From: a virus
Lineage: Duplodnaviria > Caudoviricetes
Length of the DNA stretch: 58,499 nucleotides
IMG/VR virus record: IMGVR_UViG_3300046011_001509
Location: 1-58,499 of that record
Strand: one strand, 5' to 3'
Program-made: the position numbers and the translations under genes
The notes under the pieces: model-generated
Seen by the model: only the letters and a program-made list of their open reading frames with translations
Database searches by the model: none
Told to the model about the DNA's origin: nothing
Part shown: positions 1 through 58,499 of the stretch, in pieces
Layout of the letters: every line of letters starts with the position of its first letter
Position numbering within the stretch: position 1 is the stretch's first letter

Positions 1-129
1 GTGCATCAAGCAGTATCCGGGGTAAGGATACACAAATGTGGTATATGCCAGTCGAGATAAGGTGACTAACATTGCCCCTTCAAGAAAATAGGATAAAAAT
101 GAAAACAGGAATCTCGTGGGGGGGGGGAT
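1..129. repeat. Terminal direct repeat / circular overlap, copy 1
   Basis: 1-129 matches 58372-58499 except G10 (118-127) versus G9; indicates a circularly closed genome of about 58,371 bp. Confidence 0.97.
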
Positions 130-511
130 GATTGCCAGACATCATTCAGCGCAAGTTAGGTCGCTTCCATACGGTCAGCGAATCGTCCACGAATCGTACA
201 CCGGGGTCTTGACCAGTAATTCCTGCACATCGCTTGCAACAGCAGCAGCTAGAAGTCACCCATTGACTAGCGGCGTACTGTTCGACAAGTCCAAGGCCGT
301 CATCACCTACCACTCAATGGAAGGCATGAAGCCAATCAGAAAGAATCCACCCTGCGTGGCGTTCATTGTCCCTGACGGGTCTTTCTTGATGGTTGCCGAC
401 TACTGTCAGGCAATGGCAGTAGCGGGACTTCATTGGACTGCTTGGCTTGACTCTCAGCGGGAGCAGGCACAGAACTGGCTAGAAGCCTTCTCTTTGCTGC
501 GAACGAAATAA
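128..511 (+). CDS. Hypothetical protein, possibly SpoIIAA/STAS-like fold
   Basis: ORF from ATG128 (or GTG116); pattern YTGVLT...VLFDKSKA...VAFIV...EQAQNWL resembles SpoIIAA-like domains; 3' end overlaps the repressor 3' end. Confidence 0.45.
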   Translation: MIARHHSAQVRSLPYGQRIVHESYTGVLTSNSCTSLATAAARSHPLTSGVLFDKSKAVITYHSMEGMKPIRKNPPCVAFIVPDGSFLMVADYCQAMAVAGLHWTAWLDSQREQAQNWLEAFSLLRTK

Positions 512-845
512 GGGTCTGGCTGGCTGCAACGAAGGCGCTCTGCTTTGTTGCATCATCCATATCCATTGAATCAAAGGTAGCTGCCAGCAGGTTCGCAAGT
601 TCCGAGAAGTCCTGCGAAGCCTTTGGCATCTCCTGCTCTCCGTCAAGCCACTTCTTTGGCATGTGCAGACATGTCTCAAAGTGCCGCGCAGTCTTCTCGC
701 CGAATGATTTTCCTGCACTCAGCACCAGCGACACATAAGAGCGGGTCTTCCCGGTTCGTGTAGCCACATCCACTTGGGATAGATGTCGGGTACTCATCCA
801 CTCGGATAGCCGGGTTCGTCTCATTTCAAACGTTTTGTTTTCCAT
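363..845 (-). CDS. CI-like XRE HTH repressor (no S24 peptidase domain seen)
   Basis: RLSEWMSTRHLSQVDVATRTGKTRSYVSLVLSAGKSFGEKTARHFETCLHMPKKWLD is a typical phage repressor HTH; divergent from a cro-like gene; start chosen at ATG845 (MENKTF). Confidence 0.85.
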   Translation of the reverse strand: MENKTFEMRRTRLSEWMSTRHLSQVDVATRTGKTRSYVSLVLSAGKSFGEKTARHFETCLHMPKKWLDGEQEMPKASQDFSELANLLAATFDSMDMDDATKQSAFVAASQTLISFAAKRRLLASSVPAPAESQAKQSNEVPLLPLPDSSRQPSRKTRQGQ

Positions 846-880
846 AGAGGAATCATCCCAGATATTTGTTTCCTTTTCTA

Positions 881-909
881 TTGCATGCAACTTTACCTTT
901 TGGGATAAT
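881..909 (+). promoter_or_regulatory. Sigma70 promoter (PR-like) for the cro operon
   Basis: TTGCAT(881-886)-17 nt-GATAAT(904-909) with extended TG; predicted TSS falls at about the ATG916. Confidence 0.7.
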
Positions 910-915
910 GCCGCT

Positions 916-1134
916 ATGTCTAAATTCTCACAATGGCTTGAAGCCGAACCCGGTAGATCGTCAGCATTGGCTAGGCACATTGGGTACTCCCGTTCATTTG
1001 TTGCAAATGTCAAAGCTGGTCGCAAGAGGATGCCGCCCCACTGGTTTGAGCATGTCGTTGAGTTCGCCAGTGGCGACTTGTCGTATGCAGACCTCGTACC
1101 CAAACAACCGTTGGGCACCAGAAGGCGTGTATGA
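916..1134 (+). CDS. Cro/YdaS-like HTH regulator
   Basis: MSKFSQWLEAEPGRSSALARHIGYSRSFVANVKAGRKRMP; position divergent from the repressor. Confidence 0.85.
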   Translation: MSKFSQWLEAEPGRSSALARHIGYSRSFVANVKAGRKRMPPHWFEHVVEFASGDLSYADLVPKQPLGTRRRV

Positions 1135-1346
1135 GAAACGTCAAAGCTGGAAAAGACTTTCATATCCGTATCTCCGAGTCAATGGCTGACAGATTGCGGG
1201 TCATGGCTGAGTTTCATAACCAGCCTGAGAACTTCCTTGCTGCGATTCTTCTGGAGGAAATTATTGCGGGGAAATTCCACAGCTTCAGTATGGCTGCAAA
1301 GCGAATCAACAGTTTGGGATTGACAGGGATTGACCGTGACGAATGA
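1131..1346 (+). CDS. Small ribbon-helix-helix-like regulator (cII position)
   Basis: KDFHIRISESMADRLRVMAE is RHH-like; ATGA coupling to cro. Confidence 0.6.
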   Translation: MRNVKAGKDFHIRISESMADRLRVMAEFHNQPENFLAAILLEEIIAGKFHSFSMAAKRINSLGLTGIDRDE

Positions 1347-1470
1347 CCTTCGTGAGAGTGTACTGGCCCATTGCAAGTGGATCGCCACGTTCGACAGGGA
1401 CTACGCAGTCTGGGCGTTCAAGCGCTACTGCGAACAGATGCCTTGGCTTGAATTGCGGAGGCGCAAGTGA
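1336..1470 (+). CDS. Small hypothetical protein (44 aa, MTNDLRESVLAHCKWIATFDRDYAVWAFKRYCEQMPWLELRRRK)
   Basis: Read manually; GTG start, stop overlaps the next gene start (GTGA); not in the ORF track. Confidence 0.55.
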   Translation: MTNDLRESVLAHCKWIATFDRDYAVWAFKRYCEQMPWLELRRRK

Positions 1471-1991
1471 TCGTTCAGTTGACTGCTCAAGAATTAATCC
1501 TTGCCGCCCACTATGCAGGCTTGATAGAGGGCGTCAAAAGCGTTCAGGTAAAGGCCCATAGCGCATCGAACAAACGCATATCCAGCATGGGCGACTTCGC
1601 AATCCAGTACGCCGGGATGCTGGGCGAGGTTGCAGTTGCAAGGGTAATAGGCGCAGACGTTCAGCACGCCATTACTCGCGGTGGTGATGGCAAGTCAGAC
1701 CTTGATGTAAATGGTCGCACCATTCAAGTCAAGACCAGCACACACACAAAGACCGGGGAAGAGCGCAGGTTGATATTCAACAACGAGTCTGACTTTGCAA
1801 CAGAGTGGGCAGTATCCTGTTCCATTCAATCCGCATCGACTGTTGAGATTCACGGCTTCATTAGCAAGTCCCGTTTCCTGAAAAGGATGTTCATAGATGA
1901 CTTCGGCTACGGAGACAGAAGTTGCGTTGTTGAAAGCGACCTTACCCCAATCGAGAGATTCCAAGAGGCACTAAAGGCGACGGCACCATGA
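1467..1991 (+). CDS. PD-(D/E)xK nuclease-fold protein
   Basis: GMLGEVAVA...DGKSDLDVNGRTIQVKTS matches the E...D...(Q/E)xK pattern. Confidence 0.65.
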   Translation: MIVQLTAQELILAAHYAGLIEGVKSVQVKAHSASNKRISSMGDFAIQYAGMLGEVAVARVIGADVQHAITRGGDGKSDLDVNGRTIQVKTSTHTKTGEERRLIFNNESDFATEWAVSCSIQSASTVEIHGFISKSRFLKRMFIDDFGYGDRSCVVESDLTPIERFQEALKATAP

Positions 1992-2266
1992 AACAAACCG
2001 ACATTCTCAGAGGATTTATGAACGAAGACTCCAGCGCTACGACAAATGTAATGAACCTACTGATTATTCTCCTTAGCAAACTCTGGGACGAGTATGACCG
2101 GGATACAGGAGAGTTGCATCCAAGAGGGGTTGACTATCTTGAGACGGCGGCGGCTGTATCAATTTTCTACTACGGCAAGCTAACTGGTGGCAACCCAAAG
2201 CCAATAACCGGGGCACCAGCAGAAATACTCTCCGAAATCGAATCTATGGGAGCGCAACTGCAATGA
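1988..2266 (+). CDS. Hypothetical helical protein
   Basis: ATGA-coupled 92-aa ORF. Confidence 0.65.
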   Translation: MKQTDILRGFMNEDSSATTNVMNLLIILLSKLWDEYDRDTGELHPRGVDYLETAAAVSIFYYGKLTGGNPKPITGAPAEILSEIESMGAQLQ

Positions 2267-2652
2267 AAAGAGCTACTGCGCTAAGGTATTGCACCGAAAT
2301 TAACCGCAGAGTTTCATCTGTTAGTGGGCTGCTCTCTACCCCTCTTTGCGATTACGAAGCCGCAAGAATCTCAAGGATATGGTGTTTCGGAAGCACCGCA
2401 AAAGGGTCATTTACTCCAAGGGACTTGGACTTGCTAATTGAGATGAAAGATGCCGGTAGACACCTAACATGGAGGCAATCACGGGTTGACAAAAGATACC
2501 TACACTCCTATGGAATCAAGTCTGCACCTAGCTCAAGAGAGTATGCGCTGAAGTGGCTAACCAAAGGAATGAGGATGGTTAGCCGCCATGTGGATGACGA
2601 CCCAAACGGACCAAGAATTCTCGTCTATCCGAAGTGTGAGATGTTGGCATGA
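2263..2652 (+). CDS. Minimal nucleotidyltransferase (Pol-beta superfamily)-like protein
   Basis: RIWCFGSTAKGSFTPRDLDLLIE fits the hGS...DhDh motif. Confidence 0.7.
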   Translation: MKRATALRYCTEINRRVSSVSGLLSTPLCDYEAARISRIWCFGSTAKGSFTPRDLDLLIEMKDAGRHLTWRQSRVDKRYLHSYGIKSAPSSREYALKWLTKGMRMVSRHVDDDPNGPRILVYPKCEMLA

Positions 2653-3044
2653 AACAAACATTCAGATTGGTTCACTCAGAGGCAAGAGCAAGGGCCGCGT
2701 CAGCAGTTGAGAAAGCACCAGACGAATGGGTTGTCACGGTGTCTGAGCCGAATAGGTCATTGGAACAGAATGCCGCGCAATGGCCGCTCTTGCAGGCGTT
2801 TGCAGATCAGCACCAGCTATGCATCAACGGAAAGATGGAGTGGGCTACAGCAGACGATTGGAAAGACATTCTGACTGCCACCTACAAGGCAGATATGCGG
2901 GTAGCAGTGTTTGAGGATCGGATGATTCTTTTGGGCCAGCGTACCAGCAAGTTCGGCAAAAAAGGATTTTCTGAATGGCTTGAGTACCTTCATTCAATGG
3001 CTGCGCAGATGGACATTGACTTGAACTACCGGGATGCCGCATGA
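2649..3044 (+). CDS. ninB: NinB/Orf recombination protein
   Basis: VTVSEPNRSLEQNA...WKDILT...LGQRTSKFGKKGFSEWLEYL typical of NinB. Confidence 0.9.
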   Translation: MKQTFRLVHSEARARAASAVEKAPDEWVVTVSEPNRSLEQNAAQWPLLQAFADQHQLCINGKMEWATADDWKDILTATYKADMRVAVFEDRMILLGQRTSKFGKKGFSEWLEYLHSMAAQMDIDLNYRDAA

Positions 3045-3403
3045 ACAGTTACGAGCTTGTGCTACCGCTTGGACCTTCAGACAACCACTACTACGGGCAG
3101 CATGGTCATAGGAAGTACATCAAGCCTGCTGGCGTTGCGTTTCGTCAAGAGGTGGCTCTCGCTGTTAGGTTAGCGAAGCTACCAAAGATGGAGGGTGATC
3201 TGTGCATGGTTGTAAGGGTGTACGCCAAAACAAAACACAAGCTGTTCGACCCACTCAACAGGGCAAAAGCGTTGTGTGACGCGCTTACACATGCTGGCCT
3301 TATGGAAGATGACAGCCAGCTAAAAGACTCTCGCTTTATCTACGGTGGCGTATCCCCACCCGGCAGGATTGAAGTGCTGATTGGAGAGCTATATGCATCG
3401 TGA
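3041..3403 (+). CDS. rusA: RusA-like Holliday junction resolvase
   Basis: LPLGPSDNHYY...DPLNRAKALCDALTHAGLMEDDSQ. Confidence 0.88.
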   Translation: MNSYELVLPLGPSDNHYYGQHGHRKYIKPAGVAFRQEVALAVRLAKLPKMEGDLCMVVRVYAKTKHKLFDPLNRAKALCDALTHAGLMEDDSQLKDSRFIYGGVSPPGRIEVLIGELYAS

Positions 3404-3680
3404 TAAGAAGCTGCTCAAGCTGGCTCGTGACCAGTCATGCGTGTCTTGCGGGGCGCAGGATGGAACTGTGGTGTGGGCGCATGCCAACGGTGGAGAGTGG
3501 GGCAAGGGCATGGGCATCAAGGCACACGATTGCATGGGCATGTTCTTGTGCAGCATCTGCCACCACCAGCTTGACCAAGGGTTCCTGTGGACCCGCGAAG
3601 AGAAGCGTGAGTTCACCTACAAAATGATTTGCAAAACCCATATCAAGCTGTGGGAAGAAGGGCTGGTGAAGGTTGCATGA
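3393..3680 (+). CDS. DUF1364/Ref-like zinc-binding HNH-fold protein
   Basis: ARDQSCVSCG...TVVWAH...GKGMGIKAHD...LCSICH. Confidence 0.8.
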   Translation: MHRDKKLLKLARDQSCVSCGAQDGTVVWAHANGGEWGKGMGIKAHDCMGMFLCSICHHQLDQGFLWTREEKREFTYKMICKTHIKLWEEGLVKVA

Positions 3681-4183
3681 GTGATGACGAACAAACAACA
3701 ATGGTCGAGCGATACATGGTCGCCACCACAACCAGCAATCTAAAGGTCGTAGAGCGCACCACACTTAGCGCCACCGACATCCTTGCAGCAGCAGGCATGG
3801 CTGGTCGCAAGCATGGTCTGGCAACACAACTATGGATGCTAAACCACTCGCCAACACCAGCACTCATTAAGCGTGTCAAGCCCAAGCTAATGGCGCGGCT
3901 TGATGATTACATGCAGTACAAGAAACTCAAAGGAAGAGTCAGCCGCATCACCGAGCAAGTCATGGTGTGGCACATCGACAACGTATGCCCAGAGTGCGAT
4001 GGTCAGATGCGAGAACGCATAGGTGGAACGCCACACCTTAGCGATACACCCTGCCCTGCCTGCAATGGGTCAGGGCACAGGGAACTGCACACAGAGAACG
4101 ACCAAGCGGCTCTGTGGTTGGCTGATGAAATCAAAGCACTGTCATCCAGTGCCGAGACTGCCATCAGAAGACGAATCAAGTAA
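3677..4183 (+). CDS. Putative late antiterminator (Q-like, Zn finger)
   Basis: DILAAAGMA N-terminal motif, CPECDG...CPACNG zinc finger, located after nin/rusA genes. Confidence 0.65.
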   Translation: MSDDEQTTMVERYMVATTTSNLKVVERTTLSATDILAAAGMAGRKHGLATQLWMLNHSPTPALIKRVKPKLMARLDDYMQYKKLKGRVSRITEQVMVWHIDNVCPECDGQMRERIGGTPHLSDTPCPACNGSGHRELHTENDQAALWLADEIKALSSSAETAIRRRIK

Positions 4184-4219
4184 AGGTTAATTTTTTTGCT
4201 TAAATTATTCACCTTTTGC

Positions 4220-4248
4220 TTGCTTCTGGGTTGTCCTTTTGGTAAACT
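4220..4248 (+). promoter_or_regulatory. Sigma70 promoter for the recombination operon
   Basis: TTGCTT-17 nt-TAAACT with extended TG, AT-rich intergenic region. Confidence 0.65.
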
Positions 4249-4272
4249 GAAATTCAAATAAAGGGGAATGAA

Positions 4273-5196
4273 ATGAGCAACATATCTGTCATTCAAGGTG
4301 ACATCTACGGAGTCCAAGCGCAGTTCAATTCTGTGCTGACGGACAAGTCAATCAACTTCGAGCGTGAAGCTGGCTTTGCCTTGCAGATCATTGAAGGCAA
4401 CGACTATGCCCAGCGAATCGCAATCAGCAACCGCCAGTCGGTCATCAACGCTGTGGTCAACATCGCAGCCATTGGCATCAGCCTGAACCCAGCCAAGAAG
4501 CAAGCCTACCTTGTGCCACGCGACGGGAAGATTTGCTTGGACATTTCGTACATGGGCCTGATTGACTTAGCTGTGCAAGACGGTGCTTGCAAGTGGGCCA
4601 AGGCAGAGCTTGTGTACGAGACGGATGCATTCACCCTCAATGGCGCAGGCATTGCCCCTACCCATACCTACAACCCGTTCTCGAAAGAGCGTGGCGCAAT
4701 TGTTGGCGCGTACTGCGTAGCCAAGCTGCCTGATGGCGACTACCTGACAGAGACGATGAGCTTGGACGAAATCAATTCCATCCGTGACCGTAGCTCTGCA
4801 TGGAAGGCATGGATTGAAAAGCATAAGAAGTGCCCGTGGGTCACAGACTTTGGCGAGATGGCGCGGAAGACAGTCGTCAAGCGTGGGTCCAAGTATTGGG
4901 CATCGTCAGGCAGCGACCGACTCCAGCAGGCAATCCATCACCTGAATGTGGACGGTGACGAAGGTCTTGCCTCTATCAATGAGAAGCCAGTTTCCAGCTT
5001 TGATGTCTTGACCGCATGTGAACTGGTCAACAACTGCAAAACCATAGAGAAATTGCAAGAGGTCTGGAAAGAGCAAGGCGCAAAAGCCGTAGCCCAAAAA
5101 GACAAGGGTGGTCATGCCGCTCTAAAGAACGCAGTGCTTGAAAAGAAAGATGCGCTTGAGAAGGAATTGATTGTTGACATGGAGGAGGAGAAATGA
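4273..5196 (+). CDS. recT: RecT-family ssDNA annealing protein
   Basis: GISLNPAKKQAYLVPR...ISYMGLIDLA...PWVTDFGEMARKTVVKR. Confidence 0.93.
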   Translation: MSNISVIQGDIYGVQAQFNSVLTDKSINFEREAGFALQIIEGNDYAQRIAISNRQSVINAVVNIAAIGISLNPAKKQAYLVPRDGKICLDISYMGLIDLAVQDGACKWAKAELVYETDAFTLNGAGIAPTHTYNPFSKERGAIVGAYCVAKLPDGDYLTETMSLDEINSIRDRSSAWKAWIEKHKKCPWVTDFGEMARKTVVKRGSKYWASSGSDRLQQAIHHLNVDGDEGLASINEKPVSSFDVLTACELVNNCKTIEKLQEVWKEQGAKAVAQKDKGGHAALKNAVLEKKDALEKELIVDMEEEK

Positions 5197-5816
5197 TTGT
5201 CATCGACGTAGCGCAAGGAACAGATGCTTGGTATCAAGCGCGGCTTGGTCGCCCAACTGGAAGCGTGTACTCGGATGTGCTTGCGAAAGGGACAGGAATT
5301 ACTCGCCGCAAGCTGGTTGTGAAGCTGGCGCTTGAGCTTGTGACTCAGAAGCCTGCTCCATCAATCTTCAAGAACCAAGCGATGCTGGATGGAACTGAGC
5401 GCGAGCCATTTGCAAGAGCGCTGTATGAGTCATCTCGTGGCGTGTTTGTTGATGAGGTTGGGTTCTGCCAGCACGACACGATCTTCACTGGCGTCAGCCC
5501 TGACGGGTTGATTGGTAAAGACGGGATGTGTGAGTTCAAGTGTCCAGTCGAGTCTACGCACCGTGACTATATGCAGCGCAAGGATGAGCCACCGGAGTAC
5601 CGCGCACAGATTCAGGGCCAGTTATGGGTTGCAGAACGTGAATGGTGCGATTTCGCCAGCTATCACCCGGATTACCCAGAGAACGCGCAACTGATTGTTC
5701 GTCGCGTGTTTCGCAATGAGGACTACATCAAGAACCTTGAAGCCGAAATCATTCGGTTCAACGAAGAGGTATTGATTGAGGCTGAGTCAATTCGCAACTA
5801 CAAGGAGGCCGCATGA
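5193..5816 (+). CDS. YqaJ/lambda-exonuclease family protein
   Basis: QGTDAWYQARLG...GTEREPFAR...GVSPDGL...EFKCP...QIQGQLWV. Confidence 0.93.
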   Translation: MIVIDVAQGTDAWYQARLGRPTGSVYSDVLAKGTGITRRKLVVKLALELVTQKPAPSIFKNQAMLDGTEREPFARALYESSRGVFVDEVGFCQHDTIFTGVSPDGLIGKDGMCEFKCPVESTHRDYMQRKDEPPEYRAQIQGQLWVAEREWCDFASYHPDYPENAQLIVRRVFRNEDYIKNLEAEIIRFNEEVLIEAESIRNYKEAA

Positions 5817-5998
5817 CCGCAGACGAATACCGGGATGAGCTTAACAAGCTGGTCCGCAAGGCACCAAGGCCCGAGTCAATCGCAACTGTGCAGGCAGCTA
5901 GAGCTTTCAAGGATGCGGCAAAGAAAGCGCAGAAGGTAGGCAGCAAAAGCCTGATGCAACTCCAAACCATTTACAACCAACTTAGAGGATTTTACTGA
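5813..5998 (+). CDS. Hypothetical protein
   Basis: Coupled ORF with SD (AGGAGG). Confidence 0.65.
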   Translation: MTADEYRDELNKLVRKAPRPESIATVQAARAFKDAAKKAQKVGSKSLMQLQTIYNQLRGFY

Positions 5999-6204
5999 TG
6001 GCTACGAGGATTTACAAAACCATACAAGGCGACACAGTTCGCCTTGTCCGTGCAAACACACCAGCTACTGCGCGTAGCTTTGTCGCAAAGGACACGATTC
6101 AAGTGAGCGTTGCATCGCCTGATGACACCTACGAACTTGCGACCAAAGGCGTGAAGGTTGAAGACACAACGGATGCGCCCGCACAACTGGAGATTGGCGA
6201 ATGA
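5998..6204 (+). CDS. Hypothetical protein
   Basis: Coupled ORF with SD (GAGGA). Confidence 0.7.
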   Translation: MATRIYKTIQGDTVRLVRANTPATARSFVAKDTIQVSVASPDDTYELATKGVKVEDTTDAPAQLEIGE

Positions 6205-6506
6205 AAACATTTGAAGAACTTGAATCATTGGTCGTTGGTTGGGCTAAGGCGCGACGAATCATTCCTAATGCGAAGCCGCACACGCAACTGATGAAAGCGT
6301 TCTCGGAAATGGGAGAGATTGCTGATGCAGAAATCAAAGACGACACCGCTGGGATTGTCGATGGATTGGGCGATGTCATCGTATGCCTCCTTAACTACGC
6401 AGCACTCAAGAATCTAAATCTTGTTGCCTGCCTTGAGGTCGCCTACGACGAAATCAAAGACAGAACCGGAACTCTTACGCCAGAAGGCGTCTTCATCAAG
6501 GATTAA
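6201..6506 (+). CDS. MazG-like NTP pyrophosphohydrolase
   Basis: WAKARRI...QLMKAFSEMGEIA...DGLGDVIV...CLEVAYDEIKDRTG. Confidence 0.88.
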   Translation: MKTFEELESLVVGWAKARRIIPNAKPHTQLMKAFSEMGEIADAEIKDDTAGIVDGLGDVIVCLLNYAALKNLNLVACLEVAYDEIKDRTGTLTPEGVFIKD

Positions 6507-6508
6507 AA

Positions 6509-6949
6509 ATGAACGTTATATCTATCAGCGGCAACGTAACTAAGGATGGAGAAATCCGCACCATCCCGTCAGGAGAGTCAGTCCTGCAATTCAGCGTTGC
6601 TGACAACATGATCGGCAAAGACAAAGGCGCTATCTTTTGGAACTGCTCGTTCTGGGGTAAGCGCGGGGTTGCAGTTGCAGACTTCATTCGCAAGGGACAG
6701 CCAGTAACCGTGAACGGGTCCATCTCAGAGCGGTCATACGTTGACAAGGATGGGCAGCAACGCAAGTCTATAGACGTGCATGTCAATGACATCGCATTGC
6801 AAGGTGGGAAGCCACAAGGAACACAGGAGCCACGCGAACCACGGCAGGCACCTACCCCATCGCCACGACCACAAGCGCAGCGCACAGCCCCGGCTGCTGC
6901 GTCTGGTAGCGGGTTTGATGATTTCGACAGTTCGGACGTGCCGTTCTAG
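6509..6949 (+). CDS. ssb: Single-stranded DNA-binding protein
   Basis: ISGNVTKDGEIR...FWNCSFWGKR...KGQPVTVNG; acidic C-terminus DDFDSSDVPF. Confidence 0.95.
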   Translation: MNVISISGNVTKDGEIRTIPSGESVLQFSVADNMIGKDKGAIFWNCSFWGKRGVAVADFIRKGQPVTVNGSISERSYVDKDGQQRKSIDVHVNDIALQGGKPQGTQEPREPRQAPTPSPRPQAQRTAPAAASGSGFDDFDSSDVPF

Positions 6950-6951
6950 CC

Positions 6952-7191
6952 ATGAACAAACGCTGCAATCGCTGTGGTGCGCGTAAAGACGAGACTCACT
7001 TTGAGCTTTCGTCTTTAGCAAAGGATGGCTACCGAGCAACATGCAACGAGTGCCTTGCCAAGCCAGAGCCGAAAGCTACTGTCAAGGCAGGCACCATCAA
7101 TAAGTTCGCCGGAACTTACAAGCCAGAGAAGAACCTTTACTGCCGTGAGCAGGACAACAAATCCATCAAGTCTCACGGAACACCTTGCTAG
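6952..7191 (+). CDS. Zinc-finger hypothetical protein
   Basis: CNRC...CNEC. Confidence 0.6.
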   Translation: MNKRCNRCGARKDETHFELSSLAKDGYRATCNECLAKPEPKATVKAGTINKFAGTYKPEKNLYCREQDNKSIKSHGTPC

Positions 7192-7199
7192 GAATCATC

Positions 7200-7373
7200 A
7201 TGACAAAAGACCCGTTTGATGTAACCAGTTCGCTCTTTGTCGATGATAAAGAAGATCGCACATGGTCGTTCATTGACAAGGCGTTTGGCCTGATCTGGAA
7301 CTTCTTTGCTGCCATCGGCATGACCGTCTTTTTGATGTTCTCGATTGGCTACTTTATGGAGACGTGGAAATGA
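7200..7373 (+). CDS. Small membrane protein
   Basis: Hydrophobic C-terminal stretch FGLIWNFFAAIGMTVFLMFSIGYF. Confidence 0.6.
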   Translation: MTKDPFDVTSSLFVDDKEDRTWSFIDKAFGLIWNFFAAIGMTVFLMFSIGYFMETWK

Positions 7374-7576
7374 TCGAAGACACAGAATCAATTGTCATAG
7401 CCGACATCAAGAAGCGCCAGCAACTGGGCATTAAGAAGTACGGCACTACTGTCGCAAACAACCCTCTATATCTGCGTGAATGGCTTGAGCATGCCTACCA
7501 AGAAAGTCTTGATTTGGCGATCTATCTTAAGCGTTCGATGCAGGAAGCTGACAGGCTTGGAGATGATGGCAAATAG
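7370..7576 (+). CDS. Small all-alpha phage protein, NTP-pyrophosphatase-like
   Basis: GIKKYGTT...EWLEHAYQESLDLAIYLKR, a motif common in phages. Confidence 0.7.
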   Translation: MIEDTESIVIADIKKRQQLGIKKYGTTVANNPLYLREWLEHAYQESLDLAIYLKRSMQEADRLGDDGK

Positions 7577-7652
7577 CATCACTTGGCGCTGCGGACTGTG
7601 CGGCGCAGTATTTACCCACCCATCACCCGTGTGTAGAAAGTGCCACCCATGA
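7566..7652 (+). CDS. 28-aa Zn-ribbon microprotein (MANSITWRCGLCGAVFTHPSPVCRKCHP)
   Basis: Manual read; CxxC-x10-CxxC; GGAG upstream; ATGA coupling downstream. Confidence 0.5.
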   Translation: MANSITWRCGLCGAVFTHPSPVCRKCHP

Positions 7653-7762
7653 AGCGCCTACTTGAAGCAATCGCAGTGCTGTTCCTCGTAGTGTGGGCAC
7701 TGCTCTACTTTATTTTCATTGGCCCTTACAACAAATGGACTACAGGAAGGTGGTGGTTATGA
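7649..7762 (+). CDS. 37-aa single-TM microprotein
   Basis: Manual read: MKRLLEAIAVLFLVVWALLYFIFIGPYNKWTTGRWWL; ATGA-coupled at both ends. Confidence 0.55.
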   Translation: MKRLLEAIAVLFLVVWALLYFIFIGPYNKWTTGRWWL

Positions 7763-7827
7763 AACTAATCTGGACACCAACAGACTGGGGCCGCGCACGT
7801 GTTGTAGCGCGGTGGGTGCGGGTATGA
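7759..7827 (+). CDS. 22-aa microprotein (MKLIWTPTDWGRARVVARWVRV)
   Basis: Manual read; ATGA-coupled at both ends. Confidence 0.45.
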   Translation: MKLIWTPTDWGRARVVARWVRV

Positions 7828-8036
7828 CTGACCTACCAGAGCCAGCAATCAAAGTGTGGCTGCACGAAAACCCAAACTCGCCTGAGTTCACGCCCCTCAT
7901 TGGCTACACCGCCGCCCAAATGAAAGCCTACGGCGAAGCGTGTCGCAAGGCTGCGATTGCTGGGTGCATCGAAATCACAGAGCAATGGGGTCCGCTTGGC
8001 GTCCACTTTGCACAGACATTGAAGGAATTGAAATGA
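7824..8036 (+). CDS. Hypothetical protein
   Basis: MTDLPEP...YTAAQMKAYG, phage-type small protein. Confidence 0.65.
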   Translation: MTDLPEPAIKVWLHENPNSPEFTPLIGYTAAQMKAYGEACRKAAIAGCIEITEQWGPLGVHFAQTLKELK

Positions 8037-8533
8037 CCGAAGCTGAACGACTGGCAGCAGAGCTGCAACGCTACGGCGTAACCACCATGAACCGATGGGC
8101 AATTGACGGGGCTTTAATGATCCGCAAGCTGGCAGCGGAGAACGAAGCACTGCGTATGCACTGGGAAACTCGGGCTAACTTTGACGCACTGCAGGCGGAG
8201 AACGAAGCACTGAAAGCTACAAGCCGAGTTGCGCAGATGGCTGTAGTAGACAAGTGTGCAGAAATCTACATGCTAAAGCAGGATAACGAATCCCTACAAG
8301 ACTTGCTGAGCGACGCGCTGGCGAATCTCAACGAGATGACAGACGCGAAGAATGCGGAGAACGAATCACTGCGCGTGGATGCGGAACGTATGGATTGGCT
8401 TGAGAACAACGCAGTCATCACATACGGGTATGAAGCCACTGTGAAGGTTGCATTCCCATTGGCAGAACTTGGACGGACAGTAGTAACGCTACGGCAGACC
8501 GTGGATGAAGCAATGAAAGGAGAACAAACATGA
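8033..8533 (+). CDS. Ead/Ea22-like coiled-coil protein
   Basis: Repeated AENEAL segments and DAERMDWLE motif. Confidence 0.65.
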   Translation: MTEAERLAAELQRYGVTTMNRWAIDGALMIRKLAAENEALRMHWETRANFDALQAENEALKATSRVAQMAVVDKCAEIYMLKQDNESLQDLLSDALANLNEMTDAKNAENESLRVDAERMDWLENNAVITYGYEATVKVAFPLAELGRTVVTLRQTVDEAMKGEQT

Positions 8534-9195
8534 AAACTACACTCAACAAAATCCGCGAGCATTTACCCTACTCCGACGGCTGGGCCAAACTACTCAAGGA
8601 CTTGGGCAAGACCGAAGCCGATGATGAGCCTCTACTTATCACAACCCTCTTAGACAACAACGGGCTGGATGATGCCCTGTGGTGCCTACGTGCCGTAGAC
8701 GGGCACCAGCGCGAAATGCGTCTGTACGCTGTGGACTGCGCTCGCAGTGTTCAGCACTTGATGACTGACGCGAGAAGCGTCGCAGCTATCGACGTTGCTG
8801 AACGCTATGCAAACGGCCTTGCTACCGAATCCGAGCTGACCGCAGCATGGACCGCAGCATGGGCCGCAGCAGGGGATGCAGCAAGGGACGCAGCAGGGAC
8901 CGCAACATGGGCCGCAGCAAGGGCCGCAACAAGGGCCGCCGCAAGGACCGCAGCAAGGGCCGCCGCAAGGACCGCCGCAAGGACCGCAGCAAGGGCCGCC
9001 GCAAGGACCGCCGCAAGGACCGCAGCAAGGGCCGCCGCAAGGACCGCAGCAGGGGCCGCAGCATGGGCCGCAGCAGGGGGTGCAGCAAGGGACGCAGCAT
9101 GGGCCGCAGCAGGGTACGCTGCAATGGAAATCCAAGCTGACTTATTGCGGATTGTTTGTGCAGAGATTGAGCAGGGAGAGCACCATGCTGACTAG
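8530..9195 (+). CDS. Imm5-like domain protein with Ala-rich tetrapeptide repeats
   Basis: GLDDALWCL...RLYAVDCARSV...AIDVAERYANG then (AAR/W-A/T/D)n. Confidence 0.75.
   Translation: MKTTLNKIREHLPYSDGWAKLLKDLGKTEADDEPLLITTLLDNNGLDDALWCLRAVDGHQREMRLYAVDCARSVQHLMTDARSVAAIDVAERYANGLATESELTAAWTAAWAAAGDAARDAAGTATWAAARAATRAAARTAARAAARTAARTAARAAARTAARTAARAAARTAAGAAAWAAAGGAARDAAWAAAGYAAMEIQADLLRIVCAEIEQGEHHAD
8840..9123 (+). repeat. Degenerate 12-bp tandem repeat (GCCGCAAGGACC-like)
   Basis: Roughly 23 units visible; opens all frames and creates shadow ORFs. Confidence 0.9.
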
Positions 9196-9769
9196 AGAAG
9201 AAGTTGTGAAGCTGGCAATGAAAGCCGGGTTTAGGCATCCAGTGCGTAGTGATGGCTACATGGGTACGGCTTTCGACTACCGAGATGGAAACGACAGCGG
9301 TGCAAGCCTTGAAGTGTTTGCCAAGGAAGTTTGGCAAGCCGCCCTCGCGCAGAAGGAATCAGATTGGAACCGCTTTCACCATGTCATGCACAAACATGGG
9401 CTGCACCCCGGACGTACTGACGATGACTTGATTGATATTCTGGATAAGGCTTTGTCTCCACGTACCGCGATGCAGAAGGAAGCGCATCGTCTTCCCGACG
9501 CCAGGGAACCGATAGAGCCTATCGGTGAAGTACAACTAATCCAGACAGGTGTGCATGACGAAGCACAAGTACGGTTCCACATGTACGGCAGCATCCCAGC
9601 ACTTGGAACAAAGCTCTATACCACCCCACCCAACCACACCGCCGTGCTGAAGATGGCGTTGGAGGCGCTTGCAACCGCACAAGAGGCACTCCCACCTTAC
9701 GGAGCCATTCGTAGGGAGCTTGATGCTGCCATCGCCGCGATTCGTGCAACCTTGGGAGAAACGAAATGA
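9185..9769 (+). CDS. Hypothetical mosaic phage protein
   Basis: MLTREEVVKLAMKAGF...GTKLYTTP...ALEAL; SD GGAGAG. Confidence 0.7.
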   Translation: MLTREEVVKLAMKAGFRHPVRSDGYMGTAFDYRDGNDSGASLEVFAKEVWQAALAQKESDWNRFHHVMHKHGLHPGRTDDDLIDILDKALSPRTAMQKEAHRLPDAREPIEPIGEVQLIQTGVHDEAQVRFHMYGSIPALGTKLYTTPPNHTAVLKMALEALATAQEALPPYGAIRRELDAAIAAIRATLGETK

Positions 9770-10038
9770 CTAACAAGGTAAGACTCTGGTATCCAGAACT
9801 TGAAGATTTCGCGCATGAGCTTCTTGGTTTGCCTGATAACTTCGATGGTGAAGTTACTGAGGTGTTGGAAGAACATTTTGATTGTGACTTTGACACGTTC
9901 ACTAAGATCATTGAAGCCGTTATTCAGTACACACCTACGCATATTTCGCCGCTGACAAAACGGTTACATCGTGGATTCATTAAGGACGGTCACTTCATCC
10001 TGAAGTACGAAGTAAAGGAGCAACACCATGAGCGTTGA
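9766..10038 (+). CDS. Hypothetical protein
   Basis: Coupled ORF. Confidence 0.65.
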   Translation: MTNKVRLWYPELEDFAHELLGLPDNFDGEVTEVLEEHFDCDFDTFTKIIEAVIQYTPTHISPLTKRLHRGFIKDGHFILKYEVKEQHHER

Positions 10039-10339
10039 ACTTGAAATGATGAACGAGGAAAACGGCAGGCTGCGTAGGCACATCAAGACGCTTGGGGTGG
10101 AGATGCAAAGGCAATCGGATTTGCTCGAAGGCTATGAGTACAACCACAGCCTGTTGGTCAACATCCTTGACGCTATCGCCACCCAGCTAAAGGGAGAACC
10201 AAAGGCAGGGTCTATGCACGGTTGGCAGGACTTGCCGGACGTGTTGAAGAAGAAACTAGATGAGTCGTGGATTGAAGGCTACAAGCACGGAGCTTGGGCC
10301 AACAAGCCGAAGACAGACGTGGAAGGACACCCGGTATGA
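10028..10339 (+). CDS. Hypothetical protein
   Basis: SD AAGGAG; coiled-coil N-terminus. Confidence 0.65.
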   Translation: MSVELEMMNEENGRLRRHIKTLGVEMQRQSDLLEGYEYNHSLLVNILDAIATQLKGEPKAGSMHGWQDLPDVLKKKLDESWIEGYKHGAWANKPKTDVEGHPV

Positions 10340-10569
10340 ACCGCACTATCGCAGCAGCACGGGCACTGTGCCGCCACGCATCAATTGAGTGCAATGTTGA
10401 TGCCGATGACAACTGGACGCACTACAGCGCCATGTTTATCAGTGATGCAAAGGCCGCACTCAAAGCGGCTGACAGCATCCTTGACCCTGACGAAAAGCTG
10501 ACGAAGCAAGTCGCAGCGCTGCAAGAGCAGGTGAACTTTTACAGAATGAAATATGGAGCAGAGGCATGA
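10336..10569 (+). CDS. Hypothetical protein
   Basis: ATGA-coupled; MNRTIAAARALC. Confidence 0.6.
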   Translation: MNRTIAAARALCRHASIECNVDADDNWTHYSAMFISDAKAALKAADSILDPDEKLTKQVAALQEQVNFYRMKYGAEA

Positions 10570-10826
10570 CTATTAAAAGACGTTGCAAAGCCTGTGGTCA
10601 GTCAAAGCCATTGACTGAGTTTTACGCAGACCAGCTTAGATATGAATCAACCTGTAAATGCAAAGTGTGCGTGAAGGCTGGGCGAAAGCCGCGCGAAGAT
10701 GTACCAGAGGTCGAACGCAAGCAAGGATCGAATCCTTGGGAAAGTCTTGGATCGGAGTGGAGTCAGCGCCAGCCATACGATCCATACACAGCAAGTAATC
10801 GCTATGGAGATTTACGCCATGAGTAA
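10566..10826 (+). CDS. Zinc-finger protein
   Basis: RCKACGQSKPLTEFY...CKCKVC. Confidence 0.65.
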   Translation: MTIKRRCKACGQSKPLTEFYADQLRYESTCKCKVCVKAGRKPREDVPEVERKQGSNPWESLGSEWSQRQPYDPYTASNRYGDLRHE

Positions 10827-11055
10827 GGGTTCTGGACGTAGGCCGGGTGAAGGATATGAGGATGGATGGAGTCGCATCTTTGGAAACAAGGATGCGGAGC
10901 GCAAGAAGAATCAAGACTTGCGTAAGCGCCTTGATGCAATGCCAGTAGAGAAGCTGCACCAGATCACTGAGCCGTGCAGCATGAAGAGCGTGTGCAAATG
11001 CGCTCATCCATTCTGTTCCTGTGAAGAGGGTAAGTGCTTGATGGAGGATGTATGA
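10819..11055 (+). CDS. Hypothetical protein
   Basis: MSKGSGRRP...GWSRIFG, Cys-rich C-terminus; SD GGAG. Confidence 0.6.
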   Translation: MSKGSGRRPGEGYEDGWSRIFGNKDAERKKNQDLRKRLDAMPVEKLHQITEPCSMKSVCKCAHPFCSCEEGKCLMEDV

Positions 11056-11360
11056 ACGTCAAAGAAGCATCCAGAACTCTTGGCATATCAACGCGAATGG
11101 TCTATGCACTTTCTGCCCCAGCAGGACCGATCCCATGCTATCGGATTGGTAGGCGTATCATTTTCGACCAGTCAGATATTTTGGAGTACCGGAAACAATG
11201 TCAATATACAGGGACAAAAAGCGCGGTTGCTTCGTATTTGAGTTCTCGCGCACCATTGAAGGTCAGAGGGTCAGGACTACGAAAAGCCTTCCTCGCGCTT
11301 GGAATCAAGCCCAAGCCGATGCTTATGACAGACAGGAGTCTGCAAAGCTCTACGCCATAG
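11052..11360 (+). CDS. xis: Excisionase (MerR-like/HTH_17)
   Basis: MNVKEASRTLGISTRMVY...IPCYRIGRRIIF; overlaps the integrase start. Confidence 0.8.
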   Translation: MNVKEASRTLGISTRMVYALSAPAGPIPCYRIGRRIIFDQSDILEYRKQCQYTGTKSAVASYLSSRAPLKVRGSGLRKAFLALGIKPKPMLMTDRSLQSSTP

Positions 11361-12166
11361 CGACACAGGTAGAGGGTGCTGACTTCTTGATTGAGGATGC
11401 GGTGGAGAAGTATGTCACTGAGAGGTGCCCTCAGTTGAAGCATGGCAAGGGCTGCGCCTTGGAGCTTCAGGACTTGATGCCGTTCTTTGTTGGGCGACCA
11501 CTGTCAGCACTGGTGGATGTGTGCAAGACCATCAGGCTGAAGGCGGTCAAAAGAAACGGTGAGCCGCTTGCGCCAGCCACCATCACCAACAGGATCAGAT
11601 ATCTGACTGCTGCATGTAGGTACGGCTGGAAGCATCACAGTATGGGCAAGCATGACCCTGCTGCCGGGGTTGTAACTCCTGTGGTTAAGAACCAAAGGAA
11701 TAACTACATCACCCGCAAGGAGATGCTTCAGGTTGCAATGCGAGTTGATAACCGGGAGGCACGGGCTGCAATCCGAGTCCTGTTTTATACGGGAATGCGA
11801 ATCGGTGAACTGCAACGCGCTGAGATTATCGGCAGCGCCTATGTCCTGAGAGACACCAAGAATGGCGACCCAAGAATCATCCCGATACACCCAAAGATAC
11901 GGTGCTGCCTAAAGTATTCAGTCCCGTCAAAGTTCACTGTGCGCTACCACCTGTACCTGCACAAAGAGGTCGTCGGGATACCTTGGGTTCACGTTCACGA
12001 CATACGGCACTCAGCCGCCACAGCAATGATTGAGTCTGGGGTTGAGGTATATACCGTAGGCGCTGTGCTTGGACACAAGTCTTCTGCCAGCACAAAGAGA
12101 TACGCGCATCACTCTATCGGGAAACTGACGGAAGCAATAAATTCAATCGGGAGGAAAGTGGCATGA
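11198..12166 (+). CDS. int: Tyrosine integrase
   Basis: TGMRIGEL, TKNG, HDIRH, LGH, RY catalytic set. Confidence 0.95.
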   Translation: MSIYRDKKRGCFVFEFSRTIEGQRVRTTKSLPRAWNQAQADAYDRQESAKLYAIATQVEGADFLIEDAVEKYVTERCPQLKHGKGCALELQDLMPFFVGRPLSALVDVCKTIRLKAVKRNGEPLAPATITNRIRYLTAACRYGWKHHSMGKHDPAAGVVTPVVKNQRNNYITRKEMLQVAMRVDNREARAAIRVLFYTGMRIGELQRAEIIGSAYVLRDTKNGDPRIIPIHPKIRCCLKYSVPSKFTVRYHLYLHKEVVGIPWVHVHDIRHSAATAMIESGVEVYTVGAVLGHKSSASTKRYAHHSIGKLTEAINSIGRKVA

Positions 12167-12366
12167 CTGAGCGATGCGATAACTGTAAGTTTCATCGGAA
12201 CATTTATTCCGACGAAGCAACTCCACCAACCGTGTACTGCAAAAGGTTCCCTCCATCCACCCCTGTTATGGAAGAAGGGGAATGGAACTGGTACACACCT
12301 GAAGTTGACGCCGATGGTTGGTGCGGAGAATGGAAGAAAGCCAAGAATCTTCCAGAGCAAATCTGA
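12163..12366 (+). CDS. Cys-rich hypothetical protein
   Basis: CDNCKF...CKRFPP...WCGEW. Confidence 0.65.
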   Translation: MTERCDNCKFHRNIYSDEATPPTVYCKRFPPSTPVMEEGEWNWYTPEVDADGWCGEWKKAKNLPEQI

Positions 12367-12404
12367 TTGCTATAGATTAAGTAGCATCAAACCCGCTTGG
12401 TTAC

Positions 12405-12451
12405 TGGAGGCGCGATCCAGAGTCGAACTGGACTAACCGGATTTGCAATCC
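12405..12451 (-). other. attP core: 3' half of tRNA-Cys(GCA) including CCA
   Basis: Minus strand GGATTGCAAATCCGGTTAGTCCAGTTCGACTCTGGATCGCGCCTCCA = anticodon arm, T arm, acceptor 3' strand; 5' half absent; downstream of int. Confidence 0.92.
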
Positions 12452-12589
12452 AACATGCGAATGTAGCACACCGCTGTAACCCGCATGGATACTGGGCTAC
12501 TGGTCGTGCATACAGCGCATAGGTGCCACCACTTGCACCCTGTTTGCCAGATATTTACCAGAGGAGTATTCCCCCTACTAGAATGCGCC

Positions 12590-12850
12590 ATGCGGTTTGC
12601 CATAGTGATTACCCTTGCCCTGCTTGGCTGCTCAAAGGAGACGCCAAAATCTAATGCGCTCAACGTTGAGCGCATTGCGCCAGAGCCGCAGCGCACACTT
12701 CAAGTGGGAACCAACCAACTCATCTCGGTACAAATCCCCGGACAAGAGTGGCACTCCACCCAGAAGTGCTACATCTTCCGCGACTTGGAGTTCAAGACAT
12801 CCAGCATAAGCTGCCCAGCCGGGGCTACTGGGAAGATCGAACCGGACTAG
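12590..12850 (+). CDS. Small lipoprotein
   Basis: MRFAIVITLALLGC lipobox; beside attP. Confidence 0.75.
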   Translation: MRFAIVITLALLGCSKETPKSNALNVERIAPEPQRTLQVGTNQLISVQIPGQEWHSTQKCYIFRDLEFKTSSISCPAGATGKIEPD

Positions 12851-15800
12851 CTTTTGCGCTTCAGCTTCGACTCCTTCTTGTACCAATCGGTATTGAAGTC
12901 TTCAGCCATCTTCTCCCGCTTCTTCTGAACCATCCGGCGCTTGAGTTCCTTCTCCTTGTCGGTTGAGTTGCTCTCAGCGATCTTGACCTCTTCCTTCTTA
13001 AGGTCACCCATCATTTCGCTAATGTTCTCGGCGTAAGCCCCCATTCCTTGTAGGAACTTCTTCTCGTCTGAGTACTTGGGCTGGATGCCTATCTTGGCTT
13101 GCGCCTTCATGTCAGCGAACTCTTTCTTCGCTTCCTTGGAGCGGTCATAGAACAGGCTCATCCCAGACTTGGAGTCGTACTCGCCATAGAACGCCTTGTA
13201 GATTGGGATGTCTCTGGTGTTTATTGGCGCATCGATTGCTCCCAAGTACCCAAGGTTGATCACATCTCCGACAAACCTACCAAGCCCACCGCCAACAATC
13301 CCCTCAAGGTTTTTGATCGTGCCGGGTTCAATGTCAACCGCACCCTTTAGAGCCATGTTCCCACCAGACACGCTATTGAGCCACCTTGCTATGCGATGCT
13401 CCACTCGACCATGATTTGTGGCAGAGACAGTTTCAGAGTCAGGCTTCTGGTCGTATGGTGACTTCTCTGGCCCAAGCTTCCTTCCGAACCCGTCAACACC
13501 CTCTCGGATTTGGTACTCAGCATCCAGTATCGTCGGCCTCCATGCTAGTGCTGCCTGATGCTCATCCCGTGGATCGAACGACCCGCCAGCAGGGTTGTAT
13601 GACCCAGCCGTGGCACTCAGCATGTTGATTGCAACCTTAACAGCGCCAACGCCTCGCGCAGGGTCTTTGACGTTCCTTGCGAGGTCAGCCAACTGATACC
13701 CCAGCACAGGGAACACGTTTAGTCCATACGCCATTGGGAACTTCATGTACCTTCCATGTGTGCCAACCTTCTCTCCAATGTCTGCACCCGGTGTCAGCAT
13801 GATGATTAGGTTCCGCTCTTTCTCAAAGTCCGGTATCTTGTCCCAGTAAGCCTGACCGTCTTCGTCATCTCCACCCACTGAAGCAGCCCACAGAGCCAGT
13901 CCCATACCGACTGACGCCATGCCAGCCATTGCGTAGCGGACCTTCGGGTTCTTTGCCATCTGGTAGATTCGCACGGAACCCTGCACCGATGCGTTGTAGA
14001 ACAGGAAGGCTGTGTTGATAAGCTGCCCCTGTTCGCCAAACCTATTGAAGTTCACCGTCAGATTCTTTGCAATCGAAGCGGCTTGAGCCGGAGTCTTGCC
14101 CATCTCTCGGGCAGTCGCATAAGCCGCCAGACGCGCAGTATTCTCCGACATTGACCCAACCAACTCCAGCCCGTGAAGAAGCTTCCCAGTAGCCCACCAA
14201 GCCGTGGTCTTCCTAGCCCTCTCCCCTGCGGCTGTAGCATAGTGATCTAGTTTGTTAATGACCCCGCTCTTGTTTGACGCATCAAATGATATGGGTGCTG
14301 CTCCAGCTTGCAACATGGCGTCACGAAGCTCCTGTCGTATAGACGCATGGTCGCGCATGAACACGCCACCCGTGGTCCCACCAGCAAAGCGCATCTCACG
14401 CATCCACTTGTCCATTGGGTGAGCTTGTGGGTCAGAGGTGTTCCTCTCAACTCGCCAAGACGCAACACCAGCAGCACCATAGTTCGCTGTGTATCTACGC
14501 AAGCCCTCTGCTCCAAGCTCGTCAAAGATTGCAGCCGCGCCCATCTGAGCGTCCCGTGCCGCATTGACCAATCCGAACACAGGGTTGTAGCGGGTAATCG
14601 TATTGCGAAGCAGTGATGTGTACACGCCAAGCGTCTTGGTCATCATCATCTCTGCATCACTTGTCTCTGCCTTGAACGTGTTCTGCATGGCGCGAAGCAG
14701 CAGCGGGTCATTGATCTTGATGTAGACCTGTTCACCACCAACCTTCACAGAGATGGTTTCGTCACCCTTGTCGAGTGTGTCAACGTACTCAATCAACCCG
14801 TTCACCTTGCGGGTGGCGCGGGTCATTGGCTGCACTTCCCATAGATTTGCATCTGGGTTCGATGTCACCAAGTCGAGGAACGTCTTGCCTACAGCGTTGC
14901 GCTCTGCGCGAATTGTGATGCGCTCGTAGTCACGGATGATGTTCTCAATGATGTCGCCAGCCTTGGAGTCACGGCCCATCGCTGCGATGGTTTCTTTGCC
15001 CTTGGTGTTGAATCCCCTGCCGAGTCCGGGGCGCACACTACCGCTGTCAGGATCGACATCTTCAAAGCCGCGCAACGGAACGTAGTTCTCGTACTGGCTC
15101 TCCAACCCATCGTACTGGTCTTGCGTAATCAAGCCCTCATCCAGCATCAGCCTGCGGGTTGTGGATGTGATTGCCAGAAGGTCCGCATGCAACTCTTCAA
15201 ACTTTGCTGCGTCTTGCGATAGTTCCACCAGTTGGATGATGTTGTCAGCTTCGGCGTCACTCATTCCAGAGCCAGTCTTCACATGCTGGTTCGTCTTCTG
15301 GATGTGAGCGTTGCGCTCTTTGGCATGTTTTGCATAGGCATAGGCAGCAAGCTCATTCAAGTCAACCTTGTACTCCACAGCCTTATTGATCAGCGGGTGG
15401 ACTACGTTGTCAGCAAAGTCTCGCAGAACCTCATGGACCCGCCCGTGCATGCGCTCTTCAGCGCGATACACATCCTGCTCTTCGCCAACCACTCCACCAC
15501 CCTCTAGCAGCAAGTCCTGCACCATCTTGACACGGTTGTACTTGTCCTGCATCACGCGCTGAATCGCTTGGCCCTTTGACTCTTCTGGAAGTCCTTGTGC
15601 TGCTGGGTATCCTTTGCGTTTAAACATTGGCACATCGACCACGCCAGACTTCTCGAACGCTGCTACCCTAGACTGCTTCAAGATATGTGCAATGTCAGCC
15701 ATATCGAGTTTCGCAAGCTGCATAAATCCGTTGTCACGCAGCCAAGACTTGATTGCACCGACAACCTCTAGCGCAAATTGCCTCAATGATCCCGTTTCAT

Positions 15801-18800
15801 TTTCCGCTATGTGCGAAAGAACTTCCTCCATAAGCCAAGCTCGGCGAATCTCACTTTGCCCTCCTGCCGCACGGTTCATGTGTTGGCTTGTAGTGATGTT
15901 GTTGGCAAAGTTCACATAGCCGTTGGTATCCAGCTTGTATTTCTGAACCAAATAAGCTATCTTCGACTCGCCAAGAGACAGCGATAGTTTGTTTAGGCGC
16001 TTGTATATCTCTGGCCCGAACAAGGCTCTAAGGCCAATGTGCCCATAAAGCTCATGGATTACAGTGGATTCAAAGTCTTCAGCAGAATGGATATTATCTT
16101 GAACGATATAAACATCACCCCTACCGAAAGTAATGCCCATGTCTCCGGGGCTAGAGACTTGCTGCACATTGACAGGCAAGTCCCCGTGAGTCTTGACAAG
16201 GTGGATGGTGTTGCCGGAACCAAGCAGACTCTGGTTGAGCTTCCCGATGAAGGCGGCTTCCTGCCCTGCCGTTATTTTGGTAGAGACTCCGCCAAGACTG
16301 GTGATTGAGCGCTTGTAGCCCGTCAGCCCTTCTTCGGAGTCCCGTACACCCGGTTCATTACTTCCTTGTCCTGCTGCGCCGTCGTTGGCTTCTGAAGTTG
16401 CAGCTTCATTCGCTCCATCGCTGCCTTCGCTTTCGGACTCAGAGACTCCTGCGCTGTTGCGCCATCCGTCGAAGATTTGTGGGTCAACATAATGTTCTTT
16501 CGTGGTCGCTAGGGTATCCCCTATTTTAGTCGCTGCTGCCTGTAAAGCCAAGTCAACATAGGCTTTGAACTCCGCTTCGTTGGTAGGCTGTGGCATGCCA
16601 TCCACAACCAGTTGCGCAGACTTCGTGGCCTGCCAAGTCCTGAAGTCATGCACCTTATATTTCTTGCCGCCATCCAGTGAATCCTTGTACTTGCGTACTG
16701 CGCGGTCTGCGGTTTTGAACAATGATTCTCCACCCATGCGCTTGGATATATCCTTTGCGATGTCGGCATTCTTAATGCTGTGACGTTGCTGTACGCCAGA
16801 CTTTCCAATGAAGTCAAACTGCGCCACATCTCCAGTCACCTTCACATGCTCTGGCCTTAGAGTGGACGCGCCGTAGGTAGGACCAGACTTGCTCATGCCG
16901 CCGCCAATGCGGAAGCCTGTGTGTGCGATCAGACGTAGGACCACGGCCTCTTCCTTGCCTGCTGTAGCGTCACGCTCAATCTGCGTCAACAGCGAGTCGC
17001 GGTCATTGTGGAAGTCGCGCATGCGCTTGAACTTCTCCACCAGCGCAGCGGCTTTCTGCTCCTTGGTGTAGCCCTTCTCTGCAACACCTTCGACATCCTC
17101 AACTGCAAGAACGTCAATGCGCTTGCGTGCGTAGGCGATTGGCTTGGCAAACTCATTGACTTCATTGGCATCAACCTTGCCCATGATGATTCCGTTCGTC
17201 ATCACGGCCCGGGCCAAAGTTGATTCACCTATCCCTGTGCCACGATTCTTTGGATCATTCAACCAACGCTGAATTCCCTTGGTTACATCCTTGCCAGACG
17301 AATCGGTGAACACTCCAGTCTCAGGGTCCAATGAAAGACGGGTCAAGCCAATCATTGTCGGGCTGTCGTTCTCGTCAATCCACTGGCTAGTGGATGGCTT
17401 GTAGGTAGCCTTGTGACTTCCATTCTCAGTAGTCGTTGTGTCGGGCAACACCTCCATCACATTACGCATATTGGCAATTGCCAAGCGCGATATGTTCATC
17501 AGATGCTCTTCTGGTGTTGATGCGTTTTCATCAAACCCATAGATGCGGTTCTGCTGTCCGGGGAGCAGGGTCGTTGAGTCACCCGTCTTGATGGCGAACG
17601 AGAATGATTGCTCAGTCCTGCGGAACGTGTTAACTGCTGAGATATTGGTATCGCAGTAAAACTTTTCCTTCTGGTTCTTTGCCCACTGACCAATCACTGC
17701 ATACACGGCGGTGCCAACGCGACTTCCTTTAAGGCCCATTGTGTTCACAGCAAATCCGTCGTCATCTGACAACTCGGAGAAGTGCGTTACCGCCAAGTAA
17801 TTGTGATTGGTTGATTTATCAATGAAGCGTATCGTTGCGTCACGAATGTTGGTGCTATCCACTGACACGGAGTACCCGTTGAATGCATCCAAATCTTTGC
17901 CTATTTGCGTGAAGTCAGTGGACGTGCTGGTCTTGTACTTGAAAGCATTCTTTGCCTTTGCCAGTTCAAGCCACGCCTTCGCTATCTTCAGGTTCGTGCC
18001 TTTCTTGTAGGCTGATGCAATGTCGTACCCCGAGTCGTGAATAAACCCGCGAACCAAGTGCGCCTTAAACAAGTTGATAGCAACGTTCTTGGTGTAGTTT
18101 GAACCATTGTCAAACCATCCAGCCGCTGCGCTTACCTTGTACTGGTCATCGCCAACCTTGGTTATTGTCGAGTGAGGGTAGGCTGCATTCGGATTCATTC
18201 CGACTGAACTGCCAACAGAGTCACCGTTAAAGTCCGGGTTTCCAAACGTGTGTGCGAATGCGCGTTCTGGGAATATGCCGTGCTGCGCCATGCTCTCTTT
18301 GGTAACAGCTTTTGGGCCTTGCGGGTTGTCGATCCTTCTGGCCCTATTCACCATCCGTTGACGGAACGCAGCCTCATCAGCAAGAGCGGAAAGTGCGTCA
18401 TCATCTGGAGAAGTGAAGTCCAAGTCTCCTATGTCTTCCTTGTCTAGCTCTTCAACCTCTATGGCGTCTAGGTTGAAATTTCCAAGGTCGCCAGTCGTGT
18501 CTTCATCGTAAACAAAGTCGTCCACCGATTTGGTGCGGCGTTTGTAGGATGGCATTTCAATTGAGTGCTTGCCAAGCAGCACGGCGAAGTCTTGATTCGC
18601 TGCCTTGTCCATGAAGTAGCCATCAAAGCCAGCATTCTTGACAAAATTCTCAAACTTGGTTTGACGCTCTTGCTCTGTTGCGCCAGTGGACATGCGGCCA
18701 AAACCCTTGTGATCTTTGGACACATCGTACAAATTGTTAAGCTTGATGATGTGCTTCACACCACCCACACCCGCTTCAGGCGTTACCCCATTGCCCCTGT

Positions 18801-21800
18801 CCACATAGAAGTAAAGGCGGTCTTTGATGTAGCCGCTTGATTGAGCGCGGTCACGCTCTGCGCCATTGAGACCGGAGCCGTGGAACTGGCTGCTGAGTAT
18901 CTTCCGGCGCTGCTGGCTGAAGTGAACTCCAACCTTGGCTACCGATCCTTCTCTGGCAACTCCGTAGTCGCGTTCGGCTTCTGCTGAAGACTGCGTAGCG
19001 TCTGCGAGAGCGCGTTCCTGAACTCTTGATCTTGTGCGTCCAGCGCTGCTATTGTCGATCCAGTCTTGTCGCTTACCAATAGATTCTCTTGCGAGTTTTC
19101 TGAGTTGAACGAGGTGATCCCTTTTCTCACTCCGAAGAATGGTCCGTCCTTCACTGGATCGTGTTTGCTCCGAATTACCTTTGCCATACTTGCCTTCTTT
19201 CAAATAGTCGCCACGGTTATCTGACCAAATCAACTCACTCTCATAGCGCTCAATCTCTTTGATATCCAATGCTGCGCCATCCCATTCAAGAGACTCAACT
19301 GCACTCACAATTCCAGCTTCAAACTCCTCATCACTCAGCCTTGACTCACCATTGAATGCTGTGAAGTTTCCAAACACCAACTCACTCGGCTTTGTTTGTG
19401 TGTTTGCGTCAGCGCGTGGGAACTTTTCGTGAATCAGATCGCGCAGTTCTTGTAGCTTACTGCTAGGGAACCCTTCAGGCAAGATCACCTTGATAAATGA
19501 GTTCTGATTACCACCGCTGGTGTTGCCCTCATCAAACACAACCATTGATTGCTGGTCGAGGATGTAGCCAAGCTCACGGGCTACATCGTTCAACTGGTCT
19601 TGAGTTGCGCTCTCTGGCGCGTCAATGATGAAGTTCGGATTCGTCTTTCCTTGGTACTGACCAGTGGACATATCAATGTCCCAGCCACGAAGACCGTGCA
19701 TATCCATCAAACTTCTGAATAGCTTTTGCGCTACGTTGCGATTGGCCGCAGCCTTCTCGCTCCACTCTTGCGCATCCCATTCCTGCGCCGTGCTTTCTCG
19801 CCTGCGCATCAACTTTTCCTTGTCACTCATTAAAGAGTAGTCTCTGGAAATCTTCTTGCCACCAAGCAATATTTCTTCGCCGGACTGGTCTTGCTCGTAC
19901 CCCCTGTCGACCGGGTGCGGAGCAACCTCACCGATTACACCCTTGCGGCTGTAGTCGGGATCATCCACCACTGAATCGCTGATAGTCCCGTCACGGCGAA
20001 GCTCAACAATCGCATCGCGCAGAACCATCTTGGCTTTGGTCAGGTCCGCAACATACTGGTCTACCGCTTTGGACTTGGCATTACCTTTGCCACCACGCAG
20101 TTCAGCGATCAGATCGTTAATGGTTTGCAGCCACTTGCTTGCCCATTGCTGGAAGTTCTTGGGGTCAGCTTTCGCAAGAGACTTGATGAACTCACGGTCT
20201 GTGGCGCGGTTGCCAACAAAGTCAGCCATCATCTCCTTGCGCGTCTCAGCCTTGTCAAGATAGCCCTTCGCGGCTTCCATCCTCAACGCACTGAGCTTGG
20301 CTTTCTGCGACACCGACCAATACTTCTGTGGCATCGGGTTACCCTTGCCGTCCTTGATCGAATCCGTGTAAGCGACTATCTCTGGAGAGGCGTTAATCCT
20401 GTCTGACGCAAGGAAGTTGGCGATGTAATCCAGCTTGCCTTTCTCCCCCATTGAGTCGTAGATTGCATCGACCTTGGAGATGTACTTCTGCGCGGGTGTG
20501 TTTGTCTTGCCGTCGCGTGTGTCAGCTTCGGCTTGCGCCTGCATGACGTGGTGGGTTTCATGCCACCCAGTTGTCAGTGCATTGGAGGTGAGTCCCTTGG
20601 TGTTGATGTAGACCTTGCCATCAAGCTGGATGCCATTGACTGAGTCAGGGCTTGGGTCACTGAATGCAACCACTTCAGCGGTAACGCCAAACAGCGCCTT
20701 CGCCTGCTGCATAGCAGCTTGAATCTGTGAGTCAGCCTTTGCATCTGGCGCTCCCAGAGTTATCTTCGGGTTGGTCGCCGGGTCTTTGGCGTTCCAGTGG
20801 TCTAGGACTTTTTGGGCTGACTCTCTGCTGGCAACGGCTGCTTGTTGAACAGACTGTTGTACGCTTGATCCCGCTGTGTTACCCACAACTGGAACTCCTG
20901 CGGCGACAGTGTTCGTCGCATTTCCTGTTCCTTGGCTTGCTCCAGTAGCGCTGTTCCGCACTGCCTCTGATTCATTTGCAACCTCCGTTGATTGTGGAAC
21001 CCGAGATAGTAAATCCGAATCACTGGTCCGCGCAATCGGGTTCGTTACTGTCGTTGCATTTGCTCCACTGGCTGGTTGACGTGGTTCACCCACAGCAGCA
21101 GCCGCAAGTCCTCCCGTGTCGGTTCCCACTCCATTTCCAGTCGCAGTTGCATCGACCACGCCTGTCGTGGCGTCAGCGCTCCCGCTTGGTAGGCTGACTG
21201 GATCGGTTGGTAGAACTCCAGTTGTGTTGCCATTAAGTACGCCTTCGATGTTTGCAGTTGCGGCTTGGATTGCCGGGTCAGCTTGCGCTTCACCGACTTG
21301 AGCTACGCCCCCCACAGACGCTTCAAACGCAGCGATGGCTGTGCTGGTATCAGGCGCGGAACTTATCGCAGCCGTGGCCCTATCCTGCCTCTGCTCTGGG
21401 CTATTGGCAAGGTTTGGATTCAGCGTTGTAGGCACATAGCGCTCTGGCTCTTTGCGTGACTCGCTGAGTGCAGCAACTCCTGCAAACGGACCGCTCGTCA
21501 ACGTTGCAGTAGCCATTGCCTCTGCAACACCCTCATCCCACTTCCTGCTCGGGTCAATGGTTTGTATTTGCTTGTTAGCGATGACGTTTGACGAACCTTC
21601 GTCAATGTTCTCGCCAGCCAATTCTTTGGCAACAATCTTGGCGAAACCTTGCTTCTCGGCAGTTTTACCAGCAGCCTTCGCTAGACCTGATGCAACCATT
21701 GCCGCTTCAGCGCCGCCATAACCAAACGCCATACCAATGGGGGCAGCTATCAGAGCAGCCATCCTTGCCTTGGTAGTGGCGATCTCTTTCCTTGCCTCAA

Positions 21801-22827
21801 GAGGGTCCATCCCCTTGTTGTCAACCAAGTCACGATAGTCTGGGTTCGCATCCATTAACGACTGTTTCGCCGCCATGACACCGTCATAGGTTGAACCAGC
21901 AGCGTCACCCGCTGACATACCGCCAGCCGCTGACATACCGCCAATCGTCCCGCCAAGCTTTGATGCCGTGCTGGCAATAGCTCCGCCAGACACAGCCTCT
22001 CCAAGCGCCAAGGTAGGGGATGCCCTGCCAGCAAGACCAACCGCTCCAGCCGCAGTTCCAGCCACAAGCTTAGATGCGCCAAGAATGCCGATGAAGTTTG
22101 GTATTTGCTTGATGCCCTCTTGTATTCCAAGAGAGGGGTTCGCCACAAGTGATGTCAATGTTTCAACATACTTGCCAAAGAAACCATCCTCTTCATCGAT
22201 ACGCTTACGCATGAGTGCGCGTTGCGCCTTTACTGTCTCAGACTCCTCGCCAGCAAAGTCTGCCTGTACTGCGCGGAAAGTATCTGCCAGCATGCTGCCG
22301 GGAGCGATGATGTTGGTTGGCAACTGTGCAAGCGATAAGGTTCCTTGCTTTAGCGCAGCAACTGAATCTCCAGCCCACTCACCAATACTGCGGAACTCAT
22401 CTGCCTTGGCTTTCAGAAGTGTGCCGTCATCTCCTGAGTCGTTGGCTTTTCTGGACGCATCAACCCCTCCAGCCAAAACCTTTGCGCCCCTAGCCGTAGA
22501 CCTGTCCGCAATGTCAGTCGCATTGGCTTTGGTGAACATGACAGACTGCGGACTCTTGCTTCGATTACGCGCTTCGCGGTTAGCAGCGAGGTCAACGTCA
22601 TCAGTCATTCCAGCAGGAGCCTCCATCGTCACATCCTGAAGAACGCTCTCCTTCTTTGGCGTACTTGCGCCAGTGGCAAAGTTACGCACGGAGTTCATAG
22701 CGCTGCCGACCATATCCATCATGGATGGCTCTGGAATCGCCTCAACTGCTTTAGCCTCTGGTGCGTCTGGCAAGTCGTCAAACAAGCCACTATGCGTCAC
22801 TGGCAAGTCATCAAATAGTCCAGCCAT
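12847..22827 (-). CDS. 3326-aa polyvalent (LPD38-type) internal virion protein with two HExxH peptidases, ART-like, GNAT-like and topoisomerase IB core domains
   Basis: Last gene of the late operon after ejection proteins; WHETHH, IHELYGHIG, TGFRIG/FIGKSG/HDFRTW/HYVDP, C-terminal NLTVNFNRFG...FLFYNASVQG...YWDKIPDFEKERNLII LPD38-like region. Confidence 0.85.
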   Translation of the reverse strand: MAGLFDDLPVTHSGLFDDLPDAPEAKAVEAIPEPSMMDMVGSAMNSVRNFATGASTPKKESVLQDVTMEAPAGMTDDVDLAANREARNRSKSPQSVMFTKANATDIADRSTARGAKVLAGGVDASRKANDSGDDGTLLKAKADEFRSIGEWAGDSVAALKQGTLSLAQLPTNIIAPGSMLADTFRAVQADFAGEESETVKAQRALMRKRIDEEDGFFGKYVETLTSLVANPSLGIQEGIKQIPNFIGILGASKLVAGTAAGAVGLAGRASPTLALGEAVSGGAIASTASKLGGTIGGMSAAGGMSAGDAAGSTYDGVMAAKQSLMDANPDYRDLVDNKGMDPLEARKEIATTKARMAALIAAPIGMAFGYGGAEAAMVASGLAKAAGKTAEKQGFAKIVAKELAGENIDEGSSNVIANKQIQTIDPSRKWDEGVAEAMATATLTSGPFAGVAALSESRKEPERYVPTTLNPNLANSPEQRQDRATAAISSAPDTSTAIAAFEASVGGVAQVGEAQADPAIQAATANIEGVLNGNTTGVLPTDPVSLPSGSADATTGVVDATATGNGVGTDTGGLAAAAVGEPRQPASGANATTVTNPIARTSDSDLLSRVPQSTEVANESEAVRNSATGASQGTGNATNTVAAGVPVVGNTAGSSVQQSVQQAAVASRESAQKVLDHWNAKDPATNPKITLGAPDAKADSQIQAAMQQAKALFGVTAEVVAFSDPSPDSVNGIQLDGKVYINTKGLTSNALTTGWHETHHVMQAQAEADTRDGKTNTPAQKYISKVDAIYDSMGEKGKLDYIANFLASDRINASPEIVAYTDSIKDGKGNPMPQKYWSVSQKAKLSALRMEAAKGYLDKAETRKEMMADFVGNRATDREFIKSLAKADPKNFQQWASKWLQTINDLIAELRGGKGNAKSKAVDQYVADLTKAKMVLRDAIVELRRDGTISDSVVDDPDYSRKGVIGEVAPHPVDRGYEQDQSGEEILLGGKKISRDYSLMSDKEKLMRRRESTAQEWDAQEWSEKAAANRNVAQKLFRSLMDMHGLRGWDIDMSTGQYQGKTNPNFIIDAPESATQDQLNDVARELGYILDQQSMVVFDEGNTSGGNQNSFIKVILPEGFPSSKLQELRDLIHEKFPRADANTQTKPSELVFGNFTAFNGESRLSDEEFEAGIVSAVESLEWDGAALDIKEIERYESELIWSDNRGDYLKEGKYGKGNSEQTRSSEGRTILRSEKRDHLVQLRKLARESIGKRQDWIDNSSAGRTRSRVQERALADATQSSAEAERDYGVAREGSVAKVGVHFSQQRRKILSSQFHGSGLNGAERDRAQSSGYIKDRLYFYVDRGNGVTPEAGVGGVKHIIKLNNLYDVSKDHKGFGRMSTGATEQERQTKFENFVKNAGFDGYFMDKAANQDFAVLLGKHSIEMPSYKRRTKSVDDFVYDEDTTGDLGNFNLDAIEVEELDKEDIGDLDFTSPDDDALSALADEAAFRQRMVNRARRIDNPQGPKAVTKESMAQHGIFPERAFAHTFGNPDFNGDSVGSSVGMNPNAAYPHSTITKVGDDQYKVSAAAGWFDNGSNYTKNVAINLFKAHLVRGFIHDSGYDIASAYKKGTNLKIAKAWLELAKAKNAFKYKTSTSTDFTQIGKDLDAFNGYSVSVDSTNIRDATIRFIDKSTNHNYLAVTHFSELSDDDGFAVNTMGLKGSRVGTAVYAVIGQWAKNQKEKFYCDTNISAVNTFRRTEQSFSFAIKTGDSTTLLPGQQNRIYGFDENASTPEEHLMNISRLAIANMRNVMEVLPDTTTTENGSHKATYKPSTSQWIDENDSPTMIGLTRLSLDPETGVFTDSSGKDVTKGIQRWLNDPKNRGTGIGESTLARAVMTNGIIMGKVDANEVNEFAKPIAYARKRIDVLAVEDVEGVAEKGYTKEQKAAALVEKFKRMRDFHNDRDSLLTQIERDATAGKEEAVVLRLIAHTGFRIGGGMSKSGPTYGASTLRPEHVKVTGDVAQFDFIGKSGVQQRHSIKNADIAKDISKRMGGESLFKTADRAVRKYKDSLDGGKKYKVHDFRTWQATKSAQLVVDGMPQPTNEAEFKAYVDLALQAAATKIGDTLATTKEHYVDPQIFDGWRNSAGVSESESEGSDGANEAATSEANDGAAGQGSNEPGVRDSEEGLTGYKRSITSLGGVSTKITAGQEAAFIGKLNQSLLGSGNTIHLVKTHGDLPVNVQQVSSPGDMGITFGRGDVYIVQDNIHSAEDFESTVIHELYGHIGLRALFGPEIYKRLNKLSLSLGESKIAYLVQKYKLDTNGYVNFANNITTSQHMNRAAGGQSEIRRAWLMEEVLSHIAENETGSLRQFALEVVGAIKSWLRDNGFMQLAKLDMADIAHILKQSRVAAFEKSGVVDVPMFKRKGYPAAQGLPEESKGQAIQRVMQDKYNRVKMVQDLLLEGGGVVGEEQDVYRAEERMHGRVHEVLRDFADNVVHPLINKAVEYKVDLNELAAYAYAKHAKERNAHIQKTNQHVKTGSGMSDAEADNIIQLVELSQDAAKFEELHADLLAITSTTRRLMLDEGLITQDQYDGLESQYENYVPLRGFEDVDPDSGSVRPGLGRGFNTKGKETIAAMGRDSKAGDIIENIIRDYERITIRAERNAVGKTFLDLVTSNPDANLWEVQPMTRATRKVNGLIEYVDTLDKGDETISVKVGGEQVYIKINDPLLLRAMQNTFKAETSDAEMMMTKTLGVYTSLLRNTITRYNPVFGLVNAARDAQMGAAAIFDELGAEGLRRYTANYGAAGVASWRVERNTSDPQAHPMDKWMREMRFAGGTTGGVFMRDHASIRQELRDAMLQAGAAPISFDASNKSGVINKLDHYATAAGERARKTTAWWATGKLLHGLELVGSMSENTARLAAYATAREMGKTPAQAASIAKNLTVNFNRFGEQGQLINTAFLFYNASVQGSVRIYQMAKNPKVRYAMAGMASVGMGLALWAASVGGDDEDGQAYWDKIPDFEKERNLIIMLTPGADIGEKVGTHGRYMKFPMAYGLNVFPVLGYQLADLARNVKDPARGVGAVKVAINMLSATAGSYNPAGGSFDPRDEHQAALAWRPTILDAEYQIREGVDGFGRKLGPEKSPYDQKPDSETVSATNHGRVEHRIARWLNSVSGGNMALKGAVDIEPGTIKNLEGIVGGGLGRFVGDVINLGYLGAIDAPINTRDIPIYKAFYGEYDSKSGMSLFYDRSKEAKKEFADMKAQAKIGIQPKYSDEKKFLQGMGAYAENISEMMGDLKKEEVKIAESNSTDKEKELKRRMVQKKREKMAEDFNTDWYKKESKLKRKS

Positions 22828-23894
22828 TACAGTCCTTTGGTGTCGATGCCCATCATCTTCAAACGGGCTTTCACTTTTTCTGGGTCTTTGCCAGCCTTGA
22901 TTGCAGCCTTGGCTTCTGTCAGTGCAGAATCCTTATTCACGTTCTTGGGTGGAGTCCACGAGTCAGCCTTTGGCTTTTCTGCTTTCGATGGAGAGCTTTG
23001 TTCTCCAGACTGTGAGCCAGCAAGCAAGCTCATATAAGTCCGCTGCTCTTCTCGCATAACGGAAATATTGTCTTGCACAGCCTTCTTCTCTTCTTCGTTG
23101 TAAATGTTTTTCAACGATGCAGTAGCGGTCTTGATGTCAGAGCCAACGCGATTCATAAGCGCTGTGTAAGTCTTCCGTTCGCCCTCGTTCAAGCTCTTTC
23201 CGCTGCCACCACCCATCTTCTCCAGACGCGCCATCGCTTCTACATGGCGTTGCCTACTTTCTTCCTTGTCTTGAATCAACCGCGCATCGCCTTGCTCAAC
23301 CTTGCGTTCAGCCAAGACTCTATCCGCTGCATCCTTGTTGTCCTTAAATACAGTGGCGCGAGACTCCTTCAGTGACTTCGATGTGTCGTAGTAGCCCTTG
23401 CTGTCAGAGGCTTTGATCTGGTCATCAATCTCTGATATCTGAGTCTTTGGCTTGACATAGCCAGCCTTCTCATAGGTGGCGCGGTTCGTCTTCAACAAGC
23501 CAGCCAACTCTTCAGGCGTAGCGCTAGGAGAGTCTCCAGCGATCTTCGACTGGGTTTCAATCAACCCGCCGACATCGCGCTTCTTGCCTATCTCTTCGGC
23601 ATCGGATTTGACTTCAGCTTCCTGCCTACCAAGGCGCTCTTCGGTACTCTTGCGAGTGTCTTCCTTCTGTTCGGCATCCTGCTTCAGCTTCTTCCCGTGG
23701 TCCTCAAGGTCGCGCTCTCTGCGAATCTTGTCCAGTCGCTCAGAGAGTTCCATCTTCTTCTGGTCGCGCAGTTCCTCGTAGGCATTCTTGCGAGTCTCGG
23801 CTTGCTGGCGTATTTCATCTTGAATCATCGCGCCGCCAAAGTCGCTGACGCTGCGTCCAAGCGCTTCACCCATGTAGTTGCCAATCATTCCCAT
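22827..23894 (-). CDS. Putative internal virion/ejection protein (coiled-coil)
   Basis: Charged helical protein adjacent to the giant protein. Confidence 0.65.
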   Translation of the reverse strand: MGMIGNYMGEALGRSVSDFGGAMIQDEIRQQAETRKNAYEELRDQKKMELSERLDKIRRERDLEDHGKKLKQDAEQKEDTRKSTEERLGRQEAEVKSDAEEIGKKRDVGGLIETQSKIAGDSPSATPEELAGLLKTNRATYEKAGYVKPKTQISEIDDQIKASDSKGYYDTSKSLKESRATVFKDNKDAADRVLAERKVEQGDARLIQDKEESRQRHVEAMARLEKMGGGSGKSLNEGERKTYTALMNRVGSDIKTATASLKNIYNEEEKKAVQDNISVMREEQRTYMSLLAGSQSGEQSSPSKAEKPKADSWTPPKNVNKDSALTEAKAAIKAGKDPEKVKARLKMMGIDTKGL

Positions 23895-23896
23895 GA

Positions 23897-24340
23897 TTAC
23901 CTCCGAGCCATGTGTGCGTCAATCTGACCAGCAATGTCGTCTGGCGGAGCAAGCATCTCATCTGCCTTTGCAGGATCGACTCCGTTCTCCGACAGGAACC
24001 GCATCAGCATGTTCCGTGTCGCCATCGAAATCTCCTGCCCACCGATCTTTACTCCAGCCGCGATGCCAGCTTCAGCAACCTGCCCCAGCACATCAGCGGC
24101 AACAGCAGGCAGCATCTCTGGGTCCATCATCCCGCGCGACTTCTCGTCCAAGGTTGCGGTGATTTGGTAGGCAAACTTCGCAAGGTCGGTAGCAACATCC
24201 TTGCTGCTCTTCAAGGCTGCAACAACGTTGTCCGCTCCATTCGATTCTCCGAACAATAGCTCCATCGCAGCCGTGGAGAACTTCTCCAATTCAGCACGTT
24301 GCTCCTTGGAGAATCCTTCTGCTTGAGTCTTAGCCTGCAT
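23897..24340 (-). CDS. Hypothetical virion-associated protein
   Basis: ORF in the ejection module; start at MQAKTQ. Confidence 0.6.
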   Translation of the reverse strand: MQAKTQAEGFSKEQRAELEKFSTAAMELLFGESNGADNVVAALKSSKDVATDLAKFAYQITATLDEKSRGMMDPEMLPAVAADVLGQVAEAGIAAGVKIGGQEISMATRNMLMRFLSENGVDPAKADEMLAPPDDIAGQIDAHMARR

Positions 24341-25076
24341 TGCCGTTCCTTTGTGCGTAGGTGTTTGGTACTTGCGTTGCATACCCTTTGATCAATCCGG
24401 GGATGGTGTACGCAGCGCGGAGCTTTTCTTCCTTGGCGCGTTCAGCCTCTTCAGCAGCAGCTCCCTTGAAGTAGCCACCAGCCAAGTCGCCAGCCATCTT
24501 GACGCCCTGCATTTGGACCAATGGGTTAGACATCATCTTGCCAATCAATCCTGCGGGTGCTGCTGGCGCTGCCGCTGGTGTTGCCAAAATATTTGCCAAT
24601 TCAGTTGGAGCGGCGTACCCAGCGTTAATCAACCCGCCAGTCTGTGTTGCGGCAGTAGATGCTCCACCAGCCACGGCTTCTCCGGCAGCGTATGTTTGAG
24701 CGCCAAAGTCAGCAGCAGCGCCAGCAGCACCACCGCCAGCCGTTGCCAGCCCTGCTCCAGCCACTTCACCACCGAACCCAGATGCAATAGCCGAGCCTGC
24801 CGCGCTAAACTCCCCGGCTAGTAGCGAAGTCCCCGCCGACATAAGACTGGACCCGGCAGCGCTCATTCCAGAGATTCCCCCTGAGATGGCACCCCCGATC
24901 CCGCTACCAGCGGCTGAACCCATAGCTCCTGAGATGAAGGCACCGCCGAAGTAGATGGCAGCAGCGCCAATGACAGCTTTGCCTATGCCGCTACTCGCAA
25001 CGTCTTTGACGGCTTTTACAACACCATTGACGACTGAGCCAACAGCGTCGAATACTCCAGTTACAACTTGCGACAT
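24330..25076 (-). CDS. Gly/Ala-rich DNA ejection (pilot-like) protein
   Basis: Hydrophobic Gly/Ala N-terminus typical of podovirus ejection proteins; follows a GNAT gene. Confidence 0.65.
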   Translation of the reverse strand: MSQVVTGVFDAVGSVVNGVVKAVKDVASSGIGKAVIGAAAIYFGGAFISGAMGSAAGSGIGGAISGGISGMSAAGSSLMSAGTSLLAGEFSAAGSAIASGFGGEVAGAGLATAGGGAAGAAADFGAQTYAAGEAVAGGASTAATQTGGLINAGYAAPTELANILATPAAAPAAPAGLIGKMMSNPLVQMQGVKMAGDLAGGYFKGAAAEEAERAKEEKLRAAYTIPGLIKGYATQVPNTYAQRNGNAG

Positions 25077-25513
25077 TAAAGCCCCCTACAGAAAGTGAGT
25101 GATTGCGTCTGAAGCCCAAAGCCCAGTCGCTGTAAAAGTTTTGCCAGTCTCGGATCGGCATCCGGTTCCAAGCTGAAGATTGCCAGCTTGATTGATGGTC
25201 GGCTCTTGACCCACCGCGCGTACTCTCGCAGCAGTTCAATTCCAAGGCCGGGTGTTTTTGTGTAGAACATGCAGACGCTTGATTGCTGTCGCTCAAACCA
25301 GAAGCCGTTTCCAGTCTTGGCAGCAACACAAGCTTTGACGACACCATCAACCTCTCCAACCCACACAAAGTCTGCGCTGCATGAGATGCCTTGTGTCAGC
25401 ATGTTCACCATGCTTTGGCGATTAATCTTGAGTGGGAGTGGATTCCGAGACACCGATTCCACTGCAAGCTCAACGATTGCAGGGATATCGGAGGGTTTGG
25501 CTTTGCGGATCAA
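25076..25513 (-). CDS. GNAT-family acetyltransferase
   Basis: MIRKAKPSDIPAIVEL...FVWVGEVDG...PGLGIELL...LLQRLGF. Confidence 0.75.
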   Translation of the reverse strand: MIRKAKPSDIPAIVELAVESVSRNPLPLKINRQSMVNMLTQGISCSADFVWVGEVDGVVKACVAAKTGNGFWFERQQSSVCMFYTKTPGLGIELLREYARWVKSRPSIKLAIFSLEPDADPRLAKLLQRLGFGLQTQSLTFCRGL

Positions 25514-26973
25514 CCTGCGCCTTCAGGCCAGAAGTCTGCGAGGTCAAGACCCGCAAGCTGGTAGTACACCTTGGCAGACGCGCGCGAACGGTCTTGCTCG
25601 GCTTGAATCAGTGCAGGCTTCAGGTCACCCGGTATCTCTGGGTTGTTCGTGATCTTGCTGATGTTCTGGTTGCCAATGTTGATCTCAGACACAAACGACT
25701 GGTAGGCTTGGCTCTCTTTGCCTGCCTTGGTCTTCATGTCCTGAAGCTCTTTCTCCATGCCGAACTTCTGGGCATTGAGCAGCGTGTCGTTGCTGAACTG
25801 AGCTTCCATCTTGGCTTTGTCGTAGCCATTGCCAATTGCCATAGTCGCCAGCGTATTGATCTGCTGCTGGCTCATCTTGCTCAAGTCGTAGCCGTACTGA
25901 GTCGCAAGCTTTCCAAGGTCGGCAATGTTCTGCACGTCCATCTTTTGCAGGTCGTATCCTTGACCAACAAACATCTTCTCCAGCGAGTTCTTCTGGTCAA
26001 CGCCCATCTTCTGGAGGTCAAACCCGTTGGCAACGCCCATCTTCCAGCCGTCAAGTGTGGCACCGTACTGCATCTCGTCTTTCGACAGCAATGACTTCTG
26101 GGTCAACTGGTCGCTGGTGATCTTGCCCTGAAGACCAACTGCGCCCAACTCTGCCGCCGTCTTGTACTGGAGATTCGATCTGTCGTTAGCAGCGCCGAAT
26201 GCAACCTTGGTGAAGTCGTTGAGTTGACCAGCATTGAACTGACTAGCGGTGTTCTGCGCGTTGACGTTGGTAGTCGCAGCGTTGGAGTAAATGTTTGAGT
26301 CGTTCAGAGCGAACTGACCAGCGGCGTCAATCGCTGCGTTAACCCCTGCGCCTTGAGCCAAGCTACTAGACAGCAGCCCACGCTCATTCATCTTATCCAT
26401 AGCCAACTCTTTGGCTCTGGTAATGTACGGGCTGTCAGACGCCAGCATGGCTTGCAGTAGACCAGCCGATGTCTTCGATGGGTCTACCGTAACCTGCGCG
26501 GCTTGGTATGTCTTTGCTGGTGCTATTGCTGGTGGTGGTGTCCCGGCAGCAGCCGCAGCAGCCAGTATCTTGTCGATTGCTGCGGAGTAGTCTGGAGCAG
26601 CAGCAGCAGCGGGTGCGGCTGACTGCTGTGTCACTGTCGATGGAGCCGGGGCTTGCGTAACAACTGGGGTAACCACCGCATCTGTGACAGCTTTTTCAAC
26701 GACAGCTTTGTCATTATTCTTGACAACCGCAGTAGCCGCTGGAGCCTTCCATGCAGCGACTTGGTCTGCCGTGTAGGTATTTCCACCTGTCCCAGTGAAG
26801 AGTGGCGCAAAGTCCTTGTCGGTAAATCCGTAGGTTTGCTGGTTCTGGTTATAGAACGCCTTGGCAGCGCCCTCGTTTCCGCCAGCAACCAAATCACCAA
26901 TCTTGTTGGCGACTCCTCTAGCTGCTGCTACATGCGCGGCATTATTGGGATCGTATACTTCGACATTCGCCAT
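25510..26973 (-). CDS. Putative internal virion protein
   Basis: RGLLSSSLA motif; repeated G(Y/F)DLxKM helical units. Confidence 0.65.
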   Translation of the reverse strand: MANVEVYDPNNAAHVAAARGVANKIGDLVAGGNEGAAKAFYNQNQQTYGFTDKDFAPLFTGTGGNTYTADQVAAWKAPAATAVVKNNDKAVVEKAVTDAVVTPVVTQAPAPSTVTQQSAAPAAAAAPDYSAAIDKILAAAAAAGTPPPAIAPAKTYQAAQVTVDPSKTSAGLLQAMLASDSPYITRAKELAMDKMNERGLLSSSLAQGAGVNAAIDAAGQFALNDSNIYSNAATTNVNAQNTASQFNAGQLNDFTKVAFGAANDRSNLQYKTAAELGAVGLQGKITSDQLTQKSLLSKDEMQYGATLDGWKMGVANGFDLQKMGVDQKNSLEKMFVGQGYDLQKMDVQNIADLGKLATQYGYDLSKMSQQQINTLATMAIGNGYDKAKMEAQFSNDTLLNAQKFGMEKELQDMKTKAGKESQAYQSFVSEINIGNQNISKITNNPEIPGDLKPALIQAEQDRSRASAKVYYQLAGLDLADFWPEGAG

Positions 26974-27023
26974 GATTTAAGCCTTTTGCGCGTCCAGCTT
27001 TCGCTTGACTTGTGGTTTATATT

Positions 27024-27530
27024 TTACTTGACAGGTGCAGAATTAGCCAGCATTTCGCTCTTGCGTTGACTGCCGCTTGAACTGCCAAGCCAGAAGTTCA
27101 CCACTGCGCCAAAGGCCGCGCCCAGCGCACCCAGCATGATGAGAAGTGGCTCAGTGGGCTTGTATTCCCAGACCAGCATCGTGATTAGGATGGAGAAGAA
27201 CCCAACAGTGATGAATGTGGACAACGTGGCTGGGAAGTAGCTCTTCGTCTGCTTCTGCATGTCCCGTGCATCTTGCGTGTTCTTGAATTCAAGTTCAGCG
27301 TAGCGGAACCCGCGCTCCTTTTCGTCGTTCTGGTATTTGAGTTCAAGCTGCTTGATGGCAGTCAACTGGTCAGGCGTCATCCGACCATCTTGGAAGACCT
27401 TTGACACTTGCTCAGTCGTGGCGCCATCAATGCCGAAAATCTTGCCCAGCGCGGCAACAGCTACGCCGCCCAACGGACCCATGATTGCGCTTGCCAGAGT
27501 AGGGGCAAGACCTGCCAGAAAGTCGTTCAT
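27024..27530 (-). CDS. Holin (3TM, GTA-type)
   Basis: LAPTLASAIMGPLGG...two C-terminal TMs...VVNFWLGSSSGS; next to the endolysin. Confidence 0.75.
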   Translation of the reverse strand: MNDFLAGLAPTLASAIMGPLGGVAVAALGKIFGIDGATTEQVSKVFQDGRMTPDQLTAIKQLELKYQNDEKERGFRYAELEFKNTQDARDMQKQTKSYFPATLSTFITVGFFSILITMLVWEYKPTEPLLIMLGALGAAFGAVVNFWLGSSSGSQRKSEMLANSAPVK

Positions 27531-28042
27531 GCGTAGCTCCTTGTTCCGAGTTGATCGATTACTAATGCCTGCTGTCTGTTGTTGTCGCTGAAGCTGATGT
27601 GTACCCAGCCACCGTTGACAGAGTTGGGGAATTCCAGAATGCATTGGTCGTATTCAAGACCGTTGCCGTGGTGAACGAGTAGCTTGACGATCTGTGCTGG
27701 TGTGCCGTAGTTCGACGTGAAGTCAACCGCTTGCCCTTTGACGTGCGACTTGGTTAACAGATAGTCAGACCACGATTGCGGGTTGACTTCCATTTCACGG
27801 CGCTTGCACCACGCGCGGTATGCTGAGTCACACAGCACACGCTCCAGTGCGGGGCTTCGGTAACCGCTTGAAATGTGGATGGCATTGTTATTCAACAACT
27901 GCCGCACTCGCTCCAATCCATTTGCAGTCCTCTTGAGGTTGAAGACGACATCAAGTGGTGGGTCGTTGTCGATTGACAGTCTTACAGCGGTGTCGCTTCT
28001 CGACATCTCCTGTAGAGAAAAGTGAGGTGATAGCTGTGTCAT
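27527..28042 (-). CDS. Endolysin, peptidase M15A (D-Ala-D-Ala carboxypeptidase-like)
   Basis: LSPHFSLQEM...ISSGYRS...SHVKGQAVDF...WVHISF. Confidence 0.9.
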   Translation of the reverse strand: MTQLSPHFSLQEMSRSDTAVRLSIDNDPPLDVVFNLKRTANGLERVRQLLNNNAIHISSGYRSPALERVLCDSAYRAWCKRREMEVNPQSWSDYLLTKSHVKGQAVDFTSNYGTPAQIVKLLVHHGNGLEYDQCILEFPNSVNGGWVHISFSDNNRQQALVIDQLGTRSYA

Positions 28043-28386
28043 TTTGCTGGCCCATGCAGGAACTGTTGCCAGAGTGCGTACGCTGCCCAGCCCAAGAATC
28101 CAATCAGCCCCCAGCGAGCAATCTCGAAAACCATCTTTTGCCAAAACACTGCCCTCGCTTCCGCTTGCCGAATCACAAGTTCGTGGTGGCGGCGATGCCC
28201 AGACGGGTCGCCCTCCGGGAAAGCATCTGTCATAAGGCGCGTGATTGCTTGCGCAAGCTCATCAGTTTCGTTGGTCATGTGGTGCGTGAGCTTCGCGTCG
28301 AGCGCCAGTTGGTTGTCGTGTATCTGTTTAATGATCTCAAGCATCTCTTGTGAAGTCGCTCGGCGGTCAATACTTGCTGCGGTCAT
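28039..28386 (-). CDS. Membrane protein in the lysis cassette
   Basis: C-terminal TM (WGLIGFLGWAAYALW). Confidence 0.6.
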   Translation of the reverse strand: MTAASIDRRATSQEMLEIIKQIHDNQLALDAKLTHHMTNETDELAQAITRLMTDAFPEGDPSGHRRHHELVIRQAEARAVFWQKMVFEIARWGLIGFLGWAAYALWQQFLHGPAK

Positions 28387-28628
28387 GCTTGGTCCTTATA
28401 TAAATCTTTCTGCCACTCCCAACTCCCTTTGCAGTGGTTCTTGTCGAAGAAGAACAGGGCGTCGATCAGCGGGACCATTAGCTTGCCTTGCCAGCGGTTT
28501 TGAAGGTGTAGGTTCCATGCAGCCGACGAGGCGCACTCACCTTGCTTGATGTTTCCTGCCATTGCTATGGCGAACAGAAACGTATCAAGACTTGTCAGCA
28601 GTCGAAGGATGCGTGTTCTGAAGCTCAT
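28383..28628 (-). CDS. Conserved small phage protein
   Basis: LTSLD...ECASSAAW...IDALFFFDKNHC. Confidence 0.65.
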   Translation of the reverse strand: MSFRTRILRLLTSLDTFLFAIAMAGNIKQGECASSAAWNLHLQNRWQGKLMVPLIDALFFFDKNHCKGSWEWQKDLYKDQA

Positions 28629-29317
28629 GGGATGCAGTTCACGGTGCCAGTCACCGACACGCCGCATACCGCAGAACTCGTCGCCGGGTTCGTAGTGGTC
28701 GTTGTCGTAGTAACAGGGTTACTCGTTGTAGTCGTAGTGACCGGGTTAGCTTGCGTGCTATATGCGCCACTGCCCAGCGTTCCAGTGCCTGAGAGGGTTG
28801 TCGTTGTCGTCGTCGGGTTAGCCGTAGTGGTCGAAACAGCATGGTTGTCTGTTGACGTGGTTGTCGTGCTAGTGGTCGTCACGTTAGCCTGTGGCAGTAC
28901 AGACACGGGGGCTTGAATCTTCCCGGCGATACTGGAGAACGTTGAGTTTGTAGACTCAGCAATCCGTGCCGAATATTCGGCAGTAGCCATGCTGGTTTTG
29001 TTTGCGTAGTGCAACCCTGCAATGTTGGTCAAACTGGGCACTAGGATGCTGGCCCATTGCAGCGCATTGCTCGCTTGTGGAGCTTGTACTACCGTTTGTG
29101 TGGAGGTAGTAGAGTTGCCGAGCGCCAAAGCCATAACAGCGGCAATCTTTGCAGAACCGTCGCCAGTCTCTGCGATCTTGCTAAGAGCGTTGTAACGCGC
29201 GGTGTCTGCGTTTGATTTTGCGACTGCGATATCTGATTGTGATTTTGCATAGGACTCGTAGTCCGTGGTTGCACACGCCGTTAGTGACAGCGCAATTGGA
29301 ATCAGTAGATATTTCAT
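28625..29317 (-). CDS. Lipoprotein with Thr-rich tail
   Basis: MKYLLIPIALSLTAC lipobox; poly-Thr stretches. Confidence 0.75.
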   Translation of the reverse strand: MKYLLIPIALSLTACATTDYESYAKSQSDIAVAKSNADTARYNALSKIAETGDGSAKIAAVMALALGNSTTSTQTVVQAPQASNALQWASILVPSLTNIAGLHYANKTSMATAEYSARIAESTNSTFSSIAGKIQAPVSVLPQANVTTTSTTTTSTDNHAVSTTTANPTTTTTTLSGTGTLGSGAYSTQANPVTTTTTSNPVTTTTTTTNPATSSAVCGVSVTGTVNCIP

Positions 29318-30132
29318 TTGAGACTTCCTTGGTTGATTAATCCGCCTATGCGCTTGGATGTACCAAGCTTTGATGTGTCGTAGACAGTCGGTGCTGGCGC
29401 TGCAACTGCAACGGGTTGCGCGGCAACTATCGGAGCAGGTTGAGCAGCAACAACTGGAGCGGTTTCTTGAGGAGCAGCAGCAACTGGTTGACGGGCTGCG
29501 TTCCATGCGTTCCATCCGCCAACTATCTTGTTGACTCGGTCCGAGCCTACAGGCTGATACTTGTTGACGGTGGACGCCCACTTGTTGAGTTCGTCGCCCT
29601 TGTAGTTGCCGTAGGCGTCTTGGTTAACACCCTTCAGCCCAGCTAAAGCAGACTGGTAATCGCGCTGCCTGCTAGAGACATCTTCGACTGATTCATATTG
29701 GTCGAACGGCTTGTCGATCTTGTACTGGCTGTAGAACGCCTTGTTGACAAGCTCCTTGGCTTTCATTGCTTCTGCGACCAATGCTGGGTTTGCATTCTTG
29801 TCGCCAACAAAAGCGCCGCCATACTTTTTTGCAAGCGCTTGATACAGCCCGTTGTAGACGCCAGCCGCCTCTGGGTTATCAAGACCCTTCGGAACCCAAG
29901 CGCCGTCACCATTCTTGACATAGCCTGCCTGAGACATCTCTTGGTCAAAGTGCGGCTTAAAGTCATCGAACTGACCCATCTGGTCGAAAGCTTCTTGGTC
30001 TGTCCAATCAACCTTGCCAGCATCCTTGACTTGCCCCTGACCAGAGAACGCTTGACCAGAGCCGACCCACAGTCCATTGTTGGAAATAGTCCCAGTGAGT
30101 TGACGCTGCGAGTTGATAAGACCCTTGCTCAC
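29314..30132 (-). CDS. Hypothetical protein
   Basis: 272-aa ORF, Pro/Ala-rich C-terminus. Confidence 0.65.
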   Translation of the reverse strand: MSKGLINSQRQLTGTISNNGLWVGSGQAFSGQGQVKDAGKVDWTDQEAFDQMGQFDDFKPHFDQEMSQAGYVKNGDGAWVPKGLDNPEAAGVYNGLYQALAKKYGGAFVGDKNANPALVAEAMKAKELVNKAFYSQYKIDKPFDQYESVEDVSSRQRDYQSALAGLKGVNQDAYGNYKGDELNKWASTVNKYQPVGSDRVNKIVGGWNAWNAARQPVAAAPQETAPVVAAQPAPIVAAQPVAVAAPAPTVYDTSKLGTSKRIGGLINQGSLK

Positions 30133-30647
30133 TTCACCACTCCAGTCAGAATCTCAGCCTTCCTGCCTACAGCAATCAAGCCAAGATAGGTCATGTAATC
30201 CAATGCATCTTGAATGGATTGGAGCGATAGATCGACGTTCACTGTGCGTGGGTCGTTCATCAACTCTTGCAGGTCAATGATGACGGGGTCAACAGAAGCC
30301 TTCACTGCGATTCGCTCTTGGCTGGTGAAGAGCATCTTCCATTCAATCACAGTGATTTTTGGAGGCTTCACTGTGACAACTGGTACTGGTGTGCTGTCAA
30401 CGTAGCGATGCTTGACAACAGGTGAGCCGTCAACCATTTCGTCGTAAGTCTCAATGGAGGTGTACGGGTTCTTGAACACCGTGTTCGCTGTGAGATTGCC
30501 GTCGATGATCTCTGTGATCTTTTTCCAACCGGGCTTCACATCGTCAGCAACTGCTACGAACTGAGCAGCGATGTCTGGTGTGAAGTTGAGAGTGGGGTTC
30601 GTAGATACGTCAATAGCTACGTCATTGATGATTCGTGCGTAGTTCAT
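30129..30647 (-). CDS. Tail fibre assembly/chaperone-like protein
   Basis: MNYARI...VKPGW...LFTSQERIA...NVDLS...GRKAEIL; follows the fibre gene. Confidence 0.65.
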   Translation of the reverse strand: MNYARIINDVAIDVSTNPTLNFTPDIAAQFVAVADDVKPGWKKITEIIDGNLTANTVFKNPYTSIETYDEMVDGSPVVKHRYVDSTPVPVVTVKPPKITVIEWKMLFTSQERIAVKASVDPVIIDLQELMNDPRTVNVDLSLQSIQDALDYMTYLGLIAVGRKAEILTGVVK

Positions 30648-30649
30648 GC

Positions 30650-31837
30650 TTATCCTATGTAGTAGATTGCGACATAGCCGGGACCGCCAGCGCCAGACCT
30701 GCATGCGGCACCACTACTGTTTGCATGAGCGGCACCACCACCTCCACCTCCAGCGCCTCCGGTTCCTGCGGTACTCATCCCAATGAGCGTACTAGAGCCG
30801 CTACCAATAGAAAAAATGCTTGCGCCGCCACCACCAAACAACCCGCCGCCACCACCCCACGAGTTGTGTGTTGTTGACGTTGCATCTGCCGTGATAATGG
30901 TTGCGCCACCTCCGCATCTTGCTGCTCCCTTGGCGGCATATATCTGAGTCCCAGCGCCTCCACCAAACGCACTCCCGCCACCGCCACACATACCAGTTGA
31001 TGTCGCCAGCGTAATAGCTGCCACAGCCACATCTCCACCTGTTGTGTATGGGCAGAGATGGAATCCAGCAGCACCATAAACAGTTAACGCCGATGAAGTA
31101 AGATTTCCATCGGTGCCGTCTGACTTAAGTCCAGCGCCTGTTGCAGTGGTGAAATCAATGCCAGCAGGACTTGCTGCATAGATAGAAGCCCCTCCAGTAG
31201 CCTGCATTGATGCGGAGCTAACGGATGTTGCAGAACCGCTTGAATACCCAGCCCCAATGAAGCTTCCTGATGAAGCTCCACCTGTTGCCGATACAGCCCA
31301 GTTGGTCCCAGAGACAGTCGCAGAACCAGCAGTTCCGCCAGCAACACTAGCAAGAACGTACCCGCCAGTTATCGTTGGGGCGCTTCCGCCAACGCCACCG
31401 CTTGATGTGCCTGCGGAATTCCCACCACCACCTCCTCCTCCTCCGGGCGATGAGATCATTGACCCGAAACTGGATGTCCCTCCTGCACCTCCTGCGCCAG
31501 CAGTATTCGCAGTCGCGTTAAAGTACGCGCCGCCTGCTCCAACTGTTACGCCATAGGTTGTTCCGGGGATGAGGTCAACAATAGCGGCTGCGAATGAGCC
31601 TCCACCTCCACCGCCCCCCATAGCACAATAGCCAGTGGATGATGTTCCTTGACCAGCCCCGCCACCACCTCCAGCGCCAACAACAACCACTAGAGCGCGC
31701 GTCATCCCGTTCGGCACCAAGAATGGGTAGCTCCCAGCCTCATACTGAACGAACAATTCCTTTGATACCGACCAGTCAATACCAAGGTCGCTTACAAGGT
31801 AGTTGCTCTGCGGCGTACCGAATGTGCCGATGTTCAT
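30650..31837 (-). CDS. Glycine-rich tail fibre/receptor-binding protein
   Basis: VVVVGAGGGGG...GTSSFGS...GAGGPGYVAIYY glycine-rich domain. Confidence 0.8.
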   Translation of the reverse strand: MNIGTFGTPQSNYLVSDLGIDWSVSKELFVQYEAGSYPFLVPNGMTRALVVVVGAGGGGGAGQGTSSTGYCAMGGGGGGGSFAAAIVDLIPGTTYGVTVGAGGAYFNATANTAGAGGAGGTSSFGSMISSPGGGGGGGGNSAGTSSGGVGGSAPTITGGYVLASVAGGTAGSATVSGTNWAVSATGGASSGSFIGAGYSSGSATSVSSASMQATGGASIYAASPAGIDFTTATGAGLKSDGTDGNLTSSALTVYGAAGFHLCPYTTGGDVAVAAITLATSTGMCGGGGSAFGGGAGTQIYAAKGAARCGGGATIITADATSTTHNSWGGGGGLFGGGGASIFSIGSGSSTLIGMSTAGTGGAGGGGGGAAHANSSGAACRSGAGGPGYVAIYYIG

Positions 31838-31839
31838 GG

Positions 31840-32226
31840 TTAGTAATCTCCACCGAACGCAATAACGTTGAATGACTCGCTTGAGTTATTCACGCTTGCA
31901 CGGAGTGACCATAGATTGGGCAGATTCAACCCGCCATCCAAAGTGATACTCTGGTTGAACGCTGGCTGCGTAGCAGATGGGACAATCGGCGTGATAACTA
32001 CTTCTCTGAAGAGCTTCGCCACAGTTCCGTCATGCAAGAACAGTCGAACGGTTCCCTGTGCTGTTGTTGTTGTTGCCTGTACTGTCACCATGTCAACCCG
32101 TGAGCCACTAGCGCCAGCAGTAAATACTGTCCCAATAGTCCCAGTTCCATCGCGCAACGTGTTTGCAGTAGCGACGACTGCGTAGCTGACGCGAGGGGTA
32201 GCGGTCCATGAAGGTGTAGATGCCAT
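31840..32226 (-). CDS. Tail-associated beta-sandwich protein
   Basis: RDGTGTI...GSRVD...AFGGDY. Confidence 0.65.
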   Translation of the reverse strand: MASTPSWTATPRVSYAVVATANTLRDGTGTIGTVFTAGASGSRVDMVTVQATTTTAQGTVRLFLHDGTVAKLFREVVITPIVPSATQPAFNQSITLDGGLNLPNLWSLRASVNNSSESFNVIAFGGDY

Positions 32227-32868
32227 TTAGATAACTCCTTGAAGAAAAAGTGAGGTGTGATCGATGGGTGTGATGTTCACAACACCATTGACCGTTGCGG
32301 AAACGCTTGAGTTGAAACTGACACGGGTGTTGCCGATACCCTTGGAGACTCCGTTGACCAGAATCTCTATCGGGTATTGGAAGTTTGGTTTACCAGTGAC
32401 CGATGTCCAAGTGATCGTTGGGAACACTGTCCAAGAAGCTACTCCTGCGCTGGTTGTGAGGTACTTCCCATCCTGACCCGTTTGGTTTGGCAGAGAGAAC
32501 CCATCCGACCAGAAAGCCACGCCACCTGAAGTAGACAAAGCCTTGCCATCTTGTCCAGACTGAGGTGGCAGCAACGCGCCAGAAGCACCAAGGACTTGTT
32601 GCACAAAGTGCGTGTTAGCCGCCTTCGTTGAGTCATCCAGCGTACTGGCTACGTTCGGGATATTGAAGGTTGTCAATGACGAGAAATCACCCGCGCCAGA
32701 TGCTGTCGGATTCATCTTCGGCATCTTCAGCGAATCAAGGCTGTTGACCGCTGCGAACACTGCATCGAACCCGGTGTAGATCAGGTTGTACTCATCACGA
32801 ATCGTTCCGCTTCGACCTTGTGAATACGATACCGGGTTGGGCGTATTCGTGTAATACGGGTTGCTCAT
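32227..32868 (-). CDS. Tail fibre proximal/adaptor protein
   Basis: Two LPxQxGQDGKxLxT repeats; ANTHFV motif. Confidence 0.65.
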   Translation of the reverse strand: MSNPYYTNTPNPVSYSQGRSGTIRDEYNLIYTGFDAVFAAVNSLDSLKMPKMNPTASGAGDFSSLTTFNIPNVASTLDDSTKAANTHFVQQVLGASGALLPPQSGQDGKALSTSGGVAFWSDGFSLPNQTGQDGKYLTTSAGVASWTVFPTITWTSVTGKPNFQYPIEILVNGVSKGIGNTRVSFNSSVSATVNGVVNITPIDHTSLFLQGVI

Positions 32869-34712
32869 CTCTGAATCCTTCTAGGGGTGTAGTGCAGATT
32901 TACCGACTGGAGCGTGAAGGGTTCCGAGTACGCATCGTTGCTGAAGAACAGCAAGCTGATATTTCTGGATGTGCCGTTCAGGTCGTAGATCGGGGGCGAG
33001 ATCAAGGGTGAATCCCAAGTGAACTCATCCCATGTGAACTGGTCCCAGAATCCACCACCACCGGGTGTCTCTACCGTCTGCGCAAACTCTTCCAGTGAGG
33101 TTGCCGCTACAGGCAGCGAGTAGTCGCCGTAGTCCTGCTCATACGCCATGTAAATCTTCGCGTAGCTTGGAATGCGCGTCTCCAGTGATGCGCGTCTCCA
33201 GCGCTTCCTTGTCGTTGGACCGCGCTCTGCGTTGAACGCAAGGCGAATCCACGACTCAATCGCTACTCCGTCAAATGAAGACCCGACCTCTGTCTGGTAC
33301 ACATAGCCATTCGATGAGCCAAAGAAGACGACCTCCGCGCCATCGATGTCTTCACCAGAGACGATGCAAGAGACTGGGTCCGGGTAGATGATTGGCAGGA
33401 CTCCACGCATCTGACCGTTCTCAAGGTGGAACGCCAAGCCAGAGCCGTCAGAGAAGTACACACGGTACTGGTTCTGAGAGCGCAGAACACTGGAGTCAGT
33501 GACCAGACCAACCCGCTTGTCAATGTAGGGCTGCACCGCTTTGCTGATGCTTGACGCTGCGAAGTTGCCGAAGTTCTGCGTGGCTGACAAAGATGTCACT
33601 CCACGGTCATCCAGTGCAATACCCATCGACACATACTTCGCGGTGTGCGCCAGCGCTCCGGTGTCAGGAGATACTGAGACAATGTTCCATGTCGCAGTCG
33701 ATGACCCGTACAGAATCGCTGTCTTGTTGCGAGAATAGACCGCCATCGCGCCACCAGACGATGAGTCGGCTGGCAGTGGCAGCATCGCTGTAATCTCGTC
33801 GCCAATACCGATCTCAGCCGCTGTTGAGCCTACCGCTGCCCACACCCCCGTAGGCGCTCCGGGTGCAGACAGGAACATTGAACCAAGGATGGCTAGGAAC
33901 AAGCGGTTCTTGTGCGCTGCAATGTGGCTAGGCGTATCAGGAGACGCAGTCGAAGTGATCTGCGTGAAGGTCGTGCCGTCGTACTGGAACGCCTTGTTCT
34001 TGCCGTCACAGCCATACATCTTCAGGGCATTCGCAGCGCCTGAGAAGTTGTAATTGACGAACTCATAGCGACCACCAGCCACCAGAGCGGGCGTCGTAAC
34101 AACCTGCCAACCAGACGTTGTCGCAACATACATCACGGCAGCGGTGTTGCCTGCATTGTTCCTGAAGGCGTACATCTTGCCGTTGTAGACCCACACACCA
34201 AGGATGGGGCCAGAACCGGGGACGACTCCGATGTCGTTGCGATACTGTGTCGCCGCGAGGTTCAGATACTGTCTGTCAGTCAAGACATCCGTAGCGCCAC
34301 CCAGCGAGTACGAAAGCAGTGTGCAGCGCGGAGTGGCAGACACATTCAGCGTCTCCGAGATGGTCAGTGCGCCAGACAGCTTTGTCACCACCAAGCTTGT
34401 GGTCGATACCACGGCAATCACAACAGCAGTGTTTGTCGATGAAACGCCAGTGATGGTGTCGCCGACCACAATGGTTGACTGCGGACTCGTGGTCACCATG
34501 TAGTACACCGCATCACTTGGCTTCAGCCGCCCATCGAACCGCTCGTACCCCCCTACCCGCTTGTAGCCGCCGCTGATTTCAGGAACGAAGTTCCCGGCAT
34601 CAATGCAAACTCCGGGTGGAATCTGCAAAGCTGGCGTGAGCAAGTCAAGCCCACCCTCCAGCTTGACGTAGCTCTCCTTGATGGGGACTGGTCGGATTTG
34701 CTGGTGGATCAT
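32865..34712 (-). CDS. Tail nozzle / tubular protein B (P22 gp10-like)
   Basis: GGLDL N-terminus, beta-propeller-like repeats (HKNRLF), WDQFTWD C-terminus. Confidence 0.75.
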   Translation of the reverse strand: MIHQQIRPVPIKESYVKLEGGLDLLTPALQIPPGVCIDAGNFVPEISGGYKRVGGYERFDGRLKPSDAVYYMVTTSPQSTIVVGDTITGVSSTNTAVVIAVVSTTSLVVTKLSGALTISETLNVSATPRCTLLSYSLGGATDVLTDRQYLNLAATQYRNDIGVVPGSGPILGVWVYNGKMYAFRNNAGNTAAVMYVATTSGWQVVTTPALVAGGRYEFVNYNFSGAANALKMYGCDGKNKAFQYDGTTFTQITSTASPDTPSHIAAHKNRLFLAILGSMFLSAPGAPTGVWAAVGSTAAEIGIGDEITAMLPLPADSSSGGAMAVYSRNKTAILYGSSTATWNIVSVSPDTGALAHTAKYVSMGIALDDRGVTSLSATQNFGNFAASSISKAVQPYIDKRVGLVTDSSVLRSQNQYRVYFSDGSGLAFHLENGQMRGVLPIIYPDPVSCIVSGEDIDGAEVVFFGSSNGYVYQTEVGSSFDGVAIESWIRLAFNAERGPTTRKRWRRASLETRIPSYAKIYMAYEQDYGDYSLPVAATSLEEFAQTVETPGGGGFWDQFTWDEFTWDSPLISPPIYDLNGTSRNISLLFFSNDAYSEPFTLQSVNLHYTPRRIQR

Positions 34713-35380
34713 GCGAGACTACCGCCTAAAGTAAGCGATGGGAGTTGGTCAACACGCAGTGCGCCCATCAGCGATGAGTAGTTCTCAGCCGCTTCCTGCT
34801 TCGCCTCTTGAGCCGCCTCGTAGCCTGAATACTTCAGCATGGCCCGGTAGACGATTGCCATGTGGAAGTTGTCTGGCATCGAAGGGATGTCAGCGTCTAG
34901 CGCAAGGATGACAGGCTTGCAGAAGTAGTTTCCTACAAAGGTAAGCCCCACCGGAGGAATGCGGTCAAACCACAACGACTTGTCGGCAGGGTCGATGGAG
35001 AACGTATTGGGCCTTCCGTTTTGCCGTACTCCGTAGAGGTAGGTGTTGCGGAAGTCTTCCCACGGCATAGGGTCGAGGAACTGTTCATCCGCCACACCAG
35101 TTGCTGTCAGATAGCAGCGCATGCTGTCATCCTTCAGAACCCGCAAATCAGTCGCACCCATGTCTGTCAGCGAATACTGCTGAGTTCCATTGGACACGAA
35201 GCTCAGATTCTTACGCAGGAAGTTCCACTGGGCATGCTGGTTCTGGATGTCTTCCCAAGCACGGATAACCCAGTTGACAAAGCGCAAGCTCTCGCCAGAC
35301 TGGGACACAACCGTTACTGGTCCCGTACCCGTCCCACCGCATAGGCTGCGAGTCTCTTTGCACAGTTCCAGAAAGTTCAT
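34709..35380 (-). CDS. Head-tail adaptor / tubular protein A
   Basis: MNFLELC...WNFLR...DIPSMPDNFHMAIVYRA. Confidence 0.75.
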   Translation of the reverse strand: MNFLELCKETRSLCGGTGTGPVTVVSQSGESLRFVNWVIRAWEDIQNQHAQWNFLRKNLSFVSNGTQQYSLTDMGATDLRVLKDDSMRCYLTATGVADEQFLDPMPWEDFRNTYLYGVRQNGRPNTFSIDPADKSLWFDRIPPVGLTFVGNYFCKPVILALDADIPSMPDNFHMAIVYRAMLKYSGYEAAQEAKQEAAENYSSLMGALRVDQLPSLTLGGSLA

Positions 35381-35381
35381 G

Positions 35382-35870
35382 CTAGACCGCCGATGCCAGA
35401 ACCTGTTTCAGCCATGCGCCACCCTTGGGGTTGCGGTCTTCCAGTACCGAGAACGGATAACGAACAGCGGTGTGACGATTGATTCGATTCACTGTCTCGT
35501 CGCCATTTGTGGCAACAGTGGTCTTGATGCTGGTCTGACGCGCACGGGCCAGAATCTCAACGAACTTGCGCTTGACGGTTTGCTCTTGTCCGCGCAGAAA
35601 ACGCTGCGGAGTACCGTTGCAATACACGTCTACCAAAGGCTCTGCATTTTCGTCAGTGCTTTCATGCACGATGACCTTCACAGGCTCTTCATTGAATGCG
35701 AGTTCCGCTGCGTAGTCACCCAACATTGGGCCGTCAGCGATGACAATCTCTTGGTCTGGGCGAACCATACCAGCCAATGGGCCAGTAGTTGGCATATCAA
35801 GACTTGCTGTCTGTCCGATGCTTTGCTCGGAAGAGGAAATCGCTTTGTTATTTGGGATACCACGGGGCAT
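35382..35870 (-). CDS. Conserved hypothetical protein (post-capsid gene)
   Basis: VYCNG...RGQEQTVKRKFVEILARA...YPFSV. Confidence 0.7.
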   Translation of the reverse strand: MPRGIPNNKAISSSEQSIGQTASLDMPTTGPLAGMVRPDQEIVIADGPMLGDYAAELAFNEEPVKVIVHESTDENAEPLVDVYCNGTPQRFLRGQEQTVKRKFVEILARARQTSIKTTVATNGDETVNRINRHTAVRYPFSVLEDRNPKGGAWLKQVLASAV

Positions 35871-35892
35871 TGTTAACTCCTGTTTGGACATG

Positions 35893-35917
35893 AAAAAAGC
35901 CACCCGAAGGTGGCTTT
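35893..35917 (-). terminator. Rho-independent terminator after capsid genes
   Basis: GCCACC-loop-GGTGGC followed by T6 on the minus strand. Confidence 0.75.
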
Positions 35918-35934
35918 GCTAGGTGCGTGGTTGG

Positions 35935-36297
35935 TTAGGCGTAAGCCATCCACTGCATCGTCTTGGAGGCTACGATAACCAGCAGCGAACCGTTCTGCGA
36001 CACAAGGAAACCAGACTGATTCGGGGTGATACCCTTGTTAGTCGTTTCCAGTGTGACCGTGCCAGCGGCTGCGGTCTTGACGCAAGTGTCATCAGCCATG
36101 CCGTCAAAGAACTCAACCGCAATACGGTCAGTCACATTGACGAACTTCACATACTTTGGCTTGAAGCCGCAGTTGACTTGGATGTAGTCAGCAGCCGTGA
36201 TGGCAGTGCCGTCAAAAACGATCTTGCCAACTGCAAACTGACCTTGCTGCTGGGACGGTGTGGCGGTCAGTGTTTGACCAGCGGTATTGATTGCCAT
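35935..36297 (-). CDS. Putative capsid decoration protein
   Basis: Small beta-rich ORF (CGFKPKYVKFVN) after the capsid gene. Confidence 0.6.
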   Translation of the reverse strand: MAINTAGQTLTATPSQQQGQFAVGKIVFDGTAITAADYIQVNCGFKPKYVKFVNVTDRIAVEFFDGMADDTCVKTAAAGTVTLETTNKGITPNQSGFLVSQNGSLLVIVASKTMQWMAYA

Positions 36298-36316
36298 GAT
36301 TGTGTTTCCTTAAAAG

Positions 36317-36517
36317 TTACTTGGCGAACTTGCCAGTGAAGGTTGTCCCGGTGTTAGTGGCAGTTACGCCAGCGTCACCATCGAGGATGGTTGTTACTGC
36401 CAGAATCCCGTCAACCAGAGCGTTCAGCAAATTGGTCAACGCTACTTGGTCAGCAGGGCTGATAGAGTTCAAAGTCCCAATGCGTTGGGCGATGTATTCA
36501 GGTACTTGAGATGCCAT
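36317..36517 (-). CDS. Small virion-associated protein
   Basis: SD AAGGAA; LDGDAGVT motif. Confidence 0.6.
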   Translation of the reverse strand: MASQVPEYIAQRIGTLNSISPADQVALTNLLNALVDGILAVTTILDGDAGVTATNTGTTFTGKFAK

Positions 36518-36561
36518 GTTGGTTCCTTAGTTAAAAATGGGAGCCGAAGCCCCCATCAGAA

Positions 36562-37632
36562 TCACAGTGCTGGTGTACCGACCCAGACCAACGCTGCCCA
36601 GCCGTTATTCAGAATAACGGAGGTCATGTAGGTCTTGGCACCGATGTAACCACGCTGGCCCAAAGGATCGTTCTTATCCTTCTGACCGGGTGGAATCCAG
36701 CTAACGTCCATCGAATCAGCACCGCGCAGAGCGACCTGACCCCATGCGTCTTCAGCCACAACTATGACTGGGTAGCAGTCAACCTTGGTGCCGCTGGAGT
36801 ACAAGCCTGTGGAGCCAGTAGCAGCGCCAGCATCGGTGTTTGCAGCCAGTTCAGGCGACAGCACAAAGCGGAAAGATTCGACAGAGCCGATCTCTTGTTC
36901 ATGCACCACCTTGCGGTTGCCGTACTCAGCCACATGCTTGAAGCCGGGGAGGTCGCGGATAGCGGGTTCCAAGTCAGTCGAGCAGAACACCAGATACGAT
37001 GCTTCCACAGGAGCGGTAGCAAAGTTCGGGCTGGGTGCCAGAATGCTGGTGATCATCTTGCCGTGGTTACCCTTGATAGAACGTGTCACCTTGCGGATCA
37101 GGTTCAAGCTCAAGGTGCCATTCACGGTAGCGATGGAGTTACCAGTGCCGCCGTAGAACAGGTTGGTCAAACCCTTCAGAGCGCCATAGCGAACCATCTC
37201 GCGCAGCAAGCCGATACGCTCGCCAGCCTGCTTCTTCATCTCAGCGGGGACATCATCTTCGTACAGGTCGAAGGTTTTGTCCGTCACTGCATAGAGGCAG
37301 GAATACTGCTGGAGAGTCGCCGTCACATCAGACGCCACAAGGGTGTCTGCTGCGGGTGTCACGCCTTCAGTCGTCAGGTGGCTGGACGCGAAGGTCGCCA
37401 CGTTAGAGCCGGTAATCCAGCGTGATTGCGGATCAACACCACCAGACAGAGCGCCAGCAGATGTGCCATAAGGCAACCAGCGACGGAACTGAACCGTGTC
37501 GCCGTTGTTCTTTGGAATCTGTTTTTGCGTTCCAGTGATACCGAGAATTTCTACCGGCAGAGCGTGAGCCAACACCTCGCCTTTTAACTTACCAATTCGC
37601 TGCGCTTGCGTCAGCATTGTTTGAGTAGCCAT
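36562..37632 (-). CDS. Major capsid protein, N4-gp56 family
   Basis: IPKNNGDTVQFRR...EGVTP...EIGSVESFRF...DPLGQRGYIGAK. Confidence 0.92.
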   Translation of the reverse strand: MATQTMLTQAQRIGKLKGEVLAHALPVEILGITGTQKQIPKNNGDTVQFRRWLPYGTSAGALSGGVDPQSRWITGSNVATFASSHLTTEGVTPAADTLVASDVTATLQQYSCLYAVTDKTFDLYEDDVPAEMKKQAGERIGLLREMVRYGALKGLTNLFYGGTGNSIATVNGTLSLNLIRKVTRSIKGNHGKMITSILAPSPNFATAPVEASYLVFCSTDLEPAIRDLPGFKHVAEYGNRKVVHEQEIGSVESFRFVLSPELAANTDAGAATGSTGLYSSGTKVDCYPVIVVAEDAWGQVALRGADSMDVSWIPPGQKDKNDPLGQRGYIGAKTYMTSVILNNGWAALVWVGTPAL

Positions 37633-37653
37633 GATTTAATTTCCTTAAAAGGT

Positions 37654-38445
37654 TTACCCTCGTACCGCCTTAAAACCGGCGAGAAAGGCGTCTGTTTCTG
37701 ATAGATTGGGTTTTCCGCTGGCATTGCCTTTCGGCGTGATTGCAGCCTCTAACCGTTTCTGATTGGTTTGTTTTGACTGGGAGGCTTTCGCTTTCCAATC
37801 CTTGTAGGCAGAAATCTTTTCTCCGATGAACTCAGCGTCCCAACTTGCGTCGAGGGCTTCCTTTTCATCAGCAGGCAAGGTCTCTTTCCAGCCAACAAAG
37901 TCTTCCGATGCCACTACTGTTTTCCAGTCCCGATGCTGCACAGTGAGGAGCTTGGTTTCAAAGGCTTTCGTGGTTTCTTCCACGGAAGTCTTGAGTCGCT
38001 GCTCAAACTGATCTGAGTTGGGCTGACCTGCAACGCTCATACCGTTGAGGTCTTCGGCTAACAATGCGGCTAGTTCTGGATAGTCGGCAGACAAGCGCTT
38101 GAACTTGTCTGGGCTGAGTGCTAGAGCCTGTGACTGCTGCGGGGTTGACTTGAGAGAATCAATCGACTGCTTCAGCGAACCCATCGAACCAAAGATTTTT
38201 GACTCTCTCTGTTTCAACGCTTCCACTGTGGAGACAAGCTCCTTGATTTGCTCTTCGGTGTAACCGGCAATCAGCTTCGGCTCTGGTACGGGTTCAGGTT
38301 CGGGTTGCTCGATACCGTTTGCGGAATCAAATCCTGCCTGAAATGCAGCGTCTTCGTTGGCTTCGACTTGCGTCTCTTCCACTTGTGGCGCTTCAGCCTG
38401 TACTTCCTCTACTGCTACTTCCTGAACTTCGTTCTCTGTTGACAT
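37654..38445 (-). CDS. Scaffolding protein
   Basis: Acidic helical protein just upstream of the capsid gene; AAFQAGF and AFLAGF motifs. Confidence 0.75.
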   Translation of the reverse strand: MSTENEVQEVAVEEVQAEAPQVEETQVEANEDAAFQAGFDSANGIEQPEPEPVPEPKLIAGYTEEQIKELVSTVEALKQRESKIFGSMGSLKQSIDSLKSTPQQSQALALSPDKFKRLSADYPELAALLAEDLNGMSVAGQPNSDQFEQRLKTSVEETTKAFETKLLTVQHRDWKTVVASEDFVGWKETLPADEKEALDASWDAEFIGEKISAYKDWKAKASQSKQTNQKRLEAAITPKGNASGKPNLSETDAFLAGFKAVRG

Positions 38446-38505
38446 ACACACTCCAAAATGCAAAAGCCACCCAAAGGCAGCTTTCCTAAATGAGTTCGGC
38501 TATTG

Positions 38506-38709
38506 CTAGTCGGACTCGGCTTGCACTGTCTCTTGTTGACCAAGGGACAGAATCTGTTTGATAGCAGAGATACGTCCCCGGAGTCGAGACGTTGCTATCG
38601 CATCAAGCTCACCATCGTTTTGTTGACGGCAAGCTTTGAGTTGTTCGTTAAGGTGTGCGTCCAGACGCAGCCAAACGGCTGACTGGCGCTCTAATTCACT
38701 GAGCTTCAT
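38506..38709 (-). CDS. Small protein between portal and scaffold
   Basis: RLRGRISAIKQIL. Confidence 0.65.
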   Translation of the reverse strand: MKLSELERQSAVWLRLDAHLNEQLKACRQQNDGELDAIATSRLRGRISAIKQILSLGQQETVQAESD

Positions 38710-41066
38710 GCTTGGTATGCCTCGCCCGGTTTAGCCCGTCCTGCGGGTTCTACTGGCGGCTTCAGCACTTGCTTGGTGTGTGAATCAAGGTGGGCGAGTT
38801 CGCGTTGCAGGTTGATCTTCGCGCTCTCGGTGGAGAGTTTTGCCTTCACTTGATCCAATGTGATCTGGTGCTTGTTGGCGTATTCCAGTTGAGCGAGTGC
38901 GTATTTCATTTCCAACTCGCGCTCCTTGGCGTTCGCCATGATTCGGTTCTTTTCTGTCTCCGACTCAACATAGGCACGGTCACGGTCAGTGTCCACATTG
39001 GTGCGGTGGATGTCTGCTTCGGCCTTGGTCTGCGCCAGCTTCATCTCAATCGCACCACGGGTTTCGATCTCGTGGACATCGCCCTCCGACATCGTCTGAA
39101 CCTTCTTGAGTTCGACCTGACCCTTCATCGCAGCGATCTCTTTGTCAGTCTCGGCGCGAATCTTCGCAACCTCAACCTGCGGCATGGGTGGAGGCTGAAC
39201 GTTCTGTGCCGCCTTCTTCTCTTCGTCGGTAGGCTCAAAGCGTTTGGCGTCAAACCTGCGAGACTTCAGGTACTCCGTCATCGCCTGCTTCGGAGAGATG
39301 CCAAACGCTGGGTTGAGTGACATCTGGAGAATCTGCGCGGCTTCGTTGTTCTGAAAATCCCGCTCAATCAAAGCGGTGGAGCCACGCGCATCGATCTGGA
39401 AGTCGCCCTTCGCCTCTTCATCCTCGCCGTATAGCATCAGGTATTCGTAATATCTGCGAATGTGCGGCTCTGTCAGCTTGTCATCGATGGTGCGAACAAT
39501 CCTGCGGAGAACCACGTTGGCGTTGTTGTTCACAATCGTCATACCGCCAACCGTGTCTGGTGCGGTTCCCTGAGAACCCTGCATCAGCATGGGCAACCCA
39601 GTTACATCCTCTGCCATCTTGAGCGCGAACTGGATGATGTTCGATAGCTCCTGCTGCATCGTCGGAATGTTCACGGCAATGAAGGCTTGCGCTGCGGCCT
39701 GTACGTCAGCGCCTTCTCGCACGAACCAAATCTTGCGCGGAGTGATCGTCCAGACACCATCAGCAGGCTCAATTGCATCGCGCTTCACGATCAACTGAGG
39801 ACCAGCAGAGAAGCCTGCGTTGTCCATCATGTTGCGTGTCGCAGCATTCAGCATCCGTTGTGGCGTATTGATCTGACGCGCTACACCCATACCCCACGGC
39901 ATGCCAGAGCGTCGTTGCCACGGCAGAACGTCGTATGGGAAGTCGCCAGAATCAAGCGGGTTCAGCGCTGCCTTGATGGGAACATCGTTGACCATCGTAA
40001 TAATGGCTGGCACCGACACATCGCCATCAAGCGGAATGTCTACGTTGGCCGCTTCCAAATCCTCGCGCTCTGCAAGACCATAGAAGTACCAAATCTCAAA
40101 CTTGTCGGCGTCATTGATCTTCTCTTTGAACTTCAGACTCTTGTTGGTCTTCCCCTTCTGCGGACCCAGTTCAAGCGCCTTGTCAATTTGTTCATCCAGA
40201 TACCCCGGGATGCCCTTGAGTTCACGCAACTGTTTTGCAGTGATCTCATCCATCTCCCACACATAGGAGCCGTTGTGGATGTCTTCTCCACAGGCGGGGT
40301 CCGGGTAGAACTTCCACAGATCAATCGACTTCGACTCTGGCGCAATGGTTTGCTCAATCGCCATCGCCAGCATGCCGCCATTGGAATTGGCTACACGGTT
40401 GTACTTCTTGGCAGGAGTCGGGCCTTTCAGGATACCTGTCCCCAGTCGAGCGCAGTTCTCCAATACCTTGCGTACTTCGGAGTGCCATTGGCATTGAACC
40501 AGCCAGTCTTCCAACTGGGTCTTGGCTTTCTCGCATGCAGCACGGGCTTGGTCCTGAATGGCTTCAGCCGGGTCAACCGTGGGAGCAGGAGGTTGTGGCA
40601 TGCCCTGCATGGCTGGATCAACGTTGGGCTGCGCTATCGCCTGCGCTACGGGTGTTGGCTGGAACTTGCCTTGAGAGATGGGAGTGGGACGAATACCCCA
40701 GTTCGTCTCATCATTGGGCAAGGTCATGTCCGCCACGCGCGCGGCAGCAGCATCCACATATGGGCGAGTGATGTTCAGGTAGACCGTTGAGCGACCAGCC
40801 ATCGACTTGCGGTTCGTCTGGAACCCGCCATTCGGAGTAGAAGGCTTCAGTACAGATTCGCGGTTCGTGTCATCGACGCCTTGGTATGCCTCTTCATCAG
40901 CAGTCCAGTCGTCCTCAATCCCGCTACTAGCCCGTCCTTGAATAGCCTCTTCCCGCTTCTTTGCGAGTGAAGCTCCGAATGCTTCAATCTTTTCGGCGAG
41001 TTTTGCCTTCTGAATCGCCATCGCTTCGATGACCTCATCCGGTAAGTCTTGAAGTTGTTCGTTCAT
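38706..41066 (-). CDS. Portal protein
   Basis: NITRPYVDAAAAR...LGTGILKGP...FYPDP...WGMGVA...NAATRNMMDN. Confidence 0.9.
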   Translation of the reverse strand: MNEQLQDLPDEVIEAMAIQKAKLAEKIEAFGASLAKKREEAIQGRASSGIEDDWTADEEAYQGVDDTNRESVLKPSTPNGGFQTNRKSMAGRSTVYLNITRPYVDAAAARVADMTLPNDETNWGIRPTPISQGKFQPTPVAQAIAQPNVDPAMQGMPQPPAPTVDPAEAIQDQARAACEKAKTQLEDWLVQCQWHSEVRKVLENCARLGTGILKGPTPAKKYNRVANSNGGMLAMAIEQTIAPESKSIDLWKFYPDPACGEDIHNGSYVWEMDEITAKQLRELKGIPGYLDEQIDKALELGPQKGKTNKSLKFKEKINDADKFEIWYFYGLAEREDLEAANVDIPLDGDVSVPAIITMVNDVPIKAALNPLDSGDFPYDVLPWQRRSGMPWGMGVARQINTPQRMLNAATRNMMDNAGFSAGPQLIVKRDAIEPADGVWTITPRKIWFVREGADVQAAAQAFIAVNIPTMQQELSNIIQFALKMAEDVTGLPMLMQGSQGTAPDTVGGMTIVNNNANVVLRRIVRTIDDKLTEPHIRRYYEYLMLYGEDEEAKGDFQIDARGSTALIERDFQNNEAAQILQMSLNPAFGISPKQAMTEYLKSRRFDAKRFEPTDEEKKAAQNVQPPPMPQVEVAKIRAETDKEIAAMKGQVELKKVQTMSEGDVHEIETRGAIEMKLAQTKAEADIHRTNVDTDRDRAYVESETEKNRIMANAKERELEMKYALAQLEYANKHQITLDQVKAKLSTESAKINLQRELAHLDSHTKQVLKPPVEPAGRAKPGEAYQA

Positions 41067-41076
41067 ATTTGGTCGT

Positions 41077-41100
41077 AAAAAAACCACCTCATGGGTGGTT
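41077..41100 (-). terminator. Terminator-like hairpin before the portal gene
   Basis: AACCACC-loop-GGTGG followed by T7 on the minus strand. Confidence 0.6.
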
Positions 41101-41105
41101 CGTGT

Positions 41106-41744
41106 TTATCTTCTTGCCCGTCTTCTCAACTGAGCAACGTAGTTAAAGTTGCCCTCATTCGCTGCCGTATCCCAGCAAATCCAACTGACCTTCACATCGC
41201 AAGGTGTCGCGTTGGTGTCAAACGCCAGCCACGAAACCTTGACATCACACGGCGTTGCGTTGGTGTCAAACGCCAGCCACGAAACCTTGACATCACACGG
41301 CGTTGCGTTGGTGTCAAGCTGCAGCCAACTGACCTTGACATCAATGGTCGCGCTTGACTGAGCCACCGTGGGTGCATAGCCCGTAATCGTCAGACTGCCA
41401 GCGCCAGCAACCACACTCTGATTCGCAGACTGCAAGACAGTCGGTGCATTACCAACCAGCGTTAAACCGCCCACACCAGCCGTTACAGCTTGATTCGCAG
41501 TCCGGGTGACTGTTGGTACATACCCGGCAATTGAGAGGCTTCCCGCCCCTGCTGTGACCGCTTGGTGTGCTGTCTGTAAAACCGTGGGCGCGTTACCGAC
41601 TAGGGCAATACTTCCAACGCCGGGGGTAATTGCAGTTGCCGCTGTCTGAATTACAGATGGCGCGTAACCCTGTATTGAGACAACGCCTTCCCCGGGTGTG
41701 ACCGTCGTGCCACCACCCGCTTGTAGGGCAAGTAGCAGTGACAT
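41106..41744 (-). CDS. Repeat-rich structural protein
   Basis: 24-aa (A)NQAVTAGxGxLxxxGxAPTVxQ repeats plus four 16-aa DVKVSW repeats. Confidence 0.7.
   Translation of the reverse strand: MSLLLALQAGGGTTVTPGEGVVSIQGYAPSVIQTAATAITPGVGSIALVGNAPTVLQTAHQAVTAGAGSLSIAGYVPTVTRTANQAVTAGVGGLTLVGNAPTVLQSANQSVVAGAGSLTITGYAPTVAQSSATIDVKVSWLQLDTNATPCDVKVSWLAFDTNATPCDVKVSWLAFDTNATPCDVKVSWICWDTAANEGNFNYVAQLRRRARR
41176..41345 (-). repeat. 48-bp tandem repeat encoding DVKVSWLxxDTNATPC
   Basis: About 3.5 copies visible. Confidence 0.85.
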
Positions 41745-41747
41745 AGG

Positions 41748-43190
41748 TTATTCCCAGTAACCGCCAATAGAGATTACAAAGGTGATTGCTCCGGTAGTCG
41801 TTACAGTGCCGATATTTCGCGCAACAATGTCAACGAATTCACCGGGGCGTACCACAATTGGTACATCGAGATTCAAGTCAACCACCCCGCCGAGTGTGCC
41901 AACAGCAGCGGTTGCCGCATAGCTTTGCATACCGATTTGCATAACTCGTGGTGCGTGGGTTGTAGCTGTCGCGAACGATGCTGTTTCACCTGTTGCCAAT
42001 GTTGTTGCAGTGTGCCCAACTGCCAAGGCAAGAGCGTAGATAACAGGTCCACCCGCCAAGATCACAGATACAGCGCCATTTAGCGTTACCCGGGTGATAT
42101 ACAGGTTGCGCCCTGTGATGTTGATTGACGGTACAGGGTTTTGATACGTAATCAGCTTACCGTCATTGTTTGCAGTGAGTGTCGGCAGTACAGCAACGAT
42201 TCCACCCAAACCAGTAAACGCCGCAGCAGTGTTTGTCAGTGCTACCGCTGTAGGTGCGGTGTTGTTTGTCCAGAGGGTTGTCTTTCCTTGTGTGTGCCCA
42301 TTCTGCCCAAACAGAGCGTGCTGCCCCATGCCTGCTACCTGATGTGCCCAAGGCTTGCTTGTTGCAAGGTCCATCAGGCTAACAGTAACGTCTGTCAATC
42401 GGATAACGTTGGTGTTTGCTACGACACCTGTGCAAAGTTTCTGCATAAACACCGGGAGAGAACCTTGCATAAACGGTTGCCCGTAGGCAACTGGGATAGC
42501 GATCTCTCCATACAACACATCGTTCACCCAAAACTCGATCTCCTCCTCGCCAACCACCATCGCAAACCGTGAGTTTGTAGCAAGCGGTATCTGAGTAGCC
42601 ATTAAGGTAACTTGGACAACCGTGTTGTTGTTGTACTGCAATTCACCGTACAGGCCAGTTGCATTCATCTTGAACCAGCAACCGTCAGTAGGAGCAACGC
42701 CACCAGCACTAGGCAATCCCAATCCTGCGTAAAACACCTCATTGGCAACCATTGACGCCGTGTTGCTTGCGCCTGAAAACTCCACCGATAGCGGTGCAGT
42801 GCCAATCAGCGGGAAGTATTGAAATGATCGAACAAACGCACCGTGAGCATTGGCCGTACCTTGTACCGTGCCAAATTGCAGATAACCACCCGGCTGAGTG
42901 CAAGTCAAAGTAGCAGCCGTATAGCTCCATAACGTTGTGTTTTGTGTAGTGGCGTTAAAGGTATCAGTGAGCAATACCGTATCAACACCTACCCGCAATC
43001 GGAAATCTGGTGAAGTCTCTGGGCTTTTTAGATACGGATCGCCAGTGATAGAACCATCGTCGTTTTCACTAAACAAGCGAACACCACCTACACCCGCAGG
43101 AGCAGCAGAAGCATCACCTGTGAAAACAGGCACACCGTTTGCCGTTGTAGCTATGTCTGTGCCATTTTTACCAATGATTGAAATGCTCAT
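41748..43190 (-). CDS. Beta-rich structural protein, possibly lectin/ConA-like
   Basis: 480-aa Thr/Gly-rich ORF; IEFWVNDVLYG resembles a LamG-type strand. Confidence 0.6.
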   Translation of the reverse strand: MSISIIGKNGTDIATTANGVPVFTGDASAAPAGVGGVRLFSENDDGSITGDPYLKSPETSPDFRLRVGVDTVLLTDTFNATTQNTTLWSYTAATLTCTQPGGYLQFGTVQGTANAHGAFVRSFQYFPLIGTAPLSVEFSGASNTASMVANEVFYAGLGLPSAGGVAPTDGCWFKMNATGLYGELQYNNNTVVQVTLMATQIPLATNSRFAMVVGEEEIEFWVNDVLYGEIAIPVAYGQPFMQGSLPVFMQKLCTGVVANTNVIRLTDVTVSLMDLATSKPWAHQVAGMGQHALFGQNGHTQGKTTLWTNNTAPTAVALTNTAAAFTGLGGIVAVLPTLTANNDGKLITYQNPVPSINITGRNLYITRVTLNGAVSVILAGGPVIYALALAVGHTATTLATGETASFATATTHAPRVMQIGMQSYAATAAVGTLGGVVDLNLDVPIVVRPGEFVDIVARNIGTVTTTGAITFVISIGGYWE

Positions 43191-43453
43191 GCGTAGACCC
43201 ACCCAATGTTATATATACCGTGCGCGAAACCTGTCCTGCACTTGGCGTAAATAGTGAAGCCAACACCGCTATTAGCAGGCCCGGCAATCACCACCAAATC
43301 CTCTACCCAATGGTTATCCAAAGTGTTTGAAGCAGTGTCGGCAGGAATAATCCATGCCTCTACCTTTTCAGCCAAAATAGAAGGCTCAGACACCGCAACT
43401 GATGCGTCAGTCTTGCCCGTACCAAAATCAACCGTTGTTGTGCCAGTTGCCAT
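43187..43453 (-). CDS. Small structural protein
   Basis: MATGTTTVDFG...GVGFTIYA. Confidence 0.65.
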   Translation of the reverse strand: MATGTTTVDFGTGKTDASVAVSEPSILAEKVEAWIIPADTASNTLDNHWVEDLVVIAGPANSGVGFTIYAKCRTGFAHGIYNIGWVYA

Positions 43454-44460
43454 CAAGCGCTCTCCAATTCAACACTTAACGCACCAGAGGTTATTGCGGC
43501 AATCTCGCCACTCGTGAGCGCGATGCTGTACTCTGTGTCCGATGCTGTCAGAACCTGTGTCTGCTCCCGCACCGTTGTAACGCCCTGCTTCAGTCTCACG
43601 ATGACTGAGTTTCCTGTGCTGGATGACGCGCGGTACTTCAGCACTTGGCTCGTTGGACTGCCGGGGTAGATCGTGGTGTTCATACCCATCTCGCATACCT
43701 GACCAACAGCGTTGCTGCTGATGTAGTCCAGTGGATCAGGGGTTACCTCGTCAACCATCGGGTACAAGTCTGTACCAGTGCTTGGAACCCAGCCACCGGG
43801 GCTGATATCGCTATTGGGTCGTGCAATAGTCTCTGTGTCAGCCGTGCGCGTAACTGTCGGTGCCCAGCCGTCGATGGTGAACACACCAAAGCCGGGGACG
43901 ACAACCTGATTCGCAGTCTGCTGAACCGTTGGTGCGTAGCCGTTGATCGTGAGGTTGCCAACAGCAGGAGCGACGATTGCCTCTTGCGTGACCGTTGGTG
44001 CATAGCCTTGGATGCTGACACTACCAACACCCGCTGTGACTGACTGGTTAGCAGTCTGTGTGACCGTAGGCTCATTGCCTGTGATCGTGATGCTGCCAAC
44101 GCCGGGTTGGATGGTGCCTGATGCGGACTGATCAACCGTGGGCGCGTAGCCAACAATGGTGACGTTACCAACGCCAGCGGTGACTGCTTGATTCGCGGTC
44201 TGAGCAACCGTTGGGGCTTGACCCGTGATAGTGACACTGCCGCCCCCTGCCGTGACTGCTTGATTCGCTGTCTGCTGAACAGTCGGTGCGTTACCTGTGA
44301 TCGTTACATTGCCGACACCCGCAGTAATCGCTTGGTTTGCAGTCTGCTGAACGGTGGGCGCATTGCCGACCAGAGTGAGACTTCCAACGCCTGCAGTAAC
44401 GGACTGATTTGCAGTCACGCTTGAGGTTGAATACTCCCACGCTCCAATGTCATAGGCCAT
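43453..44460 (-). CDS. Repeat-rich structural protein, probably the C-terminal half of a fusion with 44464-45378
   Basis: About eight 24-aa repeats; begins MAYDIGAWEY in frame with the upstream ORF. Confidence 0.65.
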   Translation of the reverse strand: MAYDIGAWEYSTSSVTANQSVTAGVGSLTLVGNAPTVQQTANQAITAGVGNVTITGNAPTVQQTANQAVTAGGGSVTITGQAPTVAQTANQAVTAGVGNVTIVGYAPTVDQSASGTIQPGVGSITITGNEPTVTQTANQSVTAGVGSVSIQGYAPTVTQEAIVAPAVGNLTINGYAPTVQQTANQVVVPGFGVFTIDGWAPTVTRTADTETIARPNSDISPGGWVPSTGTDLYPMVDEVTPDPLDYISSNAVGQVCEMGMNTTIYPGSPTSQVLKYRASSSTGNSVIVRLKQGVTTVREQTQVLTASDTEYSIALTSGEIAAITSGALSVELESA

Positions 44461-44463
44461 ACT

Positions 44464-45378
44464 TCATGACCTCGCAGTTCCAACAATGTCGTTGGGGGTG
44501 TTTGTGGCGTCCGTTGTTCCTACCCCGATAAGGGCACTTCCAGTAACCAGCCGGAAATCTTCAGACCCGCTTGTTACATTGACAAATGTTGCAGTGCTGA
44601 ACGGAATTGATCCAGTAAAGCCGGAATGGGGTGATGTATCGTCTGAGGCGCATGTTGTGGTCGTAGAGCCTGACGAATTGGCATTGGTTAAATCATTTGG
44701 GAAACCGAAAACAGCACAATTTCTAACGGTTGTTGCGCTGGAATAATCTAAAGCGATTCCTGCTCTGGAACCATTATTATCAAAACGAACTACTGTGCAA
44801 CCATAGACATTTGCATTGCCTGCAACGCTAACTCCACCCACTGACACGGCAGCACCGCTGGGCACAACAATAAGCGAGTTTTTTAGTATGCCATCTGAGA
44901 TAGCTGTAGCGGCTGGTGTTCCTTTGCCATACAGAATGCATGCGTCTTGTACCGTACCCGTCCCGCTGATATTTGTTGCGCCTGTACTACTTGCAGCGAC
45001 CCCTGTGGACTTGATCTGTAGATTAGACAGTCTGAAATAGTTTTCAGTAGCAAGCACCGTGAAGACATATCCACCACTCTGCGTTATGGCAACACCGTTC
45101 GCTTGGTTGTAGCGCAGGGCATTTGTCAGCTTGTTGGCGTTATCCGCAAAACTCTCGCCTGCCGCTGCTGTCAATTCTTTGTAGCGAGTGGAATCAGAGG
45201 TGGACCCTGCTACGGTCAGCATGGTTGTTGCTCCCGTGAACTCGGTATCGTTGTAGCATTCGCCACGCCATATCTGGTCAGCCGTTACAAGGTTTGCAGG
45301 CGCGGAGTCTTCCCACGCTTGCAGTGTCGAGTAGTCTCGGCTTGATGTTCCAATGGAATGAACGACTGTAGTTGCCAT
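44464..45378 (-). CDS. Beta-helix (pectin-lyase-like) structural protein, N-terminal half
   Basis: RDYSTLQAWED N-terminus; DFRLVTGSALIGVG...DIVGTAR C-terminus (choice-of-anchor-Q-like), truncated by TGA. Confidence 0.65.
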   Translation of the reverse strand: MATTVVHSIGTSSRDYSTLQAWEDSAPANLVTADQIWRGECYNDTEFTGATTMLTVAGSTSDSTRYKELTAAAGESFADNANKLTNALRYNQANGVAITQSGGYVFTVLATENYFRLSNLQIKSTGVAASSTGATNISGTGTVQDACILYGKGTPAATAISDGILKNSLIVVPSGAAVSVGGVSVAGNANVYGCTVVRFDNNGSRAGIALDYSSATTVRNCAVFGFPNDLTNANSSGSTTTTCASDDTSPHSGFTGSIPFSTATFVNVTSGSEDFRLVTGSALIGVGTTDATNTPNDIVGTARS

Positions 45379-45380
45379 GT

Positions 45381-45791
45381 TTAGTCAAACACGTTGGGAT
45401 CAGCCAGTGGTGGCTTTTGTATTTTCAGGGCCGCTATGTCTTGCGCTGACATTGAGGTACGGGCAGTCGGGTTGCGCCGTTTAACATCAGCCATTACCGC
45501 TGCAACGCTGGCGGGGAGGTTATCCAAGTCCAGCTTAAATCCACGCGCCTGTAGCATCATGCTTGGGTTTAACGGGTCAATCTCAGGCTCAGAACTAAGA
45601 AACGTGGTGACCATAGTTACCGGGACACCCGGTAGCTTGACGATGCGCCACGCTGGGTTCTTTTGTTCTTGCTTACCCCACACCCACCCGTCAGGCTGCA
45701 CAACGATCACGTCACCGCGCTTGGTGCATTTAGCGTCCAAGTACGGGTCTGCGTTGATCTTGTCAACGACCCTGACCAGTAGCTCTGCCAT
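45381..45791 (-). CDS. Hypothetical protein
   Basis: KRGDVIVVQPDGWVWGKQE. Confidence 0.7.
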   Translation of the reverse strand: MAELLVRVVDKINADPYLDAKCTKRGDVIVVQPDGWVWGKQEQKNPAWRIVKLPGVPVTMVTTFLSSEPEIDPLNPSMMLQARGFKLDLDNLPASVAAVMADVKRRNPTARTSMSAQDIAALKIQKPPLADPNVFD

Positions 45792-46228
45792 CAGACATAC
45801 GCCTCTGACCAGCCGTCATAGTGCTGGACGATGTTGCCGAATTTCAGTTCGCACAGTTCCATGAGTCGTGCCAACAGTGCATCGTATTCAGCGTCGATCT
45901 CTGGGGCCACGTCAGTGATGCCACCGTGGTCTGCTGTCAGGCCCATAGGGGTGCGGTGCGAGTAAACGCAATGCGCCATGCAGTTGTCTTCAAGCGCAGT
46001 GATGCGATGCTTGACGTTAGCTTTGATAAGCACCCAGTTGCGCCCATCCTGCGCCCGCTTGATAGCGGACTGCTTGACCGTATCGTCATCGTTCAACGAC
46101 TCCACGCGAACAGAGCCACGCACCACATAGGTGGTGTGGTCGAAGTTGTGGGTATGGCCGTTAACTACCTCGCCAGCCTTTTGGAATGGCATTTCGCGCA
46201 AGTAAATATTGCCGCTGACATATTCCAT
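45791..46228 (-). CDS. Cupin-fold protein
   Basis: GHTHNFDHTTYVVRG...IKANVKHRITALED. Confidence 0.75.
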   Translation of the reverse strand: MEYVSGNIYLREMPFQKAGEVVNGHTHNFDHTTYVVRGSVRVESLNDDDTVKQSAIKRAQDGRNWVLIKANVKHRITALEDNCMAHCVYSHRTPMGLTADHGGITDVAPEIDAEYDALLARLMELCELKFGNIVQHYDGWSEAYV

Positions 46229-46552
46229 TTAGACCACCCGCAGTTGTTCGTAACGCAGCACTGCAAGCACTTGCAGCATCGCCATGTTGAGTGATGTGTC
46301 GGCACCCAGCGGCAATGCCGTTTCGGGGTCTATCAGAGGGATTGGGTCATTGCCAGCGTTTGGCATGTCGAGTTGTCGGTGCAACGGCAGCAAGTCTTCA
46401 ATCTTGCGTACCGTACCGTCTGCCAGTTTTACGGCTAGTGATTGATCAATCTTGACACTAGGCAACAGGTTGTTGTCTGGATAGTCGATAGTGATCTTGT
46501 GGGCGCGGACGTATGGCGCACCTACTTGCGAAGGGTCGTAATTAACGGTCAT
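46229..46552 (-). CDS. Hypothetical protein
   Basis: 107-aa ORF in the operon. Confidence 0.65.
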   Translation of the reverse strand: MTVNYDPSQVGAPYVRAHKITIDYPDNNLLPSVKIDQSLAVKLADGTVRKIEDLLPLHRQLDMPNAGNDPIPLIDPETALPLGADTSLNMAMLQVLAVLRYEQLRVV

Positions 46553-46631
46553 TTATAGCTCCAGACTAGATAGACGAATACTGCGAGGGCGAGGATGTAG
46601 GTCAGCCAGAATAGGGCTGCTGCGCGGGTCA

Positions 46632-47114
46632 TTACGTTGCGCTGAGTACGCCTGAAGGAACGGTGACCGTTAGGGTGTTCCCGCTTGTGGTGATAGCGAT
46701 GTTTGCACCACCAGAGTCACCAAGGAAGTGGCCCACGATAGGGTTCAGCTTTCCGTTCAATGTTCCGCTTGCGTATAAGACGCCGTACTTCCACGCTGGA
46801 ATACCAGTACCGTCTGCGGTCCATGTTGGGCTTGGTCCAGTGAATGTAAAGCTCACGTTGTTTGAGCCACCCAGTGCGGTGGAGTCCCCAGTTACAGTTG
46901 CGCCGCCATCTGCGTAGGCGGTCTGACTACCTAAAGCCACCTGATAGGTTGATACATCACCCCACAACTCGTTGCCAGCGTCTCCGTTGTTAGGAGTCCA
47001 TCCTGATGTGACAAGAGCCAGCTTGTAGGTGTTGTTGGTTGCGTCAAGTAACTTCGTTGCGTTGAAGAAGTTCAGCTTTGATTTATTAGGGAAGATGAAA
47101 GGTCCGGCGGCCAT
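46632..47114 (-). CDS. Structural (fibre-associated) protein
   Basis: YKLALVTS...YADGG...PTWTA...GVLY...GNTLTV. Confidence 0.7.
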   Translation of the reverse strand: MAAGPFIFPNKSKLNFFNATKLLDATNNTYKLALVTSGWTPNNGDAGNELWGDVSTYQVALGSQTAYADGGATVTGDSTALGGSNNVSFTFTGPSPTWTADGTGIPAWKYGVLYASGTLNGKLNPIVGHFLGDSGGANIAITTSGNTLTVTVPSGVLSAT

Positions 47115-47188
47115 GATTTACTCCTTGTTGATTCCGAATAGTGCGTACATAAAGATGTAGCCGATGATGGTTAGGATGGTCAGGATGC

Positions 47189-47704
47189 TCATGCCAGCTT
47201 CGCTTTCAGCTTACTCAGCGCATCATTCAGGCTGTCAAGCTGCTTCTGCTTCGATACGATGTCAGACTCAACCACAACCAGCACAGCCTTGGCTTCGCGC
47301 AGTTGATACTGGACACCAGTCACATCATCAGTGACCTTCTTCAGTTCGCTCTTGGCTGCGAGGATGATCTTGTCGGACTGCTCGTTCGCTGCCTTGACAG
47401 CGTCAACAACGATGTGGTCAGCTTCCGCCAATGCCGATTGAGTTGCAGCATCTGCCCTAGCCTTGGCGTCTGCGACATAGTTGTCAGCGTCGAGTCGCTT
47501 GCCTTCAGCTTGCAGGATCAAAGAGGCGAGTTCTGCTTGTACGGCATCGCGCTCCTTGACAGCTTTATCTAGTGCTGCGGCAGCTTCCTTGGCAGCGTTG
47601 TCAACAGAACCGATAGAGTCCAGTGCCTCTGCTGCAATCTTGAAGCCCTCCAGCAGCTTGGATGCGCGGCGAATGGCGTCTGCCGCCTCGTTAAAGTTGC
47701 TCAT
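47189..47704 (-). CDS. Coiled-coil protein
   Basis: Ala/Lys-rich heptads. Confidence 0.7.
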   Translation of the reverse strand: MSNFNEAADAIRRASKLLEGFKIAAEALDSIGSVDNAAKEAAAALDKAVKERDAVQAELASLILQAEGKRLDADNYVADAKARADAATQSALAEADHIVVDAVKAANEQSDKIILAAKSELKKVTDDVTGVQYQLREAKAVLVVVESDIVSKQKQLDSLNDALSKLKAKLA

Positions 47705-48075
47705 TGGTAAGCCTTTCGCATGCAAATAGTGACTGTCAGATTGGTTGTGCCGTCACCCGCAGTCACCTTGGGGCGAACGTAACGTGGAAGCTCCAGTAGC
47801 TGCTCACCGCCCAGCGCGGTCTTGGTCACAGCGTTCCCTTGTGGATCAGCGAGGGGGAACCAGTCCGCTGCTACGACTCCACCGATGTTGGAGCCTTCCA
47901 GAGTGACAGAGCCGCCAACGCCTAGAGTGCCTGTGAGTTGGAAGCAGCGGTCAGCGTACTCAACCCACTGCACTGGTGATCCATCGTCTAGGTTCAGCAA
48001 TCCCGTCCAAGTGACGAGAACCGCTGCGTTGCTGTCTGATACGGTTCGATCAAACGTTGCACTTCGTGTTGCCAT
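47701..48075 (-). CDS. Small beta-sandwich structural protein
   Basis: VTLEGSN...WFPL...PRYVRP. Confidence 0.7.
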   Translation of the reverse strand: MATRSATFDRTVSDSNAAVLVTWTGLLNLDDGSPVQWVEYADRCFQLTGTLGVGGSVTLEGSNIGGVVAADWFPLADPQGNAVTKTALGGEQLLELPRYVRPKVTAGDGTTNLTVTICMRKAYQ

Positions 48076-48083
48076 GCTGTCTC

Positions 48084-49358
48084 CTACGTCCCGAACTCGG
48101 GATCAAATGCCTCGAAAGGCGTGATGTGAATGTGCGGTCTTTCGTCGTCGTTCGTCATCATGTCTGCACATAGCGACAGATAACGCCAGTTGTCAGCACC
48201 ATGCGAGTATTCGTCGTGCAGTGGTGCGCCGGGTTCGTTTGTTGTGCTGTTGACTGATCGTCTGTAGCGCTTCAGGCACTCGACTAGCCTGTCGGTCTTG
48301 CCCTTGTTAAACACGGCTTGACCCAGAGCCATGCGACCCGACTTGATGCCGTTCTCAATCGACTCATTTGGCACAGGCTTCACTGTGCGACCAAACGCCT
48401 TCAGGATTTGCTCTGCGCTCTTGCCGCTCTTGAAGTCTTTGTGATACCCATCGTGGGGCAGGAAGTCGAAGCCCCAGTTGTACCTGCGCTCCTTGATCTC
48501 TGCGACATAGCTGTCAAGGGTGCGGTGGCTGTCTTCGATGTAGTCAATCACTCTAAGCTCTGAGCGCACACGCTGCACAAAGCTCACAGTCATTGAGTCG
48601 TTCCAGCCCAAATCCCAAACGGTGTGGACCTTCAGCTTGGGGTCGTAAGGGATGAAGCACACACGCTGCTCACGCTGCGCTGTGTCTATCTCCTTGGCAT
48701 AAATCGCACCCACCACGGCAGAGCGGCACTTGCCTTCCCAAATAGTGGGGTAGTCATCAGGGCTGGCAGCTAGGCAGTGCTGGCGCTCAAGCTCCAGAAC
48801 CTCACCAAACCACGGGTTGTCTTGCCAGTTGACTTCTACTGCCATGCAGTGGTCTGGCTTGTTGACGATGAAGCGCTTGTATGTCTCGTCGGTGTCCAAC
48901 TCTGGGTTCAAGCTCACCCAGATTTCTGAGCCGGGGCGGCGAATCGTGGGTGTCAGCACGTCCCATGACTTCTTGCTGACCGATTGACCTTCCTCTACCC
49001 AGCATATGTCCGCACCCTCAAAGGACTTGATTGAGTCCACGGTGTGCTGTGAGAGGCCAGAGAAGCTAAAGGTCGTGCCGTTCTTTCCTCTGATCTCCGT
49101 CTCCAAGACTTCGTAGAAGCTTGACAGGTTTAGGTCACGGATGCGGTCACTCAGGAGCCTATGGACAGACTCTTTGATGGACTTCTGCACCTCACGCGCA
49201 CAGATGATACGGGTCTGCTCCTGCGTACCCATGACCAGCAAAGCCGTGGCAAACGACCACGATTTTCCCGACCCCCGTCCTCCATAGGCCACCTTCAGTC
49301 TATGTGGCTCAAACAGGAAGCGCAGCTTCTTAGGAAGCTCTACCGCAGTTTCAGACAA
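48084..49358 (-). CDS. terL: Terminase large subunit (PBSX family)
   Basis: YGGRGSGKS Walker A, CWVEE Walker B, WDLGWND nuclease, HGAD. Confidence 0.96.
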   Translation of the reverse strand: MSETAVELPKKLRFLFEPHRLKVAYGGRGSGKSWSFATALLVMGTQEQTRIICAREVQKSIKESVHRLLSDRIRDLNLSSFYEVLETEIRGKNGTTFSFSGLSQHTVDSIKSFEGADICWVEEGQSVSKKSWDVLTPTIRRPGSEIWVSLNPELDTDETYKRFIVNKPDHCMAVEVNWQDNPWFGEVLELERQHCLAASPDDYPTIWEGKCRSAVVGAIYAKEIDTAQREQRVCFIPYDPKLKVHTVWDLGWNDSMTVSFVQRVRSELRVIDYIEDSHRTLDSYVAEIKERRYNWGFDFLPHDGYHKDFKSGKSAEQILKAFGRTVKPVPNESIENGIKSGRMALGQAVFNKGKTDRLVECLKRYRRSVNSTTNEPGAPLHDEYSHGADNWRYLSLCADMMTNDDERPHIHITPFEAFDPEFGT

Positions 49359-49824
49359 AGCTCACCTTCAGGCTGAAGTCGATTGGAGCGCCGTCCTTGC
49401 CGGTGATTTCCTGCTCGGTCTTATCGCGCCAGCGTCCACCTTGTCGATTGCGAAGCCAAAGGCTTGCTGCCGTTGTGTCTGGAGGGTAATGCTTAATCAG
49501 GTGCGTCTCAACGATCTGATTCTGAATAACCTTGATATCCACCTCTGGATGCGAGTAGCCTTTTGCTCGGTGATATAACGATTCCGCTATATCGGAGTCA
49601 GCAATTACCTTTCCAAGGCGTATGGACTCAAGAAATTCTGGGTGAGCAGTCTTCCAAGCGTTTAGTGTTTGCTCTGAAACTCCAAAGAAGTCAGCCATCT
49701 CGCCATCTGTGAACCCAAGCAAACAAAGCTTTCTGCCTTGCTCTGCATATTCTGGCTTGTAAGCGCTTGGCCTACCTACTGGCGCAGCCTTAACAGCAGG
49801 CTTCACAGCCTTCTTGGTAGCCAT
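49351..49824 (-). CDS. terS: Terminase small subunit
   Basis: GRPSAYKPEY...ADFFGVSEQTLNAWK...HYPPDTTAASLWLRNRQ. Confidence 0.9.
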   Translation of the reverse strand: MATKKAVKPAVKAAPVGRPSAYKPEYAEQGRKLCLLGFTDGEMADFFGVSEQTLNAWKTAHPEFLESIRLGKVIADSDIAESLYHRAKGYSHPEVDIKVIQNQIVETHLIKHYPPDTTAASLWLRNRQGGRWRDKTEQEITGKDGAPIDFSLKVSFV

Positions 49825-50330
49825 TAGACCAACTCTCCCTTGCGGGATGCCACTCGGCGTTGAGTTGCTACGGCAGCAGCTACCTCTGGGCTGTATGAAG
49901 CAAGTCCATAGGCGACTATCTGCTTCACTGCGTTTGAGCCAACCCCTAGCTTTCGTCTTACATCAACAATTGTTTTGAACTCATCCAACACAGCGGAGAC
50001 TTCAACCGCCCTGCTTCTCAAATAGGCTTCGTTCTTCTCTTTGTTTTGCTTGGCAAGCTTTGCTTTACCAGCATCTGACATTTCATGGGTTTTCCCGGCG
50101 TTGTTCTTGGAATTTTCAAGACACCGTAAAGTCGCTGCCGCTTTGTAGTCCGGGTCTTGCAGTGCCCGTCTCTGCGAATCAGCTATCCGGGTAGAGAGTT
50201 CGTCATCAACCAACGCTTTCGTCTTTAGCAATCCAAACTCATGCCTATACTCGGCTGGGGTAATCTTGTGCTTGTGCTTTACATGAACCCCAAGCGCAAC
50301 AAAATCCCTCTGGCAAATCAGGCAGCGCAT
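49824..50330 (-). CDS. MucR/Ros-family zinc-finger protein
   Basis: CLICQRDFVALGVHVKHKHKITPAEYRHEFGL...ALV. Confidence 0.75.
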   Translation of the reverse strand: MRCLICQRDFVALGVHVKHKHKITPAEYRHEFGLLKTKALVDDELSTRIADSQRRALQDPDYKAAATLRCLENSKNNAGKTHEMSDAGKAKLAKQNKEKNEAYLRSRAVEVSAVLDEFKTIVDVRRKLGVGSNAVKQIVAYGLASYSPEVAAAVATQRRVASRKGELV

Positions 50331-50331
50331 C

Positions 50332-50559
50332 TCAGTGATCCACCACAAGCATCTGCGACTCAAGGGATGGAAAGGTTCCGAGGTTCTTTTGCAGGCCAGT
50401 CAGACCAGCATCTTGGCGTTGCATCAACTCGTCCATGCGCTTCAACAGCAGATAACCGACTTGGTGCGCGTTGGAACGCTGGTCAAAGTCCGTATCCATT
50501 ACGACTTGGGACTCTACTGCGCCATCCACATCGTCCAGAGTGATTGTGATCTTTGGCAT
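50332..50559 (-). CDS. Hypothetical protein
   Basis: 75-aa ORF. Confidence 0.6.
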   Translation of the reverse strand: MPKITITLDDVDGAVESQVVMDTDFDQRSNAHQVGYLLLKRMDELMQRQDAGLTGLQKNLGTFPSLESQMLVVDH

Positions 50560-50868
50560 TTACGCTCTCCGACCTTGTGACATTTGTTCGGCTGGTGAGC
50601 CTCTTACGCTCTGGAATCCATTGGAAAAGGAGTCAACAGCTTCTTGCTCACCATCCATCATTGGAGCCTGCTCTTCTGCGGGTCCACCAGAAAGCATCTG
50701 CTTGGCAGCGTTCAGCGCTTCATCAATGCTGGCAAAGATTGAGCCTTCAGCTTTGTCTTCAGCCATGTCAGCTTGACCCATCTCGCCACCCATAGGCTCG
50801 GCTTCACCTTCAGGGGCCACCTCAAAGGTGCCGTCTTCTAGCGCGGTGATGCAGATGGTTTGAGACAT
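50560..50868 (-). CDS. Acidic hypothetical protein (first late gene)
   Basis: 102-aa ORF. Confidence 0.65.
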   Translation of the reverse strand: MSQTICITALEDGTFEVAPEGEAEPMGGEMGQADMAEDKAEGSIFASIDEALNAAKQMLSGGPAEEQAPMMDGEQEAVDSFSNGFQSVRGSPAEQMSQGRRA

Positions 50869-50884
50869 GGTGGCTTTCAAGAAT

Positions 50885-50907
50885 AAAAAAGCCAGAGCTA
50901 GTCTGGC
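50885..50907 (-). terminator. Terminator ahead of the late operon (tR'-like)
   Basis: GCCAGA-loop-TCTGGC followed by T6 on the minus strand. Confidence 0.65.
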
Positions 50908-51215
50908 AAGGGTCAGACAGGGGGACTGACCACGGGGAGGTAATGGGTGCGGGGTGCGGGTCTTTGTGTACAGGTACGGATAAAGGATGATTCCCGACCC
51001 CTACATAGGTTGGAACAGAAGGCTTGCATAAAGCAGCATTCAGTTAAACCGTATCAACAACAAGAGATATCAAGTTACACGGCGCTAACCCGTGTCACCT
51101 TCAGTTCCAAAAAAGCCGACTGAGCCAGATGGCTTGTTTGGAGACACCTATCCAAAAACACGGTTGGGCATCTGTTGCTGTTACTGGAACACCCAGTATT
51201 TCTTGCCTTGCACAC

Positions 51216-51243
51216 ATTTTACCTATTTATTGCACATTTGCAA
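51216..51243 (-). promoter_or_regulatory. Putative late promoter (PR'-like)
   Basis: Minus strand TTGCAA-16 nt-TAAAAT, followed by terminator hairpins. Confidence 0.5.
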
Positions 51244-51251
51244 CATCCCTC

Positions 51252-51280
51252 TTGACATATTGTTGAGTCTTTGGTAAATT
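51252..51280 (+). promoter_or_regulatory. Sigma70 promoter for the replication leader
   Basis: TTGACA-17 nt-TAAATT with extended TG. Confidence 0.8.
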
Positions 51281-51289
51281 CTCTTCATC

Positions 51290-51396
51290 GACCTTGGCAG
51301 GAAGATGAATCCAGACCCCTTTGGTCTTAGCTTCCTAGCCCCTCACCGGGCGTCACCACCTGCCAAGTGGGGAGCTAAGAACCAAAGGGGTTTTTT
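51290..51396 (+). ncRNA. Structured leader RNA / attenuator
   Basis: Long stem 51315-51335 pairing with 51369-51391 plus U-tract; loop CCTGCCAAG complementary to upstream CTTGGCAGG. Confidence 0.6.
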
Positions 51397-51725
51397 GCTT
51401 TCTGGAGCCAGAACCGAAGTTCGTCTGGCACGAAGTGGGACTCAGAACCCAGCCAGAACCCAGTTGATTGACTTGAATGTGGGCGGGCTTAACAGCGTCA
51501 ACAGCGCATCAAGTGAGTAGCGGTACTGGTGGGAAAAGGTCTGCAACACCGCGCAGATGGGTGGCGAAGCTAGTGCCCATGACCTGAACGACTGGCGGGT
51601 GTCGAGTGTCCGTACTGGATTTTGACTGAAGGCTTTTCTCTTTATTGAGGAAAGGCTAGGTGCGCTCGGAACCGTTTGGATTAGAGGTTTCTTAGGTAAG
51701 TAGTTACTAACAAGGAGTAAGTTGA

Positions 51726-52121
51726 ATGAACGATCTTCCAAGCTATATCGACCCCGAACTGTGGGCTGGGTTCCTTGAATCACGCAAGGCAATGAAAGTC
51801 CCGTTTACAGACTTTGCCAAAAAACTGACCCTGAAGAAGCTGATGGGCATGTATGAAAACGGCTGGTGCCCGAACTCTGCGCTGGAGAAAAGCATTACCC
51901 ACGGTTATAGGGGCGTTTTTGAGACTGACCGCCGTGATGCTGGGCAAAAGATGATTGGTCAAAGTCAGCGCACCTACCTTGAGAGCTTCAAGGAGCGCGA
52001 CACCCGGATAGCCCAGCAGCGCTGGGAAGAGATGACTGGCCTAAAGCACCCGGGCAACAGCCATCCTGACTTTATTGACGTAATCGGTTCCAACCAACTG
52101 TTTCTGGAGGTGCAGCAATGA
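51726..52121 (+). CDS. Replication initiator C-terminal-type domain (no N-terminal HTH)
   Basis: LPSYIDPELWAGFLESRKAMK...SITHGYRGVF resembles the C-domain of phage replisome organisers; SD AAGGAG. Confidence 0.65.
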   Translation: MNDLPSYIDPELWAGFLESRKAMKVPFTDFAKKLTLKKLMGMYENGWCPNSALEKSITHGYRGVFETDRRDAGQKMIGQSQRTYLESFKERDTRIAQQRWEEMTGLKHPGNSHPDFIDVIGSNQLFLEVQQ

Positions 52122-52534
52122 TCCGCGCTATTGACCGCTTGTTCCACCGATTGGGGGCTACCTACGGAGCAGAATGGGACCGTTCACTGGGCGCAACTCC
52201 AATTGGAGACGCCAAGACTGTATGGGCGCATGAACTGTCTTGCTATACAAGCAACCTGCAATCCATCGCATGGGCACTGGAGAACCTGCCAGAGCGCTGC
52301 CCGAACGTCATCCAGTTCAAGAACCTCTGCCGCCAAGCCCCTGCGGCAGCTACCGAGATGCTGCCAAGCCCGAAGGCTGACCCAGCCATTGTCAAGATGA
52401 TTACCGAGAAGCTGGCGTCTGCACCAGTGCATCAGATTGGTAGACACGACTGGGCTAAGTACATCCTGCAAAACCCAAAGGGACGCACACCAACTGTGAT
52501 CCATATGGCTAAGAACGCACTGGAGTATGCATGA
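52118..52534 (+). CDS. Lambda P-like helicase loader
   Basis: IDRLFHRLGATYG...WAHEL...PNVIQFKNLCR. Confidence 0.7.
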   Translation: MIRAIDRLFHRLGATYGAEWDRSLGATPIGDAKTVWAHELSCYTSNLQSIAWALENLPERCPNVIQFKNLCRQAPAAATEMLPSPKADPAIVKMITEKLASAPVHQIGRHDWAKYILQNPKGRTPTVIHMAKNALEYA

Positions 52535-52665
52535 CCTACTCAGAAGCAGTTGTAATCCTCTCCCGGGTCCGCGCCGGGGACAAGTCACCCACATCATTGC
52601 AGATTAACCAAGCGCTCGTGCTGACGGGCGACTTGGAAGGCGTGAACCTGCAACTCGCAGACTAA
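52531..52665 (+). CDS. 44-aa hypothetical protein (MTYSEAVVILSRVRAG...ALVLTGDL)
   Basis: Manual read; ATGA-coupled, SD GGAG. Confidence 0.6.
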   Translation: MTYSEAVVILSRVRAGDKSPTSLQINQALVLTGDLEGVNLQLAD

Positions 52666-52851
52666 CCCACAGGCTCACCCGTTGAGCCTACGCATCGTTC
52701 ACACGCAGGACATGCGCGATCCCGCATCGCATAAATCCAAATCAGTTGCACACGTAATGCGCGGGACTTGAAACCCATGTTGTTGCGTTTTTGCAACATG
52801 ATCGTTTCATTGGGGAATTCACATTATTTTGAACTTTTGTTGAAATATCGC

Positions 52852-52880
52852 TTGACTGCTTGTTTTCCTTTTGGTAAAGT
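52852..52880 (+). promoter_or_regulatory. Sigma70 promoter for the early small-gene block
   Basis: TTGACT-17 nt-TAAAGT with extended TG and AT-rich upstream element. Confidence 0.8.
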
Positions 52881-53152
52881 TCAACCCATCGAATCGCATC
52901 GTCGGTATCGAAAGCCAGCAAAAACGGCGACCCGCTCTCAACGGCGGCATAGAAAAGAGTTGACGCCCTTGCATCCCCATAACAACGGGAAGCGGCCTAC
53001 AGCAGCAATGCTGGCCTCAAAGCGACGGTGTGAAGAGTGGCCCGGTAACGGCTACAGATGGAACCCAACGGGATATGCCATTGACCTACCTCTCACAAGA
53101 GGACAGGAGCATGGGTACTCGTTGTGAGTGTCCATACCACTGGAGATGAACC

Positions 53153-53314
53153 ATGAGCAGAAAGCACTTTGTAGCCCTAGCGTCAGAAATCCACAAAATC
53201 CAAGACGATGCCTCTCGCCGCGCCGCAGCAATTGCAGTTGTCGCTGCATGCCGCCAATTCAACGGCGCGTTTGATGCAGGCCGTTTCTATACAGCTTGCG
53301 GGGTGGAGATATGA
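53153..53314 (+). CDS. 53-aa phage early protein (MSRKHFVALA...FNGAFDAGRFYTACG)
   Basis: Manual read; SD GGAG; N-x2-F-D-x2-R-F-x2-A-C motif typical of phage early proteins. Confidence 0.7.
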   Translation: MSRKHFVALASEIHKIQDDASRRAAAIAVVAACRQFNGAFDAGRFYTACGVEI

Positions 53315-53505
53315 GCCTCCGTCTTATCCGCACAGAGAAGTCAAACGGCGACACACACATCGCCAAGATTTATCGCAATGCTGAGTACGACGAATACGTT
53401 GTCAAGTTCTACCGCGATGGCGTCTACCAAGTCGATGCCGACTACTTCACTGACGACATCGGCGATGCGATCTCCACGTCGACCCACTTCACATCAAACA
53501 AGTAA
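53311..53505 (+). CDS. Hypothetical early protein
   Basis: AKIYRNAEYDEYVVKF...ADYFTDD..DA. Confidence 0.7.
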   Translation: MSLRLIRTEKSNGDTHIAKIYRNAEYDEYVVKFYRDGVYQVDADYFTDDIGDAISTSTHFTSNK

Positions 53506-53514
53506 GGAGCAGAT

Positions 53515-53721
53515 ATGTACCAAGGACATTGTGCAGACGGCAGCAGCATCCAGAAACATAGCTGCGGTGCTTTGTACCCACTTGTGCTTGTGTACACAGA
53601 GGGTGCAGGGTATTACTTCCTTTGCCCAGATGGGTTGGAACTCAAAACCATCAGCGGCGATTTTGAAACTGCGCACAAGGTAGCAGATGCTTACAACGGG
53701 TTGAAAAGCGTACTGCACTAA
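53515..53721 (+). CDS. Hypothetical protein
   Basis: SD AAGGAG. Confidence 0.65.
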   Translation: MYQGHCADGSSIQKHSCGALYPLVLVYTEGAGYYFLCPDGLELKTISGDFETAHKVADAYNGLKSVLH

Positions 53722-53777
53722 AGCTCAGCCTATTGCCAGCGATGGCAATGGAGTGTGTTTTACCCAAGGAGAACAGC

Positions 53778-53969
53778 ATGATTGATATGGGACAAGCTGA
53801 TAGCTCATTACGCCGCAGACAACTCAGCGAACAAAGCCTTGTTTGCTGGACTGTAGCGCTCAAAAGAGCCGCAGAGCAGATGGGGTTCAAGCATTACATG
53901 GACGTTCCAATGGAGCGCGATGAAGAGTTGCGTTCTCTGGCACACGAAATACGGGGGACAGTCGTATGA
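53778..53969 (+). CDS. Hypothetical protein
   Basis: SD AAGGAG. Confidence 0.6.
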   Translation: MIDMGQADSSLRRRQLSEQSLVCWTVALKRAAEQMGFKHYMDVPMERDEELRSLAHEIRGTVV

Positions 53970-54127
53970 AGTACATCCAGCGAAACGGACAAGGCTACCT
54001 TGAAACCGTTGATGAGTTCACGACTTACCGCGAGGCCCGGGACATGCTCAAGGAATACCGCATGTCTGACCCAAGCGCTCACTACTACATCAGCCAGCGT
54101 TGCTGTGCGAATTGGAGGCAATCATGA
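53966..54127 (+). CDS. 53-aa hypothetical protein (MKYIQRNGQGYLETVDEF...SQRCCANW)
   Basis: Manual read; ATGA-coupled at both ends. Confidence 0.65.
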   Translation: MKYIQRNGQGYLETVDEFTTYREARDMLKEYRMSDPSAHYYISQRCCANWRQS

Positions 54128-54333
54128 AACAACCACGCTACTACGCCCTACGTTGCTATGCCAGCACGGGGTTCCCAAAGTTCTATGACTCATTCAAGAC
54201 GCTCACTCTGGCACGACAGTGGGCGAAGCAAGCACTCAAGGATGGGTATCACACAGTCGAGATTCTGCGGGATCAACCCCGGAAGGTCGGCTACTTCGGA
54301 ATTGAACGTGAACTACTGGAGACACTGCAATGA
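54124..54333 (+). CDS. Hypothetical protein
   Basis: SD GGAGG; coupled. Confidence 0.6.
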   Translation: MKQPRYYALRCYASTGFPKFYDSFKTLTLARQWAKQALKDGYHTVEILRDQPRKVGYFGIERELLETLQ

Positions 54334-54563
54334 AGATCATTGGCTACACCTATGAGGCAGACGTTCACTGCCCTGCTTGCACACTGAAGGCCACCGAGCA
54401 TCCGTATGCATGGATTTCAAACCCGGTCCCGCTGCGAGATGAGCATGGCATCTTGCAAGATGCAGTTGACCGCGAAGGCAACACTGTGCGTCCAGTCTTT
54501 GACATTGACGAAGACCCGGATGGTTCTGTTACCCACTGTGGCGATTGCCACGAATCACTCTGA
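54330..54563 (+). CDS. Zinc-binding hypothetical protein
   Basis: HCPAC...HCGDC. Confidence 0.65.
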   Translation: MKIIGYTYEADVHCPACTLKATEHPYAWISNPVPLRDEHGILQDAVDREGNTVRPVFDIDEDPDGSVTHCGDCHESL

Positions 54564-54611
54564 CCCTACCGCATTGCATCCTATGGGTGCAATCCAGTGG
54601 AGTTACTAACC

Positions 54612-54632
54612 AACCGCTTCGGCGGTTTTTTT
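54612..54632 (+). terminator. Terminator-like hairpin
   Basis: AACCGC-TTCG-GCGG followed by T7. Confidence 0.7.
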
Positions 54633-54649
54633 ACGACTGGAGGTCAATC

Positions 54650-55156
54650 ATGGGATGGTCATTTGAAATTCGTGAACGTAGCCGCAAAGACTTTATCGAG
54701 AGCCTGACCGGAGATAGACACTTCAGCGAAGACTACAAGGCGCTGGAGTACCGAGTCGTCGGCAACCATGTGTGGCAGCTTGTCCGTCAGGTGTCTGCGA
54801 ACCGTGTGTTCATCTGCTTGGACCTGATCGCCAAAGAGCGTGGCGGCGGCTGGGGCTACAAGGGCTTGAGCGAAGACATGGGACCGTACACCTATGACTG
54901 CCCATTGGCGCTGCTGAATAAGGCATCTGAGCCTATCAACGAGAACGCAAAGGAATGGCGTATCAAAGTGCGTGAGTTCCACGCCAAGAAAACAGCCAAG
55001 CGCAAACCAGCGGCTGGGATTGTCGTCAAGTCTGGCTCTCACCAGTACGAACTGCTTGAGCCATGTGCGCCCCGTAAAGGCTGGCGCGTCAAGGACATTG
55101 AGACTGGCGCTACCTACCGTATGCCAGCAGCACAACTATCGAGGGCGTTGGCATAG
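54650..55156 (+). CDS. DUF6927-like protein
   Basis: MGW...WGYKGLSEDMGPYTYDCPLALL...AKEWR. Confidence 0.7.
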   Translation: MGWSFEIRERSRKDFIESLTGDRHFSEDYKALEYRVVGNHVWQLVRQVSANRVFICLDLIAKERGGGWGYKGLSEDMGPYTYDCPLALLNKASEPINENAKEWRIKVREFHAKKTAKRKPAAGIVVKSGSHQYELLEPCAPRKGWRVKDIETGATYRMPAAQLSRALA

Positions 55157-55175
55157 CGCCATTCACAACAGCATC

Positions 55176-55202
55176 AGCCACCTACGGGTGGTTTTCTTTT
55201 TT
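55176..55202 (+). terminator. Terminator-like hairpin
   Basis: GCCACC-TACG-GGTGG followed by a T-rich tract. Confidence 0.65.
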
Positions 55203-55213
55203 AAGGAGTAATC

Positions 55214-55666
55214 ATGGGAACAAGAGCGCGAGTCGGAATCGTCAGGCCAGACGGCAGCATTATCAGCATCTACACCCACTGGGATGGCTACCCAGCGCAC
55301 CATGCACCCATCCTGCTGGGCCACTACGACACCCCTGAGAAGATGGGCGAACTGCTGGCTCTGGGTGACTTGTCTGTGCTGGCCGAAAACATCGGTGAAA
55401 AGCAGGACTTCGATGACCGCGACCACCGCGACTGGTGCAAGTCCTATGGCCGTGACCGTGGCGAAAAAGACTGCAAAGCGAATCTCAGCCCAAGCACCAC
55501 CGCATTTGAGCAATCAGCCCATGACTGCGGAGCAGAGTATGTCTACCTGCTTGATGGTGGGGGGTGGATTTACAGCGAAGTGCCGATGTACGCCACGCAG
55601 TCATTCCACTACGGCGAACTGAAAATTCCGGCTCCACGGCCAGACACCATTAGCGACCCGTATTGA
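55214..55666 (+). CDS. Conserved phage early protein
   Basis: MGTRARVG...SIYTHWDGYP...LALGDLSVL...YGRDRGE...EYVYL. Confidence 0.75.
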   Translation: MGTRARVGIVRPDGSIISIYTHWDGYPAHHAPILLGHYDTPEKMGELLALGDLSVLAENIGEKQDFDDRDHRDWCKSYGRDRGEKDCKANLSPSTTAFEQSAHDCGAEYVYLLDGGGWIYSEVPMYATQSFHYGELKIPAPRPDTISDPY

Positions 55667-55765
55667 TATGAACCGACACCGACTGCTGAATTTCACCCTT
55701 GGGGCTGTGTACATCGCAGCCCTTTTTGTTTTGTACCTTGACGTTTTTATTTTTAGGAGTTAATC

Positions 55766-56758
55766 ATGGCCGCACTACTCGACGAATCAAACAGCCAATT
55801 CAACATCGCCTACGTTGGTGACGTTCCTTGGCATGGCAACGGACAAGCGCTGGAGGCTGGTCAGTCCATCGAAGTCTGGGCGAAAGCCGCAGGCTTGGCA
55901 CACGAAGTCAAGCGCACCATCGTGCAGTTCCACAACGGCAACGAAGTCGCACTCTACGGGGACCGCGAAGTGCTGTACCGCAGCGACACACTGCAACCAC
56001 TGGGTGTGGTCGGCAACAAGTACAAGATCGTTCAGCCTGCACAGGTGTTGGACTTCTTTGCGAAGCTGGCGCAGAACAACCACTTCCAGATTGAGACGGC
56101 TGGATCACTTGCTGGTGGTCGCCGCATCTGGGCATTGGCAAAGGTCAGCGATGGCGCTCCTGTGCTGGGTCAGGATGTGGTCAAGCCTTACGTCCTGCTG
56201 GCTACGTCTTATGACGGTACGTTGGCTACCACTGCCCGGTTCACTACGGTGCGGGTTGTGTGCCAGAACACACTTGGCTATGCCACCGAAGAGGCAGGCG
56301 ACACCGTGAAGGTGCCACACAGCGCAGAGTTCGATGCAGACGCTACCCGCTTGGACTTGGGCATTGCATTCTCTGGCTTCGACAAGTTTTTGTTCGATGC
56401 TCGCAAGCTGGCAAAGCGTGAGGTCAATGAAACCTTTGCGATTGAGTTCCTGAAGCAGTTGCTGCCTGACACCGTGAGCGTGAAGACCGAGAAGGATGGA
56501 CGCCGCACAGTCACCCCTGTACCAGCGGAAGAGACGAAGGCATTCGCCGCCATCTTGGACTTGTTCAAGGGCAATGCGCTGGGTTCAGGATTGCCTGAGT
56601 CCCGTGGTACTGCATGGCAGTTACTCAACAGCGTGACCCAGTACACGGACCACGTTGCAGGACGCAGCGTTGACACCCGCCTGTCATCGGCATGGTTCGG
56701 TCAAGGCAATGCACTGAAGTCTCGGGCAAGGGACCAGTTGCTGGCGGTGGTGGCGTAA
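55766..56758 (+). CDS. DUF932 / phage-plasmid-like protein
   Basis: PWHGNG...ETAGSLAGGRRIWALA...TSYDGT...VRVVCQNT...GTAWQLLNSVT. Confidence 0.88.
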   Translation: MAALLDESNSQFNIAYVGDVPWHGNGQALEAGQSIEVWAKAAGLAHEVKRTIVQFHNGNEVALYGDREVLYRSDTLQPLGVVGNKYKIVQPAQVLDFFAKLAQNNHFQIETAGSLAGGRRIWALAKVSDGAPVLGQDVVKPYVLLATSYDGTLATTARFTTVRVVCQNTLGYATEEAGDTVKVPHSAEFDADATRLDLGIAFSGFDKFLFDARKLAKREVNETFAIEFLKQLLPDTVSVKTEKDGRRTVTPVPAEETKAFAAILDLFKGNALGSGLPESRGTAWQLLNSVTQYTDHVAGRSVDTRLSSAWFGQGNALKSRARDQLLAVVA

Positions 56759-56796
56759 ATCAATGGGGCTTCGGTCCCTTTCCTTTTGGAGGGTCT

Positions 56797-57027
56797 ATGG
56801 AAAGCACTGTCGCAGGCATCCCCTGCATCATCAATGTGACCTACTACTTCAAGCAGGAACCGCTTGGCCCAATGTGTGATAGCGACTTGGATTGCTATGG
56901 ATACACGGAGATTGAGTTTGAAGTCTGCGACAGGCGTGGCAGGCCAGCACCTTGGCTGGAGCGCAAGCTGACGCAGGAAGAGAAAGAGCGCATCGAAACC
57001 GAAATAGAGGAGTATCAAAGTGATTAA
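56797..57027 (+). CDS. Conserved phage protein
   Basis: VAGIPC...EVCDRRGRPAPWLERKLT. Confidence 0.7.
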   Translation: MESTVAGIPCIINVTYYFKQEPLGPMCDSDLDCYGYTEIEFEVCDRRGRPAPWLERKLTQEEKERIETEIEEYQSD

Positions 57028-57292
57028 GCAACTACCAGCCTACCTGCTGTATAGCGAAGACTACAAGGGCAACCCGCAATACATCTTGTCGCTTTGCGAG
57101 TTGAAAGTCGCAGGCTACGTCACCGTCAACCAGCAGCAGTTCGACGTTGAAATTCCAGACGACTTCGATCCCCGCAAGCTTCAAGTGGAGGCGCTGCGCG
57201 AAGAGAAGCAACGCATCAGCGCAGAGTTCGCAAGGCGCTGCACCCAGATTGAAGAGCAGATAAATAAGTTGACTGCCTTGGAGTACACATGA
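57020..57292 (+). CDS. Hypothetical protein
   Basis: SD GAGGAG; C-terminal coiled coil. Confidence 0.65.
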   Translation: MIKQLPAYLLYSEDYKGNPQYILSLCELKVAGYVTVNQQQFDVEIPDDFDPRKLQVEALREEKQRISAEFARRCTQIEEQINKLTALEYT

Positions 57293-57507
57293 CACAAATC
57301 ATCAACAACACAGGTGGCTTCGTAGAGCGCGTCACCATCGACCGGGTTGACGCACTACCCGGGAGTTTTCACATCCATGTGGAGATGCAGTACGCCGACT
57401 CTCGCAACCCTGATGCATGGCGTACCGTCTACCGTACAACATGTGAGCAGTGGGCGCTGGAGTCTTTTGGACGCGAAATCTATGAGGCTGTGGTTCAATC
57501 AGAATAA
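57289..57507 (+). CDS. Hypothetical protein
   Basis: SD GGAG; coupled. Confidence 0.6.
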   Translation: MTQIINNTGGFVERVTIDRVDALPGSFHIHVEMQYADSRNPDAWRTVYRTTCEQWALESFGREIYEAVVQSE

Positions 57508-57517
57508 GGAGTAATTT

Positions 57518-58396
57518 ATGCCGATCAAAGTGTTTTATGACCCCCGTCAGTCCTGCGAATCGGCAAACAGCTACAGCCCATCAGCCGCCAAGCCTGCGAA
57601 GGTTGTGGCTGATTGGTTGAGCGATGAGCGCATTGCTCCACACATCCAAATTGAGACGTTCAACAAGGCCACGGATGATGTCCTGTGTGAAGCGCATGAC
57701 CCGGCGTACATCGCAGGCATCTTGGACGGTTCAATCGACAACGGCTTTGGAAACAATAGCCCAGAGATCGCAGAGTCCCTGCGCTACACCGTAGGCTCTA
57801 TGCTGGCTGCTGCGAAGTACGTCTTGAACAAAGACCTCTTCAATGAAGAGCGCGTTGCTGTGTCTCCGACATCTGGTTTCCATCATGCGGGTCACTCGTT
57901 TGGTGGTGGCTATTGCACGTTGAATGGCTTGGTCATCACGGCGAAACGGCTAAAGACGTTGGGGCTTGTGAACCGTGTGTTAATCCTAGACCTTGACCAA
58001 CACTACGGCAACGGTACACAAGACATCATCGACACGCTGGGGCTTGATTGGATCACCCACATCACGGCAGGCAAGTCGTATGACACGGCAAGAGATGCGC
58101 TATCACATTGCTGGCTTGCGAAGGAGTATGCACCTACCGGACGTAATCCGCATGACCTTTTACTGTATCAGGCTGGTGCTGACATTCATGTGGACGACCC
58201 GCTTGGTGGGCGTATGACGACTCAGCAAATGCAAGAGCGTGACAAAGCCGTGTTCCTTTGTGCATCAGGATATGGGTTGCCATGCGTGTGGAATCTTGCT
58301 GGCGGCTACAAGCGTGATGCACAAGGGACGATTGAGCCAGTGCTTGCACTGCACCGCCAGACCATGCTGGAGTGCATCAAGCAGTATCCGGGGTAA
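57518..58396 (+). CDS. Zn-dependent histone deacetylase (HDAC/AcuC) family amidohydrolase
   Basis: GFHHAG, GGYCTLNG, DLDQHYGNGT, YQAGADIHVDDPLG, LAGGY; SD AAGGAG. Confidence 0.93.
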   Translation: MPIKVFYDPRQSCESANSYSPSAAKPAKVVADWLSDERIAPHIQIETFNKATDDVLCEAHDPAYIAGILDGSIDNGFGNNSPEIAESLRYTVGSMLAAAKYVLNKDLFNEERVAVSPTSGFHHAGHSFGGGYCTLNGLVITAKRLKTLGLVNRVLILDLDQHYGNGTQDIIDTLGLDWITHITAGKSYDTARDALSHCWLAKEYAPTGRNPHDLLLYQAGADIHVDDPLGGRMTTQQMQERDKAVFLCASGYGLPCVWNLAGGYKRDAQGTIEPVLALHRQTMLECIKQYPG

Positions 58397-58499
58397 GGAT
58401 ACACAAATGTGGTATATGCCAGTCGAGATAAGGTGACTAACATTGCCCCTTCAAGAAAATAGGATAAAAATGAAAACAGGAATCTCGTGGGGGGGGGAT
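58372..58499. repeat. Terminal direct repeat / circular overlap, copy 2
   Basis: Matches 1-129 with G9 instead of G10. Confidence 0.97.

Follow-up and report, generated by a model that had tools for sequence, protein, structure and literature searches.

A recurring junction peptide delimits exchangeable modules in the giant polyvalent protein of a tailed phage

A giant polyvalent protein closes the virion operon

A short recurring peptide, P-x-[YFLM]-[SKA]-R-[KR], separates the modules of a giant phage protein encoded in a 58,499-nucleotide stretch of viral DNA (IMG/VR record IMGVR_UViG_3300046011_001509; Caudoviricetes; the whole stretch is hereafter “the window”), and among relatives of this protein the peptide is kept while the modules flanking it change. 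The protein is encoded on the minus strand, as are all features given below, by a single ATG open reading frame (ORF; 12847..22827) of 3326 amino acids plus stop. Three Pfam families were matched above their cut-offs (LPD37, E = 4 × 10−14; Topoisom_I, E = 6.9 × 10−19; LPD38, E = 8.5 × 10−21), alongside further conserved modules without family assignment. With LPD37, a type IB topoisomerase and LPD38 in one chain, the protein is, judged by its sequence, a phage-type large polyvalent protein as described by Iyer et al. 2017 (PMC5512222), where LPD38 is listed as phage-specific. The first-pass annotation had described it as a multi-module polyvalent protein, which these matches bear out, and as a novel system, which it is not: it belongs to a known class for which autoproteolysis by a metallopeptidase was already proposed by Iyer et al. 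2017 (PMC5512222). To that class it adds a sharply defined junction peptide.

The giant ORF shares its strand and gene block with the genes for terminase, portal, major head protein, adaptor and tail fibre, and is the final gene of the virion operon. By homology and published proteomics of relatives, packaging into the virion is likely, because its C-terminal module (module F) matches the giant proteins of phages 933W and Bcep22, and because mass spectrometry of virions revealed the giant LPD38 proteins of their relatives phi24B (gp47) and JC1 (gp69).

Module content and peptidase candidates

The N-terminal module A1 (aa 1-660; 20848..22827) is conserved in part among relatives. It contains a hydrophobic stretch rich in Gly and Ala (KD window at aa 245), and its tail is of low complexity. 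Next comes module A2 (aa 661-956; 19960..20847), whose WHETHH sequence (aa 755-760) holds the sole HExxH of the protein (HETHH, aa 756-760; 20548..20562), with an E-M-x-A-D element downstream (EMMAD, aa 865-869; 20221..20235). Residues H756, E757 and H760, together with the E-M-x-A-D residues of that element (E865 to D869), were invariant in all eight aligned sequences; across 18 sequences the H and E of HExxH were invariant and the second H nearly so, and nearly all relatives carried HExxH at about aa 700-970. The structural model of A2, of medium confidence, has strands followed by a helix bearing HExxH. Sequence and profile searches with A2 gave no Pfam or PDB match, and the best peptidase found by Foldseek was BepA (E about 0.1). 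From the HExxH and the downstream Glu ligand, A2 is predicted to be a gluzincin-type zinc metallopeptidase, and it looks active.

A second HExxH peptidase had been proposed in module E (aa 2175-2399; 15631..16305). Only the claim for A2 stands as worded, since the sequence in module E, HELYGH (aa 2258-2263; 16039..16056), is HExxxH and the module had no Pfam or PDB match. The H, E and H of module E were nevertheless invariant in five of five sequences, with spacing that varied by one residue: HExxxH in the window's protein and in two relatives (HEAYGH in L032 and L033), HEGTH only in L034 and L036. Its model (pLDDT 40-68) shows three strands and then a helix with the HE..H motif, and module E is possibly zincin-like.

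Three labels given earlier to the cargo between the two HE..H modules were left unconfirmed by closer comparison. Module B (aa 963-1425; 18553..19941) includes a part resembling ferredoxin (about aa 1060-1197) and, at its C terminus, a conserved domain without known family, B2 (aa 1280-1425). Its match to the phage SAM lyase 6zm9_A (Z = 7.2, rmsd 5.3, 112 aligned residues, rank 7) lies in the range where, by the comparison tool's own caveat (Z under 8), only a common arrangement may be reflected, and the other matches were generically ferredoxin-like; “SAMase-like” is thus not confirmed. Nor was “ART-like” borne out: ART-PolyVal (PF18760) had no match in the window's protein at E ≤ 10 and does match relatives P0003, P0005 and P0027 in another module, and hhalign of B2 against true ART cassettes aligned only 21 columns around AG[FY]DG (probability 58%). 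For module C (aa 1432-1895; 17143..18534), which carries Pfam LPD37 (aa 1617-1879; 17191..17979), the “GNAT-like” label had as its sole match a sub-threshold one to NCBIfam AAC(6')-Iz (E = 0.086; 13 bits, where the cut-off is 320), and the family-wide profile gave no PDB match across this region.

Module D (aa 1904-2168; 16324..17118) is a type IB topoisomerase core (Topoisom_I at aa 1925-2112, 68.6 bits against a Pfam cut-off of 23.7) that aligns over module residues 29-232 with the Deinococcus radiodurans TopIB 2f4q (E = 1.4 × 10−14). R1973, K2009, R2063 and Y2113 align with identical 2f4q residues, with Asp2104 opposite an Asn; these are the columns that we take to be the catalytic pentad (R, K, R, H/N, Y), Tyr2113 presumably corresponding to the catalytic tyrosine. 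An acidic low-complexity tail follows the core. The remainder of the chain, module F (aa 2406-3326; 12850..15612), is mostly helical and includes LPD38 (aa 2995-3209; 13201..13845). Homology to the giants of 933W-like and Bcep22-like phages extends over the C-terminal 925 residues; module F itself matches the 933W protein at 30% identity (98% of the module's length) and that of Bcep22 at 27.5% (89%), and is shared with Vibrio phage giants as well.

A junction peptide separates the modules

All five motifs reported in the first-pass annotation were found in the ORF, within 3 bases of where they had been placed: PSYKRR, TGYKRS and PMFKRK exactly, PIAYARKR one base off and PDYSRK at 19942-19959 rather than about 19945-19960. 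They form junctions J1 (PDYSRK, aa 957-962; 19942..19959), J2 (PSYKRR, aa 1426-1431; 18535..18552), J3 (PIAYARKR, aa 1896-1903; 17119..17142), J4 (TGYKRS, aa 2169-2174; 16306..16323) and J5 (PMFKRK, aa 2400-2405; 15613..15630). In 2000 shuffles of the protein, scored with patterns that were written after the motifs had been seen, P.{1,2}[YFW].R[KRS] occurred on average 0.16 times compared to four observed (∼25-fold; no shuffle reached four). Five matches to [YF][KSA]R[KRS] compared to a mean of 0.51 (fraction of shuffles reaching five, 0.0005), and seven to the loose [YFW].R[KRS] to a mean of 2.30 (fraction 0.0075).

The motifs had been placed at apparent domain boundaries, and the four that were modelled each lie in DSSP coil, in 10-residue blocks of low confidence (mean pLDDT 24-66). 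Block means were 45 and 66 at J1 (model residues 297-302), 25 and 24 at J4 (20-25) and 44 and 36 at J5 (251-256); J2 (766-771; blocks at 29-32) carries little weight because the domain before it was also poorly modelled. The peptide around J1, J2, J4 and J5 is a predicted disordered linker, and J3 is placed by sequence and breakpoints. The five copies are regularly spaced, and their basic residues adjoin acidic spacers within the linkers. At the DNA level the five junctions have in common only a Tyr/Phe codon and one CGC codon, which indicates selection on the peptide and not on the DNA.

Modules are exchanged at the junctions

To locate homology breakpoints, the protein was compared by BLASTP against 53 relatives, yielding 101 high-scoring segment pairs (HSPs). 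Of their 167 internal endpoints, which come from related rows and are hence not independent, 82 fell within 12 residues of the five motifs, in zones that make up 4.6% of the length. The other 85 were at motif-free borders (about aa 620-638, 1010-1017, 1288-1295 and 2205-2234) or within module F. The earlier proposal that the motifs sit at domain boundaries and act as swap joints is supported by these breakpoints and by the different neighbours that the same peptide has in different relatives. In relative P0003, LPD37 and PVAYSRK are followed by ART-PolyVal (aa 1885-2061) and then YSRK again; in the window's protein (P0001), TopIB and module E take the place of ART-PolyVal after LPD37 and the motif. 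Mutually unrelated domain types end in the motif (peptidase, B2, LPD37, TopIB, module E and ART-PolyVal). The ART cassettes, 12 distinct ones from 15 loci (18 rows), all share a related ending, mostly NPDIR[FYM]S[RAN], cassettes of relatives end in D-I-R-[FY]-S-R-K, and one locus (L012) carries two tandem ARTs with a motif-like ending between them.

The motif is not universal, as 21 of 54 relatives had no match to the strict pattern, and two (P0004 and P0015) keep HExxH with zero core motifs and degenerate junctions. Proteins with an A2-type peptidase held 3.25 motifs on average (n = 16), compared to 1.05 without (n = 55), and those with module E held 1.00 (n = 11), compared to 1.65 without (n = 60); with the caveat that rows are related, motif number tracks the A2-type peptidase and not module E.

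For a family-wide view, 60-aa windows downstream of the A2 peptidase domain were taken from 48 representatives (50%-identity clusters) of the hits among 1.84 billion proteins searched. Run on these without supervision, a Gibbs sampler recovered P-x-[MFAL]-S-[KRL]-[RK], mostly 11-23 residues past the end of the peptidase domain, with an information content of 8.73 bits compared to 6.84-7.46 in six shuffled sets, a margin of only ∼1.3 bits. Across the wider peptidase family the strict pattern P..[YFLMW].R[KR] was barely enriched (12 versus 10.8, 17 versus 8.7, 14 versus 9.6 and 13 versus 9.8), and the core [YF][SKAG]R[KR] was enriched about 2- to 3.5-fold.

Comparison with known systems

Iyer et al. 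2017 (PMC5512222) proposed that the built-in metallopeptidase (MPTase) of phage-type polyvalent proteins autoprocesses them, releasing their domains, and cited P1 DdrB and DarA as processed virion proteins. The window's protein resembles that class in its many unrelated enzymatic and LPD domains per chain, its late virion gene setting and its built-in HExxH peptidase. The passages of that paper on these proteins name no cleavage site or junction peptide, and “linker”, “domain boundaries” and “low-complexity” do not occur in its main text; the word “topoisomerase” is confined to the title of a reference, and a TopIB cargo is accordingly absent from the description. In the literature found, no paper describes a junction motif of this kind.

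Also close are the giant LPD38 proteins of 933W/phi24B-like and Bcep22/JC1-like podoviruses, namely phi24B gp47, ST933Wp72 of 933W and the “DarB-like” proteins of Bcep22 and JC1, which share module F homology and a position ending the structural module. Those giants differ in carrying other cargo modules, and that of 933W has its HExxH modules elsewhere in the chain (aa 1297 and 1564) and is not enriched in the motif (4 observed, 3.8 expected). For gp47, the authors of the phi24B preprint suggest that it serves as a conduit and degrades peptidoglycan, and they do not propose self-processing.

The internal proteins of T4 and its Alt protein are cut by the head protease at L/I-x-E. If packed and trimmed as we propose below, the window's protein would be akin to these and to P1 DdrB and DarA, which are head-packed, delivered with the DNA and trimmed at short consensus sites. 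In T4- and P1-type cutting, however, the work is done by the head-maturation enzyme, whose substrates include capsid and scaffold proteins, whereas in the window's phage the ORF scans revealed no such enzyme, a single virion protein bears the motif and the candidate protease lies within its own substrate.

Possible self-processing and alternative explanations

Self-cleavage at the motifs is plausible, and we infer cleavage, the identity of the protease and its timing from the features described above. The explanation we favor, to which we give somewhat less than an even chance, is that the giant protein is a head-packed polyprotein whose junction peptide is a processing signal cut by its own A2 peptidase. 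Such a protein would be expressed late, probably packed in the capsid and ejected alongside the DNA. The chain consists of a conserved N-terminal part (A1 and the putative zinc metallopeptidase with HExxH and ExxAD), exchangeable cargo (module B, the LPD37 module, the type IB topoisomerase and the second HE..H module) and a conserved helical LPD38 module at the C terminus, its six segments being joined by the motif in predicted disordered linkers. The N-proximal peptidase would cut at or beside the motif, initially in cis right behind the domain it belongs to and later at the remaining junctions, releasing six pieces of roughly 105, 52, 52, 30, 25 and 101 kDa (estimated at 110 Da per residue). 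With its own copy of the signal in each cassette, modules could be swapped without loss of processing. Gluzincins of the thermolysin and neprilysin types prefer a hydrophobic residue at P1', in keeping with cleavage immediately ahead of the conserved Y/F/L/M.

Alternatively, the motif may be a conserved joint, cap or spacer that is never cleaved, allowing in-frame exchange of cassettes within one intact chain, as in the N4 virion RNA polymerase. We consider this unlikely, albeit the strongest of the competing explanations. It would account for the motif always closing a cassette (the ART endings, for example) and for the degenerate junctions of some relatives, and intact MPTase-bearing proteins are known: according to Iyer et al. 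2017 (PMC5512222), N4 virion RNA polymerase enters the capsid without being processed, and transfer of ArdC and TraC1 takes place at full length, although each of the three carries an MPTase. It also agrees with the literature found, in which neither cleavage of the window's protein or its relatives nor fragments of such proteins are reported; the section of the phi24B preprint that places gp47 in virions does not mention fragments of it. However, a neutral spacer would not be expected to retain P-x-hydrophobic-S-R-K among relatives whose conserved module F is just 42-46% identical to that of the window, nor to end at least six unrelated domain types with the same peptide. A DNA-level repeat that could serve recombination was not found at the junctions, and predicted disorder around the motif argues against its being part of a fold.

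It is improbable that the motif is cut by another protease, be it a host dibasic-site enzyme that the protein encounters on ejection, a phage head protease that escaped recognition, or module E. The R-[KR] pair does resemble a classical dibasic site and module E retains its invariant H-E...H, but J4 ends in R-S and relatives have R-A, R-S and N-R, so the dibasic pair is not the conserved core, and the number of motifs is not higher where module E is present. Scans of 29 different ORFs with PHROGs and 20 with Pfam found no prohead protease, and a motif scan found no copy in the portal, capsid or other virion proteins of the window. Marginally less probable still is a docking peptide, whose basic patches would attach to DNA, to the portal or to a chaperone of packaging or ejection and so order the chain in the capsid. 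The regular spacing of the five copies, their place in disordered linkers and their basic residues beside acidic spacers would suit that role, and how such a long chain is arranged in the head is raised as an open question in the phi24B preprint; on the other hand, no partner was identified, and the steady 11-23 residue offset past the peptidase domain better suits a cis substrate.

Implications for podovirus giant proteins

Extending self-processing by A2 to the family, P-x-hydrophobic-S-[RK]-[RK] might be the processing code of one built-in gluzincin family and the podovirus giants true polyproteins, a more tentative proposal than that for the window's protein. Autocleavage of polyvalent proteins has been proposed since 2017, and no site is named in the literature found; the junction peptide specifies which residues to mutate and what fragment sizes to expect. 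It also offers a practical rule for dividing very large polyvalent proteins into modules before they are annotated or their structures predicted. If the code is read correctly, the giants of a widespread podovirus group would be split into separate enzymes, either inside the capsid or as they enter the cell, and their cargo would evolve by exchange of cassettes that each bring their own cut site. That cargo here includes a type IB topoisomerase, which would be an unusual enzyme to deliver with phage DNA.

A recurrent junction peptide at module borders of the giant protein

Positions 12847-22827 on the minus strand form a single ORF opening with ATG and encoding 3326 aa (P0001, a phage-type large polyvalent protein), and megablast of this giant gene against the phage collection returned no match. 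The five linker motifs and both H-E...H strings of the first-pass annotation were recovered at their given places with an offset of at most 3 bases: J1 (PDYSRK, aa 957-962), J2 (PSYKRR, aa 1426-1431), J3 (PIAYARKR, aa 1896-1903), J4 (TGYKRS, aa 2169-2174) and J5 (PMFKRK, aa 2400-2405). The pattern P.{1,2}[YFW].R[KRS] occurred four times in the protein versus a shuffle mean of 0.16 (0 of 2000 shuffles reached 4), and [YF][KSA]R[KRS] five times versus a mean of 0.51 (2000 protein shuffles); as the patterns were written after the motifs had been seen, these ratios are generous. Six-frame scanning of the window (open stretches of ≥80 aa) yielded nine occurrences of [YF][SKAG]R[KR]. Five are in the giant ORF, at four of the junctions and as FGRK at aa 3114, and four are in short frames; the recognised virion genes, portal and capsid included, had none.

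To define module borders, the protein was compared by BLASTP with 53 giant proteins of relatives (2596-5196 aa, collected by word-index search; 101 high-scoring segment pairs [HSPs]). HSP endpoints clustered at the motifs: 82 of 167 internal endpoints lay within 12 residues of one of the five, which together cover 4.6% of the length, and a binomial P value for this clustering is not meaningful because the rows are related proteins. HSPs started at aa 956, 2159-2163 and 2395-2413 and ended at aa 1425-1433 and 1899-1905; further borders at about aa 620-638, 1010-1017, 1288-1295 and 2205-2234 carried no motif. Neighbouring modules vary among relatives while the junction peptide stays. The relative P0003, for example, runs from LPD37 (aa 1597-1825) through PVAYSRK to ART-PolyVal (aa 1885-2061) and ...NPDIRYSRK, where P0001 has a topoisomerase module and module E (aa 2175-2399) in the same place. 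Alignment of relatives showed the linker position described as aromatic in the first-pass annotation to be hydrophobic and not strictly aromatic. At J1, relatives carry P-S-L-S-R-K, P-S-M-S-R-K, P-A-F-S-R-K or A-Y-K-R-K, always followed by GV.GEVAP, and the junction consensus is P-x-[YFLM]-[SKA]-R-[KR]. At the nucleotide level the five junctions share only a Tyr/Phe codon plus CGC, indicating that conservation acts on the peptide; a DNA-level recombination site was ruled out, as no extended nucleotide sequence is common to the junctions.

Two AlphaFold2 models covered four of the junctions: model 1 (aa 661-1500; 18-row alignment; mean pLDDT of 62.2) and model 2 (aa 2150-3326; 24-row alignment from locus references; mean pLDDT of 71.7, pTM of 0.66). 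Alignments of the window segment with full-length relatives were left out of folding, since the variable modules D and E were mis-aligned in them. The models placed none of J1, J2, J4 and J5 inside a folded domain, in agreement with the apparent domain boundaries of the first-pass annotation; all four fell in coil, low-confidence or disordered stretches. J1 is in coil that follows a helix (to model-1 residue 285) and precedes a short strand (302-306), with pLDDT of <50 at residues 292-299 and 309-335 around it. J4 lies in a disordered N-terminal stretch (model-2 residues 1-38). J5 lies in a disordered linker (model-2 residues 242-260) that leads from module E into module F, which is mostly helical and well modelled. 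J2 is within a long low-confidence stretch (model-1 residues 736-822), a placement that says little because the domain preceding it is also poorly modelled.

Module content

Pfam matched LPD37 at aa 1617-1879 and LPD38 at aa 2995-3209, and module D (aa 1904-2168) alone matched Topoisom_I at aa 1925-2112 (68.6 bits versus a cut-off of 23.7). Module D aligned with the Deinococcus radiodurans type IB topoisomerase (TopIB; 2f4q) at E = 1.4e-14, with Arg1973, Lys2009, Arg2063 and Tyr2113 (16489-16491) matching identical residues, and with Asp2104 (16516-16518) where 2f4q has Asn. We take these five columns to be the TopIB catalytic positions; activity of the predicted topoisomerase with the Asp2104 variant is uncertain. 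Topoisom_I is precomputed by Pfam in 2 of the 53 relatives.

Module A2 (aa 661-956) contains HETHH followed 105 residues on by E-M-M-A-D, and its H, E, H and E-M-x-A-D residues were invariant in all eight aligned sequences. This signature is gluzincin-like and A2 is a predicted peptidase, for which sequence and profile searches of Pfam and the PDB gave no match and Foldseek retrieved only BepA (E of about 0.1). The first-pass annotation had counted two HExxH peptidases; the sole canonical HExxH in the giant protein is at aa 756, and HELYGH in module E is H-E-x-x-x-H. The H, E and H of module E were invariant in five of five sequences, with spacing differing by one residue (HELYGH, HEAYGH, HEGTH). 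Its HExxGH presumably resembles the motif of the DPP III family; Pfam and PDB searches returned no family match for module E, and its model is weak.

Module B (aa 963-1425) contains a ferredoxin-like part that dominated VIA-align comparison of model 1, and the phage SAM lyase match to this module (Z of 7.2, rmsd of 5.3) stood among many generic matches in the tool's uninformative range. The first-pass annotation had included an ART-like part in this segment; the conserved B2 domain of module B (aa 1280-1425; invariant His, G-A-E, Y-F-Y and P-E) is not ART-PolyVal by Pfam and has only a 21-column AG[FY]DG segment in common with true ART cassettes. The GNAT reading of the LPD37 module has a sub-threshold NCBIfam match as its basis. 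Module F (aa 2406-3326) matched PHROGs 14770, 616 and 10691 over ∼900 residues, with no PDB fold match by Foldseek. More broadly, Foldseek of models 1 and 2 against the PDB gave no match at E ≤ 0.001, and PDB sequence and profile searches gave nothing significant for A2, B, E, further profiles or the family-wide profile.

Only two 19-residue Kyte-Doolittle windows with a mean of ≥1.5 occurred in the giant protein, one in module F directly before LPD38 (13930-13986, minus strand; aa 2966-2984) and one in the Gly/Ala-rich N-terminal region (22039-22095, minus strand; aa 245-263); these are possible membrane-active parts of an ejection protein. At the N-terminus, the heptapeptide GLFDDLP occurs twice, 4 residues apart (MAGLFDDLPVTHSGLFDDLPD; 22768-22821, aa 3-20), a pair that may serve in targeting or docking.

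Distribution of the motif across the family

Searching 1.84 billion cluster representatives with an A2 profile identified 243 proteins at E ≤ 0.001 (72 at E ≤ 1e-30), and in these matches the domain nearly always sits 600-1300 residues from the start of a very long protein. A Gibbs sampler run with no prior pattern on the 60 residues past the A2 domain end of 48 representatives converged on P-x-[MFAL]-S-[KRL]-[RK] (e.g., PVMSRR, PSMSKR, PSLSKR, PRFSIK, PAFSRA and PQFSLR), mostly 11-23 residues past the domain; the sites carried 8.73 bits of information versus 6.84-7.46 in six shuffled sets, a modest margin. Across the family, [YF][SKAG]R[KR] exceeded shuffles by ∼2-3.5-fold in all four E-value bins (33 versus 11.4, 31 versus 8.6, 24 versus 10.2 and 27 versus 12.7). 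The strict Pro-anchored pattern was hardly enriched in the A2-peptidase family and was absent in 21 of 54 relatives; P0004 and P0015 carry degenerate junctions. ART-PolyVal cassettes from 15 loci (18 rows, 12 distinct cassettes) all ended in ...QIKSA.GN.G.(F/Y)...(D/S)I..(S/A).., most commonly as NPDIR[FYM]S with R, A or N as the next residue. Tandem ART-PolyVal cassettes in locus L012 (8894-9403 and 9422-10018, 6 residues apart) each start with WFGDSEVVD and end with NPDIR[FY]S.R, such that the family ending separates them.

Genomic context and virion relatives

The giant gene is the last in a minus-strand late block comprising small and large terminase, portal, major head protein, SU10-type adaptor, tail fibre, an endolysin-like protein (27527-28144, minus strand; PHROG 894, E = 1.4e-25) and an acetyltransferase (25076-25513, minus strand; PHROG 1249, E = 1.6e-10), with an integrase gene beyond the block on the opposite strand. 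The stretch from the tail fibre gene to the giant gene holds these latter two along with unannotated genes, and the products of the two may be further virion-internal proteins. A 484-aa ORF without PHROG or Pfam match (41748-43202, minus strand) lies between the portal gene and an adjacent ORF pair (43453-44460 and 44464-45378), with the large terminase (48084-49358) further upstream.

Giant proteins of 933W and many Stx phages align with module F over 98% of its length at ∼30% identity, and the "DarB-like" protein of Bcep22 over 89% at 27.5% identity. According to the phi24B preprint, gp47, a 2811-aa LPD38 protein, is abundant in the virion and invisible in the reconstruction, and is put forward there as an ejection protein; the JC1 paper reports a 4515-aa homologue detected in virions by mass spectrometry. 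Given module F homology and these reports, packaging of the giant protein in the virion is a reasonable inference. The 933W protein differs from P0001 in that the motif is not enriched (observed 4 versus expected 3.8).

Proposed processing at the junctions

We infer a mechanism in which the giant protein would be a late product packed into the head. The N-proximal gluzincin (A2) would then cut at or beside the junction peptides, J1 first and in cis and then the others, and the cargo modules would come free within the capsid or once ejected. J1 as a cis substrate agrees with the short, fixed tether that links it to the peptidase domain. An HExxH occurs at about aa 700-970 in nearly all relatives, in several subtypes. 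Mean motif count was 3.25 in proteins with the BLAST-detected A2 type (n = 16) versus 1.05 in those without (n = 55), and motif counts were not higher with module E (mean of 1.00, n = 11) than without it (1.65, n = 60). Both comparisons are weak evidence since the groups largely coincide with clades, and a second peptidase subtype, HEVGH-TMQKSS, is likewise present in motif-rich proteins. A predicted complex of the A2 peptidase alignment, zinc and a 41-residue J5 peptide scored 0.05, below the 0.32 mark, and bears neither way. Cleavage of the giant protein at its junctions by the built-in peptidase is a tentative reading to which we give slightly less than an even chance.

Natural gene splits lend no support to cleavage, because the split point is away from the motif. 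The giant gene is two ORFs, about 440-480 bases apart, in relatives' loci L003, L005, L008, L010, L011, L013, L017, L028 and L045; the first ORF ends ...(D/E)INCK, and the second opens with a small N-C-x-Y-T-F mini-domain followed by cargo or module F. Module F in a separate ORF is still preceded by a motif of the junction type (PMFSNR, AFYSKR or IAFSPR). It is conceivable, if rather unlikely, that the junction peptide is a conserved joint that stays uncleaved while modules change around it, and some MPTase-bearing proteins are described as packaged or transferred unprocessed (Iyer 2017, PMC5512222). Cutting by another protease seems improbable; a prohead protease was rejected, with no such gene among the portion of window ORFs scanned and the motif absent from other virion proteins. 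A role as a docking peptide, which the position of the Gibbs sites past the A2 domain fits less well than it does a cis substrate, we rate lowest of all.

The polyvalent class, its virion context and the idea of autoprocessing are already in print (Iyer 2017, PMC5512222). In that paper's main text, the terms "linker" and "domain boundaries" do not appear and a TopIB cargo is unmentioned, and a literature search whose scope was articles without their supplements found no published description of a junction or cleavage peptide in polyvalent proteins. The value of the finding is a precise, testable processing hypothesis for these proteins.

What the first reader, a model, noticed from the sequence alone, without database searches (positions are those of the whole stretch)
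16460..17080. Topoisomerase IB catalytic core embedded in a putative ejected virion protein
Seen: KFKRM...TGFRIG...TYGASTL...HV...FDFIGKSG...HDFRTW...IGDT...HYVDP. Residues R1973, K2009, R2063, D2104 and Y2113 align in order and spacing with the vaccinia TopIB pentad R130, K167, R223, H265, Y274. Two deviations: Asp at the His/Asn position, and HxxR (tyrosine-recombinase-like) instead of KxxR. The N-terminal clamp domain appears absent. Inference: an injected DNA strand-transferase that relaxes, circularises, resolves or covalently protects incoming DNA, or a nickase or inactive DNA binder. I know of no characterised example in this context.
Basis: partly seen in the sequence, partly recalled or inferred. 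Interest (0 to 1): 0.85.

Follow-up and report, generated by a model that had tools for sequence, protein, structure and literature searches.

The report
Topoisomerase IB inside giant phage protein
One 3,326-residue protein of an uncultured phage, of a kind that related phages build into their particles, carries a real DNA-relaxing enzyme domain (type IB topoisomerase) with an unusual, conserved active-site variant, much as poxviruses pack such an enzyme in their particles.

Summary
Window 16426-17079 (minus strand, aa 1917-2134 of a 3,326-aa ORF) encodes a type IB topoisomerase (TopIB) catalytic domain. Pfam PF01028 scores 68.8 bits against a cut-off of 23.7. The best solved relative is Deinococcus TopIB, E 1.8e-14. 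The AlphaFold model matches it at Z 21.5, while tyrosine recombinases reach at most 13.6.

R1973, K2009, R2063 and Y2113 are invariant in all 175 relatives that are complete at the six sites, out of 179. The two deviations are not decay. His2060 with Asp2104 marks a conserved subgroup of 45 of the 179, which holds 26 of the 29 proteins of 1,500 aa or more. No folded N-terminal clamp is predicted.

The host protein is a phage-type polyvalent protein (LPD37, LPD38). Its C-terminal ~1,000 aa are homologous to Burkholderia phage JC1 gp69, which mass spectrometry found in virions.

Packaging, injection and enzyme activity are inferred, not shown. My term searches found no paper describing TopIB in such proteins. 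This scan, however, has noted TopIB in polyvalent or portal-fused proteins before, on other DNA (71 notes, at least 62 genomes).

Verdict: real, a new variant of known kinds, of moderate interest.

The parts
12847..22827 (-). Giant ORF, 3,326 aa (P0001): phage-type polyvalent protein at the end of the late structural operon
   Evidence: Pfam LPD37 and LPD38; PHROG 14770/616/10691 on aa 2415-3302
16426..17079 (-). TopIB catalytic domain, aa 1917-2134 (confidently folded core); the Pfam PF01028 match is 16492-17055
   Evidence: Pfam; PDB; pLDDT >90 over model residues 58-275; fold
16909..16911 (-). Codon of R1973 (pairs with Deinococcus R137, vaccinia R130)
   Evidence: R in 53 of 53
16801..16803 (-). 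Codon of K2009 (pairs with K174 / K167)
   Evidence: K in 53 of 53
16639..16650 (-). H2060-D-F-R2063: HxxR in place of the usual KxxR; R2063 pairs with R239 / R223
   Evidence: R in 51 of 51 covered; position 2060 is H in 28 and K in 23 of 53
16516..16518 (-). Codon of D2104, at the His265 (vaccinia) / Asn280 (Deinococcus) position
   Evidence: D 23, N 26, H 1 of 53; RKHRDY in 45 of 179
16489..16491 (-). Codon of Y2113, the predicted nucleophile (pairs with Y289 / Y274)
   Evidence: Y in 50 of 50 covered
17080..17172 (-). Linker aa 1886-1916 between LPD37 and TopIB, predicted disordered, holding PIAYARKR (17119-17142); no folded clamp domain
   Evidence: pLDDT <50; motif position; similar motif upstream of TopIB in P0002, P0004, P0005, P0013
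16306..16449 (-). Acidic low-complexity linker after TopIB (aa 2127-2168; a 45-residue window starting near aa 2132 has net charge -9) followed by TGYKRS (16306-16323)
   Evidence: the acidic tail is not conserved in this subgroup (2 of 32)
17191..17979 (-). LPD37 domain (aa 1617-1879), directly upstream of TopIB; an independent module, not a clamp substitute
   Evidence: Pfam; variable distance and order relative to TopIB in homologues; model, weak GNAT-like resemblance only
13123..16248 (-). Conserved C-terminal module (aa 2194-3235, includes LPD38 at 13201-13845) shared with virion-associated giant proteins; presumed virion-incorporation part
   Evidence: JC1 gp69, E 1e-72; 346 phage records; JC1 virion mass spectrometry
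20548..20562 (-). The only canonical HExxH motif (aa 756-760), candidate processing peptidase; no family match
   Evidence: no Pfam hit
36562..41087 (-). Major head protein (36562-37632) and portal (38706-41087) on the same strand, upstream in the late operon
   Evidence: phrog_1357, phrog_332/1216
48084..49358 (-). Terminase large subunit
   Evidence: PF04466, E 5.9e-33

Best explanation
The segment encodes a genuine and probably active type IB topoisomerase catalytic domain that lacks the usual N-terminal DNA clamp. It is one cargo module of a 3,326-aa phage-type polyvalent protein.

The protein's conserved C-terminal ~1,000 residues are what it shares with giant proteins found in the virions of related podoviruses. 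The most likely course is that the protein is built into the particle and enters the cell with the DNA. The TopIB module may then be cut free at the flanking linkers.

There it would act as an energy-free swivel. Y2113 attacks one DNA strand and forms a 3'-phosphotyrosyl link. R1973, K2009 and R2063 stabilise the transition state and protonate the leaving group. The DNA rotates and is resealed. The result would be relaxation of supercoils in the incoming phage genome, or in host DNA, at the very start of infection. This parallels the TopIB that poxviruses carry in their virions for early transcription.

In this subgroup a His (HxxR, as in tyrosine recombinases) and an Asp replace the usual Lys and Asn/His, giving a hybrid active site.

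Shown: domain identity, fold, conservation, gene context, and homology to a virion protein. Inferred: packaging of this protein, injection, processing, enzyme activity, and the DNA it acts on.
For: Identity and fold:
- PF01028 at 68.8 bits against a cut-off of 23.7; the same family in a six-frame search.
- Deinococcus TopIB 2f4q, E 1.8e-14, with residue-for-residue pairing of the active site.
- AlphaFold model with pLDDT above 90 for 186 residues.
- The 20 Foldseek rows listed with E <= 1.9e-7 are all TopIB (the tool counts 21 matches at E <= 0.001); tyrosine recombinases appear only from E 2e-3.
- VIA: Z 21.5, rmsd 2.1 A over 194 residues to 3m4a; the 20 TopIB entries score Z 16.4-21.5 and the best recombinase 13.6.

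Selection on catalysis:
- R, K, R and Y are present in all 175 sequences that are complete at the six sites, of 179.
- The same holds in the 77 of 80 IMG/VR loci that are complete at the six sites.
- His2060 with Asp2104 occurs in 45 of 179. Asp sits on a His background in 45 of 46 cases.

Cargo context:
- 26 of the 29 relatives of 1,500 aa or more carry the H/D variant.
- Relatives are fused to portal proteins (4 of 8 ORFs scanned), ART-PolyVal, 2H phosphoesterase, SNF2 helicase and Mu-like protease domains, and to MuF and portal domains (precomputed Pfam).
- LPD38 is listed as confined to phage-type polyvalent proteins (Iyer 2017 passage).

Virion link:
- aa 2194-3235 match JC1 gp69 aa 3406-4426, E 1e-72. 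gp69 gave 51 unique peptides from CsCl-purified virions (PMC9144972, Table 6).
- The gene ends the late operon that holds terminase, portal, capsid and tail-fibre genes.
- Both metagenome loci that hold a giant homologue with enough flank place it beside structural or packaging genes: tail protein and tail fibre in L084, terminase in L085.

Analogy: vaccinia encapsidates a TopIB that acts mainly in early transcription (passage and references 72-73 in PMC12188299).
Against: - No experiment exists on any member of this subgroup.
- Asp at the His/Asn position puts a negative charge where other TopIBs place a hydrogen-bond donor to the scissile phosphate. I know of no activity data for Asp there. 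Only His to Asn or Gln is reported as a modest loss (Gibb 2010 passage).
- The clamp domain that helps other small TopIBs encircle DNA is missing.
- Virion association rests on 26% identity to a protein of a distant phage. JC1 gp69 matched only through its C-terminal part and showed no match to the TopIB segment in that comparison.
- Only one canonical HExxH motif is present and it matches no peptidase family, so processing is unproven.
- A stand-alone relative with the H/D variant (L087, 320 aa) lies beside helicase and UvsX-like genes. The enzyme type is therefore not tied to virions.
- CCCTT, the poxvirus target site as I recall it, is neither avoided nor enriched in this genome: 88 found against 94 +/- 8.6 expected.
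Confidence: 0.6

Rival explanations
1. A swivel that works inside or at the mouth of the capsid. On this reading the TopIB relieves twist that builds up in DNA during packaging or ejection, rather than acting in the host cytoplasm.
For: Relatives are fused directly to portal proteins, where DNA enters and leaves the capsid: 4 of 8 ORFs scanned, plus PF06381/PF06074 fusions. TopIB needs neither ATP nor Mg2+ (established knowledge of the family). The giant protein lies in the structural operon.
Against: No data exist on where the protein sits in the particle. In many portal-fused relatives a small acidic ORF follows the enzyme: 17 distinct cases. Earlier notes of this scan read that ORF as an inhibitor, which would mean silencing in the capsid, not activity there. 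In the present protein the domain lies mid-chain, about 1,900 aa from one end and about 1,200 aa from the other.
Confidence: 0.15
2. A strand transferase or covalent end-capper rather than a relaxase. The His-plus-Asp site would shift the cleavage-religation balance, so that the enzyme stays attached to the incoming DNA or joins or resolves it (end protection, circularisation, junction resolution).
For: HxxR is the tyrosine-recombinase arrangement. TopIBs are said to lack an equivalent of that His, and some substitutions of it in Cre accumulate covalent intermediate (Gibb 2010 passages). The variant is strongly linked to giant cargo proteins: 26 of the 29 relatives of 1,500 aa or more. The clamp domain is lost.
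Against: The fold is clearly TopIB and not recombinase: Z 21.5 against at most 13.6. No second DNA-binding or multimerisation domain typical of recombinases or telomere resolvases was detected. The terminase is a Terminase_3 type and the related JC1 is described as a headful packager with terminal redundancy, so no special end chemistry is needed.
Confidence: 0.1
3. A host-directed weapon or counter-defence module. Once injected it would nick or relax the host chromosome or plasmids, to shut down supercoiling-dependent host transcription or to disturb a defence system.
For: Polyvalent proteins are interpreted as conflict 'weaponry' delivered with the DNA (Iyer 2017 abstract and passage). TopIB co-occurs with ART-PolyVal and 2H phosphoesterase domains, which are read as host-targeting or counter-defence modules.
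Against: No target is known. Nothing in the sequence tells host DNA from phage DNA. CCCTT is not depleted in the phage genome, which gives no sign of self-avoidance.
Confidence: 0.1
4. A catalytically dead or strongly attenuated DNA-binding module kept for a structural role, such as holding DNA in the particle.
For: Asp replaces the transition-state His/Asn, and the clamp is missing.
Against: The nucleophile Tyr and the R-K-R triad are invariant in all 175 complete relatives. That is not expected of a mere binder. The Asp is itself conserved in 45 cluster representatives.
Confidence: 0.05

Closest known systems
Bacterial 'poxvirus-like' type IB topoisomerase (Deinococcus radiodurans TopIB, PDB 2f4q/3m4a)
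   Same: Best sequence match (E 1.8e-14) and best structural match (Z 21.5, rmsd 2.1 A, 194 residues). The catalytic-domain fold is the same. R, K, R and Y sit at the aligned positions.
   Different: There is no N-terminal domain: PF21338 is absent and the alignment starts at chain residue 81-88. His stands where Deinococcus has K236 and Asp where it has N280. The domain is embedded mid-chain in a 3,326-aa protein rather than being a ~350-aa cellular enzyme.
Poxvirus virion TopIB (vaccinia/variola; PDB 2h7f, 3igc)
   Same: A small TopIB carried in the virus particle and acting at the start of infection (passage and references in PMC12188299). The fold is shared: Z 17.8.
   Different: The sequence match is very weak (E 0.69-0.97). 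The poxvirus enzyme is a free protein with an N-terminal clamp, K220 and H265. Packaging is shown for poxviruses and only inferred here.
Phage-type polyvalent proteins (Iyer, Burroughs, Anand, de Souza, Aravind 2017, PMC5512222) and the 'DarB-like' giant virion proteins of Bcep22-like phages (JC1 gp69)
   Same: A giant multidomain protein carrying LPD37 and LPD38. The C-terminal ~1,000 aa are homologous to JC1 gp69. The gene sits at the end of the virion module.
   Different: A term search of the main text of PMC5512222 finds 'topoisomerase' only in a reference title; its supplements could not be opened. In the pairwise comparison JC1 gp69 matched only the C-terminal part and nothing in the TopIB segment.
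Stand-alone TopIB of jumbo phages (Phage NCTB, phiRSL1, Lu11, PaBG; Iyer et al. 2021, PMC7824862)
   Same: Phage-encoded TopIB with a catalytic domain of the tyrosine-recombinase superfamily (passage). NCTB is among the 7 of 50,697 phage records that match this domain.
   Different: Those are separate genes counted among replication and repair functions, at most 27% identical. They are not domains of a virion protein.
Tyrosine recombinases (Cre, XerH, lambda Int)
   Same: Shared catalytic-domain superfold (Z up to 13.6), the same chemistry, and the HxxR motif.
   Different: Clearly weaker structural match than to TopIBs. No Phage_integrase family hit. No recombinase-type N-terminal DNA-binding domain.

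Membership tests
Type IB topoisomerase (Pfam PF01028 catalytic core) | Sequence match to the family profile above the curated cut-off | tested here: met
   68.8 bits against 23.7, E 5.7e-19; 68.6 bits in the six-frame search. The whole-protein scan misses it.
Type IB topoisomerase (Pfam PF01028 catalytic core) | TopIB catalytic-domain fold | tested here: met
   The 20 Foldseek rows listed with E <= 1.9e-7 are all TopIB; VIA Z 16.4-21.5 for 20 TopIB entries against at most 13.6 for recombinases.
Type IB topoisomerase (Pfam PF01028 catalytic core) | Arg-Lys-Arg triad plus tyrosine nucleophile at the aligned positions | tested here: met
   R1973/K2009/R2063/Y2113 pair with R137/K174/R239/Y289 of 2f4q; invariant in 175 of 175 complete relatives.
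Type IB topoisomerase (Pfam PF01028 catalytic core) | His (eukaryal, poxviral) or Asn (bacterial) as the fifth catalytic residue | tested here: not met
   Asp2104 aligns with N280. Asp is conserved in 45 of 179 relatives, so this is a subgroup variant and not a lesion.
Type IB topoisomerase (Pfam PF01028 catalytic core) | N-terminal DNA-clamping domain (PF21338 in bacterial enzymes) | tested here: not met
   No PF21338 hit at E <= 10; residues 1860-1916 have pLDDT below 50; the structural alignment starts at chain residue 81-88. 8 of the 15 giant proteins lack PF21338 in the precomputed Pfam list.
Type IB topoisomerase (Pfam PF01028 catalytic core) | ATP- and Mg-independent relaxation through a 3'-phosphotyrosyl intermediate | not testable with these tools
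   Needs biochemistry.
Phage-type polyvalent protein (Iyer et al. 2017) | Many unrelated domains in one giant polypeptide, including LPD domains; LPD38 as a phage-type marker | tested here: met
   LPD37 (E 4.5e-12), LPD38 (E 1.7e-20) and TopIB in one 3,326-aa ORF.
Phage-type polyvalent protein (Iyer et al. 2017) | Zincin-like metallopeptidase domain for self-processing | tested here: inconclusive
   One HExxH at aa 756-760, and an HELYGH that aligns with HEAFH of JC1 gp69. Neither region matches a Pfam peptidase family.
Phage-type polyvalent protein (Iyer et al. 2017) | Packaged in the virion and delivered with the DNA | not testable with these tools
   Homology only: E 1e-72 to JC1 gp69, a virion protein by mass spectrometry.
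Tyrosine recombinase / integrase | Integrase-family profile match and recombinase-type fold as the best structural match | tested here: not met
   No integrase family at E <= 10 on the segment; recombinases rank below all 20 TopIB entries. HxxR alone is shared.

The most novel reading that the evidence does not exclude
The His-x-x-Arg ... Asp TopIBs could be a separate, phage-borne lineage of virion-delivered enzymes with a hybrid recombinase/topoisomerase active site. Its chemistry or regulation might differ from every studied TopIB. It might, for example, be held silent in the DNA-packed capsid by the Asp and switched on after entry, or be biased towards stable covalent attachment to the incoming genome. 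Together with the thousands of other phage TopIBs in metagenomes, it could be the 'not yet discovered' viral TopIB group that Forterre and Gadelle (2009, PMC2647321, passage) proposed as the source of the bacterial, poxvirus-like enzymes.
Probability: 0.15. Interest if true: 0.8.

Novelty: new variant of a known kind. Interest (0 to 1): 0.55.

Why it matters
Apart from the stand-alone TopIB genes noted in some jumbo phages, TopIB is known from eukaryotes, poxviruses, mimivirus, Thaumarchaeota and a scattering of bacteria. Here it appears as a recurrent cargo module of proteins that phages are thought to pack and inject. An exhaustive search found 3,499 cluster representatives related to this domain, and many of those examined are fused to portal, MuF, ART or helicase domains.

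If the enzyme is delivered with the DNA, phages and poxviruses have arrived at the same solution: a cofactor-free swivel carried in the particle.

The conserved Lys-to-His and Asn/His-to-Asp pair is a natural experiment on the TopIB/tyrosine-recombinase active site. It can be tested directly with a ~220-residue domain.

There is also a practical point. Whole-protein Pfam scans miss the domain in this protein, so such cargo is under-annotated.

Tried and rejected
1. LPD37 as a substitute for the missing clamp. The idea arose because LPD37 and PF21338 were mutually exclusive among the 15 giant proteins. I rejected it. The distance from LPD37 to TopIB varies from 5 to 579 aa, and the order is reversed in P0008.

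2. A degenerate clamp in aa 1886-1916. MAFFT laid PIAYA...VLAVEDVEG under the PPAW...GRDAKG strand region. The model gives pLDDT below 50 there and Pfam finds no PF21338, so this is not supported.

3. An acidic 'plug' after the enzyme, a lead from earlier notes of this scan.
- Small acidic ORFs do follow TopIB ORFs in 21 of 80 IMG/VR loci, 17 of them distinct.
- Acidic tails in cis occur in 13 of 27 RKKRNY proteins.
- In the H/D subgroup only 2 of 32 have one (this protein at -9, P0003 at -11), against a background of 1.6%.
- The acidic linker here is therefore not a conserved feature.

4. Asp-His co-variation as proof of a dyad. Asp sits on a His background in 45 of 46 cases. On a FastTree of 175 domains, however, most Asp sequences fall in two clades (30 and 8 tips), with 6 parsimony changes at position 2104 and 11 at 2060. 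This is suggestive only.

5. CCCTT avoidance or enrichment: none, 88 found against 94 +/- 8.6 expected.

6. Near-identical phages: no megablast match for the gene in 50,697 phage records.

7. Relatives in cellular genomes. Two scans of 185,579 species genomes found none. With single-sequence patterns, 113 stretches matched and 0 were confirmed. With the subgroup signature [FY]KVHD[FL]RT[WR], 3 stretches matched and 0 were confirmed. Only exact patterns were scanned, so diverged copies could be missed.

8. LPD37 relatives in IMG/VR: 19 pattern matches, 0 confirmed.

9. LPD37 fold. The model is confident (pLDDT 85), but Foldseek finds nothing at E <= 0.001 (best is Hat1, E 0.29). The wide VIA search gives at most Z 5.7; many rows are GNAT acetyltransferases, but all are below the noise level the tool states.

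10. Upstream neighbour: window 25510-26973 against JC1 gp68 shows no similarity.

11. Pfam on neighbouring ORFs and on eight slices of the giant protein added no families beyond LPD37, LPD38 and the terminase.

12. Literature. The searches were 'polyvalent proteins'+topoisomerase, 'topoisomerase IB'+bacteriophage+virion, 'type IB topoisomerase'+phage+portal, and topoisomerase/ejected/'internal virion protein'/phage. None listed a paper that, by title or abstract, describes TopIB in polyvalent, portal-fused or ejected phage proteins. Supplements of PMC5512222 and PMC7824862 were not seen and may list such architectures. Krogh & Shuman 2002 is not held. The published Deinococcus residue numbers and the vaccinia Lys220 mutational work are recalled, apart from what searches show.
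Full report
WHAT IS THERE

The window is a single 58,499-base virus record, which CheckV estimates to be 78% complete. A 3,326-codon ORF runs on the minus strand from 22827 to 12847. The finding's coordinates correspond to aa 1916-2123 of that ORF.

IS IT A TOPOISOMERASE IB?

Yes.
- Scanned alone, aa 1890-2140 match Pfam PF01028 at E 5.7e-19, 68.8 bits against a cut-off of 23.7. A six-frame search of the record finds the same family at 16492-17055.
- Against all PDB sequences the best match is Deinococcus radiodurans TopIB (2f4q/3m4a, E 1.8e-14). It is followed by the TopIB entry 6z01 (8.4e-11) and Leishmania TopIB (6.9e-4). Variola and vaccinia enzymes match only weakly (E 0.69 and 0.97).
- Counting along the printed alignment, R1973/K2009/R2063/Y2113 pair with R137/K174/R239/Y289 of the crystal chain. 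H2060 pairs with K236 and D2104 with N280.
- An AlphaFold model built on 14 sequences has pLDDT above 90 for 186 residues, covering aa 1917-2134.
- The 20 Foldseek rows listed with E <= 1.9e-7 are all TopIB; the tool counts 21 matches at E <= 0.001. Tyrosine recombinases start at E 2e-3.
- VIA-align gives Z 21.5 (rmsd 2.1 A, 194 residues) to 3m4a. The 20 TopIB entries score Z 16.4-21.5, and the best recombinase (XerH) scores 13.6.

A whole-protein Pfam scan does not report the domain, and the precomputed annotation of this protein lacks it.

THE TWO DEVIATIONS AND THE MISSING CLAMP

I assembled three sets of relatives:
- 15 giant proteins including this one (1,829-5,821 aa searched);
- 38 shorter proteins;
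- the best 150 of 3,499 cluster representatives from an exhaustive search (1,490 at E <= 1e-10, 61 at E <= 1e-30).

Together these make 179 proteins. In the 175 that are complete at the six sites, R, K, R and Y never vary. The six-site patterns are:

| Pattern | Count |
|---|---|
| RKKRNY | 110 |
| RKHRDY | 45 |
| RKHRNY | 17 |
| RKKRDY, RKKRHY, RKSRNY | 1 each |
| partial | 4 |

The Asp is therefore a conserved subgroup character. It occurs with His at the Lys position in 45 of 46 cases. Of the 29 relatives of 1,500 aa or more, 26 are RKHRDY.

Among 80 IMG/VR loci the counts are 69 RKKRNY, 6 RKHRNY, 2 RKHRDY and 3 partial.

On a FastTree of the 175 domains, most Asp sequences form clades of 30 tips (support 0.94) and 8 tips (0.91). 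Parsimony gives 6 changes at the Asp site and 11 at the His site. Coupling of the two residues is suggested but not proven.

Passages of Gibb et al. 2010 (PMC2943603) supply the background:
- His265 of vaccinia TopIB tolerates Asn or Gln with a modest loss of activity.
- Lys220 points away from the scissile phosphate.
- TopIBs lack an equivalent of the recombinase His of HxxR.
- Recombinases use an acidic residue (Glu176 in Cre) to organise the site.

On that background, the present subgroup looks like a hybrid of the two active-site types. This is inference.

The clamp: no PF21338 is found, aa 1860-1916 are predicted disordered, and the structural match begins at chain residue 81-88. Eight of the 15 giant proteins likewise lack PF21338, while seven carry it.

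THE PROTEIN AND THE PHAGE

Pfam finds only LPD37 (aa 1617-1879) and LPD38 (aa 2995-3209) besides TopIB. The polyvalent-protein paper lists LPD38 as confined to phage-type polyvalent proteins. It proposes a metallopeptidase domain as the means of cutting such proteins into units (passage).

The C-terminal 927 aa match 346 phage records: Vibrio, Stx-converting, Ralstonia, Burkholderia and Bacillus phages. Residues 2194-3235 align with aa 3406-4426 of Burkholderia phage JC1 gp69 (26% identity over 1,116 columns, E 1e-72). That 4,515-aa 'DarB-like' protein gave 51 unique peptides from CsCl-purified virions (PMC9144972, Table 6).

In the window the gene closes a minus-strand late operon with terminase, portal, major head protein and a tail-fibre-related gene.

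Two metagenome loci with giant H/D-type homologues and enough flank place them beside a tail protein and a tail-fibre-like protein (L084, 2,278 aa) and a terminase (L085, 3,813 aa). A stand-alone 320-aa H/D-type enzyme (L087) lies beside helicase and UvsX-like genes.

Relatives of the domain are fused to portal proteins (4 of 8 ORFs scanned), ART-PolyVal, 2H phosphoesterase, SNF2 helicase and Mu-like protease domains. By precomputed Pfam they are also fused to MuF and other portal families.

The subgroup signature was not found in 185,579 representative cellular genomes. Only 7 of 50,697 deposited phage records match the domain at all, each at 27% identity or less; those that carry an annotation name a phage protein or a topoisomerase.

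HOW IT MOST LIKELY WORKS

The domain keeps everything that all TopIBs and tyrosine recombinases need for transesterification, so I read it as active (about 0.65). Because it rides on a protein whose conserved part is virion-associated in a relative, I read it as virion cargo delivered with the DNA (about 0.5-0.6).

It is flanked by disordered linkers. The upstream one carries PIAYARKR. Similar [YF]-x-[RK]-[RKNQ] motifs flank the domain in P0002, P0005 and P0013 on both sides and in P0004 upstream, against a background of 0.2-0.3 motifs per 100 aa. That fits release by processing, but it is weak evidence.

The closest functional analogue is the TopIB that vaccinia encapsidates and uses mainly for early transcription (PMC12188299, passage and references).

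The rivals are set out with their tests in the rival-explanations section: a swivel acting at the portal or inside the capsid, a covalent capper or strand transferase, a host-directed nickase, and an inactive binder.

COMPARISON AND NOVELTY

This is a member of the TopIB superfamily by profile, fold and catalytic tetrad. It fails two features of the canonical enzymes (the fifth residue and the clamp) and forms a distinct subgroup. It is also a phage-type polyvalent protein.

Stand-alone TopIB genes in jumbo phages are in print (PMC7824862, passage). My four literature searches listed no paper that describes TopIB inside polyvalent, portal-fused or ejected proteins. In the main text of the polyvalent-protein paper the word 'topoisomerase' occurs only in a reference title. 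Supplements were closed.

This scan has already noted TopIB in polyvalent or portal-fused proteins on other DNA: 71 notes in at least 62 genomes. The theme is therefore not new to the scan.

New here are the H/D active-site subgroup, its link to giant clamp-less cargo proteins, and the homology of the carrier to a virion protein confirmed by mass spectrometry.

Forterre and Gadelle (PMC2647321, passage) proposed that bacterial TopIB came from an undiscovered viral group. The abundance of phage TopIBs makes that testable.

VERDICT

Activity, packaging and target remain inferred. This is a new variant of known kinds, with interest 0.55.

Noticed in passing
window 12847-22827 (whole ORF) against 16408-17160: hmmscan of the whole 3,326-aa protein does not report PF01028 even at E <= 1, and the precomputed Pfam list for this protein lacks it. 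Yet the isolated segment scores 68.8 bits. Domains in such giant proteins can be lost by whole-protein scans.
   Followed up: partly
window 17191-17979 (LPD37, aa 1617-1879): LPD37 folds confidently (mean pLDDT 85, pTM 0.83) into an alpha/beta domain with no clear solved relative. The best Foldseek hit is Hat1 at E 0.29. The wide VIA search gives at most Z 5.7, with many GNAT acetyltransferases among the weak rows. A block around VNTFRRTEQSFSF is invariant in 9 sequences.
   Followed up: partly
IMG/VR loci L003, L009, L011, L013, L014, L016, L018, L020, L021, L023, L028, L029, L031, L048, L064, L066, L074: A small ORF (35-89 aa) with net charge -7 to -30 starts at or just after the stop of the TopIB-bearing ORF. 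There are 17 distinct cases, in 21 of 80 loci. Several share a D-W-[RK] motif followed by an acidic run. 13 of 27 RKKRNY proteins carry such an acidic tail in cis, against 2 of 32 in the H/D subgroup.
   Followed up: partly
proteins P0007, P0009-P0012, P0019, P0058 and others, just after the TopIB domain: Many H/D-type giant proteins share a basic stretch right after the domain, of the type ...N-x-Q-R-P-[RK]-Q-x-[RK]-[RK]... followed by [LF]-R-D-x-P-[LF]-R (seen by eye in the output). It is absent from the present protein, which has an acidic linker instead.
   Followed up: no
It aligns with HEAFH of JC1 gp69 through a one-residue gap. The only canonical HExxH is at aa 756-760. Neither region matches a Pfam peptidase family.
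   Followed up: partly
window 17119-17142, 16306-16323, and homologues P0002, P0004, P0005, P0013: Aromatic-x-basic-basic motifs bracket the TopIB domain in the closest homologues: KPVAYQRKQ and VDYSKKG in P0002, VAYARN and VAYARR in P0005, PAFARK and PQFARN in P0013.
   Followed up: partly
window 8883-9091: Seven CCCTT matches on the minus strand lie 12, 24, 36 or 60 bases apart, in steps of 12. They lie inside the ORF 8876..9769 and point to a short tandem repeat in that gene.
   Followed up: no
window 1-58499: CCCTT lies almost always on the strand opposite to the genes: the minus strand in 1-12 kb, the plus strand in 12-32 kb. This agrees with the strand composition skews. The total count is as expected by chance.
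   Followed up: no
L001 (MW202426.1, 49.5-kb circular uncultured phage): This is the nearest deposited relative. Its major capsid protein is 68% identical. It has a 3,145-aa 'coil containing protein' whose C-terminal part is 45% identical to this giant protein. That record was not among the 7 records that match the TopIB domain, so the cargo part seems to differ between close relatives.
   Followed up: partly

Follow-up and report, generated by a model that had tools for sequence, protein, structure and literature searches.

A widespread phage non-coding RNA precedes the genes for a stand-alone O-type adaptor domain and a lambda-P-like protein

The leader of about 330 nt that lies upstream of the gene for a 131-aa replication-type protein in a Caudoviricetes genome (IMG/VR record IMGVR_UViG_3300046011_001509, estimated to be 78% complete; its whole stretch of 58,499 nucleotides is referred to here as the window) contains a single copy of a non-coding RNA that is widespread among phages and that, over its entire length of about 210 nt, folds with pseudoknots. 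A covariance-model search places the Rfam family RF02932 (Betaproteobacteria-1 RNA) at 51471–51600 on the plus strand, with 87.6 bits and E 7e-15 against a curated gathering cut-off of 49.4 bits; a score far beyond chance. In our view the RNA is probably transcribed as part of an early operon and has a regulatory role there or is processed from the transcript, as opposed to substituting for a DNA-binding domain, with the 131-aa protein and the 138-aa protein encoded after it forming an adaptor-plus-loader module.

The leader region and the fold of the RNA

Proceeding 5' to 3' along the plus strand, we see that the region opens with a palindrome, TTGCA..TGCAA (51227–51246), which sits just 5' of a –35 box and may serve as an operator; a copy that is 80% identical (direct repeat family D2) is found at 52780–52799. 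Next is a predicted sigma-70-type promoter (51252–51280), consisting of TTGACA, a 17-nt spacer and TAAATT, with TG before the –10 and 10 of 12 consensus positions kept; a consensus promoter scan of the region returned four sites, as compared with 1.9 ± 1.3 in shuffled sequences. Beyond the promoter lies a long imperfect hairpin ending in GGGG and TTTTTT (51314–51397; inverted repeats I2 and I6), for which we propose a terminator role, RNAfold giving –48.4 kcal/mol for 51288–51402. The hairpin is followed by a small element (51403–51459), still 5' of the Rfam match, in which a GCCAGA/TCTGGC stem (51407/51424) precedes a set of CAGAACC words. The sole relative found for this 57-nt element, in MW202426.1, is 84% identical to it; there, too, a terminator-like hairpin comes before the element, downstream of a primase gene, and both strands of the stem differ in a compensatory way (GCTTGA/TCAAGC). 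A strict pattern for the element gave no matches over viral contigs.

The 5' domain of the RNA (51471–51600, plus strand) corresponds to RF02932 and contains helices P1, P2 and P3 together with two pseudoknots. The match covers model positions 1–120 of 120 and is not truncated, the cmscan alignment leaves all three helices formable with zero non-standard-pair (NC) marks, and the conserved single-stranded blocks GGUGGCGAAG and CGGGU—invariants of RF02932—are kept in the window's copy. On the plus strand from 50800 to 53300, RF02932 alone among Rfam families reached E ≤ 5, and the ORFs of the leader gave no family match in either Pfam or PHROG.

Comparison of 77 sequences from relatives shows that 77.9% of helix cells are paired, whereas shuffling gives 63.7%, with none of 500 rounds as high; sliding the helix partners lowers this to 34.5–42.6%. 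The paired fraction is 77% for P2, 99% for P3, and 92% and 89% for the two pseudoknots (PK1 and PK2, respectively), with changes on both sides in each of these and also in P4 and P5, the two helices of the 3' domain described below. P1 is only 43.5% paired in the MAFFT alignment, where its block looks misaligned by eye. A structured leader is what an earlier sequence-only reading of this DNA had proposed, and that part of it is borne out. Of the four hairpins that it listed, ATGGG/CCCAT (51557/51576) forms one of the pseudoknots, covaries and is paired in 92% across the 77 sequences, GGCTTTTCTC/GAGGAAAGGCT (51631/51647) is the window's version of P5, and a third is the GCCAGA/TCTGGC stem of the upstream element; the fourth, TCTGC/GCAGA (51540/51553), competes with the conserved P2 and finds no support in relatives. 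The direct repeats that it reported (CAGAACC three times, AACAGCG and GTACTGG twice each) do occur where it placed them, but they are short and frequent throughout the window, being present 15, 10 and 12 times, respectively, on its plus strand.

Judged on the aligned sequences, the RNA runs on for about 80 conserved nucleotides past the end of the RF02932 model at 51600, as far as 51681; a stretch that is absent from the catalogue. Within this 3' domain (51601–51681, plus strand), P4 (51601–51604/51623–51626) is 90% paired, with covariation at four of its four pairs, and is followed by GAAGG (51628–51632), by P5 (51633–51640/51647–51654), the commoner form of which is 78% paired with six of seven pairs covarying, and by a conserved GGCTAGGT (51654–51661); GGCUAGGU also belongs to the family-wide extension, alongside P4, GAAGG and P5. 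The domain additionally holds two copies of a duplicated word, DR1 CCGTACTGGAT (51610–51620) and DR2 CCGTTTGGAT (51672–51681), both on the plus strand, conserved as a repeat across the family yet specific to each phage in sequence. The window's copy thus resembles RF02932 in its full-length match and its phage context, as in Acidovorax phage AP1, and departs from it in continuing beyond the point at which the catalogue model stops. Over that model, which is linear and lacks the two pseudoknots, the 77 relatives add both pseudoknots, two covarying helices and the duplicated word.

The score of the duplicated word has a median of 7.5 within a sequence and of 5 across sequences, and lies above the 95th percentile of controls in 40 of the 77. 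Its complement does no better than the cross-sequence control (median reverse-complement score of 4 against 5), and reverse complements are not enriched across the loci (13, as compared with 10.4 ± 4.1 in controls). Same-strand copies elsewhere in the loci number 30 against 16.2 ± 4.9 in controls; an excess that base composition alone may account for. A GAGTGTCCGTAC match at 53126–53137 was set aside as within chance, since about six such pairs would be expected, on a rough estimate, per 2.3 kb.

The P4 CI RNA and the c4 antisense RNA of P1 and P7 are structured RNAs processed from the leaders of phage early operons. The RNA described here is like them in being an early-operon leader RNA ahead of replication genes, with short phage-specific words flanking a folded core; however, the words of P4 and P1 complement an RNA loop, whereas those of the window are copies of each other. 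A CI/c4-like reading of the 3' domain was dropped, as were tRNA-like and SRP-like ones: no complement of the word was found, the window does not keep a 'CCACCA' end, and Rfam gives no match.

The adaptor and loader-like proteins

Immediately downstream, a 131-aa ORF (51726–52121, plus strand) encodes a stand-alone O-type C-terminal (adaptor) domain; in lambda O, the C-terminal domain is the part that binds P. The ORF has its own Shine–Dalgarno sequence, AAGGAG (51712–51717, 8 nt 5' of the ATG at 51726), with an in-frame TGA (51723–51725) immediately before the start codon. PHROG 678 ('replication initiation O-like') matches the protein over positions 218–312 of 346 only (E 3e-10), whilst tblastn aligns it to the last third of proteins annotated as O, about 292 aa long (residues ~186–246 of 293 and 193–284 of 292), the genes of which are themselves followed by P genes. 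The protein starts at the C-terminal-type domain, and neither Phage_rep_O nor any other Pfam family was found that would represent an N-terminal winged-helix origin-binding domain; the earlier suggestion that only the C-terminal domain is encoded here agrees with all of these data.

Homologues of the protein include 32 short forms. An exhaustive profile search yielded 6832 representatives, and the domain stands alone in 88 of the best 150; the gene is therefore not a broken one. Longer forms came to light through this search, an ordinary one having returned a single longer protein (E 3.6e-4); 31 of 56 long relatives carry a recognisable N-terminal family (HTH_36 in 10, Phage_rep_O in 8, DUF1376 in 6 and others in 7). 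The stand-alone O-type adaptor domain, with its thousands of clusters and no Pfam model, is a common and undescribed type of phage protein. An AF2 model of the window's protein contains a four-helix domain (residues 10–65), for which Foldseek found nothing in the PDB at E ≤ 0.001. We refer to this headless type as A2, so as to distinguish it from a second, unrelated headless initiator domain, A1, found beside the RNA at other loci (hhalign probability 0.06 between the two); profile searches of both against PDB sequences returned nothing meaningful.

The 138-aa ORF that follows (52118–52534, plus strand; ATGA overlap with the 131-aa ORF) is lambda-P-like. VIA-align superposes residues 1–79 of its model on residues 36–119 of the lambda P chain 9oa1_Z (Z 9.4, rmsd 2.5 Å over 76 aligned residues; next row Z 3.4), which we take as moderate evidence because helical folds with Z below about 13 can represent a common arrangement; Foldseek gives E 0.34 and a probability of 0.77, and residues 80–138, where a C-terminal helicase-binding region would be looked for, are barely covered in structural alignments. 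Neither Pfam (E ≤ 0.1) nor PHROG (E ≤ 0.01) assigns the protein to a family. Its model appears to adopt the fold of the lambda P N-terminal domain, whilst a sequence match to Phage_lambda_P is lacking, and the P-like gene anticipated at this position is supported. Homologues number 1185, of about 140–150 aa, one of them annotated 'replication protein P'. A candidate 44-aa ORF (52531–52665, plus strand), for which there is no Pfam or PHROG match, overlaps the end of the 138-aa ORF, again through ATGA.

The pair therefore shares with lambda O/P the C-terminal O domain, the P-like fold, the gene order and the gene overlap, but has neither an N-terminal origin-binding domain nor iterons, and its P-like member comprises 138 aa as compared with the 230-residue chain 9oa1_Z. 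Nor is it downstream of cro: the cI/cro-like pair of the window is at 363–1343, the genes after that pair are not O- or P-like, and the description of the 131-aa gene as occupying the 'O position' does not hold in the classical sense. A six-frame search of the record (58.5 kb) found no Phage_rep_O (PF04492), HTH_36, DUF1376 or DnaB_C at E ≤ 1, leaving the headless pair as the only replication-like module seen.

Distribution and gene neighbours of the RNA

The RNA is widespread in freshwater and Betaproteobacteria-type phages. We compared 97 other loci with the motif, made up of 94 of 120 IMG/VR pattern matches plus three genome matches; a scan of genome contigs with the core pattern gave mostly chance matches in GC-rich genomes, with the flanking features present in 3 of 120 stretches. 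The loci share common descent, so counts made over them are not independent events. At 64 of 92 loci the RNA has a same-strand ORF upstream of it. The genes found on that side include primase (11 loci), PAPS-reductase-like genes, methyltransferases, RusA and HNH; downstream there are ParB-like genes, helicase, NinB, RusA and TerS. In the cultured Acidovorax phage AP1 the RNA scores 93.4 bits and is located between the primase gene and a set of small genes, the order being helicase gene, primase gene, RNA. Near-identical copies occur in different contexts, giving a mosaic distribution: the RNA is a portable, mobile module with varied neighbours, spread across the early, replication and recombination operons of phages.

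The commonest gene family near the RNA is A1, present at 37 of the 97 loci and always downstream on the same strand; taken together, A1 and A2 headless genes are the commonest downstream neighbours (38 of 97). Where at least 3 kb of downstream sequence is available, a headless gene is found at 25 of 46 loci and is absent from 21. One locus, L103, repeats the order seen in the window, with an A2-type gene (40% identical, E 7e-11) followed by a gene with weak similarity to P (hhalign E 0.001, probability 22%). Both headless families also have homologues that lack the RNA: one protein with 61% identity to the 131-aa protein is encoded directly 3' of what is, by eye, an exonuclease-like coding region, with no leader RNA, and around the A1-type gene of MW202674.1 RF02932 is not matched within 7 kb at the gathering score, nor in the 1.4 kb upstream at E ≤ 1. 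The idea of a split initiator was also considered and rejected, as the ORFs of about 103 aa found upstream of A1 look by eye to be signal-peptide-bearing and not DNA-binding; a representative of these has no PHROG match.

With a crude detector, terminator-like sites are seen after the tail of the RNA at 6 of 94 loci and before the RNA at 21 of 96. The low frequency after the tail favours co-transcription over a separate small-RNA gene, and the distance from the end of the upstream ORF to P1 is often no more than 10 nt, so that a promoter dedicated to the RNA would usually not fit. In three studies, RNA-library contigs match the window, at 95% identity or above, from 51498, 51510 or 51521 to 51684 or 51719; two pass into unlike sequence at 51719 and the third has a 19-nt loose end after 51684. 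The RNA-library runs contained only small shares of the stretch, as contigs alone, so that transcript ends, strand and level are not readable from them, and the libraries may contain DNA.

Possible roles of the RNA

Of the roles that can be envisaged, the most probable in our estimation is that of a leader within an early operon. Transcription would start at the sigma-70-type promoter (51252–51280) and pass through the terminator-like hairpin, with the RNA as the 5' leader of an operon whose members, the 131-aa adaptor, the 138-aa P-like protein and the 44-aa ORF, are translationally coupled. The RNA would then act on its own transcript or be cut out of it, a factor perhaps binding through the phage-specific duplicated word; position is what suggests a cis-regulatory mechanism. 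It would not stand in for the DNA-binding domain of an initiator: the 131- and 138-aa proteins would constitute an adaptor-plus-loader module, with origin recognition, if any, supplied elsewhere or unneeded. Saying this, some observations sit less comfortably with such a scheme: the hairpin upstream of the RNA looks like a strong terminator; A1 and A2 headless genes occur beside the RNA so often that a functional connection with replication is a better fit than a neutral neighbourhood; the headless pair is the only replication-like module seen in the record, itself estimated as 78% complete; and Rfam classes RF02932 as 'Gene; sRNA', a type that implies a trans-acting RNA.

That last point leads to a possible though rather improbable alternative, in which the RNA is cut from the operon transcript, or ends within it, and acts as a small RNA in trans on other RNAs or proteins. 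Its compact fold with two pseudoknots would suit a stable RNA, the duplicated word could be a recognition site, and the library contigs hint, if weakly, in the same direction, since they span little beyond the RNA; against this, the scarcity of terminator-like sites after the tail, the usual lack of space for its own promoter and the failure of complementary words to be enriched in the loci all count. The family reportedly derives from a survey of 224 motifs. Literature searches under the identifier RF02932 returned nothing, and those under 'Betaproteobacteria-1' returned apparently unrelated work only. In the main text of the 224-motif paper (PMC5737381), the part available to us, the word 'betaproteobacteria' does not appear.

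The sequence-only reading had favoured RNA-assisted initiation, whereby a folded RNA or R-loop marks the origin and recruits the headless adaptor and P-like loader in place of a DNA-binding domain. Such leaders do exist: in systems of the ColE1 RNA II type a folded leader transcript sets the start of replication, which is primed from an R-loop; this is the kind of mechanism that was proposed. In its favour, the window's RNA directly precedes the headless O-domain and P-like pair, L103 has an equal order, the unrelated A1 genes also follow the RNA, all on the same strand, primase genes abut it at 11 loci, and the six-frame search found neither an origin-binding domain nor a helicase in the record. 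Unlike RNA II, however, the RNA family also adjoins unrelated genes and complete helicase–primase modules, helicase and primase genes lying beside it in AP1 and at other loci. The headless gene is missing from 21 of the 46 loci with sufficient downstream sequence, both headless families are found without the RNA, and the stand-alone domain, in its thousands of clusters, extends far beyond the RNA's range; moreover, the supporting locus counts are non-independent through shared descent, and the loci hold no excess of a cis complement of the duplicated word. With neighbours so varied over 97 loci, and headless homologues that do without the RNA, we find replacement of the origin-binding domain by RNA to be unsupported, and consider RNA-assisted initiation unlikely. 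A narrower form, in which the RNA, the A1 or A2 adaptors and a P-like loader together provide an RNA-dependent choice of the site for loading the host helicase, the folded RNA or its R-loop standing in for the winged helix and iterons of classical initiators and the duplicated word giving specificity, is if anything a little more doubtful still.

Comparably unlikely is that the RNA is a decoy or anti-defence RNA, or partners a host factor, and travels as a portable module of early operons. The mosaic distribution of near-identical copies, the early-expressed position and the absence of a conserved partner gene (even the top family is at just 37 of 97 loci) would all suit such a role; but the RNA bears no similarity to known decoys and the proposal is reached by elimination only.

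Least probable of all is an ordinary duplex DNA origin whose iterons are bound by another protein—the sequence-only reading's own alternative—for although the leader sits where the lambda origin would be (inside O, just before the part encoding the C-terminal domain) and the duplicated word is, like iterons, specific to each phage, there are only two copies of that word, no iteron-like family of at least three copies exists in 50880–53200 (12 of the 13 direct-repeat families there are two-copy, and the three-copy D1, 62–71% identical, is a duplicated promoter), compensatory changes in six helices favour a single-stranded fold over a duplex site, and the record yielded no DNA-binding domain of an initiator.

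Returning to the leader of an early operon as the preferred reading, the window provides a clear case of an RNA of an orphan class heading a replication-type operon, and across its family the most frequent neighbour of this RNA is a headless initiator domain, drawn from two unrelated protein families. The link between the RNA and headless initiators constitutes a concrete and testable lead in the cultured Acidovorax phage AP1. Should it prove functional, phages would have a hitherto undescribed means to start or control the replication of their DNA; should it not, the RNA would still be a good target in the search for new cis-regulatory or processed RNAs of phages.

A catalogued RNA and its extended fold

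The leader of the short initiator gene contains a known structured RNA: Betaproteobacteria-1 RNA (Rfam RF02932) aligns to 51471–51600 (+) over 120/120 model positions, at 87.6 bits (cut-off 49.4; E 7e-15). It is the window's only Rfam match at the gathering threshold, and the window holds no tRNA or tmRNA. An earlier sequence-only reading had proposed that this leader was structured, as the family match confirms, and the features it listed are all where it placed them. The cultured Acidovorax phage AP1 carries the same RNA (93.4 bits), as does a Roseateles MAG locus (63.9 bits). Scanning IMG/VR with the invariant core of the RNA gave, among 120 matches listed, at least 94 with the motif's flanking features; the corresponding scan of bacterial genomes returned chance matches mostly, and 3 real ones. 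Literature searches under ‘Betaproteobacteria-1’ and ‘RF02932’ returned nothing on function, and ‘betaproteobacteria’ is absent from the main text of the survey from which the RNA derives.

Relatives are conserved for ~80–100 nt past the 3' end of the Rfam model and, judged from their alignment, the RNA is both longer than its RF02932 entry and richer in pseudoknots. In a MAFFT alignment of 77 sequences (A4), with the structure written by hand, helices P2 and P3 are paired 77% and 99%, respectively, and the strand before GGUGGCGAAG forms a pseudoknot with the P3 loop (92%), a pairing previously picked out as an ATGGG/CCCAT hairpin. A kissing pseudoknot joins the loops of P2 and P3 (89%; 5/5 pairs change on both sides), and there are two new helices: P4 (90%; 4/4 pairs covary) and P5 (78%; 6/7 pairs covary), the latter present in the window in a less common form, already noticed as a GGCTTTTCTC/GAGGAAAGGCT hairpin. 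P1 is paired just 43.5% in A4, where by eye MAFFT seems to have misaligned it, and is paired in the window per the Rfam alignment. Over the whole structure 77.9% of cells are paired; the figure is 63.7% in shuffles, none of 500 reaching 77.9%, and 34.5–42.6% with slid partners.

A phage-specific word in the P4 loop is repeated after P5 (in the window, CCGTACTGGAT at 51610–51620 and CCGTTTGGAT at 51672–51681), the pair being copies of each other, not complements; within-sequence similarity has a median of 7.5, versus 5 across unrelated sequences, and 40/77 exceed the control's 95th percentile. One further stretch, GAGTGTCCATAC (53126–53137), immediately precedes the ribosome-binding site for the ORF that starts at 53153 and is one letter off the P4-loop stretch 51604–51615, but by rough estimate about six such pairs are expected per 2.3 kb, and we regard it as within chance.

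Contigs from the RNA libraries of three studies, labelled mosquito, biogas-fermenter and soil metagenome, match 51498–51719 almost exactly, differing by 1–2 letters and at most 4 gaps in ~200. Two of the three run into unlike sequence from 51719, which argues that the RNA is a mosaic module.

Surroundings of the RNA in the phage record

The record (58,499 bases, class linear, estimated completeness 78%) has + strand genes at 1–12850 and 51726–58499, and a minus-strand structural block (12847–50880) encoding the large and small terminase, a portal-like protein and, at its end, a giant ORF of 3325 aa (12847–22827, minus) whose C-terminal 900 residues match giant-protein PHROGs of unknown function; phage AP1 has, at the matching place, a gene annotated as a virion-encapsulated RNA polymerase. 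The phage looks temperate, encoding a cI-like repressor (363–1160, minus), a cro-like protein (1131–1343) and an integrase (11198–12163); NinB, RusA, HNH, RecT, exonuclease, MazG and SSB are also encoded. We take the layout to be reminiscent of Bcep22- or PEp14-type podophages. The RNA and the headless initiator with its P-like neighbour occupy the divergent gap (50881–51725) and the first genes of the rightward block, which also encodes a histone-deacetylase-family protein (PF00850, E 3.5e-32; 57518–58393) and a DUF932 protein (E 9e-56; 55766–56755).

Within the gap lie a sigma-70-type promoter (TTGACA, 17 nt, TAAATT, with TG; 51252–51280), a long hairpin with a T-run at its end (51314–51397) and a 57-nt element (51403–51459) comprising a small hairpin and CAGAACC words. 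The element recurs in MW202426.1 (L248, ~2490–2560), where a primase gene and a terminator-like hairpin precede it and its stem differs on both sides (GCCAGA/TCTGGC in the window versus GCTTGA/TCAAGC); no Betaproteobacteria-1 core lies nearby in that phage, and the element could be a small regulatory unit in its own right. ORFs in the leader match no Pfam or PHROG family, nor is any helix-turn-helix gene remnant detectable in it.

Second copies of the promoter (TTGACT, 17 nt, TAAAGT, with TG) and of an operator-like palindrome (80% identical) fall within 52780–52880, and the two promoters are probably under one shared regulator. The ensuing ~270-nt non-coding leader extends to 53152, with an ORF starting at 53153; Rfam offers just one match for this leader, a weak one to RAGATH-33 on the minus strand (22.9 bits; cut-off 120.4). 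Encoded just past the small terminase gene (49824–50363, minus) is a 179-aa protein that carries a zinc-finger regulator domain of ROS/MucR type (E 3e-8) and is a candidate for controlling the divergent promoters.

The O-type domain and its P-like neighbour

The start codon of the 131-aa initiator gene (ATG, 51726) is preceded by AAGGAG at a distance of 8 nt and by an in-frame TGA (51723–51725); ATGA overlaps link the 131-aa, 138-aa and 44-aa ORFs in turn, which suggests translational coupling. Within PHROG 678 (‘replication initiation O-like’) the 131-aa product aligns to profile positions 218–312 of 346 only; it also matches a ‘primosomal protein’ PHROG (176–240 of 272), and tblastn maps its first 66–88 residues to the C-terminal third of proteins annotated as O, in keeping with the proposal that the initiator is ‘headless’. 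The full-length counterparts are considerably larger: 293 aa in Acinetobacter phage Ab1656-2, where a P gene follows, and 292 aa for the O-like protein of Erwinia phage PEp14. A truncated gene is ruled out by 32 homologues of 106–133 aa and many stand-alone forms.

A profile search of 1.84 billion representatives gave 6832 matches at E <= 0.001. In 88 of the best 150 of these the domain begins no later than residue 50, and the median protein length is 116 aa; in another 56 (median 274 aa) it begins at or beyond residue 100. A recognisable N-terminal family is present in 31/56 of these long forms: HTH_36 (10), Phage_rep_O (8), DUF1376 (6), Phage_rep_org_N (2), and RepA_N, Lin1244_N, DnaD_N, DUF6291 and DnaA_N (one each). 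This mixture of short forms and variously headed long ones argues that the O-type C-terminal domain is a modular adaptor, which may be joined to any of several origin-binding heads or occur as a protein of its own. An AF2 model places a four-helix domain at residues 10–65, with no significant match in the PDB.

The family of the 138-aa protein, which has no Pfam counterpart, numbers at least 1185 members of ~140–150 aa, one relative being annotated ‘replication protein P’. In its model (pLDDT 81.5), residues 1–79 align to residues 36–119 of lambda P in the DnaB–P complex 9oa1 (Z 9.4, rmsd 2.5 Å over 76 residues; next row Z 3.4). Since the alignment leaves the rest of the protein uncovered, the earlier ‘P-like’ assignment has moderate support, confined to the N-terminal domain.

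The RNA, headless initiators and a possible mode of action

Does the RNA go with headless initiators? In favour, no gene family occurs in more of the 97 other motif loci than a second headless one (A1, ~124 aa; 37/97), which always lies downstream of the RNA on the same strand and starts 84–2695 nt past the Rfam-modelled end. Among PHROGs, A1 aligns to the middle part (positions 179–261 of 383) of those named ‘replication initiation protein’; it also matches parts of annotated initiators and of RepA-like and DnaD-like proteins in 125 phage records, and is unrelated at profile level to the window's 131-aa family (hhalign probability 0.06). One locus (L103) keeps the window's order of RNA, 131-aa-type gene and weakly P-like gene, and 25/46 loci with at least 3 kb downstream have a headless gene; because the loci share ancestry, such counts are not independent events.

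Against this, the remaining 21/46 have none, and the RNA's neighbours are varied: primase (11 loci), PAPS-reductase-like, methyltransferases, RusA, HNH, ParB-like, helicases, NinB and TerS, with an ORF upstream on the same strand in 64/92 loci, often ending within 10 nt of P1. Helicase and primase genes precede the RNA in phage AP1, at L002 a homologue sharing 61% identity with the 131-aa protein starts, without the RNA, directly after a coding sequence that by eye reads as a YqaJ-type exonuclease gene, and the complete phage MW202674.1 (L249) carries an A1 gene while RF02932 gives no match there (gathering score within 7 kb, E <= 1 in the 1.4 kb upstream); the mosaic contigs count on the same side. 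The 860-nt ‘gap’ upstream of A1 in MW202674.1 (5840–6720) consists of open reading frames, one resembling, by eye, a small helix-turn-helix protein. This hints that the DNA-binding part of some headless initiators may reside on a gene of its own.

As for origin selection, the conventional iteron origin offered earlier as an alternative is not supported: 50880–53200 contains no iteron array. RNA-assisted initiation, the original proposal, holds that the structured RNA stands in for the missing head; a six-frame search of the whole record (estimated 78% complete, and so possibly lacking genes) found no Phage_rep_O, HTH_36 or DUF1376 at E <= 1, nor was any helicase or origin-binding domain found, but given the patchy association we consider this reading unlikely. 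A crude detector finds terminator-like sites after the tail in 6/94 loci and before P1 in 21/96, and the scarcity of the former suggests that the RNA normally lies within a longer operon transcript. The RNA's identity, fold and modularity are established by these comparisons; for its mode of action we favour, tentatively, a cis-acting or processed RNA that would be carried inside a longer early-operon transcript, with the headless O-domain and its P-like partner forming what may be an adaptor-and-loader module.
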